Shown here: one piece after another, positions 1 to 64,000 of the stretch
How the letters are laid out: each line of letters begins with the position of its first letter
Numbering within the stretch: the first letter of the stretch is position 1
Source of the DNA: Candidatus Eiseniibacteriota bacterium
GTDB lineage: Bacteria > Joyebacterota > Joyebacteria > Joyebacterales > Joyebacteraceae
Reading direction: 5' to 3'
DNA: 64,000 nucleotides
NCBI GenBank assembly: GCA_030622115.1
Contig: JAUXGN010000011.1
Coordinates: 3,232 to 67,231 of the forward strand
Notes under the pieces: model-generated
Told to the model about the DNA's origin: nothing
The model's input: the letters and a program-made list of their open reading frames with translations, nothing else
The model's database searches: none
Made by a program: the position numbers and the translations under genes

Positions 1-1
1 C

Positions 2-847
2 GGCGGCATGGGCTGGTACGACGCCTGCTTCCACACGTTCTCCACGATGTCCACCGGCGGCTTCTCCACTCGAACCGCGAGCATCGCCGCCTTCGACAGC
101 GCATACATCGAGATCGTGATAATCGTCTTCATGTTCCTTGCCGGCGCCAACTTCGCACTCCACTATCGCGCCCTCAAGGGAAAGCCCCGGTCGTTCCTGC
201 GCGACCCGGAATTCCGGTTCTACACCCTGTTGTGGCTCGGCAGCTGCCTGCTCCTCAGTTTCAATATCTGGGGAGAAGTCTATCAAGGGATCGGTGAGGC
301 TCTGCGGGCCGGGTTCTTCCAGGGTACGTCGATCATGACCACCACCGGCTACGTCACCAAGGACTTCAACGTGTGGCCGAATGCGTCGCGGCTGTTGCTG
401 GTTCTCTTGATGTTCATCGGAGGGTGCGGTGGCTCAACAGCGGGCGGAGTCAAGGTCGTGCGCTTCCTCGTGGTTCTCAAGAAGATCGCGCGGGAGCTTG
501 GGCGTGCCATCCACCCGCGCACCATCATAAAGATCAAGCTGGGACGCCACTCCCTCGAGGAAGCCACGGTTTCAAACATCTCCAGCTTCTTCATCGTCTT
601 CGTGTTGATCTTCGCAGTCGCCACTCTCGCCATGACGTTCTACACGCCCGACATGGTGACAGCCGCGTCGTCGGTTGCGGCAACGCTTGGTAACATCGGT
701 CCGGGGCTGGGAGCCGTCGGCGCCATTGAAACATACGCGTCCATTCCCGCCACCGGTCAGATCATTCTGATCGTATGCATGCTTCTCGGTCGGCTGGAGC
801 TGTACACGGTGCTGGTCCTGCTGCATCGCAGTTTCTGGAAGAGGTAG
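2..847 (+). CDS. TrkH/KtrB-family K+ uptake permease, C-terminal part (5' end outside window)
   Basis: ORF 8..847; the frame stays open to the window edge. Polytopic membrane protein with MSTGGFSTR and GGCGGSTAGGVK pore-loop-like motifs typical of the TrkH family. Confidence 0.85.
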   Translation, partial: GGMGWYDACFHTFSTMSTGGFSTRTASIAAFDSAYIEIVIIVFMFLAGANFALHYRALKGKPRSFLRDPEFRFYTLLWLGSCLLLSFNIWGEVYQGIGEALRAGFFQGTSIMTTTGYVTKDFNVWPNASRLLLVLLMFIGGCGGSTAGGVKVVRFLVVLKKIARELGRAIHPRTIIKIKLGRHSLEEATVSNISSFFIVFVLIFAVATLAMTFYTPDMVTAASSVAATLGNIGPGLGAVGAIETYASIPATGQIILIVCMLLGRLELYTVLVLLHRSFWKR

Positions 848-958
848 GACCTGCTGGATCATGCCGCCTCATCCACGCTACCTTGCCACAGGGTCATCCC
901 AGGCCGATGCCCGGCAGGGCGACCCGTTGAGCATGGTCGCCCCGCCGGTCTTGCCGAT

Positions 959-1699
959 CTACTCCGCGTACATCGCCTTGATCGCGCCCCAAGTCATCTC
1001 CTCGACAGGAGAGGTGACCTCGCTCATAATGATATCGTCCGCGATGAGATCAAACGGCACCGTGCAGAAAACATAGGTGCCGAAGTACCCCGAATCGTAT
1101 GTGTCGTCGGTGAACGGGCACCCGGGCATGAGCATATCGTCCATCCAAAGGTTGATCTGGTCTCCCACGCCTTCAATGCTGAGCTTGTGCCAGGTGTTGG
1201 CCGGCGGCGGGCCACCCGGTATGTCACCCCCCATCCAGAACGCGATGGTCTCCGGAGACATCCCGCCATCACCGCGACGGAACTTGACCTGGAACAGGCC
1301 GGAGTCGATGACGAACTGGTAGCCGTAGGAGGCGCCCACACTGTTGCGGAAGAGGATACCCACGCGCGCCTCACCGGACCCGGTGAAGATCCACGCATCG
1401 AGCCGGCCGTCGGAGACGACGGCGTCCGTTGCCAGACTGCCACCGAGTTGGTAGGGTCCCATCGGTATCGTGGATAAACTCACAACATGTGTGTCGCCGC
1501 TCGGATTCGGGTAACACGCCTCGCCACCCGACAGAGTGAGGGCTACGGGCACGTTTCCCCCAACCTCTTCGTACGGAGTGAACCACTCAAGGTCCAGGGT
1601 GCCTCCTGTGACGCGCTCGGCGTAGAGCTCCTCGGCTCCGGCCGGTACATGGGCGACGCAGATCGTCGCTACTACCAGAAGCAGAACCATCTTCTTCAT
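959..1699 (-). CDS. Secreted LamG/concanavalin-like jelly-roll protein with C-terminal TWGxIKxxY tail
   Basis: ORF 959..1876 trimmed to the ATG at 1699 (cat 1697-1699), with GGAGG just upstream. Signal peptide MKKMVLLLVVATICVAHVPAGA. C-terminus ...SPVEEMTWGAIKAMYAE. Confidence 0.6.
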   Translation of the reverse strand: MKKMVLLLVVATICVAHVPAGAEELYAERVTGGTLDLEWFTPYEEVGGNVPVALTLSGGEACYPNPSGDTHVVSLSTIPMGPYQLGGSLATDAVVSDGRLDAWIFTGSGEARVGILFRNSVGASYGYQFVIDSGLFQVKFRRGDGGMSPETIAFWMGGDIPGGPPPANTWHKLSIEGVGDQINLWMDDMLMPGCPFTDDTYDSGYFGTYVFCTVPFDLIADDIIMSEVTSPVEEMTWGAIKAMYAE

Positions 1700-1764
1700 T
1701 GCTGCACCTCCTCTTCTTGTGACTAACGCTGGAACACCGTTCTTCGAGAGGGGTCGCCTGTCAG

Positions 1765-3723
1765 CTACCTGATCAGCGCGACGCGCTGAGAGGCGCTTCT
1801 CGTCCCATCGATGGAAGCTCTGGCGAAGTAGACGCCGCTGGCGACTCTCGATCCATCCTTGGACATTCCGTCCCATGAGATGACGTGCATCCCGCCTGCT
1901 GACGCCTCCTTCGTCAGTTCGGTAATCTCTCTGCCCGAGAGATCGTAGATGGACAACCGGATCGCACCCGCGGTCTCCAACGTGACCATGAACTCGGCTC
2001 CGCCTGCCGTGGGGTTCCTGGTAAGTGCAAGGGAAATCGACGACCCCTGGCTCATCTGACCTCCGTCGTCAGTGACAGAAGTCGCGAACGTCGGGAACGC
2101 ATGGTACAGAATGTGATGTAGATCGAGCGGCTCCTCGTCGCGGTCTCCGATGACCGAGCCTCCTGCCGCTGCGAGCACCGACGTCTGATACACGATGTGC
2201 GCGTCGCCGTTTGGGTTCCACGCCGCCAGGCTTGGGTAGCGATCATCGCGGTCCGGTGAGTTGGTGACGTTGGTCGGATCCCGCCAGCCAGCTCCTTCGT
2301 CCGTCGTGAAGTAGATATCGCCGAATCCGACGCCAAGGAGGAACCCGGGCAGCCCAGCGTGCACCGTTGTGTCGACATCCTCATCATTAAAGCCCACCCA
2401 AATGATGTATGTATGTTGACTGTCATGTGAGAAGCCGACTTGTGGCCAATCGACACTGGCCGTATTGAAACCTGGGTAGTAGCCGGGCTGCCCTAGATAC
2501 GGTTCGTCATACATGTCTGCCACACCAACGGGGACCTGGTAGACGACCTCGATGCCCGTTCCCGGCGACCAGTGCATCACTCTGCTTCGGTAATCGATAA
2601 GGAAGTAGCTGTCGCCTGACTTGCGAGCCTGCATCTCACTCCAGACGATGTGAGGCTCCGTCCCGTTGTAGGCGATGTCGCACTGGACGTACGGTCGGTA
2701 CTCCGTCGAGGTGAAATCGGGATCGCTGATTGAAGTCTGAGAGTAGTTGGTGACGCTCGTCTGAGTGACCGTCCCGGCGTCGTACGTTCCATCAGACGAC
2801 TCGATGAGATAGACGTTGCCGCCGAAATCCACGACTGCGACGCCCACGCGTCCGTCGGACCCGCTGCCGAGCGACGGAAACTCGGGCTCACCCTCGATGA
2901 AGATGCCGTGATCGATGATGCTGGCCCAGTCCTCGAACTGCCAGTAGACGGTGATGCAGTCGATCTCGACACCCTCGGCCGGCAAGTGGGCCGTGCGAAA
3001 CTCCGTCACGCCGTCATGGTCGCCGGGTCTCGGTATCTCTCCGAGCATGGTGATGGACCCGTCGGGGTTGCCGACAGCCTGCGGGAAGAGGTAGCTGTCC
3101 GCGGTGATCTCTCCCAGGTAGGCCTCCCAGTTCGCTGTGGCCTGACTCTCGTCGGCGTAGACGCTGCCCCTGAGGTCGCACCCGTCCTCGTTGATGTGCT
3201 GAGCGAGCAGGGCCCTACCGTCATTGGTCAGACCGATGGACCCGAAGCCGCCCAGCTCGTCGCCACCCGGGCAGCAGTTGGGCACATCAGGATCGAGCAC
3301 TTTCCCCAGCCACGTCCATATGCCGTCGATCCGCGCCGAATACCCCATGCCTCTCTTGGGGAACGGAATGGGGTCGTCCGGATCGGGGGGACACCCGTCT
3401 GGGGCGAGATAGCAGAAGCCGTTCTGATACGTCACATGTATGTCCCCATTGGGCGCCACGACAATGTGCTTGCCCAGACCGCCCATGTCCTGCAGGTCGT
3501 AGTACGTCGAATCCACAACGGTACCTGGAGACATGCTCCGGCTCCGCGGGGCATGCGGATCACCAGACTCCAGCGTTCCCGGCATCAGCCCAAAGCTCCC
3601 GTCGAGCGGGAGGGCTCGGCCGGCGAACGGGGTCGGCGCGGGCTCCGACGCGCACGCGTCTCCCGACGCTGTCAGCAGGCAGATACCGATGGTCACGATG
3701 ACAGCTGCGATACTCTTCTTCAT
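1765..3723 (-). CDS. Secreted beta-propeller-like protein with T9SS-type (FlgD-Ig-like) C-terminal sorting domain
   Basis: ORF 1765..3831 trimmed to the ATG at 3723, with AAGGAGG upstream. Signal peptide MKKSIAAVIVTIGICLLTASGDACA. Repeated ...HIV(W/Y).. blades. Last ~80 aa (IRLSIYDLSGREI...ISWDGMSKDGSRVASGVYFARASIDG) match the Por-secretion-tail pattern. Confidence 0.7.
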   Translation of the reverse strand: MKKSIAAVIVTIGICLLTASGDACASEPAPTPFAGRALPLDGSFGLMPGTLESGDPHAPRSRSMSPGTVVDSTYYDLQDMGGLGKHIVVAPNGDIHVTYQNGFCYLAPDGCPPDPDDPIPFPKRGMGYSARIDGIWTWLGKVLDPDVPNCCPGGDELGGFGSIGLTNDGRALLAQHINEDGCDLRGSVYADESQATANWEAYLGEITADSYLFPQAVGNPDGSITMLGEIPRPGDHDGVTEFRTAHLPAEGVEIDCITVYWQFEDWASIIDHGIFIEGEPEFPSLGSGSDGRVGVAVVDFGGNVYLIESSDGTYDAGTVTQTSVTNYSQTSISDPDFTSTEYRPYVQCDIAYNGTEPHIVWSEMQARKSGDSYFLIDYRSRVMHWSPGTGIEVVYQVPVGVADMYDEPYLGQPGYYPGFNTASVDWPQVGFSHDSQHTYIIWVGFNDEDVDTTVHAGLPGFLLGVGFGDIYFTTDEGAGWRDPTNVTNSPDRDDRYPSLAAWNPNGDAHIVYQTSVLAAAGGSVIGDRDEEPLDLHHILYHAFPTFATSVTDDGGQMSQGSSISLALTRNPTAGGAEFMVTLETAGAIRLSIYDLSGREITELTKEASAGGMHVISWDGMSKDGSRVASGVYFARASIDGTRSASQRVALIR

Positions 3724-3812
3724 TTGCTCCTCCTTCCGCAGTCCGCTACGACACGCGGTCCGCTCGTCGTGCAAGAGCACACGGCGGTAGCCGCGCGGTC
3801 CTTGCCTCATCG

Positions 3813-6167
3813 CTAGAATGTCGTCCTCCAAGCCACGGTGAAGTTGCGCCCAGCTTCACGCACAAACGACAGCGGTTCCTGGTACGACTTGTCAGCCAGG
3901 TTCTCGACGCCCAGGGTGAGCTCCGACGAGCGCCCGACGTCGCATCCGATGCGGACATCGAAGAGAGTGAACCCTGCCGAGGTCGGTTCCTCCTGGGCCA
4001 CCCGGACGCGATCGCCAACGATGCGTGCGCGCGGTTCGACCCAGACACCAGAGAACGGCCCCCACTCCACCTGCGGTGTGTAGCTCAGCTGAATGGTGGC
4101 CTTCGCCGGTGGCATGGACGGCAGCGGGATGGACTCAGGCTGTCCGAAGCCGTGATCGGACAGATCGTCGCCCTTGAGCCAGGACCACGCGCCGCTGATC
4201 TCGAGCTGCTCGCCAACCCTCCACGCTGCCTCGACCTCCACCCCTTCCATGACGGCCTCCGTGATATTCACGTACTGGAACCGGGGTATGAGGTACAGCA
4301 TGCCGATGTACTTCGCGGCTATCAGGTTGTCGGTCCACGTCCGGAACGCGTCGACTCTGACGGAGAGCCCATTGTTCGAGAAACGCGCACCGACGTCGGC
4401 GGACAACGCATCCTCGATGATCAGTTCCTCGTTGCCGAAGACCCACATCCCGCCATGAACGATGTCGTTGAAGTAGAGTTCCTGAAGGGTCGGAACCTTG
4501 AATCCTGTTCCGAGCGACCCGGTGACAGTCACGTTGTCGGTGATCTGAACGCGAGATCCGGCCTTGATGCTCGTCCTGTGTGCGGTCGTGGTACCAGGCT
4601 CCACATTGCTGCCCCTGGTCTCCCACGTCTGCGTGGTCGAGTCGTCGTGTCTGACCCCGAGAGAGATGATGACCCGTGCCCCCAACTCGAGTTCGCTCTG
4701 GGCGAAGGCCGAGATGGTCGTCCGTCTCGCCTCCGGCAGACTGGCGACCGAATCCTCTTCGACCGACACAATCTGCCACTCGAGGTTGGAGTGGATCTCC
4801 TCTGTGACGCTCACCCCCTCTGCATCGTCGCGCACGAACTCCACACCGAAGGTCGTGGCCAGCTCGGACCGGGGCACTGCGGTCGCCTCAAGGCGCGCTC
4901 CCACGGTTCTGAGCGCGGAGTCTCCGTCACGTGTCTCCTCACTCCATCCGATATGGATGTCTCGGAAGAACAGCGAGTCGACCGCTGTTTGCCTGAACTC
5001 AGACCTGGTCCTGTGAACCCAGCTGCTCGCCGTGGCGCGGGAGAGCCAAGGCAAGCTTCCGGCACGAGGTCTGAACTCGTAGCTCAACTCCGCGGAGTTC
5101 CTTTCCTTGAGCGGATATCGTCCGTTGCTCTCCAGCTCGTCGTTGAAGACGGGCACACCGATGTCCCGTGCGCTGTAGTGCTGGAGCGACGCTCGAACCC
5201 GGTCTTCATCCCACACGGGGAGCGCGACCGAGATGTCACCGGAGCAGTCGGTGAAGTCGGTGTTGGGAACCAGACCTTCGGGAGTATGGAGAGTCCCGAC
5301 GCTTCGACCACTCAACCCCAGGTCGTACTCCGCCGATCCCAACATCCCGTGCAGATCCAGACGACCGTATGCCTGCTCATCGGCGCTGCGCCCCAGCAAT
5401 TTGAGCGAACCAGAGACGCCTTGCTTGCGCAGCGGATTGCTGCGCGAGCGCGTCACGATGTTGATGACGCCGCCCATCGCGTCCGAACCGTAGAGCGCCG
5501 AAGAGCTGCCTCTGTAGACCTCGATCCGCTCGACGGACTCAATGTCGACCATGGACGGCTCGGCGCCGTGCCCCTGCGCCTGGTTGAGGCGCCTCCCGTC
5601 CACCAGCACGAGGACGCGATCGCCGCTCATCCCTCGTATCACGGGTTTGGTGCTCCATGGACCCGTCTTCGTGACTTCGACACCCGGAACCTCAGTCAGG
5701 ACCTGGCCAATATTGATGGGGTTCTGCCTCGCGATCCTCTCCTGCGGGATGATACTCACGGGTGCGGCGCTCCTCTCCGGATCGAACGGCACGCGCTCGC
5801 CGGTGACCTCCACCTCCGGCATCGCGTAGACCTGTGGAGTCAGCCGGAAGACAGTGTCCTTGCCTACGAGATCCGCCTCAGTGAATTCAATGCTGATGGT
5901 CTCGTAGGCGACGTGGCTCAACACGAAGACTGCGGGTAGCTCTCGCACGCGAACGGAGAAGCAACCGCGTCCATCGGTCAGAAACACCTGCTCGCCTTCG
6001 CTGTCCAGGACCGCGCACCACGAGACCGACTCGCCCGTCTCGTCGTCGACGACAATCCCGGACAGAGTCTCCGCCGCGACTGCTGCCTGCGGTGCGACTG
6101 CCGCCACAAGAAGCGTGATCGTCACAACCCAGAGAAGTTCCGGGATTGAGAATCTACCGTCTCTCAT
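3813..6167 (-). CDS. TonB-dependent receptor with N-terminal carboxypeptidase-regulatory-like domain
   Basis: Plug-domain motifs (VEVTKTGPWSTKPVIRGMSGDRVLVLVDGRRLN, IEVYRGSSSALYGSDAMGGVINIVTR) and a terminal ...VAWRTTF aromatic residue. Start set to the ATG at 6167 (GGGGAG SD; signal-like LLWVVTITLLVAAVAPQAAVAA). Confidence 0.85.
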   Translation of the reverse strand: MRDGRFSIPELLWVVTITLLVAAVAPQAAVAAETLSGIVVDDETGESVSWCAVLDSEGEQVFLTDGRGCFSVRVRELPAVFVLSHVAYETISIEFTEADLVGKDTVFRLTPQVYAMPEVEVTGERVPFDPERSAAPVSIIPQERIARQNPINIGQVLTEVPGVEVTKTGPWSTKPVIRGMSGDRVLVLVDGRRLNQAQGHGAEPSMVDIESVERIEVYRGSSSALYGSDAMGGVINIVTRSRSNPLRKQGVSGSLKLLGRSADEQAYGRLDLHGMLGSAEYDLGLSGRSVGTLHTPEGLVPNTDFTDCSGDISVALPVWDEDRVRASLQHYSARDIGVPVFNDELESNGRYPLKERNSAELSYEFRPRAGSLPWLSRATASSWVHRTRSEFRQTAVDSLFFRDIHIGWSEETRDGDSALRTVGARLEATAVPRSELATTFGVEFVRDDAEGVSVTEEIHSNLEWQIVSVEEDSVASLPEARRTTISAFAQSELELGARVIISLGVRHDDSTTQTWETRGSNVEPGTTTAHRTSIKAGSRVQITDNVTVTGSLGTGFKVPTLQELYFNDIVHGGMWVFGNEELIIEDALSADVGARFSNNGLSVRVDAFRTWTDNLIAAKYIGMLYLIPRFQYVNITEAVMEGVEVEAAWRVGEQLEISGAWSWLKGDDLSDHGFGQPESIPLPSMPPAKATIQLSYTPQVEWGPFSGVWVEPRARIVGDRVRVAQEEPTSAGFTLFDVRIGCDVGRSSELTLGVENLADKSYQEPLSFVREAGRNFTVAWRTTF

Positions 6168-6299
6168 CGTGCGCTCCCCCAAAGACTCCTCGACAAAAAG
6201 AAGAACCCGATCGTCCGGGAACATCTCCCCTCGATCGGGCTCTGGGTTCAACGACCTCTGGCCTCTCGCAAGTGCGCTCAGGTCACCGATGCGGCCTGT

Positions 6300-6506
6300 C
6301 TAGCTGCCTTCTGTTCCTCTGTCTTCGAATGTGAACTCTGACCACCGCCTACCGTGACGTCCGGGGAGATTGGCAATAGCGATCGTTGCCTCCCGCTTGC
6401 ACCTCGGACAACGGATCGAAATGCCATCCTTCGTCCGTCGGGCAAGCAGCCGCCCACACCGGCAGCGCAGATCGTGCCTGTCTGGTGTGGGATTGGAACC
6501 TCTCAT
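6300..6506 (-). CDS. Small Com-like (phage Mu Com type) zinc-ribbon protein, 68 aa
   Basis: ORF 6300..6593 trimmed to the ATG at 6506. The CRCGRLLA...ISIRCPRCKRE pattern parallels Mu Com CKNCNKLL...IEIRCPRCKR. A GAGGAG lies ~10 nt upstream. Confidence 0.4.
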   Translation of the reverse strand: MRGSNPTPDRHDLRCRCGRLLARRTKDGISIRCPRCKREATIAIANLPGRHGRRWSEFTFEDRGTEGS

Positions 6507-6571
6507 CCGTACATCGCTCCTCAAGGAGTTTCGTGTCGCCGTATTTTGTTTGGCGCGCCTAACAACCAAGT

Positions 6572-6607
6572 CAAAAAGTAAGCGCGGCTGCATCTCTCCC
6601 GCGCGCT
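6572..6607 (-). terminator. Intrinsic terminator-like hairpin plus U-tract downstream of the radical-SAM operon
   Basis: Minus strand reads AGCGCG(C)-11 nt loop-(C)CGCGCT followed by TACTTTTTGA, about 50 nt after the radical-SAM stop at 6656. Confidence 0.5.
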
Positions 6608-6623
6608 ATTTGGCGTCCCTAAC

Positions 6624-6652
6624 ATTGTAAGGCAGCACTAGTATTGCGTCAA
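6624..6652 (-). promoter_or_regulatory. Sigma70-type promoter TTGACG-N17-TACAAT
   Basis: Minus strand: TTGACG (6652-6647), a 17-nt spacer, TACAAT (6629-6624). It sits between the radical-SAM stop codon and the terminator hairpin. Confidence 0.4.
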
Positions 6653-6655
6653 GCG

Positions 6656-7633
6656 TTATCTTCGACCGGTCTGGCTCTCTGCGATGCCCACGCACACCGC
6701 ATCATCCACGCCGGCGTAGCCTTCGTCGAGCGATTCCTTCGCCTCAAGATGTCTCCGGATGTACTGCCCGCAGTTGCTTCCGAACCTGTTCTCTTCCTGC
6801 TCTCCAATGCTCAGAAGCACATCGTACCCAGCGGCACGTAGCTGCTCGATTATCGCGCTCCCCTCCTCCCGCCCCGGAACGATGCGGGAGACGATATCGT
6901 TTCTCACAGCCTCGTGTGTCGGATTGATAGGGGTTATCTTGATGATGAAGATCTCTGGGTCGAAATGAGTGAGAAGAGCACCTGACTCTATCGGCGCTCC
7001 CTCCGCCAGGGCGAAGTTGAGCGTGATCTTCCTGTCCCCCGGGGCGTGAAAGCGCTCGCCGTATTGCGCGATTCTGCCGAACGTCCACTTGCTGCCGGGA
7101 ATCAGCTTGTCGCGAAGCTCCGGATCCGTCGTGTGGATCGAGAACTGAAGCTGGAATCTCCCACCCGCATATAGCCTGTTCTTGATTTCCTTGAGCCTCT
7201 CGAAAAACGCGTCACGTCCCGAAGGCGCAACAGTCGAGACGGCCGGCATCAATCCGGGTGCGTCGTATCGTCGTGGAAGCTCCTCGAGCACGTCCAGGAC
7301 TGCGGGGTTGAGCGAGGGCTCTCCCACCCTAGCGAACTGCACCTTGAATTTCTTAACGGGAACGCGGCGGTCCGGGAATCTACTCTCGATCAAGAAGTCG
7401 AGCTGCTGGAAAATCTCTGCCTTCGACAACTTGCCTTCGTAGTGACCGCCTGCATCACAGAAGGCACATCTCACGGGACAGCCAAAGAGGCTTGAGAGCA
7501 TGAGCACCCATTTCTCGGCGAGCGGTAGCGGTGGCTGCACGGACTCGGCGAACTCGATCAGTTTCCCAGTCTCGGTCTCCGCAAGGTATGCGGTCGCCAG
7601 GCCCTCTCGTCCCGCAGAGGTGAGGATCTTCAT
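6656..7633 (-). CDS. Radical SAM enzyme, RlmN/Cfr-like core
   Basis: CPVRCAFC CxxxCxxC motif. GEPSLNP, STVAPSG and a C-terminal SNCGQ align by eye with RlmN GEPLLN / STSG / AACGQ. Overlaps the upstream gene by 4 nt. Confidence 0.85.
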   Translation of the reverse strand: MKILTSAGREGLATAYLAETETGKLIEFAESVQPPLPLAEKWVLMLSSLFGCPVRCAFCDAGGHYEGKLSKAEIFQQLDFLIESRFPDRRVPVKKFKVQFARVGEPSLNPAVLDVLEELPRRYDAPGLMPAVSTVAPSGRDAFFERLKEIKNRLYAGGRFQLQFSIHTTDPELRDKLIPGSKWTFGRIAQYGERFHAPGDRKITLNFALAEGAPIESGALLTHFDPEIFIIKITPINPTHEAVRNDIVSRIVPGREEGSAIIEQLRAAGYDVLLSIGEQEENRFGSNCGQYIRRHLEAKESLDEGYAGVDDAVCVGIAESQTGRR

Positions 7634-8637
7634 CGAGTCTTTCCTCCCAGCCTTCTCGCTGCTTCCATCCCGGCAACAACACCCTGGCCAACCGCGATGG
7701 CCGTCTGACGGAAGATCCCGCTCCTCACGTCACCGGCGAAGATGAGAGCCTCCGTGCCTTCCGGCTCCGTCCCCTCAGATTCAGGAGCCTCCGGCTCAGG
7801 AGCACCCGGTCCAAGAGCTCCCCGACGCAGGCAGCCCGAGATGAACCCGTCGTCGGGCTCCCTCCCTATCGCGATCACCAGACAGTCGGCGCGCATCGGG
7901 GGCGTGCCATCGCGCGTGGACCGTTCCCCACCACTCGAGAGCCGTTCGCCCTCGCGTGGCGCCCCATCGCCGCCACACGTGAGTAGAAGTCCGCCGCCGG
8001 GATCGACCGCAACATCGGTCAGTCTCGTATCCTCCCAATACGTAATCCTGGAGGATGACGATGCCCTCTCGTACAGGAGCGGCAGACAGCTCCGACCTGT
8101 CCCTCTGTTCAGGATGACGACATCGTTCCGTGCGGCCAGGTTGAGCGCGTAGTCGAAGGCGGCGTCACCCGCTCCCACGATGGCGATCGTCGCGTCTATC
8201 GTATCACGTAGCGGATAGACCTCACTGAAGACTCTGTCGACCACGCCCTCAGGGAAGGCAAGATCCCCCATCTTGAGCGCTCTGGTCCCGGACGCCACGA
8301 TCACCGTGCGAGCCCGAATCGAGTTCCGCGTGGTCTCAACGATGAACGATCCATCCTCGTGATCGAGCACTGTCACCTCACTCTTGATGACCTCCACATG
8401 TGCAGCGCTCAGGTGCTGCTCAAAGAGCCGCACGAGATCCGGCCCCGGGATTCCGCCCGGGAAGCCGGGGTAGTTCTCCACGAGATGGGCATTCTTTAGA
8501 AGTCCTCCAACCTTGTCCTTCTCGAGGAGAACCGGCTCGATCCCGTACCGCCTAAGCTGAATCGCGGCTGCGATCCCCGCGGGGCCTGCACCAACTATCA
8601 CCACATCTCTTATCGTCACCCGTCCCCCAAAGCTCAA
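7630..8637 (-). CDS. FAD/NAD(P)-dependent oxidoreductase, thioredoxin-reductase-like but without a CxxC redox centre
   Basis: VVIVGAGPAGIAAAIQL and IAIVGAGDAAFDYA dinucleotide folds. No CATC-type motif seen. Carries a Pro/Glu-rich insert GAPEPEAPESEGTEPEGTE. Confidence 0.8.
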   Translation of the reverse strand: MSFGGRVTIRDVVIVGAGPAGIAAAIQLRRYGIEPVLLEKDKVGGLLKNAHLVENYPGFPGGIPGPDLVRLFEQHLSAAHVEVIKSEVTVLDHEDGSFIVETTRNSIRARTVIVASGTRALKMGDLAFPEGVVDRVFSEVYPLRDTIDATIAIVGAGDAAFDYALNLAARNDVVILNRGTGRSCLPLLYERASSSSRITYWEDTRLTDVAVDPGGGLLLTCGGDGAPREGERLSSGGERSTRDGTPPMRADCLVIAIGREPDDGFISGCLRRGALGPGAPEPEAPESEGTEPEGTEALIFAGDVRSGIFRQTAIAVGQGVVAGMEAARRLGGKTR

Positions 8638-8639
8638 GC

Positions 8640-16745: not shown

Positions 16746-16946
16746 TTGAGCGCTGAGATGGCAATCGACGGAGCGTCGTCAGGTGCCGTGATGCGCAGTC
16801 GACTCTCGTGCCCGGCATCTACAGCACGCAGCCCGGTGGGACTTTGCCGCAGGCACCGGTGTGATCAAAGTGCTCGTGATGCTGCAGTAGCGATCGCAGG
16901 TGGGGCAATGAGGATTGGTCTCATTGGCGTCTCCCCGAGTTGTATC

Positions 16947-16981
16947 AAGAGCGGGGGCTCCCGTCGGGAACCCCCGCTCTT
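16947..16981 (-). terminator. Hairpin 22 nt downstream of the last gene of the 17.0-29.2 kb operon
   Basis: AAGAGCGGGGG ... CCCCCGCTCTT, an 11-bp stem. No clear U-tract on the minus strand. Confidence 0.4.
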
Positions 16982-17003
16982 CTCTGGTCTTTCGTCCGCT
17001 TGC

Positions 17004-19343
17004 TCAGCCCTTCTTGGCCACCGCAAGGGCGACTCTCTCCGCCGTTATCGGCATTGACTTGAGACGTACACCGAGGGCATCGGCGACCGCGTTCGCGATC
17101 ATGGGCGCTGCCGGAATCATCGTGTGCTCCCCCACTCCACGCGCGCCGAATGGGCCGTCAGGCTGAGGGACTTCAATGATGATCGGTATCGTCTCCCGCG
17201 GTACGTCTTTCGCCGTGGGGATCTTGTAGTCCGTGAAGTTGGGGTTCAGAAGCCGCCCATCATCGTCGAAACGCATCTCCTCATATAGAACGGTCGCGAA
17301 CCCCTGAAGAAGACCGCCCGTGATCTGGCCTTTCACGAGGTCCGGATTGATAGCGTGTCCTACATCGACGGCGAGCGCCGTCTTCAGGATCTCCATCTTG
17401 CCCGTCTGTTTGTCTATCTCGAGAACTACTCCGGCCGCACCAACGGTGTAGTGCACGTTCGGGTAACCGCCATGGCTGGTCTCCGGGTCGGACAGCGCCG
17501 AGGTGAACTCCGGCATGAACATCCCGCTTCCCATGATCGGGCCACCGCGGGACGTTCCGTCCTCCATCTGGATTCCGGAGATCACGAAATCCCTGAGAGG
17601 TAGCTCGAAATCCGGCTCTGTCCGGCATTTGACCTTCTCATCTTCGAGGTAGAGCGAGTCCACATTGAATCCGTGCGCGCGGTTCACGACATCAAAGATC
17701 CTGTCGCGCGCCTCCACGGCCGCATCCTTCACGGCATTCCCACAACTCCACGTAATGTGAGAACCTACGGTCTGCCACTCATAGGGATTGCGGTCGGTAT
17801 CCGGAGTTTCGACGCGGATTCTCTCGGGTGGAACCGTCAGGATCTCGGCCGCGATCTGTGCCATCACGGTGAGATAGCCCTGACCGATCTCCATTCCCGA
17901 GACCAGCACGTTTACGCTTCCATCTTCGCTGAACTTGAGAAAGGCGGACGACGATGCGTTCGGGGGCATCGCGGGTGCTTTCCACATGAGCGAGAAGCCC
18001 TTCCCGATCACCTTGTTGGGATCAGTGGACTCCTCGTTCCTTCCCCACTCTATCGCATCTGCCGCCTTATCGATCGCCTCCAGAAGCCCACTCGGATTCA
18101 TCTTCGCTCCGTAGGCAAGCGTGTCCCCCTCCAGAATCGCGTTCTTGCGTCTGAACTCGACGGCATCGATCCCAAGTTCGTTTGCGATCCTCGTTATGTG
18201 CGACTCGAGACCAAAGTGAAACTCAGAGTAGCCGAAGCCCCGGTACGGGCCACCCGGCGGCAGGTTCGTGTAGACGCAGAGTGAATCGATCTTGACGTTT
18301 GGGATTCGGTAAGCGCCTGTCGCGGAGAGACCGACGGCATTGACCACATTCGCGCCATACTCAACATATGCGCCCGCGTCCCAATACATGGTGTACTCGA
18401 TCGCCGTGAGCGTTCCGTCCCGTTTCGCCCCCATCTTGAGCTTGGCCAAGAGCCCTTGGCGCTGGTAGGTGTTGTAGAACTCCTGCTCGCGCGTCCACCT
18501 GAGCTTGACCGGATGCCCCTTGACCGCGGTCGCAAAGGCAGCCACGAGGATCTCCATCGTCACGCCCGCCTTCCCGCCGAAGCCACCACCGACATACGGC
18601 GTCACCACGCGAACGTCCTTGTGCGTGAGACCCAGGGGCGCGAGGGTCGAGGCGAAGACATCGCGCTGTGTGTGCGGGGACTGCGACGCCGACCACAGCG
18701 TGAGTCTGCCGGAGAGATCGTAGAGCCCAACCGCCACGTGTGGTTCTATCGCGCAGTGCGCGTAACGCGGGACGGTGTACGTGTCCTCGATAATGACATC
18801 CGCCTCCGCGAACCCCTTCTCAACATCGCCCTTCCTTGTCTTCCGCAAGTGCGCGATGTTGGTGTCCTTCCTGGGGAAAAACCACGGCACCCGATCGTAG
18901 TCGAAGAGGTCAGGATGAACAAGATCTGCGCCGTCTTTGATCGCCTCTGCTGGATCGAAGATCGGTGGAAGCTTCTCGTAGGTCACCCTGACGAGTTTCG
19001 CCGCGCGCATTGCAGTCTTCAGATCGCGCGCAATGACGCCCGCCACCTGCTCACCAACGAACCGTACCCGGTCCTGCGCGAGGATGTAGCGGTCCTTCAT
19101 GTAAAGCCCGAACTTGTATGGGAAGTCCTTGCCCGTCACGACCTTCAGCACGCCGGGCACGGCCTCGGCTGCGGCTGTGTCGATGCCCTTGATGAGAGCG
19201 TGCGCATGGGGACTTTCCACGACGACGGCATGGAGAAGATCGGGCCCGAAGTCGATGTCATCAACGAACGTGGCGGCGCCGGTCACTTTCTCGGCCCCGT
19301 CAATCCTGCTCGTGGGCTTCCCAACATACTTCAGTTCTTCCAT
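17004..19343 (-). CDS. Xanthine dehydrogenase/aldehyde oxidase-family molybdopterin-binding large subunit (CoxL-like)
   Basis: YVGKPTSRIDGAEKVTGAA N-terminus; GGGFGGK; GPYRGFG; MEIGQG; a C-terminal GEHTM(I)PAAPMIANAV-type motif. Start set to the ATG at 19343 (GAGGA upstream). Confidence 0.9.
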   Translation of the reverse strand: MEELKYVGKPTSRIDGAEKVTGAATFVDDIDFGPDLLHAVVVESPHAHALIKGIDTAAAEAVPGVLKVVTGKDFPYKFGLYMKDRYILAQDRVRFVGEQVAGVIARDLKTAMRAAKLVRVTYEKLPPIFDPAEAIKDGADLVHPDLFDYDRVPWFFPRKDTNIAHLRKTRKGDVEKGFAEADVIIEDTYTVPRYAHCAIEPHVAVGLYDLSGRLTLWSASQSPHTQRDVFASTLAPLGLTHKDVRVVTPYVGGGFGGKAGVTMEILVAAFATAVKGHPVKLRWTREQEFYNTYQRQGLLAKLKMGAKRDGTLTAIEYTMYWDAGAYVEYGANVVNAVGLSATGAYRIPNVKIDSLCVYTNLPPGGPYRGFGYSEFHFGLESHITRIANELGIDAVEFRRKNAILEGDTLAYGAKMNPSGLLEAIDKAADAIEWGRNEESTDPNKVIGKGFSLMWKAPAMPPNASSSAFLKFSEDGSVNVLVSGMEIGQGYLTVMAQIAAEILTVPPERIRVETPDTDRNPYEWQTVGSHITWSCGNAVKDAAVEARDRIFDVVNRAHGFNVDSLYLEDEKVKCRTEPDFELPLRDFVISGIQMEDGTSRGGPIMGSGMFMPEFTSALSDPETSHGGYPNVHYTVGAAGVVLEIDKQTGKMEILKTALAVDVGHAINPDLVKGQITGGLLQGFATVLYEEMRFDDDGRLLNPNFTDYKIPTAKDVPRETIPIIIEVPQPDGPFGARGVGEHTMIPAAPMIANAVADALGVRLKSMPITAERVALAVAKKG

Positions 19344-19381
19344 GGCAGTATCCTCAGGATGCCTGACAATCACGGGATCAC

Positions 19382-19429
19382 GTGTCGCAAGCAGTGTCGC
19401 GAGTCTGTCGCGAGTTGTGTCGCAGGTTT
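19382..19429. repeat. Four tandem 12-nt repeats in the Fic / Mo-subunit spacer
   Basis: GTGTCGCAAGCA / GTGTCGCGAGTC / TGTCGCGAGTTG / TGTCGCAGGTTT. The last unit overlaps the Fic stop codon. Confidence 0.75.
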
Positions 19430-20477
19430 ACTCACCCTTCTCGACGAGTCGATAGAGCACCCTGTCGGCAGCGCCTTCACGGATCAGCAGTTTCTTCTCA
19501 ACCAAGACCTTGAGATCTCGCTCGAGCGACCGTCGTGAGACATCGGGACGAAGAGCCTCAAAATCACGAATCACGAGCGTTCCGTGCTCCAGGACATACT
19601 CCAGAGCCTCCCTTTGCCGCTCGGACAGCCCTCGGCTTCGAACCATCATATCCAGTCTGATCACACGTTCACCGCGGTCCCGCACTTCTCGCATCTGCGT
19701 GGCCAACCCCTCGGTGAAGTACTCCAGCCACTGTGTCATGTCCATATCGTTCTCACGAACACCCTGGATAGCGGAGTAGTAGCCAGGGCGATTCCGATCG
19801 TAGTATTCGCTGATCGTGAAGAGCCGCTTGAAATCGTAGCCTGTCCTGTAGAGGCAGAGCGTCGAGAGCAGACGTGCGGTGCGCCCATTGCCATCAAGGA
19901 ACGGATGGACGTGCACGAGCTGGAACTGAGCGATGCCGGCCACGAGGACCGGATGTGATTCCTGTTCGTTCTGAATCCACTCGACAAGATCGGCCATCAT
20001 CGCCGGCACATCGGGGGCCTGAGGGGGAGTGTAGATGATATCGCCGGTTATGGAGTTCACAACGTAGTTCTGGACCTCCCTGTACTGTCCGGGAGCGGCA
20101 GAGCCCCCACGGACACCGTCAACCAAGCACTTGTGGATCCCTCTTATCAGTCCCTCAGTTACTGGATCTCCACTGTCAAGGTAGTCCGCAACAAGCGAGA
20201 AAGCCTTCCGGTAGTTCAAGAGTTCCTGAGTATCATCTGGATCTGCCCCCGGAGCCGGTTGACCCGACAGGATGAGTCTCGCTTGCTCAAGTGTCAGATG
20301 CGTGCCCTCGATGTGCGTCGTATGATGCGCTTCGAGAACAAGCGCGCGGTCACGCATTCGCCCGATCCATTTCTCAGACAACTTCGCTGCTTCCAGGAAG
20401 CCGCGTGCCCGCTCTATCTGCGTGAGCGCGGCGGCAATCGGGTTGGTTATCTTGAAGACGGGCGCGAAGTTGCTCAT
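19428..20477 (-). CDS. fic: Fic/DOC-family protein (Fido domain plus C-terminal winged-helix), class II-like
   Basis: [14 protein letters not shown] matches HxFx(D/E)GNGRxxR. An N-terminal TTHIEG fits the inhibitory (S/T)xxxE(G/N) helix motif. Its ATG overlaps the stop of the 2Fe-2S subunit gene (ATGA). Confidence 0.9.
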
Positions 20478-20983
20478 CCTGTACTCTCCTCACGGGGGGG
20501 GGGGCCGCTGCGCTGCCGCCTCGCTCTCCCACTCCCAACATCGAGCACGGCCTTGACGATCGGATCGTACCCGGTGCATCTGCAGAGGTTTCCGGAGATG
20601 GCCTCCTTGACCTCGTCCTCCGTCGGGCTCGGATTCCTTGCCAGAAGCTCGGTAGCGGCCAGCACGATGCCGGGGGCGCAGAACCCACACTGGAACGAGT
20701 TGTTATCAATGAAAGCCTGCTGGAGTTCTGTAGGACCGTCTTTCGAGAGCCCCTCGATGGTCACGATGTCGTGACCGTCCGCCTCAACAGCGAGGATGAG
20801 ACAGCTCCTCATGCTTCTTCCGTCAAGCAGAACCGTGCAGCTTCCGCAGTCTCCCCTCTCGCAACCGATCTTCGGACTCTTGATCCCGAGCCTCTCACGG
20901 AGAACCTCGAGAAGGGTCTCGTTCGGCTCGACGTCGATGCTTCGCCCCTCGCCGTTCACATTCAGTGTGATTGATCTCTTCAT
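20474..20983 (-). CDS. (2Fe-2S)-binding small subunit of the molybdo-hydroxylase (CoxS-like)
   Basis: [11 protein letters not shown] and QCGFCAPG...CRCTGY cysteine motifs. Confidence 0.9.
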
Positions 20984-21050
20984 GGCATTCCCCTGAGTGT
21001 CGGCTGCATCTGGCTCCTCGCCTCGAGCGGCTCGCAGCGGGATCCCACTT

Positions 21051-21941
21051 CTAGATCAGCTGCGCACCGTAAGCGGGTCCGTCGCCCGCGAGTCTCGCGA
21101 CCGCCGCCCGCAACCCGCGTTCGAACATGATCGGAAGCATGTGCTCACGGTACTCGCGGCTTGCGCGGATGTCGGCTATGGGAGAGGTCTCGTCGGGAAC
21201 GAGCTTCTTCGCGTCATCGATGAGCGCGTCGCCAAAGACCTTCCCTCTGAGAAGCTCCTCGATCCTGTTCGCGCGTAGTGGCGTGGGAGCAACTGCTCCG
21301 AACGCGATGCGGTATTCACTGTCCGGAAGAGCCAGGACGGCGACACTTGCCTGAGCGAGATCCTCACCCCGGTAGCGGCCAAGCTTGACGTACGCTGCGC
21401 CGTGCTCTTCCTGAGGAATGGGAAGCGACACCGATGTCACGATCTCAGCACTCCCGAGTGCCGTCGTCTTCGGCCCGGTGAACCACTCGGCGACCGGCAT
21501 GGTCCTCTCCCCGTTCGGCCCCGTAGCGTGAATGCTCGCGCCCAGGACGAGAAGAACAGGACCGCTGTCGCACGACGGCACCGCCGAGCAGATATTGCCT
21601 GTGATCGTCGCCCTGTTCCTGACGCCGACCGAGGCGACCGTCATTGCCATCTCGCGGAGGAGTGGTACGTGTTTCTGAACAAGCTCTGATTCGATGAGAT
21701 CAGTGAAGGTCGCAAGAGCCCCGACTCGAAGGGCGTTCTCCTCGCGCTTGATCCCAGACAGTCCCGCGATCCCCTTGATGTCGACAACAAGCTTTGGGCT
21801 AACGAGACCATCCCTGAGCCCCGGAACAACATCGGTCCCGCCGGCGAGCACCTGCGCATCGGTTCCGTGCTTGTTCAGGATCCCGACAGCCTCCTCAATC
21901 GTTTCAGGCTTCGCGTACTCGAACTCGTGTGCTATCGGCAT
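21051..21941 (-). CDS. FAD-binding medium subunit of the molybdo-hydroxylase (CoxM-like)
   Basis: VLAGGTDVVPGLRDG, a GNICSAVPSCDS-type segment, and a C-terminal ...DIRASREYR. Confidence 0.85.
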   Translation of the reverse strand: MPIAHEFEYAKPETIEEAVGILNKHGTDAQVLAGGTDVVPGLRDGLVSPKLVVDIKGIAGLSGIKREENALRVGALATFTDLIESELVQKHVPLLREMAMTVASVGVRNRATITGNICSAVPSCDSGPVLLVLGASIHATGPNGERTMPVAEWFTGPKTTALGSAEIVTSVSLPIPQEEHGAAYVKLGRYRGEDLAQASVAVLALPDSEYRIAFGAVAPTPLRANRIEELLRGKVFGDALIDDAKKLVPDETSPIADIRASREYREHMLPIMFERGLRAAVARLAGDGPAYGAQLI

Positions 21942-21953
21942 ACGCTGCTCCTC

Positions 21954-22772
21954 CTACTTCGGTGGCAGCATCGCCACGATGCGACACATCGACGACTCAA
22001 GCTCAATTCCACGAAGCGGGAAGCACCCTATCCAGCAACGCTCGTTCTTGATCTTGTCGATCTCGCCGCCGAGATTCTCCGCGTGGACGAGTCCCTTCGG
22101 GAAGAGCTTGAGATGCATCACCTGGTAGTAGATGTCCGGCGGGAACATCTCGTCCCAGCTCTTGCCGTAGTCCTTCTGAAGCTTCGCCTCGGCCTTCGTG
22201 AAAAGACCGGGGTGCCAGTCCTTGATGATAGTGTTCATCGGGTGGTCGGCGCTCCCGCAATCGACGCCGATCCACTTGAGGTTCATCTTGAGCGCCCACT
22301 TGTGGAATTCAGGGTCGGGCCCCGGGTGCTTCACAAAGTAGCGGATCTCATCGGAGCGCTTCTGATCCCAGGCGTACTTGTGATAGCCGGTGTTGATTAT
22401 CAGTATGTCGCCCTTCCTGACATCGACGCGATCGGTGATCATCTTGGGCGAGTAGAGGCTGTAGTCCTTGACGGAGTCCGAGATGTCGACGACGACACCG
22501 GGGCCGATCCACTCGCCGAGCGGCACATCACCGATCGTGCGTCCGCTCGGGTGGAAGTGGATCTCGCCGTCCATGTGCGTGCCGACGTGATTGCTCGTCG
22601 TGATGATCTGGCCGTTCGCGCCCTGCCCCATGTGCGCGCCGGCGATCCGCTTGAAGTACTGTATGCCGAGAGGCATGTAGCTCGGCCACGGTGGTGTGTG
22701 AATCGACAGCCGCTGCGTAAGATCGTAGACCCTGACATCGTCCATGAACTCGAGGAACTTCTTGGTGTTCAT
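21954..22772 (-). CDS. Cyclase-family (kynurenine-formamidase-like) metal hydrolase
   Basis: NHVGTHMDGEIHF resembles the HxGTHxDxPxH cyclase/arylformamidase motif. Confidence 0.8.
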   Translation of the reverse strand: MNTKKFLEFMDDVRVYDLTQRLSIHTPPWPSYMPLGIQYFKRIAGAHMGQGANGQIITTSNHVGTHMDGEIHFHPSGRTIGDVPLGEWIGPGVVVDISDSVKDYSLYSPKMITDRVDVRKGDILIINTGYHKYAWDQKRSDEIRYFVKHPGPDPEFHKWALKMNLKWIGVDCGSADHPMNTIIKDWHPGLFTKAEAKLQKDYGKSWDEMFPPDIYYQVMHLKLFPKGLVHAENLGGEIDKIKNERCWIGCFPLRGIELESSMCRIVAMLPPK

Positions 22773-22854
22773 GTCGCACCCTCCCTGGATGATCGCTTCC
22801 CGTGCCTCTGTGCTATTCCGCGTCTGGTTCGCGTTCCGTACGGACCATCTTCAT

Positions 22855-24261
22855 TCACCTCGCAAGCCGGGCCGCCAGTCCTTCGAACGCCCTCGTGAAC
22901 GGCTCCGCTGATGCCGTCAGAACTCCCGCGCCGACCTGCCCGACGCCGGGTTCGCGGTGGGCGACTCCGGTGTCGATGAACGGGAGTATGTTCTTTGTGA
23001 TGACCTTGACTACGTCGATCCCAGTCGGCGTCCCACGGAAATTGAGATACGGAATCTGGTAGACGGTGTTCTCCGCAGCAGCGATCTCATACATCTCGAG
23101 CGTGTACTGGATCGCGTCCGAAGTCGTCCCGCCCACGAACTGCACGATCGCGGGCGAAGCGGCGATGGCGAATCCACCCAGTCCGTTCGTCTCCGTGATC
23201 GAGCTGTCGCCGATATCCGGATTGGCATCCTCCTTCGTGTAGCCCGGGAAGAAGAGCGCGTCCGGGACATCAGCGGGGCCCACGAACCACTCGTCTCCCG
23301 TTCCGGAGAGCTGGATCCCGAAATCCGTTCCGTTCCTGGTCATCGCGATGACGACACTGCTGCCCGGCACGTCGCGCGCGGCATCGAGCGTCACCTTGCA
23401 CGCCGGCATCGAGAGATTCAGGAAGAAGTGGTCGTTTCCGTTGATGAATTCGAGAACCTCGACTGCGGCCTTGCTGTCGCTGCATGACCTGACGATTGCG
23501 GGAGCCATAGCGCGATAAAGGAGCGACGTCGCAGCTCTGTTGCGGTTGTGGACCTCGTCTCCCATGTGAAGCGCCTGCGCCATCAGGTTCTTGAGATCGA
23601 TCGGGCCAGTGGTCACAATCGCGCCCTCGAGCACCGGATAGAGCACCGAGTCCATCCATCGGAGCTTCTCGATCACCTCGGAGGCGAAGGCGCCGTAGCG
23701 GAGCACCTTCCCCAGTCCTTCGTTCATCGTGCAGTACGCCTGGTTACCGAACTCCTCATTCCTAAGCACGAAGACCGGCATGGAAGGCATCACGATTCCC
23801 GCCATCGGGCCGACCGTGCTGTGCTCGTGGCACGGCGCGTACTCGATCTCACCCGATGCCGCGAGTATCTCCGCATCATCCGGTGTCTTCGCCTTCCCCT
23901 CATAGATGAGGCCGCCGATAATGGCGCCCCGCATCGGCCCGCACATCCGCTCCCACGTTATCGGTGGTCCGGCGTGAAGGATCAGGTTCGGCTTCATTCC
24001 GGGGATCACGTCGATTGCGCGCGCTAGACTCACGAGCTGCGGCATGCCCCTCAGGATGATGTCCATGACCGTCGCATTCGCCGCATCTATCTCTTCGGCG
24101 TGCTCTGCCACGATGCGCCGCGACTCGTCCGAGACATCCATCGGCGGACGCCAGTCAACCTGCACTGCCGTAGCTCCGACCTCGTCCAGGCTCTCCTTGA
24201 ATGAGGATAGGCCTATGTTCACTACCTTGAGTTCCTGCTTGAAGAGATCACCAACCGGCAT
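22855..24261 (-). CDS. DUF1116 protein (YlbE/AllG-like)
   Basis: N-terminus MPVGDLFKQELKVVNIGLSSFKESL...VQVDWRPP and its position next to FdrA, as in E. coli fdrA-ylbE-ylbF. Its ATG at 24261 shares 1 nt with the FdrA stop. Confidence 0.7.
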   Translation of the reverse strand: MPVGDLFKQELKVVNIGLSSFKESLDEVGATAVQVDWRPPMDVSDESRRIVAEHAEEIDAANATVMDIILRGMPQLVSLARAIDVIPGMKPNLILHAGPPITWERMCGPMRGAIIGGLIYEGKAKTPDDAEILAASGEIEYAPCHEHSTVGPMAGIVMPSMPVFVLRNEEFGNQAYCTMNEGLGKVLRYGAFASEVIEKLRWMDSVLYPVLEGAIVTTGPIDLKNLMAQALHMGDEVHNRNRAATSLLYRAMAPAIVRSCSDSKAAVEVLEFINGNDHFFLNLSMPACKVTLDAARDVPGSSVVIAMTRNGTDFGIQLSGTGDEWFVGPADVPDALFFPGYTKEDANPDIGDSSITETNGLGGFAIAASPAIVQFVGGTTSDAIQYTLEMYEIAAAENTVYQIPYLNFRGTPTGIDVVKVITKNILPFIDTGVAHREPGVGQVGAGVLTASAEPFTRAFEGLAARLAR

Positions 24262-25799
24262 CACTTCACCCCCAGCTTCCGGGCAACGAGCCCTGCTATT
24301 CTGCAAGCGGACAGGTTGGATCCGGCGATGATGGCGCCCGCGCCTTCGAGAGCCTCATGTACGGCGCGCCGGTTCTGAGGATCCCGGTCCGTCCCGGTGA
24401 TCGAACAGACCACGGCCACCTTGCTCACTGCGTCGCGTATGACTTGATCGAGTTCGGACGCAGGATCCAGGTTGGAGCCATACCCAAGAACGACATCCAG
24501 AAGGATAACGGCCACGTCCGGATCGTTCGCCTCGCCAGCGATTCGCTTCACCCTCAGCGAGTAGTCGATCATCGGGTGCGGGCGACCGACGGTGAATTCG
24601 TCGGAGCCGAGATCGACGATCGTGTTCGCAACGCTCCGGAGCGGGTCGTCAAGCTTCGTCGCACGCCCGGACGGAACATTGGAGTGAACGTCATTGAGAC
24701 CAAGATCAGCGAAAACGATCTCCGCCTCTGATGCGAACGTCCCGCCGCTCATGAGAGCGCGGACGTATCGCTGCCCGTTCGACCTCTCCGCCACGATTCT
24801 CTCGACGAGTTCGGCCTCCCGATCATCGCCGCCGAGGAGCAGCCCCCTGACGCCATCCGGCTCTCTCCCGACCGCAACTGTCACCGCACGAAACGCCGCC
24901 TCGGCAAGCGTACGACATCCGTTTGGTCCTTCGGGCTCAGTTCCCAGGAAGACCGACACGACCGGCTGCTCTATCTTCGCAAGCTTCTTCCTGATCCTGT
25001 CAAGAACCTCACCGTCCGGCGGCTTCGACACGAGAACGATCACCTCGGTCTCAGCATCGTCTGCGAGTGCCTCGAGACCGTCCAGGAAGGTGACGCCGCC
25101 GACGGCGTTCACAACATCGTGCCCGCCTGTTCCTACCGCCTGAGAGATCCCCGAGCCGAGGTTCGAGACGAGCGTGCTCACTTCCTGCAACCCTGTTCCC
25201 GATGCCGCCACGATCCCGATCGGACCACGGTTGACGGCATTTGCGAAGCCGAGGGGAACGCCGTTGATGATCGCCGTTCCGCAGTCGGGCCCCATCACAA
25301 ACAGGCCCAGGCCGTGCGCGCGGGTTTTAAGTTCCACCTCGGTCTCAAGCGGTACGTTGTCGGAGAAGAGCATCACGTGAAGCCCGCGATCGAGTGCCCG
25401 TGCCGCAACATCCCCGGCGTAGCGACCGGCCACGGATATGAGTGCGAGGTTCGCGTCCGGGACGACATCGAGCGCTCCGTCGAGGCTTCTGGGAGTGAAT
25501 GCCTCACCGTCGTCAACGGTGCCTCTCACATTCTCGAGAAGCTCGTCGACGGCGATCAGCGCCGCCTCCGCGATTTCGTCGGTCTCGGCTCTTACACCGA
25601 TCAGAAGATCAGTGTCGGATGAATTCTCGAACTCGGACGTCAGGAGATCGGCCGCGCTGAGAATCGCCCGGTTCTCGTCCGTTCCCATGACGACGGCCGC
25701 GTCGGCGACGCCCTCCATGTAAGAGAGCTCCCTCGCCACGTTCATGAGCGTGACGGAATCGAAGTACGCACCCTTCTTGATGCGTCCCACTACGACCAT
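24261..25799 (-). CDS. fdrA: FdrA-family protein (succinyl-CoA-synthetase-alpha-like CoA-binding protein)
   Basis: MVVVGRIKKGAYFDSVTLMNV N-terminus; IGIVAASGTGLQEV and GHDV...GG segments. Start set to the ATG at 25799 (GGAGG upstream). Confidence 0.85.
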   Translation of the reverse strand: MVVVGRIKKGAYFDSVTLMNVARELSYMEGVADAAVVMGTDENRAILSAADLLTSEFENSSDTDLLIGVRAETDEIAEAALIAVDELLENVRGTVDDGEAFTPRSLDGALDVVPDANLALISVAGRYAGDVAARALDRGLHVMLFSDNVPLETEVELKTRAHGLGLFVMGPDCGTAIINGVPLGFANAVNRGPIGIVAASGTGLQEVSTLVSNLGSGISQAVGTGGHDVVNAVGGVTFLDGLEALADDAETEVIVLVSKPPDGEVLDRIRKKLAKIEQPVVSVFLGTEPEGPNGCRTLAEAAFRAVTVAVGREPDGVRGLLLGGDDREAELVERIVAERSNGQRYVRALMSGGTFASEAEIVFADLGLNDVHSNVPSGRATKLDDPLRSVANTIVDLGSDEFTVGRPHPMIDYSLRVKRIAGEANDPDVAVILLDVVLGYGSNLDPASELDQVIRDAVSKVAVVCSITGTDRDPQNRRAVHEALEGAGAIIAGSNLSACRIAGLVARKLGVK

Positions 25800-26863
25800 T
25801 GTGCCTCCCTGTCGTGCTGAACACTGGTGCCCATCATGCGCCCTACGATCGCCCCATGGAGACGAGCTTGCCAGGACACGAGCGTCATCTGAAGACCGAC
25901 CGCCATGTCGGCGCCGGACGTCGCTCCAACCGAGAAGAGATGCTCCGCACACCTTCTCACATCCCCGGGTGTGCCAAACGAGAGCGCTGCCACGAGATCC
26001 TTCATGCCCTGTGTGACAAATCCGCCTTCGGCGAGATAGAGGAACGTGTCGGACAGGGTGTTTCCGCTGCGCGCAGTCTCGAAGATGCGTGTGCGAAGGA
26101 GCGCAAGATTGCGCCCAAGCGCTGATCCGGCGGCGCTTCGCTTCGATGATGCTCCGGTGGCAGACACCGACCGCGCTCCAGCGCGCACCGGCTCTACCGA
26201 TCTCTCGAGAATGTGCGTGGCGATGAGTAGTCCGACTATGAAGTCGTCACCGGCCGGAGTGAGTCCAAAACCGCAACCCTTGAGCCGCTCCACCCCCCTG
26301 AGTGTGTCCCCGTGGAGGATGTCACGAACGGAGTGCCCGATGTGGTCAACAACGGCACGTTCGAACCCGGCCCTGAATTCCGCGAGCCTTTCGCGTTCAA
26401 GCAGGAACGCCAGGCTCTTCTCAGGAGCCAGCTCTGCGAGGAGAAGCCCGAGAATGCCGAGGTTCTTTCTGAAGCGCGGGAGAGTGTGTGGCTGGAAATC
26501 GATAGCTGATTTGTAGATACGGCCGCCATCAAGAGGGATGCGACGACCATCGAGGGTAATCGTCCAGCCGGGACAGAGGGAAATGTCACCGTCATCGGGG
26601 GAGGTCGCTCCGTCGCAGGGCGTCCCTGCGCCCATCTCTATCGTAAGGCCCTCGACCCCGGACGGATCGAGTCCGCGCACGACGATTGTAAGGGGTCCCG
26701 CGTCGATATCCGGAGTGACAAGCGAGACGAATCTGCCGTTGTCCGTCATGTTGACGACGCGCGTGAAGCGCGAGTGAACGTGGTAGAATCCGCTCTCTAC
26801 GAGGTCACCGAAGCTCACGATTTCGATCATCTCACGCGGCACGACCATGACCAATCCCTTCAA
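25790..26863 (-). CDS. DUF2877-like protein (YlbF/AllH-like), assignment tentative
   Basis: Position immediately upstream of, and overlapping, fdrA by 10 nt. N-terminal ...HVHSRFTRVVNMTDNGRFVSLV pattern. Recognised by context and pattern only. Confidence 0.5.
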   Translation of the reverse strand: MKGLVMVVPREMIEIVSFGDLVESGFYHVHSRFTRVVNMTDNGRFVSLVTPDIDAGPLTIVVRGLDPSGVEGLTIEMGAGTPCDGATSPDDGDISLCPGWTITLDGRRIPLDGGRIYKSAIDFQPHTLPRFRKNLGILGLLLAELAPEKSLAFLLERERLAEFRAGFERAVVDHIGHSVRDILHGDTLRGVERLKGCGFGLTPAGDDFIVGLLIATHILERSVEPVRAGARSVSATGASSKRSAAGSALGRNLALLRTRIFETARSGNTLSDTFLYLAEGGFVTQGMKDLVAALSFGTPGDVRRCAEHLFSVGATSGADMAVGLQMTLVSWQARLHGAIVGRMMGTSVQHDREAQWS

Positions 26864-26929
26864 ACTGCGGCGAATCGTTCAAGCACACGCACGGCGCCCA
26901 GAGCAGCAAGTCGCTCAAGCCGCCGTCCC

Positions 26930-27277
26930 CTACGCCTCGCGGAATACCATCCCGTAGTACTTCTCGTACTCCTCGCTCCTGACGACCTCGACCTCTCCTA
27001 TCACCTTCATCCCACTCGCCGGTTCGTCTATCTGGAGCTGCCCCGTAATCCTGATACCGTTCTCGAGCTCAACGATACCAAGCCCGAGCGTCGGCACCTC
27101 AAAGTCCCCCGGAAGGGCGTAGAGCTCGGTGAACGTGACAAGCGTGCCTGCCTTCGGCAACGGCTCCGGATCGAATTCGTTGTGCTCGTTCTCGCCGCAC
27201 TTGGCGCAGACCATGCGGTACGGGTAGTGAAGATGCCCGCACTTCCTGCACCGGTAGGCGTAGATCTCTCGCTTCAT
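26930..27277 (-). CDS. DUF35 Zn-ribbon/OB-fold protein (thiolase partner)
   Basis: MKREIYAYRCRKCGHLHYPYRMVCAKCG rubredoxin-like knuckle followed by an OB-fold. Start set to the ATG at 27277 (GGGAGA upstream). Confidence 0.8.
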   Translation of the reverse strand: MKREIYAYRCRKCGHLHYPYRMVCAKCGENEHNEFDPEPLPKAGTLVTFTELYALPGDFEVPTLGLGIVELENGIRITGQLQIDEPASGMKVIGEVEVVRSEEYEKYYGMVFREA

Positions 27278-27279
27278 TG

Positions 27280-28455
27280 TCAGTTCTCCCTCGCGAACGT
27301 GAGGCACACAACGTTGTTTCCGAAGCCTCCGAAGTTGCACGTGAACCCGATTTTCGGGTCGGCGACCTGTCGCTTGCCCGCCTCACCACGAAGCTGATGC
27401 ACGATCTCATAGGCCTGAGCAACACCGGTCGCCCCGACCGGGTGACCACGCCCCTTGAGCCCTCCGGACGGGTTGATCGGGATCTTCCCTCCGATCTGAG
27501 TCTCACCACGCTCGAGTGCCAGGTGCCCTTCACCCTTCTTGAAGAAACCGACCTCCTCGCTCTCAACGATCTCGAGGATCGTGAATGCGTCGTGGAGTTC
27601 GGCCACTCCAACGTCCGAAGGCCCAACGCCTGCCATTTCGAACGACTGGGCCGCGGCGCGTCTGACCGCAAGAAGGTCCGTAGGTTCATCGCGTTCGTGC
27701 ACGCAGTGCGTGTCGGTCGCCTGCCCAATCCCCGACAGTCTGACGAGAGGTCTGCCCGTCTTCTCTGCGACCTCGCGCGTAGCGAGGATCACACTTGCGC
27801 CTCCGTCCGAGACGGGACAGCAGTCAAAGAACCTGAGTGGATCCGCTATGTACGGGTTGTTCGTCAACGCCTCCGGTGAATCGAGGATGCCCTCGACCGT
27901 GATCGCCTGCTGGATGTGCGCAAACTCGTTCAGAAGAGCGTTGTTCTGATTCTTGACCGCGACCATCGCCAGATGACGCGACGTGACACCGTACTTGTCC
28001 ATGTAGGCCCTCGTGAACATACCGGCCAGCGATGGGAGGGTCACACCGTAGATGTACTCGGCCAGTGGGTGCGTGAGTGTCGCCACGAACTCGGTGACCT
28101 CGAGGTTGTTGACCTCGCGCATCCTCTCAGCTCCCGTCACCGCCACGACATCGTGCACGCCTGACGCGACCGCCAGAAACCCCTGCTTGATCGCGGACCC
28201 GCCTGAGGCCGGACCATTCTCGATGACGTCCGCCCCAGCCGGAGTCAGGCTCAGTGTATCGACAACGGCGCTGGCAAGCCCGGTCTGGTGGTTCACCCGA
28301 CCGCCACCCATGTTGGCAACATAGAGGTGGTCTATCTCTTTGATGCCGGCGTCCTTGAGCGCCATCATCACCGGATACGCGGCGATCTCGGAGAGTGGGA
28401 ACTCGAGACGGGTAAAGGAGGTGATGCCGATTCCGATTGCGTAGACGTCTCTCAT
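27280..28455 (-). CDS. Thiolase-domain protein (archaeal/SCP-x-like type)
   Basis: Thiolase-like N- and C-terminal halves (NPSGGLKGRGHPVGATG, CNFGGFGN). Paired with DUF35. Confidence 0.85.
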   Translation of the reverse strand: MRDVYAIGIGITSFTRLEFPLSEIAAYPVMMALKDAGIKEIDHLYVANMGGGRVNHQTGLASAVVDTLSLTPAGADVIENGPASGGSAIKQGFLAVASGVHDVVAVTGAERMREVNNLEVTEFVATLTHPLAEYIYGVTLPSLAGMFTRAYMDKYGVTSRHLAMVAVKNQNNALLNEFAHIQQAITVEGILDSPEALTNNPYIADPLRFFDCCPVSDGGASVILATREVAEKTGRPLVRLSGIGQATDTHCVHERDEPTDLLAVRRAAAQSFEMAGVGPSDVGVAELHDAFTILEIVESEEVGFFKKGEGHLALERGETQIGGKIPINPSGGLKGRGHPVGATGVAQAYEIVHQLRGEAGKRQVADPKIGFTCNFGGFGNNVVCLTFAREN

Positions 28456-29207
28456 TTCCCCTCCTTCTCATGCTGCATCCACCGCTGGAGTATGAGAGCC
28501 GTGCCGGTCGGGTCGTACATGGAGCGGGTCGCCGCGAGAAGATCCTCGGGCGGCGTCGGCGGATCTGAAGGCGGGAGGATCGCTTCCATCGCCTTCGCCA
28601 GAAGAGCATCCGGAACGGGGCGTCTGCCGATCACAAGCGTGCCGCGCGCCTTCTCGAAGATATCTTTCGTGAGCGCGTAGGAGGGCGGACCGCCCAGTTC
28701 GTGCGGGATCTCAAAGCGCTTCTCGAGGTTGTACTCGATCATCCAACGCCTGAACCCGATCGGTGACTCGGCAACGATAAGGACTTCCTTATGACCCAGG
28801 ATGTCCATGTGATACTCCATCTTCGTCGCGAAGGCGTGGGCGCCGATACGAAGCCCGCGGCGGAGGGCCAGAGTGTGAAGCGACATCCCCGTACCATCAC
28901 CCACGCTGCGCCCGTTCACAACGGCGCAGAGTTCGCCGTCTATCTGGGCCACAAGCACGTACTCGTCCTGCATGCGGTGCCGGTAGTATGCGAGAAGCTC
29001 CGCGTAGACGCGCGCGGCGACAACATCGTAGAAATCTCTCTCGACGGACATGAGAGGGGCGACATGTATGAGGATGTCCGGGATCTCGTCCCGCGTGACC
29101 TGCCGGATGACCATCTCCTCCCCGCTCGCGATCGTCATGTACTTGGGCGGAAATGGGGGCATCTCGTGATCAACAGGACGGAGGATCTTCTCGAGGTCAA
29201 CGGGCAT
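28452..29207 (-). CDS. Hypothetical protein, possibly GNAT-fold; first gene of the operon
   Basis: ATG at 29207 with AAGGAGA upstream and a 4-nt overlap with the thiolase gene. No diagnostic motif recognised. Confidence 0.55.
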   Translation of the reverse strand: MPVDLEKILRPVDHEMPPFPPKYMTIASGEEMVIRQVTRDEIPDILIHVAPLMSVERDFYDVVAARVYAELLAYYRHRMQDEYVLVAQIDGELCAVVNGRSVGDGTGMSLHTLALRRGLRIGAHAFATKMEYHMDILGHKEVLIVAESPIGFRRWMIEYNLEKRFEIPHELGGPPSYALTKDIFEKARGTLVIGRRPVPDALLAKAMEAILPPSDPPTPPEDLLAATRSMYDPTGTALILQRWMQHEKEGK

Positions 29208-29397
29208 AATGCGTCTCCTTCGGAGTCTGGGCGAAGCGCTCTACAAGGGGATTCCCTACGATTGACTATGCGGTACAGCAAGAATAGCAGGAACCGGATG
29301 TCGGGACAAGGAGTGGTAAGGCCGGCAGCGAGGCCGGTATGAAGCATCAGGCGGACAGGGGGCATCAGACAGACAAGGGCGTCACCATCCGCTCCAT

Positions 29398-30903
29398 CTA
29401 TCTCCACCGCGCCCAATCTGTTGGGAAATCGGCCGGAAGACGGATCACTTCAAAGAGACTGGCGATGTACTCCCGTTTCGTCCCTGTCTGTGCGGGGTTC
29501 ACGTACTTCCATACGGTGGTCCCATCCGGGGTGACCTCGAAGGCTTTCCCCCGGTCAGTCTCGGTAATGAGAGTGTTGCCATTCGGAAGTCGTATGCTGG
29601 AACCACACTCCCTTGACCGAAAGTCCACCGGATTCATGCCCTGATAGATCCAGACCGCGCTCCCGGCAACCACGTCAAGCTCGATGACCCTGGAAGCTCC
29701 CTCGTTCCCCCGGTTATCGAAGATCATCATGTGTCCGTTCTCGAGGATGGTCGCCTGGTGCGGTGCACCCCAGCCCCCCGCCAGTGCCCACACGGCGCTC
29801 TCTTCCTCCATATCGATAACGGCAACGAGATCGAGTTCCCTGATGGTCACAAGGACGAAGCCTTTCCGGAAGGCGGGGATCTCATCGGAGAGCTTTCCAT
29901 CGAGCACCTCGACGGTGTTCGTGTGGAAGATGTCCCCCGACTCCTCGGCAAGGTCGAGTGCCCATGCGTATTCGGAATTCTCGAGCGCATCGAGGATCGA
30001 GACACGTCTGAGTTCCTCGCCGTCAGAGTTCAGAACGGCGATGTAGTCCTCGAGGATGGCGTGATCGGGATTGTACCTGGGCACGATGTGCGCCTCGCGG
30101 GTCAGCACATAGATGGTCCCATCATCCATGACATCAAGGTCATGATGGAATCCACCGAGGTTTGCCCAGATGAGCCTGGAGTCCTTGTCGACTTTGACGA
30201 TGGCGAGTCCATCGAACACCGCCAGGACATCACCGTTCTCGAAGAGGTGGGCGCGCCGCCAGAAGCCCGAACCCTTGGCTGAAGCTCGCAGCTTGGGGCG
30301 CGAACTCTGTTTCCATGCGCTCATGTAGCTGTATGCCCACTTGTGGAGAACGTTGCCCTCCATGTCCATGAGTACCGCCCCCGGCGCGTCTCCCGTGGTG
30401 TAGAAGTTGAGCCCGTCCTGCGTGCGTGGCCTGTCGTAGACCGTGACGCCCGAGAGCAGCGGCGCCGGCTGCGATCCGGACAGGTACCCGATCGACCTCA
30501 GCCGCTCGATCTCGGCCTCCTGCTCAGGCGTGAGGCCCATCTGTTCATCGAAGGGGATCTCCCTCCAGTCATCGACATGCCAGCGACCGTGCGGCTTCTC
30601 CCACTCAGCGATGACATCAAGGGCATCACTCGGACCGTCTGGCGCAACAGTTCCCCTCGAATCGCCCGGCGGAACGCTCCCGCGCGGACCGGCTCGCACC
30701 AGGTGGAACACGACGACCGCAAGCACGCAGCACGCCACCGCTCCCACGACAATCCACAGCCACCGCACATTCGGCTTCACCTGGATCTCCTCCGCGTACG
30801 CATGGCCGGTCCCGGTCCCTTCTCCCAAGCGCCCCGGTGCCCGCAGAAGCCCTCTGCTCGAAGGCTCGCTCAATGTCATCGTACCACATCTCCAGGGCTT
30901 CAT
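29398..30903 (-). CDS. Arylsulfotransferase (ASST)-like beta-propeller protein with N-terminal membrane anchor
   Basis: TM segment WLWIVVGAVACCVLAVVVF; FHHDLDVMDDGTIYVL, IFHTNTVEVLDG and NGNTLITETDRGKAFEVTPDG patterns. The start may instead be the ATG at 30879. Confidence 0.65.
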   Translation of the reverse strand: MKPWRCGTMTLSEPSSRGLLRAPGRLGEGTGTGHAYAEEIQVKPNVRWLWIVVGAVACCVLAVVVFHLVRAGPRGSVPPGDSRGTVAPDGPSDALDVIAEWEKPHGRWHVDDWREIPFDEQMGLTPEQEAEIERLRSIGYLSGSQPAPLLSGVTVYDRPRTQDGLNFYTTGDAPGAVLMDMEGNVLHKWAYSYMSAWKQSSRPKLRASAKGSGFWRRAHLFENGDVLAVFDGLAIVKVDKDSRLIWANLGGFHHDLDVMDDGTIYVLTREAHIVPRYNPDHAILEDYIAVLNSDGEELRRVSILDALENSEYAWALDLAEESGDIFHTNTVEVLDGKLSDEIPAFRKGFVLVTIRELDLVAVIDMEEESAVWALAGGWGAPHQATILENGHMMIFDNRGNEGASRVIELDVVAGSAVWIYQGMNPVDFRSRECGSSIRLPNGNTLITETDRGKAFEVTPDGTTVWKYVNPAQTGTKREYIASLFEVIRLPADFPTDWARWR

Positions 30904-31082
30904 TTCAGATGAAACCCCTTCGTCCCGCGCGGTGTCTGATGTAAGGAGTGAGGAGCCCGCTTAGGCTCCGGAAAGGAACAGTGATTATGAGCATATCGAG
31001 GAGAGCAAAGCAGCTACGCAGACGGCTCGGATACTTCAGATTCGTTTAGCAGGCTATTCGTCCCGCAGACCCAGCCAGTGCG

Positions 31083-31112
31083 ACGGCGCCCCGGTGAAAA
31101 CCGGGGCGCCGT
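31083..31112 (-). terminator. Strong hairpin downstream of the methyltransferase gene
   Basis: ACGGCGCCCCGG-TGAAAA-CCGGGGCGCCGT, a perfect 12-bp stem. No U-tract. Confidence 0.45.
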
Positions 31113-31200
31113 GTGCGACCGGCATCCATTCAAGTCTCTCGCCTGCCAAGGCGGCGTTCGGCGACAAGCTCGATGGCTTCCGCCATCCACTCCCGTTGCT

Positions 31201-31782
31201 CTAATCCTCCGGTCGTTCGAACACCGCGGAGCGACTCAGACTGATATGCGGCCTCTCAATCAATCTCAGCCCCATCAGTCTCGCGCACGTGATCGTCTCC
31301 TCGAAATCCGTTTCAGACACGTGCGTCCGTGGCTCCATCACGAGGAACCGCGCACCGGGCTTGAGAAGCGAACGGACCTCCGACATGAATGCTGCCATAT
31401 CGGGCACCTCGTGCACGACCCAGCACGCCAGTGCGAAATCGAACTGCCTGTCGAGGCCGATCCTGTCGGGTGTCGCGCGATGCGTTGCTATCTGTTCGGC
31501 AACACCGGCGCGCTCCGCCCGCTTTTCCAGCACCCCGAACATCTCCGGTTGTATGTCGGCGGCGACGACAAAACCGTTCTTTCCCACGAGCTTCGCCATG
31601 CCGATCGAGAAGAAACCGAGTCCGCAGCCGATATCCAGCACCGTTGACCCGGGCGAGATATACGAACCAAGCAACTTCGGCGGAGCGTGGAACAGGCGCC
31701 GGAATCGATTGTCGAACGTGTATGCCATCCATTTCGGACAGACGTGGCCATGAGCATTCCCGTGCTTGGTTTCAGATGCCAT
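31201..31782 (-). CDS. Class I SAM-dependent methyltransferase
   Basis: VLDIGCGLGFFSIGMA motif I, followed by VVAADIQ. Confidence 0.85.
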   Translation of the reverse strand: MASETKHGNAHGHVCPKWMAYTFDNRFRRLFHAPPKLLGSYISPGSTVLDIGCGLGFFSIGMAKLVGKNGFVVAADIQPEMFGVLEKRAERAGVAEQIATHRATPDRIGLDRQFDFALACWVVHEVPDMAAFMSEVRSLLKPGARFLVMEPRTHVSETDFEETITCARLMGLRLIERPHISLSRSAVFERPED

Positions 31783-31794
31783 CGTGATCTCCTC

Positions 31795-34128
31795 CTACCT
31801 CTCCCTACCGAGCGCCTGCGTCTTCATGATCAGCGTTGGTGTAAGGAAGTAGTCAGCCAACAGCGCGGACAGGACGGCCACTATGGACACAGCTGCGAAG
31901 TGCGAGTACGACTTGCTCACCGACGTCGCGAATACGGAGAACCCCAGCACGATTATCACCGTCGTCATCGTTATGGCGGTGCCGACTGAGTGGAACGTCT
32001 CGCGATTCGCTTGCGCGTAGCTGCCGGTGCGATGGAAGGCCTGCTTGAAGTGGTTGATGTAGTGAATTGTGTCGTCGACCGCGATGCCGAGTATGATCGG
32101 AGCCACCATCATGGTCGTAAAATTGATGGTGATGCCCGTCCGCGCCATCATCCCGGCGGCGAGAACCACGGGCACGATGTTCGGTACCATCGCTATCAAC
32201 CCCAGACGCACATTGCCGAATGCGACCATCATGACGACGCTGATACACAGAAGCGCTATCAGAACCGATTTGATCTGACCGCTCACCATGTAGTTTGTCA
32301 TCCGGGCGAATTGGACGATGATGCCGGTCAACCCAAACTTCGCGTCAGGGAAGAGCTCCTCACAACGCTCCTGGACATGGTGCAGCTGATCTTCCACCTG
32401 AGTCGAGGAGAACCGGCGCAGTTCGACGTTCAGCCGCAAGACACGGTAGTCGTAGTCGACCCAGTTCTCCTGATCCGAGCCACCCGACATCTCATACAAC
32501 AGCAGTTGTTGCGCCACGAGATCTCGCCCTTCGCCGATCGTGTAGTACTCGGGATCCCCGTCATTGAGTACCTGGTTCAGATCCTTGACGATGTCCGTGA
32601 TGGACGTCGTCCTCTTCACAACCTCCGTCTCCTCGAGTTCCCGAGCGAGCGCGTCCAGCTTCCGCAGCGTCTCGGGGTCCTTCGCCATCCCATCCTCCGG
32701 GAACTCCAGTGTCACATCGTACGCATAGAGCGACCCGATCTGGTCGGCGATGTAGAAGATCTTCCCGACACAGGGAACCCGCCTTCCCATCACCTTCAGC
32801 GAATCCGTATCAACAACGAGACCCAGCATTGAGATGCCGGCCGCGATCGTCACAACAGTGAAAACGACGATGATAACCCGTCCGTGCCCCCGAACCCATT
32901 CACCCAGCTTCACCAGCCCGGTTTCCATCCGCCCGCCTCCCCCACGAGCGAAATCAGGATCCGGCTCGCGGTCCTTTCCAAAACTGAGAAGGGCCGGCGT
33001 CAGCGCCATGACTAGGGGATACGCGGCGAGCACCAGACCCGAGGCAGCGAACCCCAGCCATCTGATAGCTGAAATCTCGACCACCGTGAAGGACAGGAAA
33101 CCCAGCACGGTTGTGAATGCCGTGAAGAGAACGGGCCAGCCCGTATGTTCAAGAGCGTGCGCGACCGAGTCCTTTCGATTCCCGGTAGCGAGGAAGTGCT
33201 GTTTGAAGAAGGTAACGATGTGAACCGAGTATCCGACTGAGATGACAACGAGGAGCATGACCGGGATCGTGGCGATCATCGGGATTATCTTCACACCGAT
33301 GTAGCCCATGATGCCGAAGACCCACAGAATGGCGGAGAACGCCGTGAAGATGGGAGCGAACACCGCCCTGATCGACCGAAGCGACACTCCGAGTACGATC
33401 ATCATGGTGAGAACCGTGAGCGAGAAGATCCGGGCCCCCTCTCGCTTGAACCAGAGCTCCTTTTCGGCGGAAAAGATGGGCATCCCCCCGGACAGCAGCG
33501 TGTGGTCGCGGTACTCCTCCCTGGCCAGGATCTCGTTCACCTTCGTCCCAACCAGGACCTCACCCCGCGCCTCACTCCCGTTCATGTCCGCGTACTTGTG
33601 AAGCCGGAGAAGAACGGCCGCCTGCGTACCGTCCCGCGAGAAGAGCCGGTCCACAAGAAACGGCTTCGTCATCGCACGCGCGCGTATCTCCGCGAGAACA
33701 GCAGGATCCGTCGGGATCTCCTCGGGGACAAGCTCGTCCACGATGATCCCATCCTCGGTACCCTCCGTGAAATCCAGGTGGGCGATCGATGTCACCTTGT
33801 CGGCGAATGGAACCTCTTTCTCAAGATCCTCTCCAAGTCTCCGCATCATCGCGAGCGTTTCGCTGGAGAAGACGTCGTCGGCCTCGACCAGCACGAGTGC
33901 ATAGTCGTTGTTGCCAAAGACCTCCTCGAACTCGTCGCGCGCGAGACGAAGCGGATCCCCTTCGAGCAGCCATCCCTCCATCGAGTTGTCCTGCTCAACA
34001 CGCATTACACCCGGTATCGACAGGATGTTGAGAACAACGACCGCAGCTATGATCAACCATCGGAATCGGATGATCTCTACCGCGCGCCTCTTGAACCACG
34101 CGTTGATCCTTTCTATTCGTTCCGACAT
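31795..34128 (-). CDS. RND-superfamily (MMPL/HpnN-like) exporter
   Basis: Two 6-TM bundles separated by large loops, 777 aa. ATG at 34128 with GGAGG upstream. Confidence 0.85.
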   Translation of the reverse strand: MSERIERINAWFKRRAVEIIRFRWLIIAAVVVLNILSIPGVMRVEQDNSMEGWLLEGDPLRLARDEFEEVFGNNDYALVLVEADDVFSSETLAMMRRLGEDLEKEVPFADKVTSIAHLDFTEGTEDGIIVDELVPEEIPTDPAVLAEIRARAMTKPFLVDRLFSRDGTQAAVLLRLHKYADMNGSEARGEVLVGTKVNEILAREEYRDHTLLSGGMPIFSAEKELWFKREGARIFSLTVLTMMIVLGVSLRSIRAVFAPIFTAFSAILWVFGIMGYIGVKIIPMIATIPVMLLVVISVGYSVHIVTFFKQHFLATGNRKDSVAHALEHTGWPVLFTAFTTVLGFLSFTVVEISAIRWLGFAASGLVLAAYPLVMALTPALLSFGKDREPDPDFARGGGGRMETGLVKLGEWVRGHGRVIIVVFTVVTIAAGISMLGLVVDTDSLKVMGRRVPCVGKIFYIADQIGSLYAYDVTLEFPEDGMAKDPETLRKLDALARELEETEVVKRTTSITDIVKDLNQVLNDGDPEYYTIGEGRDLVAQQLLLYEMSGGSDQENWVDYDYRVLRLNVELRRFSSTQVEDQLHHVQERCEELFPDAKFGLTGIIVQFARMTNYMVSGQIKSVLIALLCISVVMMVAFGNVRLGLIAMVPNIVPVVLAAGMMARTGITINFTTMMVAPIILGIAVDDTIHYINHFKQAFHRTGSYAQANRETFHSVGTAITMTTVIIVLGFSVFATSVSKSYSHFAAVSIVAVLSALLADYFLTPTLIMKTQALGRER

Positions 34129-34145
34129 GGCCTTCCTCCCGTAGC

Positions 34146-35447
34146 TCAGAAGCTGTACTTGGCCCTCACCCAGATCTGATCGTTGTCGTCGTACGAGCCG
34201 AATCTTCCGCCATCTCCGCTGAGAAAGTCCATCCCCCCGGAGATGTGGAGTGCATCCGCAAGCTCATAGTCAGCAGCCATCCGCGCGTACCGGTCGTTGT
34301 CACTCAGGCCGAAGTACGCCATCCCGGACAGCTCGAGGCTCTCTCTGAGGAACGTCTTCGAGACGCTCGTGGTGACGAGCATCGTGTGCTCGTCGTCCGC
34401 GATCGCCTCCTCATAGTCAAGGATGAGGCCGTCGACGAACTGCGCAGTGATGGTCCAGTTGCGTCCGGGACTCCAGTCCGCCCCAAGCATCCACTTGAGA
34501 ACGTCTCTTTCGAACACCTCTTCCGAAAGCTCGTCCGTGGGCTCGAAACAGAGCCCGGTGAAGTAGGCCGCCTCCGCGCGGAGAACGATATCACCCCACG
34601 GCTTTGACAGCTCCGCTCCATAGAAGGTCGTACGCTCATACTCCGGATGGAAGCTGACCCGAACGGAATCGCCTTGCGACACCACGTCCCGATACGCCGT
34701 GGGAGTATCGTGCCACGTGCGAAAGCAGGAGATCGCGACGTCGACCGCCGACGTGTAGATGCTCGCCTTAGCGGCGAACTCACCGTTCTCCAGATTGAAC
34801 TCCGGCTCCGATACCGCCTGGTACTCGACGTCCACGCCGGCGGGGAACTCGGTCTCTCTGAACCACGGGCTTCCCTGTGGCGGGAGCGCGGCCGGGATGA
34901 ACCGCGGCAGCCAGATGAACTCCAGGTCGAAGCTGTTCCCCAGGTATCGCCACTTCGCCGCATCTACCGGTATCCGGGTATCGTCGTATTCCGCTGCGAA
35001 GAACTCCGCGTGGTCGCGCGGACAGATGATGTCTGTTATAGCCAACCCGTCCGCCTTGCCCCACACGATGATCTGGCGTCCGACTCTCAGATCCCAGCTG
35101 TCCGCTACGTACTCGATGAACGCCTCGCGGAGTTCCACTCCCTTCTCGCCGGGGACTACGCCGTCTTCTGTGGCATTCACGCTCAGGTACGCCCAGGTCT
35201 CTCCCTCGCACATCCAGCTCTCGATGCGCGCCCGGGTTCTGGAGGTGATGAAATCATGCGGTTCCCCGAATCGCACGCCGTAGTGGGAATCGACAAAGCC
35301 GTGTGTGTCGAATTCGGCCGCCTGGGCCTCATCCGGCGAAAACGGAAGAAGGGAGGTGATCAAGGCCAGGGCCACCGTGATTGCGGCCGGCGCTGTGATC
35401 CGGATGGCCGCCGCAACGGTCGCCGATGCCACAGTCCGGATGGTCAT
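34146..35447 (-). CDS. Outer-membrane beta-barrel protein (DUF1302/alginate-export-like)
   Basis: Signal-like N-terminus, RVGRQIIVWGKADG motif, terminal ...RAKYSF. ATGA overlap with the upstream gene. Confidence 0.6.
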   Translation of the reverse strand: MTIRTVASATVAAAIRITAPAAITVALALITSLLPFSPDEAQAAEFDTHGFVDSHYGVRFGEPHDFITSRTRARIESWMCEGETWAYLSVNATEDGVVPGEKGVELREAFIEYVADSWDLRVGRQIIVWGKADGLAITDIICPRDHAEFFAAEYDDTRIPVDAAKWRYLGNSFDLEFIWLPRFIPAALPPQGSPWFRETEFPAGVDVEYQAVSEPEFNLENGEFAAKASIYTSAVDVAISCFRTWHDTPTAYRDVVSQGDSVRVSFHPEYERTTFYGAELSKPWGDIVLRAEAAYFTGLCFEPTDELSEEVFERDVLKWMLGADWSPGRNWTITAQFVDGLILDYEEAIADDEHTMLVTTSVSKTFLRESLELSGMAYFGLSDNDRYARMAADYELADALHISGGMDFLSGDGGRFGSYDDNDQIWVRAKYSF

Positions 35448-36238
35448 TGGATCCTTCCCCTCTCAAGCGTCGAGACCTTGAACAGGTTGTCTGACAGGCC
35501 GATGTTGTAGTGCAGATCGTCGTACACGATCGTCGTCCGGTGTTCCTCGAGGACGTTTTCCATCTCCATCTCGTATATGCTCCAGAAGCCATCGATCTCA
35601 CGCACGTCCATGACGGTGAGAATCTTGAGGAGTTCCCCTTGCCTCTCGTAGAACTCGACACGAGCAGGCAGGAGAACGTCCTTGCGAATCCAGCGCACGA
35701 CTCGTGAGTACATGTAGTCCTCATCCACGGGCACGGCCTCGACGACCCAGCACTCGTGTCCGCCAAACTCCTCCTCGTGCAGGAGTTCATGCACGTCCTC
35801 ATCCACACTGCGGTCACCCAGGTCGTCGTAGGTGAAGTCGGTGCCCATGAAGTACTCATTCTTCGAAGACCCCGCGATCCGACGAGTTCTCCTGAGCGCC
35901 GGCATGTAGAGCCACTTGTCGTCCTGCTTCTCCGGGTCCTCATACTCGAACTGAAGGAAAGCCGTTCCCTTCACATCCGCCGGTGCCTCGAAGTACATGA
36001 GGCTCTTCGTGTCTACTCCGTAGTCCTTGTCGAAGGACGCCACGGTCCGCACCCTCGTCTTGCCTCTGCTGTTGGTGAGAGTCAGCGTCATCGTTCCCTT
36101 TCTGTCGTCGCCGTCTGGTCTCTCATCCACCATGACGGCGATATTGCGGCCCGTCAGCTCGCCTGCGGCGCCTGAGTTCGCAACCGCCGCCGTCGCGAGC
36201 AGGATCAGGAGCAATGTGCTGATGACTCGGTGACACAT
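35444..36238 (-). CDS. LolA-like outer-membrane lipoprotein-sorting protein
   Basis: Signal peptide MCHRVISTLLLILLATAAVA; KWLYMPALRRTRRI and GTDFTYDDL motifs typical of this family next to RND exporters. Confidence 0.75.
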   Translation of the reverse strand: MCHRVISTLLLILLATAAVANSGAAGELTGRNIAVMVDERPDGDDRKGTMTLTLTNSRGKTRVRTVASFDKDYGVDTKSLMYFEAPADVKGTAFLQFEYEDPEKQDDKWLYMPALRRTRRIAGSSKNEYFMGTDFTYDDLGDRSVDEDVHELLHEEEFGGHECWVVEAVPVDEDYMYSRVVRWIRKDVLLPARVEFYERQGELLKILTVMDVREIDGFWSIYEMEMENVLEEHRTTIVYDDLHYNIGLSDNLFKVSTLERGRIQ

Positions 36239-36291
36239 GTCGGACCTCCTGTCTCAAAAACGAACATGGTTTAGCCGCGTTCCAAAAAAAA

Positions 36292-36927
36292 CTACTCTTC
36301 ATTCCCCAGGCCCACTACCGCCCTCATCCCCGGGTACGAGAATCTCACAAGCTCATCCGCGTATCTTTCCATGTCCTTCAGTGGAACATCGTGCATGAGC
36401 ATCTCAACAAACGCATTGACGAAGAACCCGCTCGTGTTGTGAATGAAGAACTGTGACACGCCGGCCGCCCCTCCGGTTTTGGGGCTCCTCTTGCCGAGCT
36501 TCCGGAAGCACTGCATGTGCCCTCGCGTGTGTTCCTCTATCAGCTCGTCGTGGAACCCGCTCAGAGATGAACCCTCCGATTTGAAGAAGATGAGCTTGAG
36601 ATCCTCGCGATGCTCGTCCACATAGGCAACGATGATCTTCATCATCTCCTTCTGCCGCTCAAACCGCTTGAAGCCGTGTTCGTCAAGATCCTGGAGCAAG
36701 GGCGACGTCTCACGTATCACGACGGCTCTGAGTCCATCAACCGTCGGACCGACAACGGCACGGAAGAGCCGGTCCTTGCTCTCGAAGTAGTTGTAGACGT
36801 TGCTGAGCGACGTCCCCGCCCGCTTCGCGATCGCACGCATGCTTGCCCCGGTGAAGCTCCTTGCGACAAACTCGTGCCGGGCGGCTTTGAGAATCCCTTC
36901 TCTCACCTCTTCCTTCTTGACCTGCAT
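36292..36927 (-). CDS. TetR/AcrR-family transcriptional regulator
   Basis: HTH segment FTGASMRAIAKRAGTSLSNVYNYFESK. The start is uncertain (ATG at 36927 or GTG at 36969). Confidence 0.85.
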   Translation of the reverse strand: MQVKKEEVREGILKAARHEFVARSFTGASMRAIAKRAGTSLSNVYNYFESKDRLFRAVVGPTVDGLRAVVIRETSPLLQDLDEHGFKRFERQKEMMKIIVAYVDEHREDLKLIFFKSEGSSLSGFHDELIEEHTRGHMQCFRKLGKRSPKTGGAAGVSQFFIHNTSGFFVNAFVEMLMHDVPLKDMERYADELVRFSYPGMRAVVGLGNEE

Positions 36928-36996
36928 GCCGTGCCGCCCGTCTGTAGTCCCAACGTGATGGCTCCACACCCAACAACGAATGCTGTTCTCTATACA

Positions 36997-37025
36997 ATAC
37001 TAGCGTCATCGTGCCTTCCTGTCAA
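36997..37025 (-). promoter_or_regulatory. Sigma70-type promoter TTGACA-N17-TAGTAT for the TetR/RND cluster
   Basis: Minus strand: TTGACA (37025-37020), 17-nt spacer, TAGTAT (37002-36997). Confidence 0.55.
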
Positions 37026-37063
37026 GCCCGGCTTTCATTCACCAGATCACGTGATACCCTCCG

Positions 37064-38020
37064 TTAGTCCACCTGATCTACAAGCCACTCCCCGGCCCGC
37101 TCGACAGCCCACGCGGCTACCCGCGGATCGGGCAGAATCCCCTGCCCGCCGTACAGGATGTCCTTGTCCTTGAGAACCTCCTCCGCACTGATCGTCATCA
37201 TCCCGGACCGGACCATGGCGCTCTTTGCCATGTTCTCGACTCCCATCGACAGGTACAGACCGACGACAAGAGTTCGCTCGGCGTGCTCGGTGGCTTGAGC
37301 TACGACTCCCAGTCCTTCTGTGGCAAACGACTGGCCGACCTCCACGAGCGCATGATCGAAGTACTCGATGCCGGTGTGCGCGCAGACGTACACGCCGACT
37401 TCATTGCACAGCGCTTCCCACACAGGTTCCGTAGACGCGTCTCCGTGTGCCAGGAGGACGAGGCTTTCCGACCCGGGATCTACGGACATCTCCTTAACGC
37501 GATCGAGCATGATCGTTTTGAGTATGTCACCGTAGCTGAGCGTCGGGCCGACTGTCAGCCGAATATCAGTGTCTACGATCTCAATCCCCTCGCCCCTCAG
37601 TTCCTCCAGCATCTCAAGATCGCTATAGAGCCCAAGGATTGCAGGAATGTCGAACAGCGAGTGTCCGGACGGAGCGATGAAGAGCGGAAGCACGTAGACC
37701 CTGTCTATCCCTGCCTCCTCGAGATCCCCGATCACAGTGTGAATCGAAGGTTCGGTGAACTCCATGAGCGCAACACGAACCTCATCGAACGGATTGTCGC
37801 CTGCCTCCGCCAGAAGAGCCTTTACCTCGTCCTCCAGTGCGAGGACCGGCGCATTCCACGACGGCATCGGGGCGCCGTGAGCGACCAGCACCAATCCAAT
37901 CTCCTCGTCTGCCGCGGCGGCGGCTGATGTCAGCACGATCATGATGAGCGCCGCAACAATGGCAAGGCCGGTGCCCGTCAGAAACCGCCCCCAACGCCCC
38001 AAATCTGATTGAAACAACAT
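37064..38020 (-). CDS. Exported two-domain CbiX/CbiK-like (class II chelatase fold) protein
   Basis: N-terminal TM/signal segment GLAIVAALIMIVLTSAAAAA. Two halves begin GLVLVAHGAP... and LVLLAHGDAS..., plus VYVLPLFIAPSGH. Start set to the ATG at 38020 (GGGAGA upstream). Confidence 0.6.
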   Translation of the reverse strand: MLFQSDLGRWGRFLTGTGLAIVAALIMIVLTSAAAAADEEIGLVLVAHGAPMPSWNAPVLALEDEVKALLAEAGDNPFDEVRVALMEFTEPSIHTVIGDLEEAGIDRVYVLPLFIAPSGHSLFDIPAILGLYSDLEMLEELRGEGIEIVDTDIRLTVGPTLSYGDILKTIMLDRVKEMSVDPGSESLVLLAHGDASTEPVWEALCNEVGVYVCAHTGIEYFDHALVEVGQSFATEGLGVVAQATEHAERTLVVGLYLSMGVENMAKSAMVRSGMMTISAEEVLKDKDILYGGQGILPDPRVAAWAVERAGEWLVDQVD

Positions 38021-38094
38021 GGTTTGTTCTCCCTTCGGACTGCGTGGCCGGCTGGGAATTCCCCAGTCAAATCTGCGACGGAATCCCATGCGCC

Positions 38095-40515
38095 CTAGAA
38101 ATCGATTGTGACTCCTCCATAGAAGATCCGCCCATAGACCGGGGCGTACATGAAGGCCGCATCATCAGTGTGCTTCTCCTCCTGCACATAGTCGGTGAGG
38201 TTGTCCCCTCCCACGAAGAGCGACAGATCCTCTGTCAGGTGCTTCGAGACACGCGCGTTAACAATGACGTAGGTCTCCGTTTCCTTGATCTTGGTGGGCT
38301 CGTCCCCATCGGCGTAGTAGTCGATATAGAGCGGGCCCTGGAGTTCCGCACCCAGCACAGCACTCCAACCAACGGGCCTGTACTCGGCCTTGAGACCGGT
38401 GGAGTATCGCGGCAGTCGCGACACATGGATGCTGTTGCTCTCGTACTCGGTTCCTATCCAGTCTTCCCGCACGTTCTCGTACTCTCCGGACGTGAACGTT
38501 GCATGACCATCGATGACGAGACTGCGAGTCGCCTCGTAGCGCCCGCTCAATTCGAGTCCTTGCACGAACGCATCGTCGATATTCCTCCACTCGTAGTCGT
38601 ACCCTCGAGCGGACGCCGCTTCGCCCGCATCGACCAGTCCGATTTTGCCGCGAACATCTGTCCGGTAGAGCGAGAGGCCGATGGTGTACCGCGTGGCGTA
38701 GTAGTCGGCAGAAAGGTTGTAGCTCACGGATTTCTCAGGTTCTAGATCGCCCCCCTTCCAGACGCGCGGAGATCCGCTGCACAGGTGAAGATCCTCAGAG
38801 AACCCGTAGGGAACACGGAAGCCTGTGCCGATGCTGGCGCGAAGCGCCAAGCCGGGTGTCGGGCTGAACCGGACGGCGGCGCGGGGATTCACAGACGATT
38901 CGGAGTACTCAACCGTCGGCACGCCCTGCGGAGCAACGCTGCCGGATCCCCGGAACTTGTCCTCCGAGTCGTGTTTGTCGTACCGAACGCCCAGAACGAA
39001 TTCCAGAGCATTGCTGGGAGCGAATTCATCCTGAAGGTACAAGCCGAAATCCGTCGAGTGCTTCTCACTCGTGGACCTGTACGCTTCACCGTAGCTTTCA
39101 TCTTCTTCATCGACAACGACGTACATGCCGGATTCCTCGAGTCGGTTGTGCGCGAACTGTCCTCCAAGGAGCAGCCGGTGCATGCCGCCAACAGGATGCG
39201 AGTAGTTTATGTTCCCGGTGTAGAGGTCCTCTGATGCCAGGTAGGGTCTCAGGAGATCGATCGGCGCCAGTTCACCGTTCACGCTTTCGTAGTCCGTGAT
39301 AAACGTATCATTGGTCGCATTCCTGTCATGGTGAGCATAGGAGACCGAGACGGCAACGTCATTCCCGCGGTCGAACTGCTTCTTTGCCGACATCTCGAAC
39401 TCATGTCTGTCCGTGACGATCCGCTCCGTTCCAGGCGTGAAGGGGTTCTCGTAGACGTCCTCGGGAACATCGTAGTCGCTGTTGTAGAGCTCACCTCCCT
39501 GTCTGAGTTCATGGAGTGCTCTACCCCTGATCACGAGCTGATCCATTCCGAGGACATCACCTACGATCGCGTTGAACCCGCCGCTCGTGAGATCGGTCCG
39601 GACACGATCGGATACGTGGTCGGGCGTGTAGACGCTCTCGCGGCCGATCCCGTCTCCCGTCTCATCGATGACATCCCCCGAGTTCTTCTGCGCGAAGAGA
39701 ACCAGCCCCACGTTTCCAAACCGCTGCGAGGCGGAGAAGTCGTAGCGCCGTGACTCGTGCTCTCCGAACTCGATCGCTATCCCCGCCTCCGGGCGTACAG
39801 AAGGAACCCGTGTCACAAGATTGATGGCGCCCGCGATCGCTCCGCTCCCGTACAGTGCCGAGCCCGCTCCCTTCACGACCTCGATCCGCTCGATGGAGGT
39901 TGTGCCTATCTGCTGTAACCCATAGACGCTTGCGAGGCCGGAGTAGACGGGCTGGCCGTCAACAAGGACCTGGGTGTGATCAGCCCCAAGTCCCTGCATT
40001 CTCACCTGGCTGAAATTGCAGAACTGACACTGCTGCTCCACACGCACACCAGCGACCCCTTCGAGCGCCTCATAGATATCGCAGGCGCCGGCATCCTTGA
40101 ACGATTGCCGGGTCACGACCTCCGTTCGGATGGGAACGTCCTTCAGGTAGCGTGGCGTCCTCGTCGCGGTGACCACGACTTCCTCCATCCCTATGACGCT
40201 CTCCTTGAGCTCGAAATCGATCTCCACTGTTCTGTCGGCTCTGATCGTGACCATCCTGATGGCCGTCTCATAGCCCATCATGGAAACGGCCACCTCGTGC
40301 GTTCCAGCCCTGACGTTCTGGATGTAGAAGCTCCCATCGCGCCCGCTGATGCCTCCGGACACCGTTCCCCTCACGCTCACATTGACGAACGCCAACGGCT
40401 CACCGGTCTCGACGTCAACGATGTTCCCTGCCAGACCACCCAACTCTTGAGCTTGTCCAGCTCCAGCAATCAGAAGCACCACAGCTGCCACGGCTATCGG
40501 TATGGCATTCCTCAC
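38095..40515 (-). CDS. TonB-dependent receptor with N-terminal carboxypeptidase-regulatory-like domain
   Basis: Plug motifs (VRMQGLGADHTQVLVDGQPV, IEVVKGAGSALYGSGAIAGAINLVTR) and terminal ...GGVTIDF. GTG start at 40515. Confidence 0.85.
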   Translation of the reverse strand: MRNAIPIAVAAVVLLIAGAGQAQELGGLAGNIVDVETGEPLAFVNVSVRGTVSGGISGRDGSFYIQNVRAGTHEVAVSMMGYETAIRMVTIRADRTVEIDFELKESVIGMEEVVVTATRTPRYLKDVPIRTEVVTRQSFKDAGACDIYEALEGVAGVRVEQQCQFCNFSQVRMQGLGADHTQVLVDGQPVYSGLASVYGLQQIGTTSIERIEVVKGAGSALYGSGAIAGAINLVTRVPSVRPEAGIAIEFGEHESRRYDFSASQRFGNVGLVLFAQKNSGDVIDETGDGIGRESVYTPDHVSDRVRTDLTSGGFNAIVGDVLGMDQLVIRGRALHELRQGGELYNSDYDVPEDVYENPFTPGTERIVTDRHEFEMSAKKQFDRGNDVAVSVSYAHHDRNATNDTFITDYESVNGELAPIDLLRPYLASEDLYTGNINYSHPVGGMHRLLLGGQFAHNRLEESGMYVVVDEEDESYGEAYRSTSEKHSTDFGLYLQDEFAPSNALEFVLGVRYDKHDSEDKFRGSGSVAPQGVPTVEYSESSVNPRAAVRFSPTPGLALRASIGTGFRVPYGFSEDLHLCSGSPRVWKGGDLEPEKSVSYNLSADYYATRYTIGLSLYRTDVRGKIGLVDAGEAASARGYDYEWRNIDDAFVQGLELSGRYEATRSLVIDGHATFTSGEYENVREDWIGTEYESNSIHVSRLPRYSTGLKAEYRPVGWSAVLGAELQGPLYIDYYADGDEPTKIKETETYVIVNARVSKHLTEDLSLFVGGDNLTDYVQEEKHTDDAAFMYAPVYGRIFYGGVTIDF

Positions 40516-40556
40516 GATGGTTTCCTCTCTGGTGAAGTTCGTGACTCCATATAAAA

Positions 40557-40575
40557 TTCGTGTAGCCTAACCATG
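40557..40575 (-). promoter_or_regulatory. DtxR/IdeR-box-like site upstream of the TonB receptor gene
   Basis: Minus strand CATGGTTAGGCTACACGAA matches the IdeR consensus TTAGGTTAGGCTAACCTAA at 13 of 19 positions, with a contiguous GGTTAGGCTA. Confidence 0.35.
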
Positions 40576-40653
40576 AGGGCAAAAAAAGAGCCCTTCATCT
40601 CCATTCCTGCTGCGCGACCACGGCTTCCCCTTGCGGGTCACACGCCTCGGCGG

Positions 40654-41184
40654 TCACACACCACCCGAATCCGGACTCTGCTTCGGCTTTCTTCTGTGTT
40701 GCTCGATACACTTCTTTATGCACTCCCGACAGGCGTCCGGATCATCGACGTCCTTGTATGATCTCGCTGCCCCACAGATCCAATCAGTATCGCCATCTGT
40801 GTGGTTCTCAACGCACGCGAGGAATCCCACCAGCCTCTTCATCAGATCCGGCGAGAGCGAGTGTTCCATCCGGCAGGCGGCTTCGCTTGCCTCAACATCA
40901 CCCACACCAAGCACCTTCGTGAAGAACTCCTGAAGGACGTGGTGCCGTCCCGTAACATCCCTGGCGATCGCCTCTCCCTTGGAAGTCAGCGTGATGACGT
41001 CATAGGGGGTGTAGTTGATCAGCTTCTTCTCGCTCAGCGCATGCAGAGCGCCGGTCACCGATGGGCTGCTCACGCTCAGACGCTTGGCTATGTCCTTCGC
41101 CCTGACGGCCTGTTTCTCCTGGAGGATGGCCAGAATGGCCTCCAGATAGTCCTCTAAGCTCTCGCTGAGACGTCCTGTTTCCAC
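40654..41184 (-). CDS. DtxR/MntR-family metal-dependent regulator with Cys-rich C-terminal extension
   Basis: LEDYLEAI...DIAKRLSVSSPSVTGALHALSEKKLI HTH, then RHHVLQEFF...EASEAACRMEHSLS. The C-terminus CVENHTDGDTDWIC...DACRECIKKC replaces the usual SH3/FeoA-like domain. GTG start at 41184 (GGAGG upstream). Confidence 0.85.
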   Translation of the reverse strand: METGRLSESLEDYLEAILAILQEKQAVRAKDIAKRLSVSSPSVTGALHALSEKKLINYTPYDVITLTSKGEAIARDVTGRHHVLQEFFTKVLGVGDVEASEAACRMEHSLSPDLMKRLVGFLACVENHTDGDTDWICGAARSYKDVDDPDACRECIKKCIEQHRRKPKQSPDSGGV

Positions 41185-41223
41185 AGAACCTCCTCTTCAG
41201 GGCAGAAAGTATATGCGCCTAAT

Positions 41224-41252
41224 ATTATAAGGCGAGCCTAACTCCCTGTCAA
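41224..41252 (-). promoter_or_regulatory. Consensus sigma70 promoter TTGACA-N17-TATAAT with a DtxR-box-like sequence in the spacer
   Basis: Minus strand: TTGACA (41252-41247), spacer GGGAGTTAGGCTCGCCT, TATAAT (41229-41224). The spacer contains GTTAGGCT, shared with the 40557 site. Confidence 0.65.
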
Positions 41253-41352
41253 CAAGAATCTTGTGCTCTGCTTCAGCCGGGCGTGGATGTCCTCGCTAAC
41301 TGCAGCGCGAAAGTGTCCTCTCCTCCCGCGGCGCCGGTGTAGTATAGGGATC

Positions 41353-42408
41353 ATGACTGAGCGCCCAGACCCCATTCATCTCAGCACAAAGGTCCACCAC
41401 CCCTACCGCGGGTGGAGTGTCCTTGAGTTCCTCTGCAAGAGATTTCGCTATCTCCCCCGCGAACTATGGGAGAAGCGAATCAAAACCGGGAAGATCCGGC
41501 TCAACGGGCGGATAGCCGGAGCAGAGGATATCGTAGATACCGATGATGAGATCGAGTACACGATAGAGATAATCGAACCGGCCGTCGACTTCGCCTACGA
41601 CATCGTCTACACCGATGATGACATCCTGGTTGTGTCGAAGTCCGGGAACATCCCCGTCCACGCAAGCGGGAAGTTCATCCGGCACACACTCATCGCGAAG
41701 CTCAGGGCTGATCTCGGCCAGGATCTCAATCTCGCTCATCGCCTCGACCGGGAGACGAGCGGCCTTGTGGTTCTCACGAGAAACGTCGAGGCAGCGCGAT
41801 CGATATCGGCCGCGTTCGCGAGAGGCGCCGTCTCGAAGACCTACCTCGCGATCGTGCACGGGTGCCCCAGCAATGACACGTTCGAGATCGATGCTCCGCT
41901 CGGACGGATCGGAAAGCAGCACCCGATTCCACGGTCGATCATAGACAGGAAGAAGGGCAAGCCGGCGAGAACGAGCGTGAAGGTGATCGAGCGCCTGCGT
42001 GGCCGACCGATCACAGAGACCCTCGTGCAGGGGGGACCGGCAACAGAGGGCGCCCCCGGCCAAGGCCGCGCAAGCGCACCGCCGACGGCGTTCAGCATCG
42101 TCGAGGTCCGACCCCACACGGGCCGCACAAACCAGATCCGCGTCCATCTGGAATCCAAAGGCCACCCCATCATCGGCGACAAAACCTATGGGCTGCCCGC
42201 TACACTGTTGCGGAAGCTGATGGTCGATCCCGACTCACCGGAGCTCCTCGCCCACCTCATCCTCCCCCGCCATGCACTCCACAGCGCGCACATCGCGTTC
42301 GACCATCCCCGTACCGGCGAACGGCTCGAACTATCAGCACCTCTCCCGGCGGACATGGCGGACTTCATCCAGTCGCTACGCCTCAGGACGACGCACTCAA
42401 CGTTGTAG
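41353..42408 (+). CDS. RluA-family pseudouridine synthase
   Basis: HRLDRETSGLVVL catalytic motif; GRTNQIRVHL. ORF 41263..42408 trimmed to the ATG at 41353. Confidence 0.85.
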   Translation: MTERPDPIHLSTKVHHPYRGWSVLEFLCKRFRYLPRELWEKRIKTGKIRLNGRIAGAEDIVDTDDEIEYTIEIIEPAVDFAYDIVYTDDDILVVSKSGNIPVHASGKFIRHTLIAKLRADLGQDLNLAHRLDRETSGLVVLTRNVEAARSISAAFARGAVSKTYLAIVHGCPSNDTFEIDAPLGRIGKQHPIPRSIIDRKKGKPARTSVKVIERLRGRPITETLVQGGPATEGAPGQGRASAPPTAFSIVEVRPHTGRTNQIRVHLESKGHPIIGDKTYGLPATLLRKLMVDPDSPELLAHLILPRHALHSAHIAFDHPRTGERLELSAPLPADMADFIQSLRLRTTHSTL

Positions 42409-42454
42409 AGAGACGCCGGGCGCCGTGATTGCGCACCGGGCATTCTAGAGAAAC

Positions 42455-42481
42455 GCCGCGCTCTTGTCCAAAGAGCACGGC
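42455..42481. terminator. Hairpin between the convergent rluA-like gene and pckA
   Basis: GCCGCGCTCTT-GTCCA-AAGAGCACGGC, 10 of 11 positions paired. Confidence 0.4.
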
Positions 42482-42522
42482 GCTTCCATTAGCTACATCG
42501 TTCTGCGATCTCGAAGCCCCTC

Positions 42523-44172
42523 TTACTTACCGGGACACTCCGCGGCGACGGCTGCTTCTATGCCCGCATTGCCGTACGCCTTGTCATAGTGAGCGGCGAA
42601 GTCAGCAGCGAGCTTCCTAGCACGTTCCTCAAATGCCTTCGGATCATCCCATGTGTTCCGGGGCTTCAGAATGGCCGCATCCACACCGGGGCAACTCGTG
42701 GGAACCGCCACCTTGAAGTACGGATCGATCTCGCATTCGACATCATCAAGCTCGCCCGAGAGCGCCGCGTTCACCATGCGCCTCGTGATCGGGAGGTCCA
42801 TTCTGGAACCGACGCCATAGGGGCCGCCACTCCACCCGGTATTAATGAGAAAGACCTGTGTGCCGTGTTCTTCCATCCTCTTTCCCAATAGCGACGCATA
42901 GACGTCCGGGTTCCTCGGCATGAACGGCTCGCCGAAGAAGCGTGAGAACGTGCTCACCGGCTCAGTGATGCCCGTCTCCGTCCCGGCCAGCTTGCTCGTG
43001 TATCCCATAAGGAACCAGAGCATCGCCTGCTCACGCGTGAGCTTCGAGACCGGAGGTATCACCCCGTTCGCATCAGCGGTGAGAAACAGAATGGTGGCCG
43101 GGTGACCAGCTGTGGATGACTCTTTGATATTGGACAGATACCTGAGCGGATATGAGCCCCGCGAGTTGGGAGTCAGTCGAGAATCAAACAGATCGAACGC
43201 GCCCCACGGATACATCATCGCGTTCTCGATGATCGCCCCATGCTTCTCCACCTCATCCTTGTGGAAGCAGGCGTTCGTGATCTCAGGCTCCTTCTCGGGA
43301 TCGAGATCGATCAGCTTCGCGTAGCACCCGTTCTCGAAGTTCGCTACGCCGTCATCGCTCCACCCGTGCTCGTCATCGCCAAGAAGCGCGCGCGATGCAT
43401 CGGCCGAAAGCGTGGTCTTGCCCGTGCCGGAGAGACCGAGGAGCAGCGCGCTTCTCCCATCAGGGCCCTCGTTCGCGCTGCAGTGGATCGGCAGGATCCC
43501 CTCAGCCGGCAGTATGTAGTTCATAACCGTGAAGATGAGTTTCTTGATACTACCGCCGTACGCAGATCCGTAGACGACACCGATCCGGCGATCCGCATCA
43601 ATGGCAACGGCCATCGTTGAGGTGCCGCCGATCCGGGGATCTATGCGCAGCTTCCCCTCATACCTCGCGGGATCGAGCTTATCGTACGGAAGTGCGACGA
43701 GCGTGAAGTGCCGATCCTTGAAGCACGTCGTTGCCACGATCTCATCCGACCACGGACGGAACATGTTGTCGGTGAAAAGCGCTGAAAGAGCTTGGTCGGC
43801 GATCGTGTGCACCGGGAGCGCGTACTTGGGGTCGGCTCCTACGACGCGGTCGGTCACGTACACGGTATCGACCTCGGCCAGCGTCGCGAGCGAATCCTGA
43901 AGCAACATGTCAAAAGTCTCAGGAGTAAGCGGGATGTTGTTCGGACTCGTCCAGTCAACCGTGTCCTGGCTCTCCGGGCGCTTCACTATGTAGGTGTCCT
44001 TCGGACTGCGGCCGTTCGAGTCCGTCGGGGTCCACGTTGCGAGTGCGCCACACGCGCTTGGGATCGCCTCACGGCGCGCGACGGAGTCGCGGATCATCTC
44101 CGCTCTTGCAATGTTCGTCTTGACATTCGGGCGCTGCTCAAGCAGCGCAGCAAGCTTCTCCCGGAAGGCCAT
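42523..44172 (-). CDS. pckA: Phosphoenolpyruvate carboxykinase (ATP)
   Basis: GLSGTGKTTLS P-loop, GDDEHGW, and an overall PckA-like sequence of 549 aa. Confidence 0.95.
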   Translation of the reverse strand: MAFREKLAALLEQRPNVKTNIARAEMIRDSVARREAIPSACGALATWTPTDSNGRSPKDTYIVKRPESQDTVDWTSPNNIPLTPETFDMLLQDSLATLAEVDTVYVTDRVVGADPKYALPVHTIADQALSALFTDNMFRPWSDEIVATTCFKDRHFTLVALPYDKLDPARYEGKLRIDPRIGGTSTMAVAIDADRRIGVVYGSAYGGSIKKLIFTVMNYILPAEGILPIHCSANEGPDGRSALLLGLSGTGKTTLSADASRALLGDDEHGWSDDGVANFENGCYAKLIDLDPEKEPEITNACFHKDEVEKHGAIIENAMMYPWGAFDLFDSRLTPNSRGSYPLRYLSNIKESSTAGHPATILFLTADANGVIPPVSKLTREQAMLWFLMGYTSKLAGTETGITEPVSTFSRFFGEPFMPRNPDVYASLLGKRMEEHGTQVFLINTGWSGGPYGVGSRMDLPITRRMVNAALSGELDDVECEIDPYFKVAVPTSCPGVDAAILKPRNTWDDPKAFEERARKLAADFAAHYDKAYGNAGIEAAVAAECPGK

Positions 44173-44296
44173 CGCTCTCTCCTGGTCGATTGCGAGATCG
44201 GCGAGACCGGTCTCTGGTGTGACTGCGAGATACTCCTACCTTTTCAGAACAGTCGACTTGACGAACCTCAATGATAGGTCGCTGTGAGAGGTATTG

Positions 44297-44337
44297 GAAG
44301 ACGAAAGCCCGGGCGACAAGCCCGGGCTTTCGTCTTC
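44297..44337. terminator. Orphan, very stable hairpin (17-bp perfect stem) in the pckA / lipoprotein divergent spacer
   Basis: GAAGACGAAAGCCCGGG-CGACAAG-CCCGGGCTTTCGTCTTC. No annotated gene ends here on either strand. Confidence 0.45.
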
Positions 44338-44636
44338 TTGATCGATGGAGAATGCTGATGGGAAGCCACGGCTTCGTTATCCCCCCATGTAGCTCGGATC
44401 ACTCCGGTCCATGGTAACTTGCGTAACTTCCCATATGCTCGTTGCGCTCGATCTGTTGAACAATGTGACTCGTTCGAACGTTGAACGCCCGGGTCGCGAT
44501 CGGCCCATCGCTCAGGGTCCAGGAACGTGGACAAGGTTGACAGGGGTCACGGATAACACGATAGTGGTGTTGAACCATCGTGTGAATAGCGGCGCCTCGT
44601 CCGCCACTGTCTGGCTTGCTCCGTGGGAGGATAACG

Positions 44637-45617
44637 GTGAATTCTGTTCTCTTGATCTCATTGGTCGTACTCACGGTCGCGTGCGCGCTTGTTGGATGCT
44701 CCCCCGTCCCGGAGGAGGGCACGTTCGCCGGGCGTCTCGACGAGGCCGATCAGACCTTCCGCAGCGGACAGTACGCTGACGCCGGGGTTCTGTTCGAGGC
44801 CGTAGCCAACGATGCGGAGGCTCTGGGTGACGCATCCGCGTTCGTGGAGGCGGCATCGATGCGGGCACGCTCGTACCTCGTTCAGGATGACGGCGAGACC
44901 GGGCGACCGTGGCTGGCCAGAGCGGCAGCGAAAGCTACTGAAGGCGATGTGCTCGGGTGGTCTCGATACCTCGGGGTGCGCGGTCGCTTCGAATGGAAGG
45001 ACCACGACAGTCCTGCGGCGACGGCCACATTCACAGCCATGTTCGACTACTGCGAGGCGCACGAACTATGGAGTCGCGCGATCGACGCCGCCCATATGGT
45101 CGGGATCACGGGGGATCCGGAGGAACGATTCGAGTGGTCCGACAAGGCCATCGCCATGGCCGAGGCCGGCGAGCTGACAGGCTGGCTGGGTCCTCTATGG
45201 AACAACCTCGGCTGGAACTACGTTGACGCGAAGCGCTACGAAGAGGCTCGCGTGGCGCTCAAGAAAGCACGTGAGTATCACTACATGGGTGAGCGCGAAC
45301 TGCCGAAGCTCATAGCCGACTATGCGATTGCCCATGTGATCCGCCTCCAGGGTCAGACGGCGGACGCCAAGGCCGCCATGCGTGATGTCTTTGACTGGGC
45401 CGGCAGGATGCATGATGAGGGCATTCAGGACGCCGTGGAATGGATGGGCTTCAGCCGTTGGGAGCTCGGTGAGATCGCACTGACTGAGGGTGAAACGGGC
45501 GTGGCCATCCGGCTGATGTCGAAGGCTCTGGGAGAGCTCGAGCAGGCCGGCATGCCAAGCTGGGACGCCGACGATTGGGAGAAGAAGCAGGCAAGGCTCG
45601 ACAGTATCAGGCCGTAG
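44637..45617 (+). CDS. TPR-like lipoprotein
   Basis: GTG at 44637 with GGAGG 6 nt upstream. Lipobox LTVACALVGC. Helical-repeat-rich remainder. Confidence 0.6.
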   Translation: MNSVLLISLVVLTVACALVGCSPVPEEGTFAGRLDEADQTFRSGQYADAGVLFEAVANDAEALGDASAFVEAASMRARSYLVQDDGETGRPWLARAAAKATEGDVLGWSRYLGVRGRFEWKDHDSPAATATFTAMFDYCEAHELWSRAIDAAHMVGITGDPEERFEWSDKAIAMAEAGELTGWLGPLWNNLGWNYVDAKRYEEARVALKKAREYHYMGERELPKLIADYAIAHVIRLQGQTADAKAAMRDVFDWAGRMHDEGIQDAVEWMGFSRWELGEIALTEGETGVAIRLMSKALGELEQAGMPSWDADDWEKKQARLDSIRP

Positions 45618-45650
45618 GATCAGGCGGTCCGCACGCAGGCGCGCGGCCGG

Positions 45651-47225
45651 CTAGTCCAGCGCGAACTCAAGCTCAGCGATGTAGACAAGGCTCCGGTCGC
45701 GATTCTCAAGGAAGTTCCGGAGCATGAACTCAAGATCAGGCTCCACGAATCCCTCGAAGAAAACCCTCTCGCCCACCGTCACCGTCACGGGCTCGTTCAC
45801 GTTGAACATGTCCGGGTGGACAAGGATCCTGAATGACCCCACGAGCGACTGCCTGATGTCCACGCGATTCGCGGAGTAACGGGCGCGGACCGCCCCTGAT
45901 GGAACATCTCTCTTGAAAACGTAGTAATGCTCTTTCTCGGGAATACCGCCTTCCAGAACGAGTTCCTTTTCGTCCCTCATCACGGTGAGTGAGAAGGCAT
46001 CGCCCCGCGCGAGCGTTTCCTTGAAATCGTTGAGATCATCGAGACTTGTCACGGGGTCGCCGTTCCCGGCGATGATGATATCACCCTCACTCATACCCAT
46101 CTCAGTCGCAGGGTAGTCGCCGTCGGAAAGAGCGGAGACCAACACACCTGTTCCTTCGTACTCCCAGTCAGGCACGAATCCGAACGTGATGCGATCAGGC
46201 ACGAGAGCCACGTTGTGGTCGCGGTGCCAGGGAGCACGATCCCCGATGACCGTCTCGTCGATGGCGAACCACCGGCAGAGACCGAACTCACCTCCCGCCG
46301 CCTCCCACGAGATCTTCGCCGGAAACGGATCTCTGGGATGGCGTTCAAGGAACCTTGCGATCCTCGGCAGCTCCTCGTCCCCCCAAGGCTCGAAGCTGTG
46401 TTCGCCTTCAAACTCCCTGTAGAGGATGTCGGCTCCCGCGCGCGCTGCCATGTCCAGGGTGACACGCATCCGCTCGGACGGGTACAGTCCATCGTGGAAT
46501 GTGGTCGTTGCGCAGAGCGGCGTACCCGCCATATTCGAAGCGTAGGTGGCGCGATCAAAGTCAAGGCTTGCCACCCCCATGTGACCGTTCAGGGCGACGA
46601 TGGCAGCATAGTCCGTTGGATCGTTCATCGCAAAGAAGAAGCCCGCCGATGCACCGTCTGAGAAACCGATCATCCACACCTTGTCATCATCGACGTTGTA
46701 CTCTCGCTTCACCGTTCTGACAAGCGCCCGGATATTGGCGAGACCTACATCGTCGAACCAAGTGGCTCCGGCTTGCGCGAACGGAACCGCCGCGATCCAG
46801 CCATGCTCACGCGCCATCGCCACAGACTCGTTCTCAGCGACGTACTCAAAAGGATCGGAAAGGATATCCGCCCTGCTGACTCCACCGTGCAGCACGACAA
46901 GCATCGGCGTCCGTTTGTCTGATTCGTAGCCGTCGGGAGTCACGATGACCCAGGGGCGTTCCACACCGTCGATGCACGTGGCCATCCTGAGCTCCGGAAC
47001 ACCCGGAGTCTCGATGTCCGGAAAGCGAAGTGAATCCACCCTTGCCGCCACCTCGGCCCAGGTCGGCCTGAGTTCCAAAAGCTCCTCCAGAACACTCTCC
47101 TGGAGAGCTGCATCATCAGCGGAGATGAGTTCATCAAGTGTCCCGCGCCAGTTGGAAGCGCCACTTGAGACACCACCCACGACCATAAGAACCACGACTG
47201 ACCAGATGAACAGTCGCATCATCAT
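45651..47225 (-). CDS. Secreted alpha/beta-hydrolase (esterase-like) with PDZ domain
   Basis: Signal peptide MMMRLFIWSVVVLMVVGGVSSGA; VVLHGG and GFSDGA (GxSxG) motifs; PDZ-like GVLVSALSDGDYPATEMGMSEGDIIIAGNG. Confidence 0.7.
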   Translation of the reverse strand: MMMRLFIWSVVVLMVVGGVSSGASNWRGTLDELISADDAALQESVLEELLELRPTWAEVAARVDSLRFPDIETPGVPELRMATCIDGVERPWVIVTPDGYESDKRTPMLVVLHGGVSRADILSDPFEYVAENESVAMAREHGWIAAVPFAQAGATWFDDVGLANIRALVRTVKREYNVDDDKVWMIGFSDGASAGFFFAMNDPTDYAAIVALNGHMGVASLDFDRATYASNMAGTPLCATTTFHDGLYPSERMRVTLDMAARAGADILYREFEGEHSFEPWGDEELPRIARFLERHPRDPFPAKISWEAAGGEFGLCRWFAIDETVIGDRAPWHRDHNVALVPDRITFGFVPDWEYEGTGVLVSALSDGDYPATEMGMSEGDIIIAGNGDPVTSLDDLNDFKETLARGDAFSLTVMRDEKELVLEGGIPEKEHYYVFKRDVPSGAVRARYSANRVDIRQSLVGSFRILVHPDMFNVNEPVTVTVGERVFFEGFVEPDLEFMLRNFLENRDRSLVYIAELEFALD

Positions 47226-47290
47226 CCCCCAGGTTCAGGAATCTCCATCGGTTCGTCTTCGGGCGTCTGCTGCCGACCCATTCACCGATG

Positions 47291-48775
47291 TCAGTCGTCG
47301 GTGTCGGGAGTTCTGAACGCGTCGAGCAGCTGTCTGAGATCGGCAAGGAGTTTCTTGTTGGCGAGATGGTTGTCGCGGGTGTCCGGAAGCATGGCCCATT
47401 GGTCGTCCTCCGCGGCAAGCGCGCTCTCCAGCTCCCACCGGTAGTCGAACTCCCGCCCTGAAAGCTCCTGCAGAGCGCGGACCTGTCGAATCGTAAGGAG
47501 TCTGAGATCGAGCGCCTCTATGCGCTTCTGAGTAACAACGTATCGCTCCTTGCACGCGAACTCAACGACCTTCTCCCGGTCGATCATACTAAGCGATGTC
47601 TTCTCCTTGAGCGCCCGGGAGAGCTCTCGCCCGGTACCAAATGCCACACCTCTCAGTTCCAGAAGCCCTTCGTCATCCAATGCGCGCTCCCTAAGCTGCT
47701 CTATGGCAACCTCGGACAGCTCGTAGGTCACAGGCCTGTGAACCGGGAGATCGAACACGTTCTGGAGAAAGAAGAGACCGAAGAAGGCAACCAACCCCGC
47801 AATGACGGGAGTCGCTACCCATCCTCCGGCGATTCGGCGAAAGAGCCTCGCATCGAGATTCCTCCCACCCTTGACGAGCGCGATGCCGACGACGGCGCCG
47901 ATGACTGCTTGCGAACTTGATACCGGCACGAGCGGGATCGACGGCAATCCGTGCGAGATAAGCCATGCCTCGAGCGACTCGGAGGCGAACAGGAAGAGAA
48001 CGAGCGACTCGGACAGAATCACAACGAGCGCCGTCACGGGCGTAAGCCTGAAGAGTCCTTTCCCAACCGTCATCATCACGCGATGGGAGTAAGTGAAGAT
48101 GCCTATAGCGATGGCTATCCCGCCGAGCGCAAAGAGCTGCTGGTCGCTGGACACATGGAGGAACCCGAAGAGGTGCACTGAGCTTGCGGGAATCGCGGAG
48201 ACGAACACGCCCATGACGTTCCCGATGTTGTTGGCGCCAAGTGAGAATGCGCCGAACGCCCCAACTGCAACGAGCGCGGCTCTGGTCAGCGCGTCTTCCG
48301 CCAGGAGATGTATGCGGGATCGTACGGTCACGGCGCGCGCAAGGACAAACAACCCGGCCGCGAAGACAGCAGACAGCAGGGGACAGATCACCCACGTCGA
48401 CACGATCTTGAGCAGGGAATCAACGCCGGTCGCTGACCCGGTGAATAGATTCCACCCGATGATCCCGCCGACGATCGCTTGCGAAACGGAAACAGGGAGG
48501 CCTACTCTTGTCATCCAGAGGACTGCCAGCGCCGCGGCCAGCGCAACCATGAACGCTCCTGCCATCGCGTTCACCGAGCCGAGTTGTCCAAGAGTTCGGG
48601 TCGTTCCTCCTCCGGCGAGCACGGCTCCGATGATGACGAAGAACCCGCTCGTGATGGCCGCCGTTCTGAAGCGCACCATCCGGGTGGCGACCGCCGTGCC
48701 GAAGACATTGGCCGCGTCGTTCGCACCGAGGGACCATCCGAGGAACAGCCCGCTGGAAAGAAACAGGAGGATCAT
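47291..48775 (-). CDS. pit: PiT-family inorganic phosphate transporter with ~150-aa hydrophilic C-terminal extension
   Basis: GANDAANVFGTAV and GANNIGNVMGVF signature repeats. Hydrophilic tail from ...VHRPVTYELSEV to the end. Confidence 0.9.
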   Translation of the reverse strand: MILLFLSSGLFLGWSLGANDAANVFGTAVATRMVRFRTAAITSGFFVIIGAVLAGGGTTRTLGQLGSVNAMAGAFMVALAAALAVLWMTRVGLPVSVSQAIVGGIIGWNLFTGSATGVDSLLKIVSTWVICPLLSAVFAAGLFVLARAVTVRSRIHLLAEDALTRAALVAVGAFGAFSLGANNIGNVMGVFVSAIPASSVHLFGFLHVSSDQQLFALGGIAIAIGIFTYSHRVMMTVGKGLFRLTPVTALVVILSESLVLFLFASESLEAWLISHGLPSIPLVPVSSSQAVIGAVVGIALVKGGRNLDARLFRRIAGGWVATPVIAGLVAFFGLFFLQNVFDLPVHRPVTYELSEVAIEQLRERALDDEGLLELRGVAFGTGRELSRALKEKTSLSMIDREKVVEFACKERYVVTQKRIEALDLRLLTIRQVRALQELSGREFDYRWELESALAAEDDQWAMLPDTRDNHLANKKLLADLRQLLDAFRTPDTDD

Positions 48776-48806
48776 CTCTATCTCCTAGATTCGCCGCGAA
48801 TCGAGA

Positions 48807-49451
48807 TCAGATCGAACGCTTGATGGTCGAGATGCTCAGACGCTCACTCACGTCTTCCGCTTGGTCGGCGACGGAATCGATATGCATCACGAAGTTTCCG
48901 AGCTGGATCTTGTGGCTGAGATCTATCTCCATCTGGAAGATGCGTCGCTTGAGTTTCTCCGCCACCTTGTCCGCCTCCTTCTCCCAGAAGGCGACCTTAT
49001 GGACGTAGTCGGGAACAGCCGCCGTATTGCGGAAGAAGGCCCTCACACCCATGACGAGTTCCTGCACTGCGCGGCTTCCGTAGTCGGCCAGCTCGAGGTA
49101 ACCCTCCCCTAGTTCGGCCGGTATGTCCGGGTTCTCTACAGAGACCTGCATGAGGGCAAGCTTGACGTGATTGATGACATCGTCGGTCTGCTCGAGAAGC
49201 CCCAGCACGTCGCCACGCGACTCCGGAATCAGGGTCTCAATGTAGAGCTGCCGCTCCACTTCACGCCTGAGTTCGTCGGCGTGGTTCTCGAGATCACACA
49301 CCTTGCCCCTGCGCTCCTCGAATTCCTCGAGCCGGCCGTCCAGGAAGTTCTTGACGGTCTCCCTGAAGAGCAAGCCGACTTCGCTCGTGTGGTTCAGGTA
49401 CTCGTCGATCTTGGACTCCAGGAGCCTTGTTCTGGCGAAGAGACTCGTCAT
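48807..49451 (-). CDS. DUF47 (PhoU-like, YkaA-type) phosphate-transport regulator
   Basis: Helical 214-aa protein directly upstream of pit, the classic ykaA-pit arrangement. Confidence 0.85.
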   Translation of the reverse strand: MTSLFARTRLLESKIDEYLNHTSEVGLLFRETVKNFLDGRLEEFEERRGKVCDLENHADELRREVERQLYIETLIPESRGDVLGLLEQTDDVINHVKLALMQVSVENPDIPAELGEGYLELADYGSRAVQELVMGVRAFFRNTAAVPDYVHKVAFWEKEADKVAEKLKRRIFQMEIDLSHKIQLGNFVMHIDSVADQAEDVSERLSISTIKRSI

Positions 49452-49606
49452 AGGCGTTCACCTCCGGATGGACGCTTGGGAGGCCCGCTCCAGAGCCCCG
49501 ACGCCCGACATCTCGTAGCATCCTATCAGACTGTTAGTTAGCAATGTCTCTGCCAAGAATAGCCTCCTCGGGATGCATGTTCAAGAACTCACGAGATATT
49601 ACTTGC

Positions 49607-49630
49607 ATATATGGCCATATTGCCATATAT
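49607..49630. promoter_or_regulatory. Perfect 9-6-9 inverted repeat, candidate ArsR operator
   Basis: ATATATGGC-CATATT-GCCATATAT, 25 nt upstream of the arsR-like ATG. Confidence 0.45.
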
Positions 49631-49654
49631 TATCAGAAACGATTGGAGGAACAA

Positions 49655-50062
49655 ATGACGTGCGCTCGATACGATGGTGACTACAGTCGAGAGACGTATG
49701 TTCTGAAGGCGCTGGCCAACGAGGCTCGCCTCAAGATAGTCCATCACCTGGGCAGCAGAGAGTCGTGTGTGTGTGACCTGGTCGAACTCGTCGGACTGGA
49801 CCAGTCCACGGTCTCGAAGCACCTGGCCGTACTCAAGGCCGCAGCCATCGTGGACAGAGAACGCCGTGGCCATCACATCTACTACCGGCTCATCGCACCG
49901 TGCGTCCTGGATTTCATTGCGTGCGCGGCGGCAGTCGCGGATGGCCGAGGCTCGGGGCGGACAGCGAGCGGAGCGGCAGGCGATGTAAATGGGGAAGCTT
50001 GTGACGACACTCCCCCATCGTCTGACCGCTCTCCCGACGCCGGGGAGAGCCGTGCGCGGTAG
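49655..50062 (+). CDS. arsR: ArsR/SmtB-family metalloregulator
   Basis: CVCDLVELVGLDQSTVSKHLAVL (CVC metalloid site plus HTH). ORF 49544..50062 trimmed to the ATG at 49655 (GGAGG upstream). Confidence 0.85.
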   Translation: MTCARYDGDYSRETYVLKALANEARLKIVHHLGSRESCVCDLVELVGLDQSTVSKHLAVLKAAAIVDRERRGHHIYYRLIAPCVLDFIACAAAVADGRGSGRTASGAAGDVNGEACDDTPPSSDRSPDAGESRAR

Positions 50063-50089
50063 CAAGGCCGACGGCAGGAGAAGCTGCGC

Positions 50090-51388
50090 ATGATGGCAAA
50101 GGCCGAGCTCAAGGCGATCCTTTTGATAGCCGTGGTCTTCCTCGGCTTCTACTTCATTCCGGTCGGCAGTCCGCGCATAGCCGGCGCTGTCACCGAAGCC
50201 CTGCTCTTCGTTCAGGACTACGCGCGCGAGCACGTGCTGTTCGGCCTCCTGCCTGCCTTCTTCATCGCCGGCGCCATATCGGCCTTCGTATCGAAGGCCG
50301 CCGTAATGAAGTACCTCGGAGCGCGCGCAAAGCGAGTTGTGGCATACGCGGTCGCCTCGGTCTCAGGAACGGTGCTGACCATCTGCAGTTGCACCGTCCT
50401 TCCGTTCTTCGCGGGCATCTACTCACGCGGCGCCGGCCTCGGCCCCGCGATCACATTCCTGTATGCAGGACCGGCCATCAACGTGTTGGCCATCTTTCTC
50501 ACGACGAGGGTCCTCGGGGTTCGCCTCGGAGTGGCTCGCGCCGTCGGAGCCATCGGATTCAGCATCCTGATCGGGTTCATCATGCATCTGACATTCCGAC
50601 ACGAGGAGGCCAAGCGCGCCGAGGAGGCAATGGCGCTTCCGGAGCCCGAGGTCGATCGTCCGGTCCTTGAGGTTCTTCTTCTCTTCGCCCTCATGATCGC
50701 GGTGCTTGCATTCGTCAACTGGACCGAGCCCAAGACTTCCGCTGGTGCATTCGCCTTCATCTTCGCACACAAGTGGGTATTCACCGGTATTGCAAGCGTG
50801 CTTCTTGCCGGTCTCCTTGTTGCCCGGTACAGCGTGAGAATATGGGGACCCGTACTCGCTACCGCCGCCGTGCTGGCGGCCGCGATGATCACGGGGGACC
50901 CGCGCCTGGCGTTTCTTGTCGGCATCGGGGGGTTCATCGTTGTCGGCGCCACGGCCTCGCGGGAATCGCGCGAATGGATGGGTAGCTCGTGGGGGCTTGC
51001 GAGGAAGATCCTGCCGCTTCTCTTCATCGGAATCCTGATCGCTGGGGCCATGCTCGGACGTCCGGGCCACGAGGGACTCATTCCTGCGGAGTGGGTGGCC
51101 CGGCTTGTTGGCGGCAATGCTCCCGGCGCAAACGTGGCCGCGTCCCTCGCGGGTGGGCTCATGTACTTCTGCACGATGACAGAGATCCCGATCGTCCAGG
51201 GGCTCTTGGGCGCAGGTATGGGCTCGGGACCGGCACTCGCGTTCCTTCTCGCGGGACCGGCCGTCTCGCTTCCCAACGTGCTTGTCCTGAGGAGCATAAT
51301 CGGGACGAGGAAGGCCTTCACCTATCTCCTGCTCGTGGTCGTCTTCTCCAGCCTGATTGGATTCCTCTACGGGCTAATGACCCGCTAG
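50090..51388 (+). CDS. ArsP/UPF0718-type permease
   Basis: Polytopic membrane protein with TICSCTVLPFFAGI and LYAGPAINV motifs. Lies immediately after arsR. Confidence 0.8.
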   Translation: MMAKAELKAILLIAVVFLGFYFIPVGSPRIAGAVTEALLFVQDYAREHVLFGLLPAFFIAGAISAFVSKAAVMKYLGARAKRVVAYAVASVSGTVLTICSCTVLPFFAGIYSRGAGLGPAITFLYAGPAINVLAIFLTTRVLGVRLGVARAVGAIGFSILIGFIMHLTFRHEEAKRAEEAMALPEPEVDRPVLEVLLLFALMIAVLAFVNWTEPKTSAGAFAFIFAHKWVFTGIASVLLAGLLVARYSVRIWGPVLATAAVLAAAMITGDPRLAFLVGIGGFIVVGATASRESREWMGSSWGLARKILPLLFIGILIAGAMLGRPGHEGLIPAEWVARLVGGNAPGANVAASLAGGLMYFCTMTEIPIVQGLLGAGMGSGPALAFLLAGPAVSLPNVLVLRSIIGTRKAFTYLLLVVVFSSLIGFLYGLMTR

Positions 51389-51421
51389 CAACACACCCTC
51401 TCCCGTGCTACGCTACCGCGC

Positions 51422-52552
51422 ATGGAAACCAATAGCGACATCAGCTGGTTCTCTCTCGCACGTCAGCCACAGGAGCCGTTCGCCAGGGGCGGAAAGACAC
51501 TGGTGGGCATTGACCTCGACAGGTGGCAGAGACAGTTCCGCCCGTTTCTGAAGCACGTGCGCCGCAGGGAAGTCGTTCTTGTGCTCTCCGGCGGCGGCAT
51601 GAACCTCTCCTGCCACATCGGCGCACTCAAGGTCTTCGAGCTCCTGGAGCTTCCCGTGAGCCACATCTATGGAACGTCGGCGGGCGCAGTTGTCGGCGGA
51701 ATGTATGCGGCGGGAATCTCGACGACAGAGCTTGAGAGGATGATGCTCGACATACAGTCGCCGGATGAACTCTTTGGGTTCGCAGCTCGCCACCCCCGCC
51801 TCAGGCTCGTCACGAACGAACTCCGGAGGAAGCTGCTGCGCATCCCACCGGAGAGATCGGGGATATACAGCCGCACGCAGATCGATCGATACGTGTCCGG
51901 CGTCCTCATGAAACACCTGGGACGGATTCCCACTCTCGGGCAGCTCGAAACAGGCTTCTCCAGCATCACGCTCGATGTCGGAACCGGTGATGAGGATGAC
52001 CGTGTTTCGAAGAGAGTCTTCTCGAGCCACTCCTCTCCCGAGACGAGCCTGAGTGATGCCATTGGAGCGTCAATGGCAATCCCGGGGGTATTCCCTCCGA
52101 AGAGGATAGACGGAAGATACCACCTGGACGGCAGTGTCGTTGAACACCTCGCGATAGGTACTGCCTACGATGACTGGCGGCGGAGACGCGGCCTTTTCCG
52201 CCGAAGGGGGTTGGCCATCATCGCGGTTGACCTGGCCCAACCCGGTCGGGCGCCGTCACGAAGCAAGCTGGCCCAACCGGTCGACCTCGTCCTCTATGCT
52301 CAGACGTTCAGAGGACGTACAATCATGCGCCACAGCCTTTTCCGGTGTCACCGCCCACGCCGGGGCTGTTCGGTCATTCTCGTCAGGCCGAGTGCATTTG
52401 GGATAGACCTGCACGAGATCGAGAAGACACCGAGAGCCATCCTCACGGCGTACGAACGGACGGTCGAACAACTCTCCGGGTCGGGATTCCTTGATGGAAC
52501 TATGGAGGATCTCAAACAGGCCCGGATCGAGCTCGGGATCCGGCGCCCATAG
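51422..52552 (+). CDS. Patatin-like phospholipase
   Basis: LSGGGMN oxyanion motif, GTSAGA (GxSxG), DGS catalytic Asp motif. Confidence 0.85.
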   Translation: METNSDISWFSLARQPQEPFARGGKTLVGIDLDRWQRQFRPFLKHVRRREVVLVLSGGGMNLSCHIGALKVFELLELPVSHIYGTSAGAVVGGMYAAGISTTELERMMLDIQSPDELFGFAARHPRLRLVTNELRRKLLRIPPERSGIYSRTQIDRYVSGVLMKHLGRIPTLGQLETGFSSITLDVGTGDEDDRVSKRVFSSHSSPETSLSDAIGASMAIPGVFPPKRIDGRYHLDGSVVEHLAIGTAYDDWRRRRGLFRRRGLAIIAVDLAQPGRAPSRSKLAQPVDLVLYAQTFRGRTIMRHSLFRCHRPRRGCSVILVRPSAFGIDLHEIEKTPRAILTAYERTVEQLSGSGFLDGTMEDLKQARIELGIRRP

Positions 52553-52575
52553 GATCGAGTTCGCTGTTCCGGACA

Positions 52576-53427
52576 TCAGATCTTCGCGACGACGACCGAT
52601 CCAAGTTCGTACCCGGTCTCTCGAGCGAGTACCTCGCACTTGACTCTGAGAAGGAAGAAGACGGGCCGGGCCGCGCCACTCAGGGTTTCGAAATTCCCCT
52701 GCCCCTTGGCTATGACGAGATCCGCCTTCGCGAACCGCGTTCTCACCGCTTCCGAACAGTCATCGAGAATGGTCCCCGGTGCATCGGAACCGTTGGGCAG
52801 AACGTCAACCATATCCAGAAGCCCGACTGCCCGTGCATCCTCAACAGTCACATCGTTCAGAACCGGACGACCGCGCACCACGAGCGTGATCTTCTCGGGC
52901 GACAGCTCTTCGATCAGAATCCGATCGAAGACTATCTCCCCCGCGTTGTCGGCGATGTAGAGGATGTCGCTTGACTTATCAACTGCAGACCTCAGAAGTT
53001 CGAGCCCGCCTCCGGAGAGCGGTTCCCTCAGCGATTCCTCGATCGACCGCTCCACGTCGGCGGCGTCGGCGCTTCTTCCTCCTCCGAAATCGATGATATT
53101 CCCTGCGATCGCCAACCTGACTGCCACCTCAAACGGATCATCAGCACTCGATACTCTCTCTTTCAGATCCGGGTAGAGCTCGAGAACGAGATCGTTGAAC
53201 TGCCGTTTAACAGCCGCGTACGGATCGTCGATCCCTGTCTCTTCCCTGATGACCCTGTGGATGAGCTGGCCCATCTCCGGTGGGGTCCTCGACATGTCCA
53301 TTGTGGAGACCGCTCTGGCGACCTCCCGCAGAACCCGCTCGTGGACCGATGGATCATCCGAAGCAAAACGTGATGCCTGCAGAGCCTGCCCCAGGAAACA
53401 GGGAATACATTCGGTGTAGGTCTTCAT
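52576..53427 (-). CDS. DUF89 (ARMT1-like damage-control phosphatase) protein
   Basis: MKTYTECIPCFLGQAL N-terminus; IADNAGEIVFD; AKGQGNFETL. Start set to the ATG at 53427 (GGAGG upstream). Confidence 0.8.
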   Translation of the reverse strand: MKTYTECIPCFLGQALQASRFASDDPSVHERVLREVARAVSTMDMSRTPPEMGQLIHRVIREETGIDDPYAAVKRQFNDLVLELYPDLKERVSSADDPFEVAVRLAIAGNIIDFGGGRSADAADVERSIEESLREPLSGGGLELLRSAVDKSSDILYIADNAGEIVFDRILIEELSPEKITLVVRGRPVLNDVTVEDARAVGLLDMVDVLPNGSDAPGTILDDCSEAVRTRFAKADLVIAKGQGNFETLSGAARPVFFLLRVKCEVLARETGYELGSVVVAKI

Positions 53428-53542
53428 GCAACAACCTCCTTGCTTGCCGGAGGTTACCACACACGCACCGCAACGGACAACCCGTGCGCCGGTTCTCAGC
53501 GCCGTTCCCGGCGCTACGCGCCATGCCCGGCGCACCACAGGA

Positions 53543-53572
53543 ACGGCCCGGCCCCTTTCGGGGTCGGGCCGT
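53543..53572 (-). terminator. Strong hairpin downstream of the 105-aa ORF
   Basis: ACGGCCCGGCCCC-TTTC-GGGGTCGGGCCGT. Confidence 0.45.
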
Positions 53573-53681
53573 GTGCGCAGCCTGTGCGCACGGTGCCAGG
53601 TCAAGCCTGACTGCGGGGCGAGACTCGCCGGCCTCCTGCGTTGTCAGCCGCTACATTCCAAAGCCTTCGCACTGTCGATTG

Positions 53682-53999
53682 CTAGACTCCGACTGGCACC
53701 GCTCTCCCCGCATCATCCGTGCCGTAAGCGGAAGAGCGGCGGCCGCGTCCTTCACTACCGCCGCCATACGGGCCCGGAGGAACGGGGGTGCTTCTGTCAA
53801 AGCAGTATGAGCAGTACTCGTAGTCCTCCCAGAACGCCTGATCCAGCTCGTCCGGCTCGAACGCTACGGCGACACCTCGCTCAACGAGCTTTCCCAGAAG
53901 GCAGTTCTCAGATGCCTCGTGCCAAGCGTCATGAACGACCATGAGATCTGAATCGCCTATGAAACGCGCCCTTCCAAGTTCCTTCAATGTGAATGCCAT
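53682..53999 (-). CDS. Hypothetical 105-aa protein with Gly/Arg-rich tail
   Basis: ATG at 53999 (MAFTLKELGRARF...) with GGAGAG upstream. No recognisable family. The C-terminus contains YGGGSEGRGRR. Confidence 0.35.
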   Translation of the reverse strand: MAFTLKELGRARFIGDSDLMVVHDAWHEASENCLLGKLVERGVAVAFEPDELDQAFWEDYEYCSYCFDRSTPVPPGPYGGGSEGRGRRSSAYGTDDAGRAVPVGV

Positions 54000-54144
54000 C
54001 GTGTCCCCACTCTCCAGATCTGATACCGGCCACCGCATCACTCTGTGCTTTCACTCACCCGACATCGCAAGGTGCGTTCCGGAAACACAAGCGCGACACG
54101 ACAATCCGTAACTCCGTCTGGAACACGCAGTTAAGAGAACACGG

Positions 54145-54177
54145 CTCCGCCGGCTGGACACAGTCCCGCCGGCGGAG
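54145..54177 (-). terminator. Hairpin downstream of the Mrp-like gene
   Basis: CTCCGCCGG ... CCGGCGGAG, a 9-bp stem. Confidence 0.4.
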
Positions 54178-54329
54178 AAGACACATTCGTAACCCCTGTA
54201 TTCGCAACCAAGTGTACTACAAGTGTAATCGCTGATGAGACACTATGTTAGGTGTGTACCATCGACGTGACACCTAGAGCTTGAATGTTCCATTCGCAAC
54301 CAGAAACCCAACGCGGGCGCACCGTCACC

Positions 54330-55217
54330 CTATTTCCCTTCGACGGTCGCGACAAGCCTCCCGACGACGTCTGCAAACGCTTGGGCGCCAGCTGAACTGC
54401 CTGAGAGGTAGACTGGAAGCTCTCCCGTATCTCCAGCCGGCACGATTCCCGGATCAATCGGTATCGCCCCGAGGAAAGGCACACCCATGTCGGCGGCCAT
54501 CTCACGCCCTCCCCCGCTCCCGAAGAGATCGGTGCGCGTGCCGCACTCCGGACAGACGAACCCACTCATGTTCTCAATGACACCGAGGATAGGGAGATTC
54601 ACCTGTCTGGCAAAGCTGATTGATTTCCTAACGTCGCTTATGGCCACCGCCTGGGAAGTTGTCACTATCACGGCGCCGTCGGCATCATCTATGAGCTGCG
54701 CGACACTCAGCGGCTCATCTCCGGTACCCGGCGGGGAGTCTATGATAAGATAATCGAGCTCTCCCCATTCAACGTCCTTCAGGAACTGCTTGATGACCCC
54801 GTGCTTGAGAGGTCCGCGCCATATGACGGCGTCATCCTGAGACCTCAACATGAAGCCGACGGACATCACTCTCACACCCTGATCCGTCATGACGGGACGG
54901 ATGCTGTCTCCAACTGCGGTGATGTCTGCCCCCTCCAGTCCGAAAAGACGCGGGATGCTCGGGCCGTGAAGATCGATATCGAGCACTCCGACCTTTTTGC
55001 CGAGCTTGGCAAGTGAGATCGCGAGACTGGCAGCAACCGAACTCTTGCCTACACCGCCCTTACCCGAGATCACAAAAAGCTTGTGCTTGATCCGGCACAT
55101 CCTTCGGGCCAGTTCCTGTCTTTCCTTGAAGTCCTTGTCGGTCTCGCCCTGTGTCTTCGCCTTGGCGGAACAGGTCTCCGTGCTGCACGATTCGCACGAC
55201 AGCTTGTCATCCGACAT
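54330..55217 (-). CDS. Mrp/NBP35-family Fe-S cluster carrier ATPase
   Basis: ISGKGGVGKSSVA deviant Walker A; N-terminal CESCSTETC; DSPPGTGDE; CPECG motif. Start set to the ATG at 55217 (GGAGG upstream). Confidence 0.9.
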   Translation of the reverse strand: MSDDKLSCESCSTETCSAKAKTQGETDKDFKERQELARRMCRIKHKLFVISGKGGVGKSSVAASLAISLAKLGKKVGVLDIDLHGPSIPRLFGLEGADITAVGDSIRPVMTDQGVRVMSVGFMLRSQDDAVIWRGPLKHGVIKQFLKDVEWGELDYLIIDSPPGTGDEPLSVAQLIDDADGAVIVTTSQAVAISDVRKSISFARQVNLPILGVIENMSGFVCPECGTRTDLFGSGGGREMAADMGVPFLGAIPIDPGIVPAGDTGELPVYLSGSSAGAQAFADVVGRLVATVEGK

Positions 55218-55296
55218 CACTACCTCCACTAGGTGATTCTTGAGCCTGCTCTGGCGACTCCGGACCGTCATCACAACAGACGCCGAGACAACGGTT

Positions 55297-56181
55297 TCAA
55301 GCGCCCAGCATTCCTGATACGCGCGTCCATAGATCAATGATGCACGAGGCCGCACTTCCATCCGAATACTCGACGACACTCTGGCCCATGACCTGCGCAG
55401 CGGTTACCGCATCATCATACGGTATCAACCCCACAACGGGAATCCCTTTGCCGTGGCACCATTCCTGGATGCTCTGCGCCGCTTCGAGATTGATATCCCA
55501 CTTGTTGATGCAGACGGCCGTCGGAACCTTGAGCCCGCTTGCTACCTCCGCCACGCGCTTGAGGTCGTGCTGCCCGGACAGCGTCGGTTCCGTAACAACG
55601 AGCGCCAGACTGGCGCCCGTTATCGAAGCGATGACCGGACAACCGATGCCGGGAGACCCATCGACCACGATGAGATCGAATCCCTTCTCTTTCGCCACGC
55701 GACGGGCTTCGGTTCTGACTCGCGTGACCAGTTTCCCGGAGCTCTCTTCGGCAATGCCGAGACGTGCGTGAACGAGCGGACCGTGCTTCGTGTCCGATAC
55801 GAACCACTCTCCGTTCTTAACTTCCTCCATTGCGATGGCGTGACTGGGACAGAAGTGCGCGCAGACGCCGCACCCTTCACATGACAGCGGATCAATGGAG
55901 TAGATCCACTCGCCGTCCACGCGTGTGCGGCTTACGGCTTCGAACCGACAGACCTCCAAGCATTTGCCGACAGCATCACACTTCTTCTGGTCGAGGATAG
56001 CCGTCACCCCACCCGAGAACCCGTGGGTCTCAATCACCGACGGTGAGAGAACAAGATGCAGATCGGCCGCATCCACATCGCAGTCAGCGATAATCGTGTG
56101 TTCGGAGAGCGCGGCGAACGAAGCGACCACACTGGTCTTTCCTGTGCCGCCCTTTCCGCTGATGACAACAAGTTCCTTCAT
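55297..56181 (-). CDS. MinD/ParA-type P-loop ATPase with inserted 2x[4Fe-4S] ferredoxin domain
   Basis: ISGKGGTGKTS; CDVDAADL; CEVCRFEAV and CEGCGVCAHFCP cysteine motifs. ATGA overlap with the upstream paralog. Confidence 0.85.
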   Translation of the reverse strand: MKELVVISGKGGTGKTSVVASFAALSEHTIIADCDVDAADLHLVLSPSVIETHGFSGGVTAILDQKKCDAVGKCLEVCRFEAVSRTRVDGEWIYSIDPLSCEGCGVCAHFCPSHAIAMEEVKNGEWFVSDTKHGPLVHARLGIAEESSGKLVTRVRTEARRVAKEKGFDLIVVDGSPGIGCPVIASITGASLALVVTEPTLSGQHDLKRVAEVASGLKVPTAVCINKWDINLEAAQSIQEWCHGKGIPVVGLIPYDDAVTAAQVMGQSVVEYSDGSAASCIIDLWTRVSGMLGA

Positions 56182-57038
56182 CTCTTCTCAGCCCCCCTCA
56201 TACGGGTGAGGACAGCGTCCACCAGCTTCTCCAGCATGTCGGCATATCCAGGGACCGCAAGGACCGGCATCTCACCCCGCGCGTACGCTTCTGCAACCGT
56301 GCGACTGTGAGGAATCTTCAGAATCACCTCGAGGCCTTCCTTCTCACAGTAATCCTCAACACCTGAGTCGCCCACATCACTTCTGTTGATGACGATGCTT
56401 GTCGTCAAACCCAGTTTTCTCACGGCGCCGACTGCGAGCTTGAGATCGTTGAGACCGAAGGGGGTAGGTTCCGTCACCATCACTACCCAGTCCACACCGC
56501 GTATCGTCTCCACTACGGGACACGACGTGCCGGGTGGGGCATCGAGTATGACTATCCCTTCCTCCGGAACTGCTCTCCTCACGGCACGTATTATGGGCGT
56601 CCCCATTGCCTCTCCGACTGCGAGCCTCCCCTGCACGAAACCCAGATCTCCGGCGCTTCCTCGCTCAACAACACCGATGGGCCGTGGCACCTCCGTGATG
56701 GCGCCTTCGGGACACACCAGCGCGCATCCCCCGCATCCGTGGCAGAGGGAGGGAAACACCATCACCTTCTTCGGCAAACAGGCCAGCGCGTTGAACCGAC
56801 AGATCTCACAGCATTGGCCGCAATTCGTGCATAGCTCATGGTCTATCACCGGGACCGGGATCGACACGTCCTCTGAACGCTCGATCCCGGGTCCCAGGAA
56901 GATGTGTCCGTTCGGCTCCTCGACGTCGCAGTCAGCATATGTGGTCGGCTGGCCGCGCGCGGAGAGCAAGTGTGCGAGACAGGTGGCCAGCGTCGTCTTG
57001 CCCGTACCACCTTTGCCGCTCGCAATGGCTATCTTCAT
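56178..57038 (-). CDS. MinD/ParA-type P-loop ATPase with inserted 2x[4Fe-4S] ferredoxin domain (paralog)
   Basis: ASGKGGTGKTT; CDVEEPN; CTNCGQCCEICRF and CHGCGGCALVCP motifs. Confidence 0.85.
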   Translation of the reverse strand: MKIAIASGKGGTGKTTLATCLAHLLSARGQPTTYADCDVEEPNGHIFLGPGIERSEDVSIPVPVIDHELCTNCGQCCEICRFNALACLPKKVMVFPSLCHGCGGCALVCPEGAITEVPRPIGVVERGSAGDLGFVQGRLAVGEAMGTPIIRAVRRAVPEEGIVILDAPPGTSCPVVETIRGVDWVVMVTEPTPFGLNDLKLAVGAVRKLGLTTSIVINRSDVGDSGVEDYCEKEGLEVILKIPHSRTVAEAYARGEMPVLAVPGYADMLEKLVDAVLTRMRGAEKR

Positions 57039-57047
57039 CGAGGCTCC

Positions 57048-57464
57048 CTATTCGCCGGACCCGGCTTCGAGTTCCGACAGCCGCTTCTGCACATCCTCGA
57101 GCACGCCAGCCAGGTATTCAGCCTGCGCCTTGAGAGCGGTGGCCTCATCGGGCACCGCAACGTCCGGTGGGATGGCAGGACCGGCCGCCCCGTAGTTCCA
57201 CGGCGCCGTTCCCCCTACGCGCATCCAGCCCGGCATTCCTGTCGCGTAGTACATGTTCCGCCTGCCGTAGCCGCCGCCACGGCCACCAAAGCCGCCGCCA
57301 CGCCCGAAGCCGCCACCGCGGCCGCGTCCAAGTCCTGCTCCGACCCGGAATCCCGCGCCTCCAGTGCTCACATAGCCCGGCACATCATTGCCCGCGCAAT
57401 AGCCGGCTCTCCTACCCGTCATCGGTCCGAGTCCCTCCGGTCCCGTTCTGTCTCCTCTAGGCAT
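57048..57464 (-). CDS. DUF5320-family protein with RGG-rich core and C-terminal coiled-coil
   Basis: MPRGDRTGPEGLGPMTGRRAGYCAG N-terminus typical of DUF5320; GRGRGGGFGRGGGFGGRGGGYGRR. Start set to the ATG at 57464 (GGAGG upstream). Confidence 0.8.
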   Translation of the reverse strand: MPRGDRTGPEGLGPMTGRRAGYCAGNDVPGYVSTGGAGFRVGAGLGRGRGGGFGRGGGFGGRGGGYGRRNMYYATGMPGWMRVGGTAPWNYGAAGPAIPPDVAVPDEATALKAQAEYLAGVLEDVQKRLSELEAGSGE

Positions 57465-57485
57465 TGTGGTCACCTCCTCTTGTTC

Positions 57486-57848
57486 TCAAGTCCAATGTCC
57501 ATTCACATCGGCTGCATCAGTGGACGACAACTCTCCGCGCTTGAACTTAGCGACGGCATCCTCCACTGTTCCCTCAACCGAAGTGATGACCTCTACTCCA
57601 GCGCCGGCCAGCGTTCTGAATGCATTCGGCCCGCAGTGACCAGTCAGCAGATACTTGACGCCCAATCCGGCCACGCGCGCTGCCGCCTGCACACCGGCGC
57701 CAGATCCCGCTTCGACACCGCTCTGGTTGTCTATCGTTTCTGATGCACCCGTCTCCGTATCGATGATCACGAAATACCTCGCCCGACCGAATCTCGGATC
57801 CACATCACTCGTCATCTCCGGTCCCCGAGCCGTAACAGCTATCTTCAT
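57486..57848 (-). CDS. NifX/NafY-fold (dinitrogenase FeMo-cofactor-binding domain) protein, ORP-like, 120 aa
   Basis: MKIAVTARGPEMTSDVDPRFGRARYFVIID...YLLTGHCGPNAF. ORF 57486..58178 trimmed to the ATG at 57848 (GGAGG upstream). The upstream part of the listed ORF is an out-of-frame reading of the GR repeat. Confidence 0.8.
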   Translation of the reverse strand: MKIAVTARGPEMTSDVDPRFGRARYFVIIDTETGASETIDNQSGVEAGSGAGVQAAARVAGLGVKYLLTGHCGPNAFRTLAGAGVEVITSVEGTVEDAVAKFKRGELSSTDAADVNGHWT

Positions 57849-57852
57849 TCCT

Positions 57853-58413
57853 CTATCCTCCTTCACGCCTTCTGTCTCCCTGACCATCTCGACCTGCGCC
57901 ACGTCCACCGCCGCCACGTCCACCGCCGCCACCTCGACCTGCGCCACGTCCACCACCGCCACCTTGACCTGCGCCACGCCCACCGCCGCCACCTTGACCG
58001 GCGCCACGTCCACCGCCACCACCTCGACCGGCGCCACGTCCACCACCGCCACCTCTGCCTGCGCCACCACCTCCGGCGCCGCCGCATCCAGGCATTGCGA
58101 ACCTTCGCCCGGACAACTTGCCTTCCGCGAACGCACTAAGAACATCCTCGACCTCCCCCGACACCCACGGCATGACACTCACACCTGTCCACGCGAGAAG
58201 TCCCGCCAGTCGGCCGGAGAGCGCCCCGCAGATCAGAACGTCGAGGCCAAGATCGCCGATCAGACGCGCCCGGCGCATCATCCCCCAGCCACCAAGCCCA
58301 ACTGTTTCGACATCCGACCACGCCGTCCCGGTGAACTCGACTACCAGAAGCTCCTCAGAAGCATCCAGTACCGGCGAGACCTTCGTACCCCATATGGCTA
58401 TTCCCACACGCAT
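57853..58413 (-). CDS. NifX/NafY-fold protein with ~65-aa Gly/Arg repeat tail
   Basis: MRVGIAIWGTKVSPVLDASEELLVVEF...VLICGALSG...FAMPGCGG, followed by (GGGGGRGAGR/Q)n. Start set to the ATG at 58413 (GAGGAG upstream). Confidence 0.7.
   Translation of the reverse strand: MRVGIAIWGTKVSPVLDASEELLVVEFTGTAWSDVETVGLGGWGMMRRARLIGDLGLDVLICGALSGRLAGLLAWTGVSVMPWVSGEVEDVLSAFAEGKLSGRRFAMPGCGGAGGGGAGRGGGGGRGAGRGGGGGRGAGQGGGGGRGAGQGGGGGRGAGRGGGGGRGGGGRGAGRDGQGDRRREGG
57886..58080 (-). repeat. About 6.5 tandem copies of a 30-nt coding repeat
   Basis: Units such as ACCTCGACCTGCGCCACGTCCACCACCGCC (57931-57960), ACCTTGACCTGCGCCACGCCCACCGCCGCC and ACCTTGACCGGCGCCACGTCCACCGCCACC. Each encodes a GGGGGRGAGR decapeptide on the minus strand. 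Confidence 0.85.
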
Positions 58414-58485
58414 TCTCATCTCCTCAAGAGTCCCCGCTCTCACACACCCGTCGCTCATCGGAGGGACTCTGCAAGCAGGTACAAA

Positions 58486-58500
58486 GCAGTTTGTGTGCCC
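58486..58500 (-). promoter_or_regulatory. Sigma54 -24/-12 promoter for the ORP-like operon
   Basis: Minus strand GGGCAC-ACAAA-CTGC, against the consensus TGGCAC-N5-TTGC with correct GG/GC spacing. It lies ~75 nt upstream of the 58413 start. Confidence 0.55.
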
Positions 58501-58598
58501 AAACGGCGCGACCAACCGCCGAACCCTGTAACGGCTTATATATGGCTATGTTAGCGTGATACTGGTGAGTGCGCGAGAACGAATGCTACTGTGTGGAC

Positions 58599-58646
58599 GT
58601 TGCGGCCACGCAACTCCATATTCAGATTATGTTGCAGTACCGCAAC
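58599..58646. promoter_or_regulatory. Two GTTGC-N6-GCAAC palindromes, candidate enhancer (UAS) sites for the adjacent sigma54 activator
   Basis: GTTGCGGCCACGCAAC (58599-58614) and GTTGCAGTACCGCAAC (58631-58646). Centres are 32 bp apart and 100-150 bp upstream of the -24/-12 element. Confidence 0.45.
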
Positions 58647-58649
58647 CCC

Positions 58650-59999
58650 CTAGAGCAACCCAAGACGTTTCATCCGGCGCCAGAGCGTGGTCTTGTGAAT
58701 GCCAAGCTCCGAAGCTGTAGCGAGGCGATTCCCGCTGTTTCTCTCAAGAGCCGAAACGAGGAACTGCCGCTCCAGGGCTTCCATGGAGCGTGGGCGGCCT
58801 GTCTCCGCAGATACCGCTCCTGACTTCAGATAGGCAGGCAGATGTCGTGTTCCTATCTGTCCGGACCTGCACGTGACGAACCCGTGCTCGATGATGTTCT
58901 GTAGTTCGCGGATGTTGCCGGGGAAGTCGTGATTCATGAGTATGGACATCACTGCGTTCGAAACACCCAGAACATCGCGGTTCCGCAGGCTATTGAACTT
59001 CGCGACGAAGTGATCGACGAGGAGCGGGATGTCATCCTTGCGCTCGCGCAGAGGCGGGAGCTCGACGGTCACGACATTGATGCGATAGAAAAGATCCCGC
59101 CGGAACTCCCCCCGCTCCACAAGCTCGGGCAGGTTTCTGTTCGATGCAGAGACAATGCGGACATCGGCGATGAGTGTCTCAGTCCCCCCGAGTGGTTCGT
59201 ATGACCCATCTTCCAGCACTCTGAGAAGCTTGCTCTGCAGGGCCGGTGAGATGTCACCGATCTCATCGAGGAAGATGGTCCCGCCATTGGCGAGGGAGAA
59301 GCGCCCTGGCTTGTCACGTTTGGCGTCAGTAAAGGCTCCAGCCTTGTGACCGAAGAGCTCCGATTCAAGAAGCGTATCCGGCAGCGCTCCGCAGTTGACA
59401 ACAACCATGGGGCCGTCTGCTCGAGAACTCAGGCCGTGAATCGCCAGAGCGAGGAGTTCCTTGCCCGTGCCACTCTCACCCTGAATGAGAACGGTACTCC
59501 CGCTCTCCGCGATATCCGGGAGCATTGCGAACAGCTCCTGGATGCGGTCCTCCCTACCAATCATATCGGCGAACGTGTAGCGCCCCTCAAGCTCTCTTCT
59601 GAGATCCTGCTCAACGCTGAGATCTCTGAAGGTCTCCACGCCTCCGACTATCTCGCCCGCATCGTCCCTGAGGAGCGCCGTTGACACACTGATCGGCACA
59701 CGGCTCCCCGCTGAGTTGATGATATACACCTGTCGGCCAACGATGTGTTCCCCCGTCTCCATCGTCTCCCTCAGAGCGCAGGCAGATTCGCATATGCTCG
59801 CTCGAAACACGTCCCAGCACTGACGTCCGATCGCGTCGCTGCGGCTGGTTCCCGTGATCTCCTCGGCAGCACGATTGAAGGACGTGATCCGCCAGTCTGT
59901 ATCAATGGTGAAGACCCCTTCGGCGATGCTGTCGAGGATCACATCCTCGCAGCCTGCATCGCGGCCTTCTCCTGCCGGCTTCTCTCGCTTGCCTGTCAT
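58650..59999 (-). CDS. Sigma54-dependent transcriptional activator (PAS sensor, AAA+, Fis-type HTH)
   Basis: PAS segment ILDSIAEGVFTIDTDWRITSFNRAAEEITG; GESGTGKELLA Walker A; GAFTDA (GAFTGA variant); ELGIHKTTLWRRMKRLGL. The listed start at 60038 is TTG, so I set the start to the ATG at 59999 (AAGGAG upstream). Confidence 0.9.
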   Translation of the reverse strand: MTGKREKPAGEGRDAGCEDVILDSIAEGVFTIDTDWRITSFNRAAEEITGTSRSDAIGRQCWDVFRASICESACALRETMETGEHIVGRQVYIINSAGSRVPISVSTALLRDDAGEIVGGVETFRDLSVEQDLRRELEGRYTFADMIGREDRIQELFAMLPDIAESGSTVLIQGESGTGKELLALAIHGLSSRADGPMVVVNCGALPDTLLESELFGHKAGAFTDAKRDKPGRFSLANGGTIFLDEIGDISPALQSKLLRVLEDGSYEPLGGTETLIADVRIVSASNRNLPELVERGEFRRDLFYRINVVTVELPPLRERKDDIPLLVDHFVAKFNSLRNRDVLGVSNAVMSILMNHDFPGNIRELQNIIEHGFVTCRSGQIGTRHLPAYLKSGAVSAETGRPRSMEALERQFLVSALERNSGNRLATASELGIHKTTLWRRMKRLGLL

Positions 60000-60217
60000 C
60001 GTCGCAGACTCCTTGCCTTTGCAGTTGCGTTCCTGCAACCCCTACCACAATAGCCCTCTGCACTAGCGCGGTCAAGTCTGCGGTGAGACTGGTCTCAGAG
60101 CAGGCCGGAATATTGCTCAACAACCCATGGGTATTGGGACCGAGGCAAGTCGGTTTCGTCACCCTGTTGAGCGGATGCCAATGCATCGACGTGTGTTTTG
60201 CATCTCTCATTTCCTTA

Positions 60218-60246
60218 TTGACTTGCTATCAGGATTGTGGTATATT
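60218..60246 (+). promoter_or_regulatory. Sigma70-type promoter TTGACT-N17-TATATT with TG extension
   Basis: TTGACT 60218-60223, 17-nt spacer ending ..TGG, TATATT 60241-60246. The ~95-nt leader contains the hairpin CGAACGCC-9 nt loop-GGCGTTCG (60272-60296). Confidence 0.5.
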
Positions 60247-60347
60247 CAGGCGTCATTGTCGTCCCCGGCTTCGAACGCCTGCTCGAGAGGCGTTCGCTGG
60301 GCGACCGGCACAAAGCTGGCGTCCAGAGTTACGAAAGGTAGGGCATC

Positions 60348-60905
60348 ATGCGAATTTGTGCGGTCATAGCAGTTATCGCACTGCTCGTCGTGCCCGTCGC
60401 TGCGCAGCGGCATGTGGAGTACTTGGGCGACCCTGTTCGTGATCCGATCCCGCCCAACGGCTCCCAGTGGCATGAGCTTCACCCGAACTTCTGCCTCGTC
60501 GAGAACCAGGACGGCTACGAGGACAATGGTGACAATATCGTGAGCGTATGCGATGTCATCATCCTCGCCGGCGTCCGCTACCACATCGACTGGGCTGGAC
60601 CGACGTACTGGCTGGTCCCCACGGTAGCAGGCGATGAGCATTGGGTAGAGCCGATCGACCCCTCGGGCGGCGACCCGACGGGCGAGATCTGGCACGAGGT
60701 GTACCCGGTCTTCTGTATGGAGTGGGAAGTCATCGACTGGGAAGACAACGGCGATGAGATCCTGAGCGCGTGCGACCTGGTTACCTTGAGCGATGGCATC
60801 ACGTACCACGTTGAGGAGATCGGTCTCAACATAGAGATCACCGAGGAGCCAAGTCCCACAGAGCAGAGCACGTGGGGCAAGATCAAGAGTCTGTTCGGCA
60901 TCTAG
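60348..60905 (+). CDS. Small secreted protein with an internal two-fold Cys-containing repeat and TWGxIKxxF tail
   Basis: Signal peptide MRICAVIAVIALLVVPVAAQ. Repeats are WHELHPNFC...YEDNGDNIVSVCDVIILAGVRYHI and WHEVYPVFC...WEDNGDEILSACDLVTLSDGITYHV. Tail PSPTEQSTWGKIKSLFGI. Confidence 0.7.
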   Translation: MRICAVIAVIALLVVPVAAQRHVEYLGDPVRDPIPPNGSQWHELHPNFCLVENQDGYEDNGDNIVSVCDVIILAGVRYHIDWAGPTYWLVPTVAGDEHWVEPIDPSGGDPTGEIWHEVYPVFCMEWEVIDWEDNGDEILSACDLVTLSDGITYHVEEIGLNIEITEEPSPTEQSTWGKIKSLFGI

Positions 60906-60952
60906 AGAAGACACACTGCTGATTCTCGAGAATCAGGGGCACGACAAGACAC

Positions 60953-60990
60953 GGAACCCCGCCCGGCGAGCATGCACCGGGCGGGGTTCC
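60953..60990 (+). terminator. Strong hairpin downstream of the 60348 gene
   Basis: GGAACCCCGCCCGG-10 nt loop-CCGGGCGGGGTTCC. It is preceded by the 18-bp perfect palindrome CTGATTCTCGAGAATCAG (60919-60936). Confidence 0.55.
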
Positions 60991-60997
60991 TACGTCC

Positions 60998-61086
60998 GTC
61001 GGCGCCATCCCGCAGCGCGCCGATACGTCGGCGCCATCCCGCAGCGCGCCGATACGTCGGCGCTACTTCGCGATGCGGCCCGATAC
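60998..61086. repeat. 29-nt tandem repeat: two perfect copies plus one degenerate copy overlapping the rhodanese gene 3' end
   Basis: GTCGGCGCCATCCCGCAGCGCGCCGATAC at 60998-61026 and 61027-61055, with a degenerate third copy to ~61086. Each unit holds an internal CGGCGC/GCGCCG inverted repeat. Confidence 0.8.
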
Positions 61087-62382
61087 CTGGCGCCACTCGA
61101 GCATACCGCCATAGAAACGCTGGACATCGAGGAAGCCGGCCCGCGCCGCATCCGTCGACGTGTACCTGCTCCGGATGCATGTCGGACCGTAGCAGTAGGA
61201 TACGAACGGCATCGTCGTCCGGTCAGCTCCCGGCCAGTAGCGGCCCATATACACATCGAGCGAGTCGGCGATAAGTCTCGATGAGAGAACTACGGACCCG
61301 GGGATGTGTCCCTTCGAATGATCCCCTGGATGGCGCACATCGAGAAAAACAAATGCTTCCATCGGAGAGTCGGACCACGGCCAGCCCTGTTCCTGTTCAA
61401 CGAGGATCTTGAGTTCATCTCCGCCGATGAACCGCACGACGGGATGGCTCTCGTCCGAGACCCATCCGGTCCAGCCGGCCGGGAAGTACTTCACACGAGC
61501 TATGCCTGCTCGTCTGAGAAAGCAGTAGCCGGCAGCGCCGTTGTCTGGACTACCGTCTCCGTGAACAACAAACTCATCTTGTAGATTGACGCGACTCGAT
61601 TGGCGAGGACCTAGGAATGAGAATACCTCTCGGCACTCCTCAGGCGGAAACAGGAGGCCGTCATTCCCCACGAACTCACCAAAGTCGAACTGAAGGCTGT
61701 GCGGAATATGTCCCACTCTGTCATCGGGACCGCTCCGGGGGTCGTCCACGGGCCCTTCCCAACTACTCTTGCTCCGCGCGTCAACGATCTCGACACCCGT
61801 CACACCGTAGACGCTCTCTACGTATTCGGATGACCCAAGAAATCCAGCCGCCTCGACGGCCGCCCAGGGGGTGGATGGCAGCGCTCGCGCGGTAGTCTCA
61901 ACACTTCCACCGGTCGAAACCCAGTGCTCGTATCCTCCGTCCAGAAGCATGACCTTCCCGGCTCCAGAGACCTCAAGGGCCCAGAACACAAGTCCGGCAA
62001 CGTCAGAGTACGTCTCGTCTCCATAGCAGACAATCGTCCCGCGACCGCCGACGCCTGCTTCGCCGAACGCGTCCGACAAGCCGGCGATATCACCCTCGCG
62101 TTCCACAATGGGAAGACCGTCAGCGGGAACTGAGATGGCTCCCGGGATGTGTCCTTCCGCGTAGCTTCGGACAACGCGCGCGTCCACGATGACGACGTTC
62201 CGCGATGTGAGATTGCTCCTGAGCCAATCCACCGAGCACGCAACATCCGGATAGACCGTGTCGGGCACGCCCTCATCCTTCGCCCAGGGCGGCCAGGCCG
62301 CACCTGCATCCTGAGAAGGCCCGAACACGACCACGGCAGCGAGAAACGCCGCGGCAAACACGACCTGCCGATGACTGCGCAT
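61063..62382 (-). CDS. Exported multi-rhodanese-domain sulfurtransferase-like protein
   Basis: Signal-like MRSHRQVVFAAAFLAAVVVFGPSQDAGA. Rhodanese motifs VVIVDARVVRSYAEGHIPGAI and VFLDVRHPGDHSKGHIPGSV; Cys loops VCYGD and YCYGPTCIRS. Start set to the ATG at 62382. Confidence 0.75.
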   Translation of the reverse strand: MRSHRQVVFAAAFLAAVVVFGPSQDAGAAWPPWAKDEGVPDTVYPDVACSVDWLRSNLTSRNVVIVDARVVRSYAEGHIPGAISVPADGLPIVEREGDIAGLSDAFGEAGVGGRGTIVCYGDETYSDVAGLVFWALEVSGAGKVMLLDGGYEHWVSTGGSVETTARALPSTPWAAVEAAGFLGSSEYVESVYGVTGVEIVDARSKSSWEGPVDDPRSGPDDRVGHIPHSLQFDFGEFVGNDGLLFPPEECREVFSFLGPRQSSRVNLQDEFVVHGDGSPDNGAAGYCFLRRAGIARVKYFPAGWTGWVSDESHPVVRFIGGDELKILVEQEQGWPWSDSPMEAFVFLDVRHPGDHSKGHIPGSVVLSSRLIADSLDVYMGRYWPGADRTTMPFVSYCYGPTCIRSRYTSTDAARAGFLDVQRFYGGMLEWRQVSGRIAK

Positions 62383-62428
62383 CGCCGGCTTCCCCGCCTC
62401 GGATTTGTCTTCGCGCTCTCGACTCAAG

Positions 62429-62545
62429 TTACTTCCTCTCATTCTCTTCTCTTCCCCTCCGGACGGCTATCGCGACACACCAACCGAAGCCCCCATAGAG
62501 TACCAATCCCACGAGTATGCTCGTGACCCACGCTGCGACCGACAT
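62429..62545 (-). CDS. Unlisted 38-aa single-TM protein, MetS-like small subunit of the NSS transporter
   Basis: Minus-strand translation is MSVAAWVTSILVGLVLYGGFGWCVAIAVRRGREENERK*. Its ATG shares 1 nt with the NSS stop (TGATG), and AAGGAG lies 8 nt upstream. Below the 60-aa cut-off of the ORF track. Confidence 0.5.
   Translation of the reverse strand: MSVAAWVTSILVGLVLYGGFGWCVAIAVRRGREENERK

Positions 62546-64000: not shown

Follow-up and report, generated by a model that had tools for sequence, protein, structure and literature searches.

What compound would be degraded by an operon that joins a molybdenum (Mo) hydroxylase, a cyclase-family hydrolase, an FdrA/DUF1116/DUF2877 trio and a thiolase/DUF35 pair? 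The original prediction, made from the 64-kb window (the whole stretch of DNA analyzed here), left the substrate open-ended. We consider it most likely, with a probability of roughly 0.6, that the operon encodes oxidative catabolism of uracil and thymine via barbiturate, a route that would be used by anaerobes. All pathway functions below are assigned from sequence and gene context.

Gene content and conservation of the operon

The minus strand between 17004 and 29207 holds the eleven ORFs at the coordinates originally given, and Pfam and NCBIfam searches support the domain assignment for ten of their products (Table 1). The eleventh, a 251-aa protein, has no match in Pfam, NCBIfam or PDB sequences, and about 1882 homologues (75-94% identity) also carry no Pfam domain. 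Its AlphaFold model (pLDDT 71) matches GNAT acetyltransferases in Foldseek at E of about 1e-4, in agreement with the earlier GNAT-like label. Start sites were refined against the genes called in a relative with 93% identity, together with start codons and ribosome-binding sites, and the tight packing first described is upheld: junctions measure -4, +2, -10, -1 and -4 nt and the remaining gaps 12, 67, 82 and 84 nt, while the gap ahead of the DUF2877 gene spans 81-177 nt, as its start may lie at 26848, 26830 or 26752. The DUF35 start at 27277, which has a ribosome-binding site, lies 2 nt past the thiolase-like stop, and the DUF2877 stop and FdrA start overlap by 10 nt. The operon had also been described as bracketed by hairpins. 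Two strong GC-rich hairpins do lie 3′ of the Mo gene (z = -6.25), but the upstream intergenic region (29208-29400) has no unusual structure (z = +1.4), so the description holds for the 3′ side only.

Table 1. Features of the operon and its 3′ flank, with the evidence for each assignment.
Feature	Position	Strand	Evidence or remark
GNAT-like protein, 251 aa, family without a name	28452-29207	-	First operon gene; AlphaFold/Foldseek
Thiolase-fold protein	27280-28455	-	Thiolase_N and Thiolase_C_1 domains
DUF35 protein (Cys4 zinc ribbon, OB fold), paired with the thiolase-fold protein	26930-27277	-	zf-ChsH2 and OB_ChsH2_C
DUF2877 (AllH/YahE-like) subunit	25790-26848	-	PF11392 AllH, 62.6 bits
FdrA (AllF/YahF-like) subunit, succinyl-CoA-synthetase alpha relative	24261-25799	-	NF004760, 456 bits vs cut-off 433
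DUF1116 (AllG/YahG-like) subunit, 468 aa	22855-24261	-	PF06545 AllG, 330 bits
Cyclase-family metallohydrolase	21954-22772	-	PF04199, 117 bits; predicted barbiturate ring opener
FAD subunit, CoxM/CutM-like, 296 aa	21051-21941	-	FAD_binding_5 and CO_deh_flav_C domains
2Fe-2S subunit	20474-20983	-	Fer2 and Fer2_2 domains
Fic-domain protein	19428-20477	-	Fic and Fic_N domains
Mo (molybdopterin-binding) large subunit	17004-19343	-	Three XDH-family domains; predicted uracil/thymine dehydrogenase
Hairpin 1, 16-bp, GC-rich	16947-16981	-	23 nt past Mo-subunit stop codon
Hairpin 2, terminator-like, bidirectional	about 16700-16743	.	Between operon and convergent gene 15416-16654

We compared the cluster with related loci, 80 in all, that represent more than a dozen phyla. 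FdrA, DUF1116, cyclase, FAD, FeS and Mo are all present in 46 of these loci, mostly colinear, and 16 loci hold this six-gene core plus the GNAT-like/thiolase-like/DUF35 trio. The usual order, DUF2877-FdrA-DUF1116-cyclase-FAD-FeS-Mo, is kept in most loci, with hosts in Eisenbacteria, Verrucomicrobiota, Elusimicrobiota, Cloacimonadota, Ignavibacteria, Bacteroidales, Kiritimatiellia, Bdellovibrionales, Acidobacteriota and others. The gene set is conserved far beyond chance, which bears out the view of the cluster as one unit, and ten of the eleven genes are co-conserved, with Fic as the exception. The Fic protein has both its 12-residue motif and the N-terminal TTHIEG element. Its gene occurs in just 2 of the 80 loci plus near relatives of the window genome, and unrelated inserts occupy the same FeS-Mo junction in other lineages. 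We therefore regard Fic as a lineage-specific insert outside the conserved pathway rather than as a member of the system. A literature search found no paper that describes the cluster, in keeping with the earlier remark that no described pathway is known to use all of these genes.

Predicted ring hydroxylation and ring opening

The Mo subunit contains the GVGE motif with the catalytic Glu and is 67-81% identical in 50 of the 80 loci, yet it falls under all NCBIfam equivalog cut-offs, as does the 2Fe-2S subunit. Among solved structures, 4-hydroxybenzoyl-CoA reductase alpha comes nearest to it (350 bits); that reductase works on a CoA ester. The top NCBIfam match of the Mo subunit is 4hydrxCoA_A. 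Given also that the DUF35 protein weakly matches BbsA in NCBIfam, the operon could be read as acting on an aromatic CoA ester, with FdrA as an acyl-CoA synthetase and thiolase/DUF35 as a BbsAB-like pair. We find this very unlikely, since the 4hydrxCoA_A score is about half the curated cut-off (507 against 995) and the CoxM-like FAD subunit lacks the extra 4Fe-4S insertion that is a feature of the reductase beta subunit. The FAD subunit is colinear with the 287-aa CutM, whereas the 324-aa reductase beta subunit aligns with it over residues 3-119 only. Moreover, beta-oxidation genes are absent from the cluster, the thiolase lacks its catalytic Cys, and the neighboring genes are nucleobase-related. 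A xanthine-type activity also fits poorly: the residue after GGGFGGK is Ala, where xanthine dehydrogenases have the substrate-binding Glu (Glu802 in the bovine enzyme), and the Mo subunit scores far under the XdhA and PucD model cut-offs.

The cyclase, 72-98% identical in 65 of the 80 loci, has an intact metal-binding motif (HVGTHMDGEIH) and belongs to a family with known ring openers, isatin hydrolase and dihydrophloroglucinol cyclohydrolase (PMC10470551). The kinship to isatin hydrolase would suit Mo-dependent hydroxylation of indole followed by ring opening on an indole/oxindole/isatin route. We give this reading hardly any credence, as isatin hydrolase is not among the cyclase's PDB sequence matches, which are weak N-terminal ones to kynurenine formamidase, and as it accounts neither for the transcarbamylase-type trio and the amidases nor for the uracil-type permeases and the barbiturase swap described below. 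In haloarchaea, cyclase homologues (46-48% identical) adjoin XDH-family subunits and SLC23/NCS2 nucleobase transporters, in one genome along with cytosine deaminase and codB. The XDH-family enzymes there, and in the Embleya locus discussed below, are only 26-30% identical to those of the window.

Orthologous clusters in Acidimicrobiia (L092-L095) bear directly on the substrate. Their Mo, thiolase-like and GNAT-like proteins are 73%, 75% and 76% identical to those of the window, with DUF1116 and FdrA more divergent (50% and 41%), but the cyclase is missing and an AtzD-family gene heads the cluster instead. Its product scores 535 bits to the solved barbiturase 5HWE, against at most 315 bits to cyanuric acid hydrolases, and carries Asn/His/Lys/Val/Ala at the five residues by which barbiturase is told from AtzD (signature from PMC3758960). 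By these criteria, a true barbiturase appears to stand in for the cyclase, a predicted case of non-orthologous displacement. With a score of 456 against a required 360, the same protein also passes as a cyanuric acid amidohydrolase in NCBIfam, and allFGHK adjoins biuret hydrolase genes in nitrifiers (PMC12625717), as might be expected if the hydrolase opened a triazine ring and the DUF2877/FdrA/DUF1116 complex phosphorolyzed biuret or carboxybiuret. We judge such a cyanuric acid route highly improbable, because the scores and all five signature residues place the protein much nearer barbiturase, and because neither a Mo hydroxylase nor a malonamidase-like amidase has a role in cyanuric acid degradation.

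Transcarbamylase-type complex, linked genes and thiolase-fold trio

The DUF2877/FdrA/DUF1116 genes have the order and subunit lengths of the YahEFG type, and the DUF1116 protein has the N-terminal extension that is a YahG hallmark. For the DUF2877 protein, identities to E. coli AllH and to the Peptoclostridium homologue are 26% and 25%; FdrA shares 39-42% identity with AllF and YahF of E. coli and with the FdrA of Peptoclostridium; and the DUF1116 protein is 45% identical to AllG and YahG, 54% identical to the Peptoclostridium acidaminophilum protein, and has more than 8000 homologues (65-94% identical) spread over phyla. An oxalurate/oxamate role, originally cited as a proposal, is now established for the E. 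coli relative: purified AllFGH is an oxamic transcarbamylase that converts oxalurate and phosphate to carbamoyl phosphate and oxamate (PMC11326118). In P. acidaminophilum the H-F-G genes come in the same order, with nucleobase ('xanthine') permeases ahead of them and carbamate kinase behind. Cultured Embleya carries AllFGH-like genes, an NCS2 permease, an XDH-like enzyme, a CN-hydrolase and a CoA-transferase within 25 kb, where a barbiturase-like gene directly adjoins carbamate kinase. Unlike in E. coli allFGHK, carbamate kinase is not linked to the cluster genes here; as first noted for this locus, it is absent, with no homologue anywhere in the 64 kb of the window, nor within 10 kb at any of the 80 related loci.

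NCS2 permeases, adjacent in some lineages only and with no uracil-type member in this window, occur next to the Acidimicrobiia and Cloacimonadota clusters, and score 338-344 bits to the UraA uracil permease against 205-223 bits to xanthine permease. Among solved proteins, malonamidase E2 comes nearest (E = 3e-47) to an amidase that is present in 9 loci. Nine Elusimicrobia loci carry a CN-hydrolase whose nearest match is the omega-amidase-type model PRK10438, and 8 loci carry a family III CoA-transferase whose nearest match is oxalate CoA-transferase. The last match, the AllG and AllH family matches, the FdrA score above cut-off, the purines also carried by NCS2 permeases and the Peptoclostridium 'xanthine permeases' would all suit a purine/allantoin-type route, in which a xanthine-type dehydrogenase precedes an oxamic transcarbamylase acting on oxalurate, and oxamate is hydrolyzed and activated as oxalyl-CoA. 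We think this quite unlikely. Besides the Mo subunit features above, homologues of allC, allD, allE and allK are absent from the window and the 80 loci, the permeases match uracil permease better than xanthine permease, the amidase is nearest malonamidase, and the orthologous clusters contain a barbiturase.

The GNAT-like gene always adjoins the thiolase-like gene. The best PDB matches of the thiolase-fold protein are archaeal acetyl-CoA acetyltransferases, but it reads IENGPASGG where these relatives read IEAACASGG, and every one of the 28 homologues examined has Pro where the nucleophilic Cys should be. CoA-dependent thiolysis like that of BbsAB or of acetoacetyl-CoA thiolase is accordingly unlikely. 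The loss of this Cys weakens the original prediction, in which another N-heterocycle would be hydroxylated, opened and then cleaved in CoA-dependent fashion by thiolase/DUF35. Domain content permits such a route, the Mo subunit falls in no characterized subfamily, and the cyclase family includes ring-opening hydrolases. Nevertheless, we consider it unlikely, given the lost Cys, the barbiturase with its full specificity signature, and the uracil-type permeases and malonamidase-like amidase, which indicate a specific substrate.

Proposed pathway for uracil and thymine

Three features together narrow the substrate: the barbiturase in place of the cyclase, the permeases of uracil type and the amidase resembling malonamidase. 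They point to uracil and thymine degraded via barbiturate, the first steps of which, uracil to barbiturate to ureidomalonate, are established biochemistry (PMC3758960). We propose that the three-subunit Mo hydroxylase would hydroxylate uracil at C6 to give barbiturate, or thymine to give 5-methylbarbiturate. The cyclase-family metallohydrolase would then open the barbiturate ring to ureidomalonate, doing the job of barbiturase with no kinship to it. Ureidomalonate has one CH2 more than oxalurate, the AllFGH substrate, and we hypothesize that the DUF2877/FdrA/DUF1116 complex, as a YahEFG-type relative of AllFGH, phosphorolyzes it to carbamoyl phosphate and malonamate, a step that the classical pathway leaves to a hydrolytic ureidomalonase. 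In other lineages, malonamate may be handled by the malonamidase-E2-like amidase or the omega-amidase-like hydrolase, plus the family III CoA-transferase. In this genome that task probably falls to the GNAT-like protein, the Cys-less thiolase-fold protein and the DUF35 protein (26930-29207), and we speculate that their step is non-thiolytic and possibly decarboxylating, taking the malonyl unit towards acetyl-CoA. Several points count against the proposed route: carbamate kinase is unlinked, the Mo subunit reaches no equivalog cut-off and has a CoA-ester enzyme as its nearest solved relative, the XDH-family enzymes of haloarchaea and Embleya are distant from it, uracil-type permeases adjoin the cluster in some lineages only, DUF1116 and FdrA are more divergent in the barbiturase-type clusters, and nothing in the operon would obviously supply the GNAT-like/thiolase-like/DUF35 trio with a CoA thioester.

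Much of the logic first put forward thus fits the comparative data, namely Mo-dependent ring hydroxylation, hydrolytic opening and a FdrA/DUF1116/DUF2877 step, while thiolytic cleavage does not. The cluster would also map onto a characterized pathway, oxidative pyrimidine degradation, with different enzymes. If so, this is a biochemically known pathway whose enzymes here are unrelated to, or unrecognized in, the textbook version, encoded by an operon conserved over many uncultured anaerobic bacterial phyla.

A conserved gene cluster and its surroundings

We propose, with a probability of roughly 0.6, that the operon at 17004-29207 encodes oxidative degradation of the pyrimidines uracil and/or thymine, with all steps derived from comparative genomics. 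ORF calling in the window shows that this interval is filled by eleven ORFs, all on the minus strand, and the domains named in the original prediction were recovered by Pfam and NCBIfam for ten of the genes (see table). Gene starts were refined with the help of genes called in a 93%-identical relative (L082) and a check of start codons and ribosome-binding sites. Junctions of -4, +2, -10, -1 and -4 nt were obtained, with remaining gaps of 12-84 nt; the gap ahead of the DUF2877 gene ranges from 81 to 177 nt with the start chosen. Two strong hairpins lie 3′ of the last gene, and the 190-nt stretch 5′ of the first gene has no notable structure.

Features of the window and of related loci, with Pfam/NCBIfam matches for the operon genes
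Feature	Coordinates	Strand	Match or content
Operon	17004-29207	-	eleven ORFs
Mo-binding subunit		-	Ald_Xan_dh_C, MoCoBD_1, MoCoBD_2
Fic	19428-20477	-	Fic, 66.6 bits (Pfam)
2Fe-2S subunit		-	Fer2, Fer2_2
FAD subunit		-	FAD_binding_5, CO_deh_flav_C
Cyclase		-	cyclase family
G subunit	22855-24261	-	DUF1116 (Pfam name now AllG)
FdrA		-	NF004760, 456 bits vs cut-off 433
H subunit		-	DUF2877 (Pfam name now AllH)
DUF35 protein		-	DUF35
Thiolase-fold protein		-	Thiolase_N, Thiolase_C_1
GNAT-like protein (first gene)	28452-29207	-
Hairpin	16947-16981
Hairpin	~16700-16743		region z = -6.25, both hairpins
Radical-SAM-like cluster	6656-9350	-
Acetate kinase gene	9581-11032	+
Malic enzyme gene	11174-12931	-
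Malic enzyme gene	12959-14623	-
Convergent ORF	15416-16654	+	412 aa
Arylsulfotransferase (ASST)-like gene	29398-30903	-
MMPL group	31795-36969	-
CbiX-like protein and TonB-dependent receptor	37064-40515
FeS-Mo junction insert, locus L009	14126-14503
FeS-Mo junction insert, locus L016	11765-12142
FeS-Mo junction insert, locus L005	5614-7056
E. coli AllG used for comparison, locus L081	8358-9617
E. coli K-12 yahE-yahJ, locus L088	5926-12508

The flanking genes are unrelated to the cluster, and by tblastn none of them adjoins it in the 80 related loci described below. Upstream lie the arylsulfotransferase-like gene and then the MMPL group; downstream lie a convergent ORF of no known family and two malic enzyme genes. 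The arylsulfotransferase-like gene, immediately 5′ of the operon, is present in L082 and missing from 80/80 other loci, and the convergent ORF matches nothing in Pfam or NCBIfam and lacks homologues in those loci. The malic enzyme genes are full length, in tandem with 27 nt between them, and adjoined by an acetate kinase gene. The MMPL group appears to be a separate operon (MMPL/RND-type transporter, DUF1302 protein, LolA-like/DUF1329 protein and TetR regulator), and beyond it the window encodes a CbiX-like protein and a CarboxypepD_reg-containing TonB-dependent receptor. The window also has a small cluster of a radical-SAM-like protein (weak match), a pyridine nucleotide-disulphide oxidoreductase and an isochorismatase-family hydrolase. 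Genes of the isochorismatase family recur close to the conserved cluster in 3 other loci, and within an operon of Peptoclostridium acidaminophilum, whose counterpart is 31% identical to the window protein.

DUF1116 has more than 8000 homologues; identity to the window protein is 70-94% for the best 120, and several phyla are represented in their names. An exact-sequence look-up with this protein gave no match. A scan with one genome per species yielded 80 loci, which were then searched by tblastn with all window proteins. Co-conservation across genomes had been put forward as a check on the original prediction, and the cluster proved to be strongly conserved, with the complete set of six core proteins in 46 of the 80 loci and many of the other contigs truncated. 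Individual counts were 70 for FdrA, 65 for the cyclase, 56 each for the FAD and FeS subunits and 50 for Mo. DUF2877 is often too divergent for tblastn and was located by Pfam immediately upstream of FdrA. The commonest gene order is DUF2877-FdrA-DUF1116-cyclase-FAD-FeS-Mo, with the two halves of the core swapped in Elusimicrobiota loci. A trio of GNAT-like, thiolase-like and DUF35 genes occurs in 20-22 of the 80 loci, upstream of the core or, in some Cloacimonadota, downstream of the Mo gene. The nearest loci are Candidatus Eisenbacteria MAGs, a group from which the window probably stems, and identity across phyla is unusually high (medians of 77% for the cyclase, 72% for Mo, 79% for the thiolase-like and 76% for the GNAT-like protein). 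Within its clade DUF1116 has very many invariant residues, with a mean column identity of 80% across phyla. Greedy ORF clustering of the neighbours found no further family conserved across phyla, although this clustering was noisy because antisense ORFs displace real genes in high-GC sequences. The original prediction knew of no described pathway uniting these modules, and our full-text literature searches likewise found no description of the cluster.

One of the eleven genes does not fit this pattern. The Fic protein has a typical motif (HPFLDGNGR, fitting HPFx[D/E]GN[G/K]R) and an N-terminal TTHIEG element, and it had been counted as an operon member. Within the cluster, however, it is limited to close relatives (2/80 loci, plus L082 and L083). 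Elsewhere the FeS-Mo junction holds unrelated inserts, namely a PD-(D/E)XK_3 protein in Cloacimonadota and a trypsin-like peptidase in one MAG. Fic thus stands outside the system.

The molybdenum hydroxylase and the predicted ring-opening hydrolase

The Mo, FeS and FAD subunits carry all domains of the XDH/CoxLMS family above Pfam cut-offs. For the characterised subfamilies (XdhA, PucD, 4-HBCR, CODH, PaoC and glyceraldehyde dehydrogenase), every NCBIfam equivalog score was well below cut-off, the highest being 507 for 4hydrxCoA_A, with a cut-off of 995. Alignment of the Mo subunit to 1rm6 shows GARGVGEHT, which we take to be the C-terminal GxGE catalytic Glu motif, and ASQSPH, presumably containing the Gln near the Mo=O group. 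The residue after GGGFGGK, which we take to be the xanthine-binding Glu802 position of the bovine enzyme, is Ala. A canonical xanthine dehydrogenase was rejected on the missing Glu802 equivalent and the sub-threshold scores. The closest solved relative is 4-hydroxybenzoyl-CoA reductase (4-HBCR), as a reading with an aromatic CoA ester as substrate would have it. An extra 4Fe-4S-binding insertion in the beta (FAD) subunit is a defining feature of 4-HBCR, and it is absent from the 296-aa FAD subunit, so this identity was rejected. The CoxM-like FAD subunit runs colinear with the 287-aa CutM, and the 324-aa HcrB (4-HBCR beta) aligns to it over residues 3-119 only, which makes a reductive, 4-HBCR-like role unlikely. 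From its genomic context, we infer that the Mo enzyme is a uracil/thymine dehydrogenase.

The neighboring cyclase-family protein (PF04199, 117 bits) has the sequence HVGTHMDGEIH, fitting the metal motif HxGTHxDxxxH. Isatin hydrolase, dihydrophloroglucinol cyclohydrolase and kynurenine formamidase share both PF04199 and the HxGTHxD...H motif, and the first two already make ring opening a known activity of the family; a hydrolytic ring opening is predicted here too. Isatin hydrolase itself was considered and rejected by PDB sequence search, in which solved family members show only weak N-terminal similarity to the window cyclase (E about 1e-9). Barbiturate, the substrate that we predict, would be new for the family.

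The substrate is suggested by clusters in Acidimicrobiia, reached through homologues of the GNAT-like protein (contigs L092-L095). Their order is AtzD-family hydrolase, DUF2877, FdrA, DUF1116, FAD, FeS, Mo, GNAT-like, thiolase-like, DUF35 and NCS2 permease. These clusters are clearly orthologous to that of the window (Mo 73%, thiolase-like 75%, GNAT-like 76% and FeS ~70% identical), with more divergence in the H-F-G proteins, those of DUF2877 (H), FdrA (F) and DUF1116 (G) (DUF1116 50%, FdrA 41%). They have no cyclase, and the window has no AtzD-family gene and a cyclase-family gene in that place. AtzD-family members include cyanuric acid hydrolases, and cyanuric acid degradation was weighed as an alternative. 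The Acidimicrobiia protein scores 535 bits to the solved barbiturase 5HWE vs at most 315 bits to cyanuric acid hydrolases. At the five positions by which barbiturase is told apart from AtzD (Peat et al., PMC3758960), it has Asn, His, Lys, Val and Ala, and this barbiturase signature led us to reject the cyanuric acid reading. The exchange of cyclase for barbiturase, in clusters that are orthologous in other respects, indicates that barbiturate is the ring substrate of this step.

Genes around the cluster in other lineages were also informative. NCS2 permeases adjoin it in Cloacimonadota, Acidimicrobiia and one Acidobacteriota genome, and for those scored the highest-ranking model is that of uracil permease (338-344 bits vs 205-223 for xanthine permease); such a uracil-type gene is cluster-adjacent in some lineages only, and the window has none. 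An amidase follows the core in 9 loci, with malonamidase E2 as its best solved relative (E = 3e-47). A family III CoA-transferase nearest to oxalate and dicarboxylate CoA-transferases occurs in 8 loci, and 9 Elusimicrobia loci have a CN-hydrolase, nearest to an omega-amidase-type model, between the Mo gene and DUF2877. These three activities fit what processing of a dicarboxylate monoamide such as malonamate needs.

Related modules also occur in two further contexts. On haloarchaeal megaplasmids, full-length cyclase homologues (46-48% identical to the window cyclase) adjoin XDH-family S, L and M subunits, XdhC and SLC23/NCS2 transporters, and in Halostagnicola they also stand beside cytosine deaminase and codB. 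In the cultured actinomycete Embleya sp., an AllFGH-like trio, an NCS2 permease, an XDH-like enzyme, a CN-hydrolase and a family III CoA-transferase lie within 25 kb, together with a barbiturase-like gene (70% identical to that of L092) that directly adjoins carbamate kinase. The XDH-family enzymes in both contexts are 26-30% identical to the window Mo subunit, and the contexts support the logic of the module, not orthology. Five independent lines of context thus converge on the substrate: the barbiturase swap, the permeases, the accessory genes, the haloarchaea and Embleya.

Other relatives lie in different surroundings. On the Rhodococcus ruber plasmid pmega_2 (loci L085/L087), a cyclase homologue (38% identical) has Rieske dioxygenases, nitrilase-type hydrolases and two DUF1116 genes for neighbors, with formate dehydrogenase and malate synthase close by; this context was judged not to be orthologous. 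Many enterobacterial plasmids carry AtzD-family ring-opening amidohydrolases.

The FdrA/DUF1116/DUF2877 complex and the GNAT-like trio

The original prediction cited a proposed role for fdrA-ylbE-ylbF in oxalurate/oxamate conversion. For E. coli this has become firm, as FdrA-YlbE-YlbF has been purified as oxamic transcarbamylase AllFGH, which converts oxalurate and phosphate to carbamoyl phosphate and oxamate. AllFGH is the only enzyme of its type to have been purified and is co-transcribed with the carbamate kinase gene allK (PMC11326118). For the window complex we predict a different substrate, ureidomalonate. The window encodes the same three families together (39% identical to E. coli AllFGH for F, 45% for G and 26% for H), and the predicted chemistry, phosphorolysis of an N-carbamoyl amide, is that of the AllFGH/AllK system. 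The gene order differs, H-F-G in the window and F-G-H in E. coli. An allantoin/oxalurate pathway would employ this same chemistry, but E. coli AllFGH is linked to carbamate kinase and allantoin genes, and the window cluster lacks both. By tblastn, homologues of AllK, AllC, AllD and AllE are absent from the window and the 80 loci, in agreement with the earlier remark that carbamate kinase is missing, and we rejected the pathway since no all genes are found there. The window cluster also differs from the gene set of the reductive uric acid pathway, XdhD, YgfK, SsnA and YgeW/X/Y (PMC12507026).

The closer likeness is to the E. coli paralogues YahE-YahF-YahG, which have the H-F-G order, the subunit lengths and a ~70-residue N-terminal extension of the G subunit in common with the window; this extension is absent from E. 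coli AllG. Subunit lengths are also shared with P. acidaminophilum (H ~290-316, F 512-515 and G 468-475 aa), the best match from a cultured organism, with a DUF1116 protein 54% identical to that of the window. Its operon comprises a PucR regulator, two ‘xanthine permeases’, a cysteine hydrolase, DUF2877, FdrA, DUF1116 and carbamate kinase. Trios of the H-F-G type are thus linked time and again to uptake of nucleobases and to carbamoyl phosphate. The YahEFG and Peptoclostridium operons have a carbamate kinase (yahI, arcC) and lack the Mo hydroxylase and cyclase, whereas the window shows the opposite. In E. coli K-12, yahEFG is chromosomal and followed by yahI and the amidohydrolase gene yahJ. 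Many conjugative plasmids of E. coli, Klebsiella and Citrobacter carry a DUF1116 gene that is, over its full length, ~50% identical to that of the window; each record listed shows two matching places. Ureidomalonate (H2N-CO-NH-CO-CH2-COO-) differs from oxalurate (H2N-CO-NH-CO-COO-) by a single additional methylene, and would therefore be a natural substrate for a paralogue of an oxalurate-cleaving enzyme.

The thiolase-like protein pairs with DUF35 as in the archaeal acetoacetyl-CoA thiolase-HMGCS-DUF35 complex, BbsAB and Ltp2-ChsH2, which combine a thiolase fold with a zinc-ribbon/OB-fold DUF35 protein, and its best matches are archaeal thiolases (259 bits). The third partner differs, being HMG-CoA synthase in the archaeal complex and a GNAT-like protein of an unnamed family in the window. 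A heterocycle route ending in thiolytic cleavage was considered, as in the original prediction, in which the thiolase/DUF35 pair might perform CoA-dependent cleavage. The His motif GHPVGATG is conserved; however, alignment to archaeal acetyl-CoA acetyltransferase 7yvy places Pro at the position of the nucleophilic Cys (IENGPASGG vs IEAACASGG). This Pro is invariant in 28/28 homologues from every phylum, and the second cysteine position (TCNFGG) varies among C, V, L and T. Without the nucleophile no covalent acyl-enzyme, and hence no thiolysis, is expected, making a thiolytic mechanism unlikely from sequence. Thiolase-fold enzymes that are not thiolytic include the Ltp2 aldolase, which pairs with DUF35, and cysteine-less ketosynthase-type decarboxylases, and the window protein is more like these.

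The first gene of the operon encodes a 251-aa protein described earlier as GNAT-like. Searches of Pfam, of NCBIfam and, by profile, of the PDB gave no match for it, and its RRGLRIGA matches the usual GNAT motif Q/RxxGxG/A in part. An AlphaFold model built with 22 homologues (pLDDT 71) gave GNAT matches in Foldseek (E about 1e-4, TM 0.36-0.56), so the name holds at most at the level of fold. In Cloacimonadota, the GNAT-like trio and a CoA-transferase/amidase pair occupy one position downstream of Mo in different genomes, which suggests alternative solutions to one step. We speculate that, with no ATP spent, the trio carries a malonyl unit in the direction of acetyl-CoA; that the operon encodes no obvious CoA-activating enzyme counts against this idea.

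The predicted pyrimidine pathway

In the proposed pathway, the Mo/FeS/FAD enzyme would hydroxylate uracil (or thymine) to barbiturate, and the cyclase-family hydrolase would open the ring to give ureidomalonate. The H-F-G complex would then phosphorolyse ureidomalonate to carbamoyl phosphate and malonamate. Malonamate may be processed by the amidase and CoA-transferase in other lineages and probably by the GNAT-like trio in this genome. The rivals weighed here (oxalurate/purine, heterocycle with thiolytic cleavage, aromatic CoA ester, cyanuric acid and isatin) each fail at least one direct test. The proposal has weak points of its own: a linked carbamate kinase is missing from all 80 loci, uracil-type permeases adjoin the cluster in some lineages only, the haloarchaeal and Embleya XDH-family enzymes are distant from the window Mo subunit, and the H-F-G proteins diverge in the barbiturase-type clusters. 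A more specific and rather doubtful hypothesis is that the cluster conserves energy by fermenting pyrimidines, through three enzyme functions that would be new, namely a cyclase-type barbiturate hydrolase, a YahEFG-type ureidomalonate transcarbamylase and a GNAT-like trio making acetyl-CoA. The transcarbamylase would save the ureido group as carbamoyl phosphate and would be the first clue to what the orphan genes yahEFG of E. coli do, and the cysteine-less thiolase-fold/DUF35/GNAT complex would convert malonamate or a malonyl unit to acetyl-CoA with no ATP, by a non-thiolytic and possibly decarboxylating reaction. Under this hypothesis, anaerobes of sediments and digesters would widely exploit nucleic-acid bases through the oxidative pathway.

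The first two reactions of the oxidative degradation proposed here are already known, uracil to barbiturate to ureidomalonate being the established oxidative pyrimidine pathway; AtzD/Bar homologues occur in 3% of genomes, and the classical pathway is regarded as rare (PMC3758960). The cluster shares with it the predicted intermediates, a multi-subunit dehydrogenase as first enzyme and, in orthologous clusters, a genuine barbiturase. The classical route (uracil/thymine dehydrogenase, barbiturase EC 3.5.2.1 and ureidomalonase) is described from Rhodococcus and a few other aerobes, whereas hosts of the cluster are mostly uncultured anaerobes. It opens the ring with barbiturase and hydrolyses ureidomalonate to urea and malonate; in the window, an unrelated cyclase-family enzyme and phosphorolysis by a three-subunit AllFGH/YahEFG-type enzyme are predicted for these steps. 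The candidate enzyme assignments that would be new are the sequence of a Mo uracil dehydrogenase, a cyclase-type barbiturase, a transcarbamylase replacing ureidomalonase and a cysteine-less thiolase-fold/DUF35/GNAT module. The wide distribution of the cluster in anaerobes is likewise new.

Much nitrogen and carbon is present in dead biomass as pyrimidines, whose anaerobic breakdown is usually ascribed to the reductive pathway, with the oxidative barbiturate route held to be rare and aerobic. If our reading is true, the oxidative route in a phosphorolytic form would be encoded in thousands of genomes from more than a dozen mostly uncultured phyla. It would assign a sequence to a molybdenum uracil dehydrogenase, identify a second, unrelated barbiturase and flag a conserved three-protein module of a thiolase fold without cysteine, DUF35 and an unnamed GNAT-like family. 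It would also propose a substrate for the large DUF1116/DUF2877/FdrA clade and offer a lead on E. coli yahEFG.

Follow-up and report, generated by a model that had tools for sequence, protein, structure and literature searches.

The 64-kb stretch of DNA analysed here (the window) contains a complete copy of the Desulfovibrio 'orange protein' (ORP) gene cluster, carried by an uncultured Candidatus Eisenbacteria-like bacterium. The cluster belongs to a kind already described in sulfate-reducing Desulfovibrio and is no new type of system. A first-pass annotation had proposed a sigma54/OrpR-type ORP cluster equivalent to DVU2103-DVU2109, a claim upheld for each gene open to testing: all nine of its open reading frames were found at the coordinates it gave, on the minus strand and with the domains it named (ORF check, Pfam, NCBIfam). 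We think it rather probable that this orp-locus orthologue is a redox-gated, anaerobe-specific module that handles metal-sulfide clusters. The features discussed below are as follows, in the direction of the genes.

60047..60075, minus strand: predicted sigma70-like promoter of orpR, TTGACC-17-TATTGT (consensus scan, 9/12 matches)
60024..60039, unstranded: putative OrpR box 3, GTTGCGTTCCTGCAAC (exact palindrome)
58650..59999, minus strand: orpR, PAS / AAA+ sigma54 activator / Fis-type HTH (Pfam, NCBIfam)
58599..58646, unstranded: putative OrpR boxes 1 and 2, GTTGCGGCCACGCAAC at 58599-58614 and GTTGCAGTACCGCAAC at 58631-58646 (palindromes, predicted upstream activating sequences)
58485..58500, minus strand: predicted sigma54-type -24/-12 promoter P1, GGGCAC-acaaa-CTGCT, GGGCACacaaaCTGCT (consensus scan)
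57853..58413, minus strand: orp7-type protein with NifX/NafY-fold domain (1-105), MPGC (107-110) and an 80-aa Gly/Arg tail (Pfam, AF2, Foldseek)
57884..58080, unstranded: 15/30-nt tandem repeat encoding the enlarged GRG tail (TRF: period 30, 5.7 copies, 87% matches)
57486..57848, minus strand: orp8, orange protein (ORP) orthologue (Pfam, PDB sequence match)
57048..57464, minus strand: orp5-type DUF5320 protein (Pfam, 74 bits)
56178..57038, minus strand: ATPase A, MinD-type (Orp4-like), with complete 2x[4Fe-4S] ferredoxin insert (CbiA/MinD P-loop, Pfam/NCBIfam)
55297..56181, minus strand: ATPase B, MinD-type (Orp3-like), with ferredoxin insert (CbiA/MinD P-loop, Pfam/NCBIfam)
54330..55217, minus strand: putative Mrp/NBP35-type Fe-S carrier with N-terminal CxxCxxxxC and a CPxC motif (Pfam, NCBIfam)
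54145..54177, minus strand: strong hairpin, then a partly U-rich tract (folding energy -28.5 kcal/mol, z = -3.95)
54066..54081, minus strand: second candidate sigma54-type element, CGGAAC-gcacc-TTGCG, upstream of orf105
53682..53999, minus strand: orf105, lineage-specific small protein of 105 aa (relatives only)
52576..53427, minus strand: homologue of DUF89 / ARMT1-like metal-dependent phosphatases (Pfam, 229.7 bits)

Gene order and conservation

The layout is best read as orpR, then orp7-orp8-orp5-orp4-orp3-mrp, then the hairpin, then orf105-DUF89. Gaps among the six core genes range from -4 to 79 bp, and these genes probably form one operon. The gene set is co-conserved in dozens of genomes, across 80 + 36 loci from many phyla, so that the first-pass reading withstands this test of its own, and gene order is nearly identical in loci of PVC, Planctomycetota, Zixibacteria, NC10, Acidobacteriota, Nitrospirota and Desulfobacterota.

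The first-pass annotation had implied that the one-way layout and the presence of DUF5320 depart from Desulfovibrio. The Oleidesulfovibrio locus (the genus of D. alaskensis) already runs in one direction, with orpR, orp7, orp8, orp5, orp4, orp3 and mrp in the same seven-gene order as here. At the Nitratidesulfovibrio locus, which contains the published OrpR site, orp5-orp4-orp3 matches the order DUF5320, MinD-Fd A, MinD-Fd B of the window, and the gene at the Orp5 position belongs to DUF5320 (28.4 bits, Pfam); the Oleidesulfovibrio protein at that position had no Pfam match. Neither trait, therefore, departs from Desulfovibrionaceae. The orp7 position in Oleidesulfovibrio likewise encodes an MPGC motif and a basic tail, as in the orp7-type protein of the window.

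The description of the genome as 'FCB-like' could not be confirmed, because the closest loci are labelled Candidatus Eisenbacteria, a phylum that NCBI places under 'Bacteria candidate phyla'. Three related loci (L001-L003) were used to assess conservation among the closest relatives. Particular to this lineage or to the window are an Mrp without a NifX-like domain, an ATPase with seven of eight ferredoxin cysteines, a repeat-expanded Arg/Gly tail and the 105-aa gene.

NifX-fold and DUF5320 proteins

Profile and fold searches place both small proteins in the NifX fold, as had been proposed. The orp7-type protein narrowly passes the Nitro_FeMo-Co cutoff (27.3 versus 26.3 bits, Pfam), and its AlphaFold2 model, with a pLDDT of ~90 over residues 1-105, has as best Foldseek matches PH0822, TM1816, MJ0327, NafY, NifX and ORP (TM-score ≤0.83); profile and model agree, and the predicted structure confirms a NifX/NafY fold. 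From about residue 111 the model is disordered. The annotation's low-complexity RG tail stands in part: the segment from MPGC to the C terminus is 29 aa in L001-L003 versus 80 aa in the window, where the repeat has enlarged it, but MPGC followed by a cationic tail is not merely local, being a feature of the orp7-type family in all sampled phyla (alignment of 48 sequences).

The second protein, NifX2 (57486-57848), scores 82.9 bits against Nitro_FeMo-Co and, among solved structures, best matches D. gigas ORP over its full length (2wfb, E 1.9e-22); judged by sequence, it is an orange-protein orthologue. ORP holds an anionic Mo-Cu-S cluster, S2MoS2CuS2MoS2 as isolated, without covalent bonds (PMC6345978). 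The physiological ligand of ORP is a matter of dispute, which we counted against the metal-sulfide mechanism considered below.

The DUF5320 assignment also proved correct. The protein combines a conserved N-terminal motif, MPRGDRTGP..GPMTGR.AGYC, with a region of Gly, Arg and aromatic residues and with a helix at the C terminus (107-136), the only part that AlphaFold2 models with confidence. Its C23 is invariant in 68 sequences, and Orp5 homologues bind [2Fe-2S] (PMC6345978). A possible parallel is IssA, which joins a NifX-fold domain to a thioferrate-binding tail that is cationic and Gly-rich (PMC5524996); the IssA tail has aromatic residues, whereas the Orp7 tail of the window has none. No fusion of DUF5320 to a NifX domain was found among the best 120 DUF5320 homologues.

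ATPases and Fe-S carrier

Both ATPases are, by profile search, MinD-type proteins with a ferredoxin insert, as first described, and their genes overlap by ATGA, also as described. The claim of two 2x[4Fe-4S] inserts holds for ATPase A, in which all eight ferredoxin cysteines and switch-II Cys173 are each 99-100% conserved (115 homologues), but needs correcting for ATPase B. There, Val71 replaces the second cysteine of the first CxxCxxCxxxC, a position at which 96% of homologues have cysteine, leaving seven rather than eight; its switch-II Cys181 is invariant. These switch-II cysteines may be analogous to that of NifH. In both locus L133 and locus L316, ATPase A aligns with the earlier of the ATPase genes that follow Orp5. 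Both proteins carry the deviant Walker A GKGGTGKT, and against NCBIfam MinD models they score 32-63 bits, with cutoffs above 200.

The Mrp/NBP35 assignment agrees with a ParA/NUBPL score of 327 bits (Pfam). The best NCBIfam model is MrpORP at 378.5 bits, which is under the 450 cutoff and covers model positions 2-251 of 365. Like 14 of the 34 Mrp proteins of related loci, this one lacks the C-terminal NifX-like (Di-Nase) domain. Its ribosome-binding site and ATG can be read in the sequence.

Predicted regulation

The annotated sigma54 activator is borne out by its domains, PAS, Sigma54_activat (219 bits) and HTH_8 (Pfam/NCBIfam), by a GAFTDA loop and by a cysteine triad, CWDVFRASICESAC, of the pattern C-x-D-x6-C-x3-C. 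The triad corresponds to C52/D-E54/C61/C65 of published OrpR (PMC8359166) and recurs in 44 of the 45 EBPs that adjoin orp7/orp8 in related loci.

P1 scores 9/11, a level that nine sites in the window attain; at the same offset (-87/-88), L001-L003 have a TGGCAC-N5-xTGCT element. Of 37 related loci, 24 have an element scoring at least 9/11 ahead of their first NifX-like gene; among random controls the figure is 24 of 400 (6%). Given the position of P1, a transcript start near 58470-58475 is plausible, and we infer that orp transcription depends on sigma54. Neither an rpoN gene nor an IHF consensus site was found in the 64-kb window, which, like the number of sites that reach the score of P1, counts against this reading.

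Exact GTTGC-N6-GCAAC occurs only three times in the 64 kb, at boxes 1, 2 and 3, which flank orpR; with up to one mismatch, there are seven sites versus 1.42 expected. Boxes 1 and 2, ~100-150 bp upstream of the -24 element, are conserved in L001-L003, as is the position of box 3 (~-39 from the ATG) with a variable spacer, and other phyla have similar palindromes, GT[TCA]GC-N6-GC[AGT]AC. We infer that these palindromes are OrpR binding sites; DvH OrpR binds on either side of its own gene (PMC8359166). Box 3 has the sigma70-like -10 element on one side and the orpR ribosome-binding site on the other, an arrangement that suggests autoregulation. From the sequence and published DvH work, we propose that the sigma70-like promoter, overlapped by one OrpR box, drives orpR; that OrpR would occupy the two boxes immediately 3' of its gene; and that, at low redox potential, with its PAS-domain [4Fe-4S] cluster intact, it would activate P1.

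The reported hairpin after mrp is real, has compensatory changes in its stem in L001-L003 (alignment A1) and probably terminates or attenuates the orp transcript. The element at 54066..54081 is a tentative candidate for a second sigma54-type promoter: the four Eisenbacteria-type sequences have its GGAAC and ACCTTGC cores unchanged, with one or two substitutions in the block between, and it scores just 8/11, as do 43 sites in the window.

Possible functions

DvH MrpORP passes Fe-S to Orp3, Orp4 and Orp8 (PMC6345978). By analogy, the Mrp of the window would carry [4Fe-4S] clusters and load both MinD-type ATPases, a step demonstrated in vitro for Orp3/Orp4 in DvH. ATPases A and B may pair as a heterodimer that is switched by ATP and binds the orange protein, by analogy with the complex demonstrated in DvH. 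Such a pair could use the binding or hydrolysis of ATP to drive electron transfer, or else the assembly or release of anionic metal-sulfide species. The NifX-fold proteins would hold such species without covalent bonds, and the Orp7-type protein and DUF5320 would stabilize them electrostatically through their cationic Gly/Arg tails, a role modelled on the IssA tail, itself proposed to hold thioferrate.

The DvH literature ties the orp locus to cell morphology and division and not to a defined metal pathway (PMC8359166), which raises the question of whether the cluster is instead a redox-controlled positioning or cell-division system, its MinD-type ATPases being membrane- or pole-bound spatial regulators while the Fe-S and NifX-fold parts merely sense redox. 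Inactivation of DvH OrpR causes morphological defects, from which its authors hypothesized a role in division (PMC8359166); MrpORP is found at one pole, Orp3/Orp4 reportedly have a MinD-like C-terminal amphipathic helix (PMC6345978), and the deviant Walker A would fit. We nevertheless consider this unlikely, as minC, minE, ftsZ and partition genes are absent in and beside the cluster in the window and related loci, the MinD scores fall far below cutoff, the ferredoxin-insert and switch-II cysteines are invariant, and all other conserved partners are metal-cluster proteins or carriers.

Buffering or detoxification of Mo/W thiometallates in sulfidic habitats, with the orange protein and cationic tails sequestering thiomolybdate-type anions, has in its favour the noncovalent S2MoS2CuS2MoS2 of isolated ORP (PMC6345978), a close homologue of NifX2, and tails suited to polyanions. 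It is quite improbable, given that the cluster and its immediate neighbours lack mod, tup and moa genes, that the activities demonstrated in DvH concern Fe-S clusters (PMC6345978) and that the conserved cysteines of the Orp7-type and DUF5320 proteins fit Fe-S ligation. We give very little credence to a role in nucleic-acid metabolism through Arg/Gly-rich proteins that bind RNA or DNA or that assemble into condensates: the Orp7 tail and the Gly/Arg region of DUF5320 are RGG-type in composition and predicted disordered, but conserved cysteines directly adjoin the tails, the cluster has no nucleic-acid enzyme, and in all sampled phyla the genes are strictly linked to those for Fe-S ATPases, for an Fe-S carrier and for NifX-fold proteins. 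Finally, that the genes adjoin by chance and form no functional unit is scarcely credible, for although a 330-bp gap with the hairpin and a 255-bp gap before DUF89 mean that a single transcript need not span them all, synteny contradicts it: dozens of loci from many phyla keep this gene set in an almost unchanged order, and the six core genes are spaced by -4 to 79 bp.

Genes downstream of the hairpin

The 105-aa orphan noted after the hairpin indeed has no family in Pfam or NCBIfam. Among 5.8 billion sequences, its relatives form four clusters only, the window's own included, at 70-76% identity, and it sits at the same place in L001-L003.

The DUF89 assignment is sound at the family level, and the protein falls under both NCBIfam equivalog cutoffs. 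We found no description in the literature of a link between DUF89 and the orp cluster. Of 80 related loci, 25, from several phyla, have a DUF89 gene on the same strand within 8 kb, either inside the cluster or next to it; it often separates orp8 from orp5 or one ATPase gene from the other. DUF89 is probably a frequent accessory enzyme of the cluster.

Gene content and relation to known orp loci

The minus-strand cluster at 52576-59999 is very probably an orp locus of the kind known from Desulfovibrio vulgaris Hildenborough (DvH; DVU2103-DVU2109). The first-pass annotation had proposed this likeness, and it is now supported by gene content, by the cysteine triad of the regulator OrpR, by orthology of the orange protein (ORP) and by gene order. 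All of the genes it named are found on the minus strand, and profile searches bear out its assignments of a sigma54 activator with PAS and AAA+ domains, two small NifX-fold proteins, a DUF5320 protein and an Mrp/NBP35 ATPase. The hairpin, 105-aa orphan and DUF89 gene that it placed after mrp are likewise present.

Genes of the cluster
58650-59999, minus: OrpR; PAS, sigma54-interaction AAA+ (219 bits) and Fis-type HTH domains
57853-58413, minus: Orp7-type protein; Nitro_FeMo-Co (27.3 bits, cutoff 26.3), then a Gly/Arg tail
57486-57848, minus: NifX2/ORP, the second NifX-fold protein (orp8); Nitro_FeMo-Co (82.9 bits, Pfam)
57048-57464, minus: DUF5320 protein (74 bits)
56178-57038, minus: ATPase A; CbiA/MinD P-loop protein with inserted 4Fe-4S dicluster motif
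55297-56181, minus: ATPase B; CbiA/MinD P-loop protein with inserted 4Fe-4S dicluster motif
54330-55217, minus: Mrp; Mrp/NUBPL (327 bits)
53682-53999, minus: orf105; no family in profile searches
52576-53427, minus: DUF89/ARMT1-like protein (Pfam, 229.7 bits over the full length)

The core genes are tightly packed, with gaps of -4 to 79 bp; the ATGA overlap noted earlier between the two ATPase genes is present, and a GGAGG ribosome-binding site precedes mrp. Long plus-strand ORFs of 268, 279 and 299 aa (56389-58554) were rejected as genes, being mirror frames of Gly/Arg-rich coding repeats, as was an extension (230 aa, minus strand) of the NifX2 ORF, a mirror or read-through frame of G+C-rich Gly/Arg repeats. 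GC skew falls to -0.34 across 56389-58554.

The gene content corresponds one-to-one to the DvH locus (orp3-5, orpR and orp7-9). Shared with the Desulfovibrionaceae are an OrpR bearing the Cys triad, an Orp7-type protein whose NifX-fold domain is followed by MPGC and a basic tail, an orange protein, a small Arg/Gly protein of Orp5 type (DUF5320), two paralogous ferredoxin-insert MinD-type ATPases and an Mrp carrier; as in DvH, there is a -24/-12 element of sigma54 type, and palindromes lie to either side of orpR. Two further Desulfovibrionaceae loci sharpen the match. One, from Oleidesulfovibrio (D. alaskensis lineage; L316), has seven genes on one strand, in the gene order of the window: orpR, a NifX-like gene at the Orp7 position, the orange-protein gene, one for a small Arg/Gly/Cys protein, those for ATPases A and B, and one for a two-domain Mrp. 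The other, from Nitratidesulfovibrio (L133), was located through the published OrpR site and comprises a divergent orpR, the site, a 126-aa gene and genes of ATPase A and ATPase B type. As the 126-aa product encoded at the Orp5 position scores above the cutoff for DUF5320 (28.4 bits against 27), the DUF5320, A and B genes of the window correspond to orp5-orp4-orp3; the Oleidesulfovibrio Orp5 counterpart is Arg/Gly-rich and has no Pfam match. The one-way arrangement and the link to DUF5320, first taken as departures from Desulfovibrio, are therefore already found in the reference lineage, the former in L316 and the latter in L133.

Real differences exist. Unlike DvH, the window has no divergent second operon, its activator box is GTTGC-N6-GCAAC rather than GGGCGYRTTTTGCGCCC, and its Mrp lacks the C-terminal Di-Nase domain that defines the MrpORP of DvH. 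Set against both DvH and Oleidesulfovibrio, ATPase B has one Cys fewer, the Orp7 tail is 80 aa long, orf105 and DUF89 are appended and the host is of Candidatus Eisenbacteria type. Work on the ORP system goes back to about 2000 for the orange protein and to 2011 for the orp operons. The initial observation is confirmed and its interpretation supported: the cluster is a new example of a known system, in a phylum new to it, and it varies no more than is ordinary between lineages.

Scanning genome contigs for the DvH OrpR site GGGCGYRTTTTGCGCCC gave 120 matches, mostly due to chance, among which L133 alone was useful; another, L111, has a paralogue context devoid of orp genes. A peptide-pattern search from a fragment of the L133 OrpR matched generic sigma54 activators and no Desulfovibrio orp locus.

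OrpR and its predicted targets

In DvH, C52, C61 and C65 in the PAS domain of OrpR, with an acidic residue at 54, form the arrangement C-x-[D/E]-x6-C-x3-C, on which redox sensing through a [4Fe-4S] cluster depends (PMC8359166). The window's OrpR carries CWDVFRASICESAC, that is, C-x-D-x6-C-x3-C, and the triad motif is kept in 44 of the 45 enhancer-binding proteins (EBPs) that adjoin orp7/orp8 in related loci. Its sigma54-contact loop (residues 221-226; 59322-59339, minus) reads GAFTDA and not the canonical GAFTGA, as also does that of the Oleidesulfovibrio OrpR.

In the 236 bp that separate orpR from the first structural gene lies the -24/-12-type element GGGCAC-acaaa-CTGCT (P1, 58485-58500). 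On a simple 11-position score P1 reaches 9, which is not compelling by itself because nine sites do as well over both strands of the window (128 kb). P1 is the predicted sigma54 promoter of the orp structural genes, and related loci have comparable elements. TGGCAC-N5-xTGCT stands at the same offset in the three closest related loci (L001-L003). Of 37 loci drawn from many phyla, 24 have an element scoring at least 9/11 in the 250 bp that precede their first NifX-like gene; for random segments taken from those loci the figure is 24 of 400 (6%).

Predicted OrpR boxes (exact GTTGC-N6-GCAAC)
58599-58614: upstream of P1
58631-58646: upstream of P1
60024-60039: after a sigma70-like TTGACC-17-TATTGT promoter and before the orpR ribosome-binding site

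The 64 kb contain no other exact occurrence of the palindrome. Its arms are kept in L001-L003, with different spacers, and in other phyla comparable positions carry GTCGC-N6-GCGAC, GTAGC-N6-GCTAC or ATTGC-N5/6-GCAAT. In DvH, too, OrpR has binding sites to either side of its gene, of a different sequence, GGGCGYRTTTTGCGCCC (PMC8359166). We infer that the palindromes on both sides of orpR are OrpR sites. No match to the IHF consensus WATCAANNNNTTR with at most one mismatch was found in 58500-58600, between P1 and the activator boxes, although this consensus was derived from E. coli and might not apply here. In the window, we found no rpoN gene and detected no EBP other than OrpR. The best sigma54-type element of the window lies elsewhere, at 9754-9769 (plus; TGGCACCGTGTTTGCA, 11/11), near the start of a long ORF (9611-11032), and an element scoring 10/11 at 49540-49555 (minus) overlaps the start of an arsR gene on the opposite strand.

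NifX-fold and DUF5320 proteins

Because its Pfam score is weak, the Orp7-type protein was checked by structure. Its AlphaFold2 model is confident over residues 1-105 (pLDDT about 90) and drops below 50 from about residue 111. The solved structures closest to it by Foldseek are those of PH0822, TM1816, MJ0327, NafY, NifX bound to NifEN, MTH1175 and orange protein, with target TM-scores up to 0.83, which backs the NifX-fold assignment. A word-based homologue search gave only 16 matches, so the family was drawn from tblastn on the fetched loci. The resulting 48 aligned sequences have in common W8, SPVxD (13-17), LxCG (60-63), G86 and MPGC (107-110), followed by a tail that carries 4-17 Arg/Lys, is poor in acidic residues and often has additional Cys. 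The gene at the Orp7 position in Oleidesulfovibrio has LxCG, MPGC (at an HLMPGC end) and a basic tail, as in the window. The window's own tail, encoded by a 15/30-nt tandem repeat (57884-58080), is 80 aa long and predicted to be disordered, with 51 Gly, 13 Arg/Lys, 3 Asp/Glu and no aromatic residue; in L001-L003 the stretch that runs from MPGC to the C terminus measures 29 aa. Some distant Orp7-type relatives (P0012-P0016) have, after the Arg/Gly region, an additional zinc-ribbon-like C-terminal module, CxCPxCG...CPKCG.

For NifX2, the best match among all PDB sequences is D. gigas ORP (2wfb; E 1.9e-22, a full-length alignment covering residues 2-108), and by this sequence match it is an orange-protein orthologue with a single Di-Nase/NifX-fold domain. 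Two Kiritimatiellia MAGs have a single ORF that joins the Orp7-type gene to the orange-protein gene (L011:1299-2108, 270 aa; L022:7221-7979, 253 aa). Such fusions support a direct functional or physical interaction of the two proteins.

The DUF5320 family shares MP.GD.TGP.G.GP.TGR..G.C, which includes an invariant Cys and is followed by a Gly/Arg/aromatic stretch; the window's member has one confident C-terminal helix (107-136) and is otherwise predicted to be disordered.

These features recall IssA of Pyrococcus furiosus, a NifX-fold protein with a cationic Gly-rich tail, which stores Fe and S as anionic thioferrate; an uncharacterised ‘IssX’ clade is there given the same high pI and Gly-rich tail (PMC5524996). 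The Orp7-type protein resembles IssA and IssX in joining an IPR003731/NifX-fold domain (about 105-109 aa) to a disordered, Gly-rich, cationic tail with Cys, and DUF5320 resembles the Gly/Arg/aromatic chemistry of the IssA tail; in contrast, the window's Orp7 tail has no aromatic residue, compared with 14 of 70 in IssA, and no Pro-rich linker (PMC5524996). In the IssA literature consulted, we found no description of co-encoded MinD-type ATPases or sigma54 control. A direct domain link between DUF5320 and IssA is not shown, because no NifX-DUF5320 fusion occurs among the best 120 DUF5320 homologues.

The ATPases and Mrp

Both ATPases keep the deviant Walker A motif and are 40-44% identical to the L133 pair. 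The first-pass annotation had given each a 2x[4Fe-4S] insert. This holds in full for ATPase A (Orp4-like), which has all eight ferredoxin Cys, and in part for ATPase B (Orp3-like), which has seven, Val71 replacing the second Cys of its first CxxCxxCxxxC motif. Alignment of 115 homologues of A and 105 of B shows the ferredoxin Cys to be conserved in both families; position 71 is Cys in 96% of the B sequences and Val in about 4%, the change to Val being confined to those of Eisenbacteria type. One cluster of ATPase B therefore probably has three Cys ligands, possibly as a [3Fe-4S] cluster.

Across the same 115 and 105 homologues, a further Cys is invariant seven residues after the switch-II Asp (C173 of A, in DAPPGTSC; C181 of B, in DGSPGIGC). 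We take this to be the spacing between Asp125 and Cys132 of NifH and, by analogy, the switch-II Cys of both ATPases may serve as an interface metal ligand. A comparable pairing is known from nitrogenase, hydrogenase and CODH maturation, with its NifX/NafY cofactor carriers and SIMIBI-class metallocluster ATPases (NifH, and also CooC, HypB and UreG): proteins of NifX fold carry anionic metal-sulfide clusters, and their partners are dimeric Fe-S ATPases with a deviant Walker A motif. The window ATPases differ in having an inserted 2x[4Fe-4S] ferredoxin domain where NifH-type proteins have the Cys97 ligand. No nif, hyp or coo genes lie near the cluster, which is not within a nif cluster (nifEN, nifB, nifDK), and the likeness to NifX/NafY is one of fold only. 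We found no report in the ORP literature consulted of ATPase or reductase activity for these ferredoxin-insert ATPases.

Mrp shares its P-loop domain and CPxC with Mrp/NBP35/ApbC carriers and has its own N-terminal CxxCxxxxC segment. It consists of the P-loop domain only, the ORF ending without a tail or C-terminal Di-Nase domain, as in 14 of 34 related loci. It falls below the equivalog cutoffs of both MrpORP (NCBIfam, 378.5 bits against 450, model positions 2-251 of 365) and ApbC (214 against 348).

Distribution across phyla

A search of 185,579 species genomes gave as nearest loci three MAGs (L001-L003) whose seven core proteins, from OrpR through Mrp, share 72-92% identity with those of the window. 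Two are labelled Candidatus Eisenbacteria; the first-pass description of the genome as FCB-like is unconfirmed, because NCBI taxonomy places Candidatus Eisenbacteria under candidate phyla without a superphylum. The gene set co-occurs in loci of many phyla, as a survey of 80 loci retrieved with ATPase A makes clear. Many of the contigs are short, so the frequencies are lower bounds.

Families in the 80 loci retrieved with ATPase A
ATPase B: 75/80
ORP-type: 65/80
Orp7-type: 45/80
DUF5320: 44/80
OrpR: 41/80
Mrp: 39/80
DUF89: 25/80

The commonest order among them is orpR, orp7, orp8, (DUF89), DUF5320, A, B, mrp. Phyla with the cluster include Kiritimatiellia, Verrucomicrobiota, Lentisphaerae, Planctomycetota, Zixibacteria, NC10, Acidobacteriota, Gemmatimonadota, Nitrospirota, Chloroflexota, Bacillota and Desulfobacterota. 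Because the seven-gene set, the OrpR Cys triad, the predicted sigma54 promoter and a palindrome with variable arms are conserved well beyond Desulfobacterota, the ORP system is a general anaerobe trait and not a peculiarity of sulfate reducers.

DUF89 and the downstream region

The strong hairpin after mrp (54145-54177; -28.5 kcal/mol, z = -3.95) lies in a 330-bp gap before orf105 that is 80% identical among four Eisenbacteria-type sequences. This gap also holds four GGTTRCGRAT-like repeats (54110-54300) and a conserved CGGAAC-gcacc-TTGCG (54066-54081, minus). This element might drive orf105 and DUF89 as a second sigma54 promoter, although its score is just 8/11. Within 52000-61000, the gap included, scanning with Rfam gave nothing credible. 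With close relatives only, orf105 belongs to no family and is restricted to this lineage.

By its profile match, the DUF89 product is a family member with an ARMT1-like domain; its NCBIfam equivalog scores (174 and 171 bits) are below the cutoffs (440 and 500). Where present in the 80 loci, DUF89 is always on the strand of the cluster, in many phyla, often lying after orp8 and before DUF5320, or separating the two ATPase genes. It is absent from a second set of 36 loci, mostly of Desulfobacterota, retrieved with the D. gigas orange protein. No literature was found that links DUF89 or DUF5320 to the ORP system.

A proposed mechanism and its alternatives

Work in DvH provides a framework. There, orp expression depends on OrpR, which a rising redox potential switches off (PMC8359166); MrpORP hands Fe-S clusters to an Orp3-Orp4-Orp8 complex, and an Orp5 homologue binds [2Fe-2S] (PMC6345978). 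The orange protein carries an anionic Mo-Cu-S cluster without covalent ligands, and a physical complex of Orp3, Orp4, Orp5, Orp8 and Orp9 is counted among the features of the known system. In the window, OrpR would activate P1 at low potential and Mrp would mature the two ATPases. These would act as an A/B heterodimer in which ATP drives electron transfer to, or assembly or release of, anionic metal-sulfide species on the NifX-fold proteins, which the basic tails of Orp7 and DUF5320 would stabilise. Our confidence in this scheme as a whole is evenly balanced.

A redox-controlled role in cell division or positioning seems rather unlikely. It draws on the DvH morphology described in later papers and on the polar localisation of MrpORP, whereas the partner set consists entirely of metalloproteins and no min partners (minC/minE) are encoded nearby; the two ATPases score 32 and 54 bits with minD_bact, against an equivalog cutoff of 212.9. 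Buffering of thiometallates appears less probable still, and nucleic-acid binding by the RGG-like regions hardly credible.

The metal-sulfide scheme could be extended by analogy with IssA and the nitrogenase Fe protein. Across anaerobic phyla, the ORP cluster might be an ATP-driven, redox-gated store and dispenser for metal sulfides that are polymeric and anionic, of the thioferrate or thiometallate kind. The NifX folds would nucleate these, the Orp7 and DUF5320 tails, being cationic, would wrap them as proposed for IssA, and the MinD-type heterodimer would reduce and release clusters like the nitrogenase Fe protein, with the switch-II Cys at the dimer interface; DUF89 would be an unrecognised accessory enzyme, and the repeat-expanded Gly/Arg tail would tune capacity. 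We regard this extension as speculative and, taken whole, unlikely, but were the IssA-like reading true it would explain Fe-S storage and mobilisation in many anaerobes under sulfidic, low-potential conditions. The window leaves the biochemical question of the ORP system standing, but the comparison sharpens it. We found no mention in the ORP literature consulted of the Orp7 signature of MPGC and basic tail, the invariant switch-II Cys of both ATPases or the recurrent in-cluster DUF89; these three features, along with the general form of the OrpR box, provide directly testable handles.

Flanking genes

The cluster is flanked by genes for a rhodanese protein, an SNF transporter, a patatin-like protein and ArsP/ArsR. 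The upstream rhodanese-domain gene (61063-62442, minus) was rejected as a member of the system, its synteny being limited to Eisenbacteria-type loci; its product has three rhodanese domains and a signal-like N terminus. Synteny with the cluster is similarly confined to Eisenbacteria-type loci for a 185-aa secreted-looking protein of no family (60348-60905, plus) and a patatin-like lipase (51422-52552, plus). Downstream of the cluster, on the other strand, are an ArsR-type regulator and an ArsP-type permease (49544-51388, plus).
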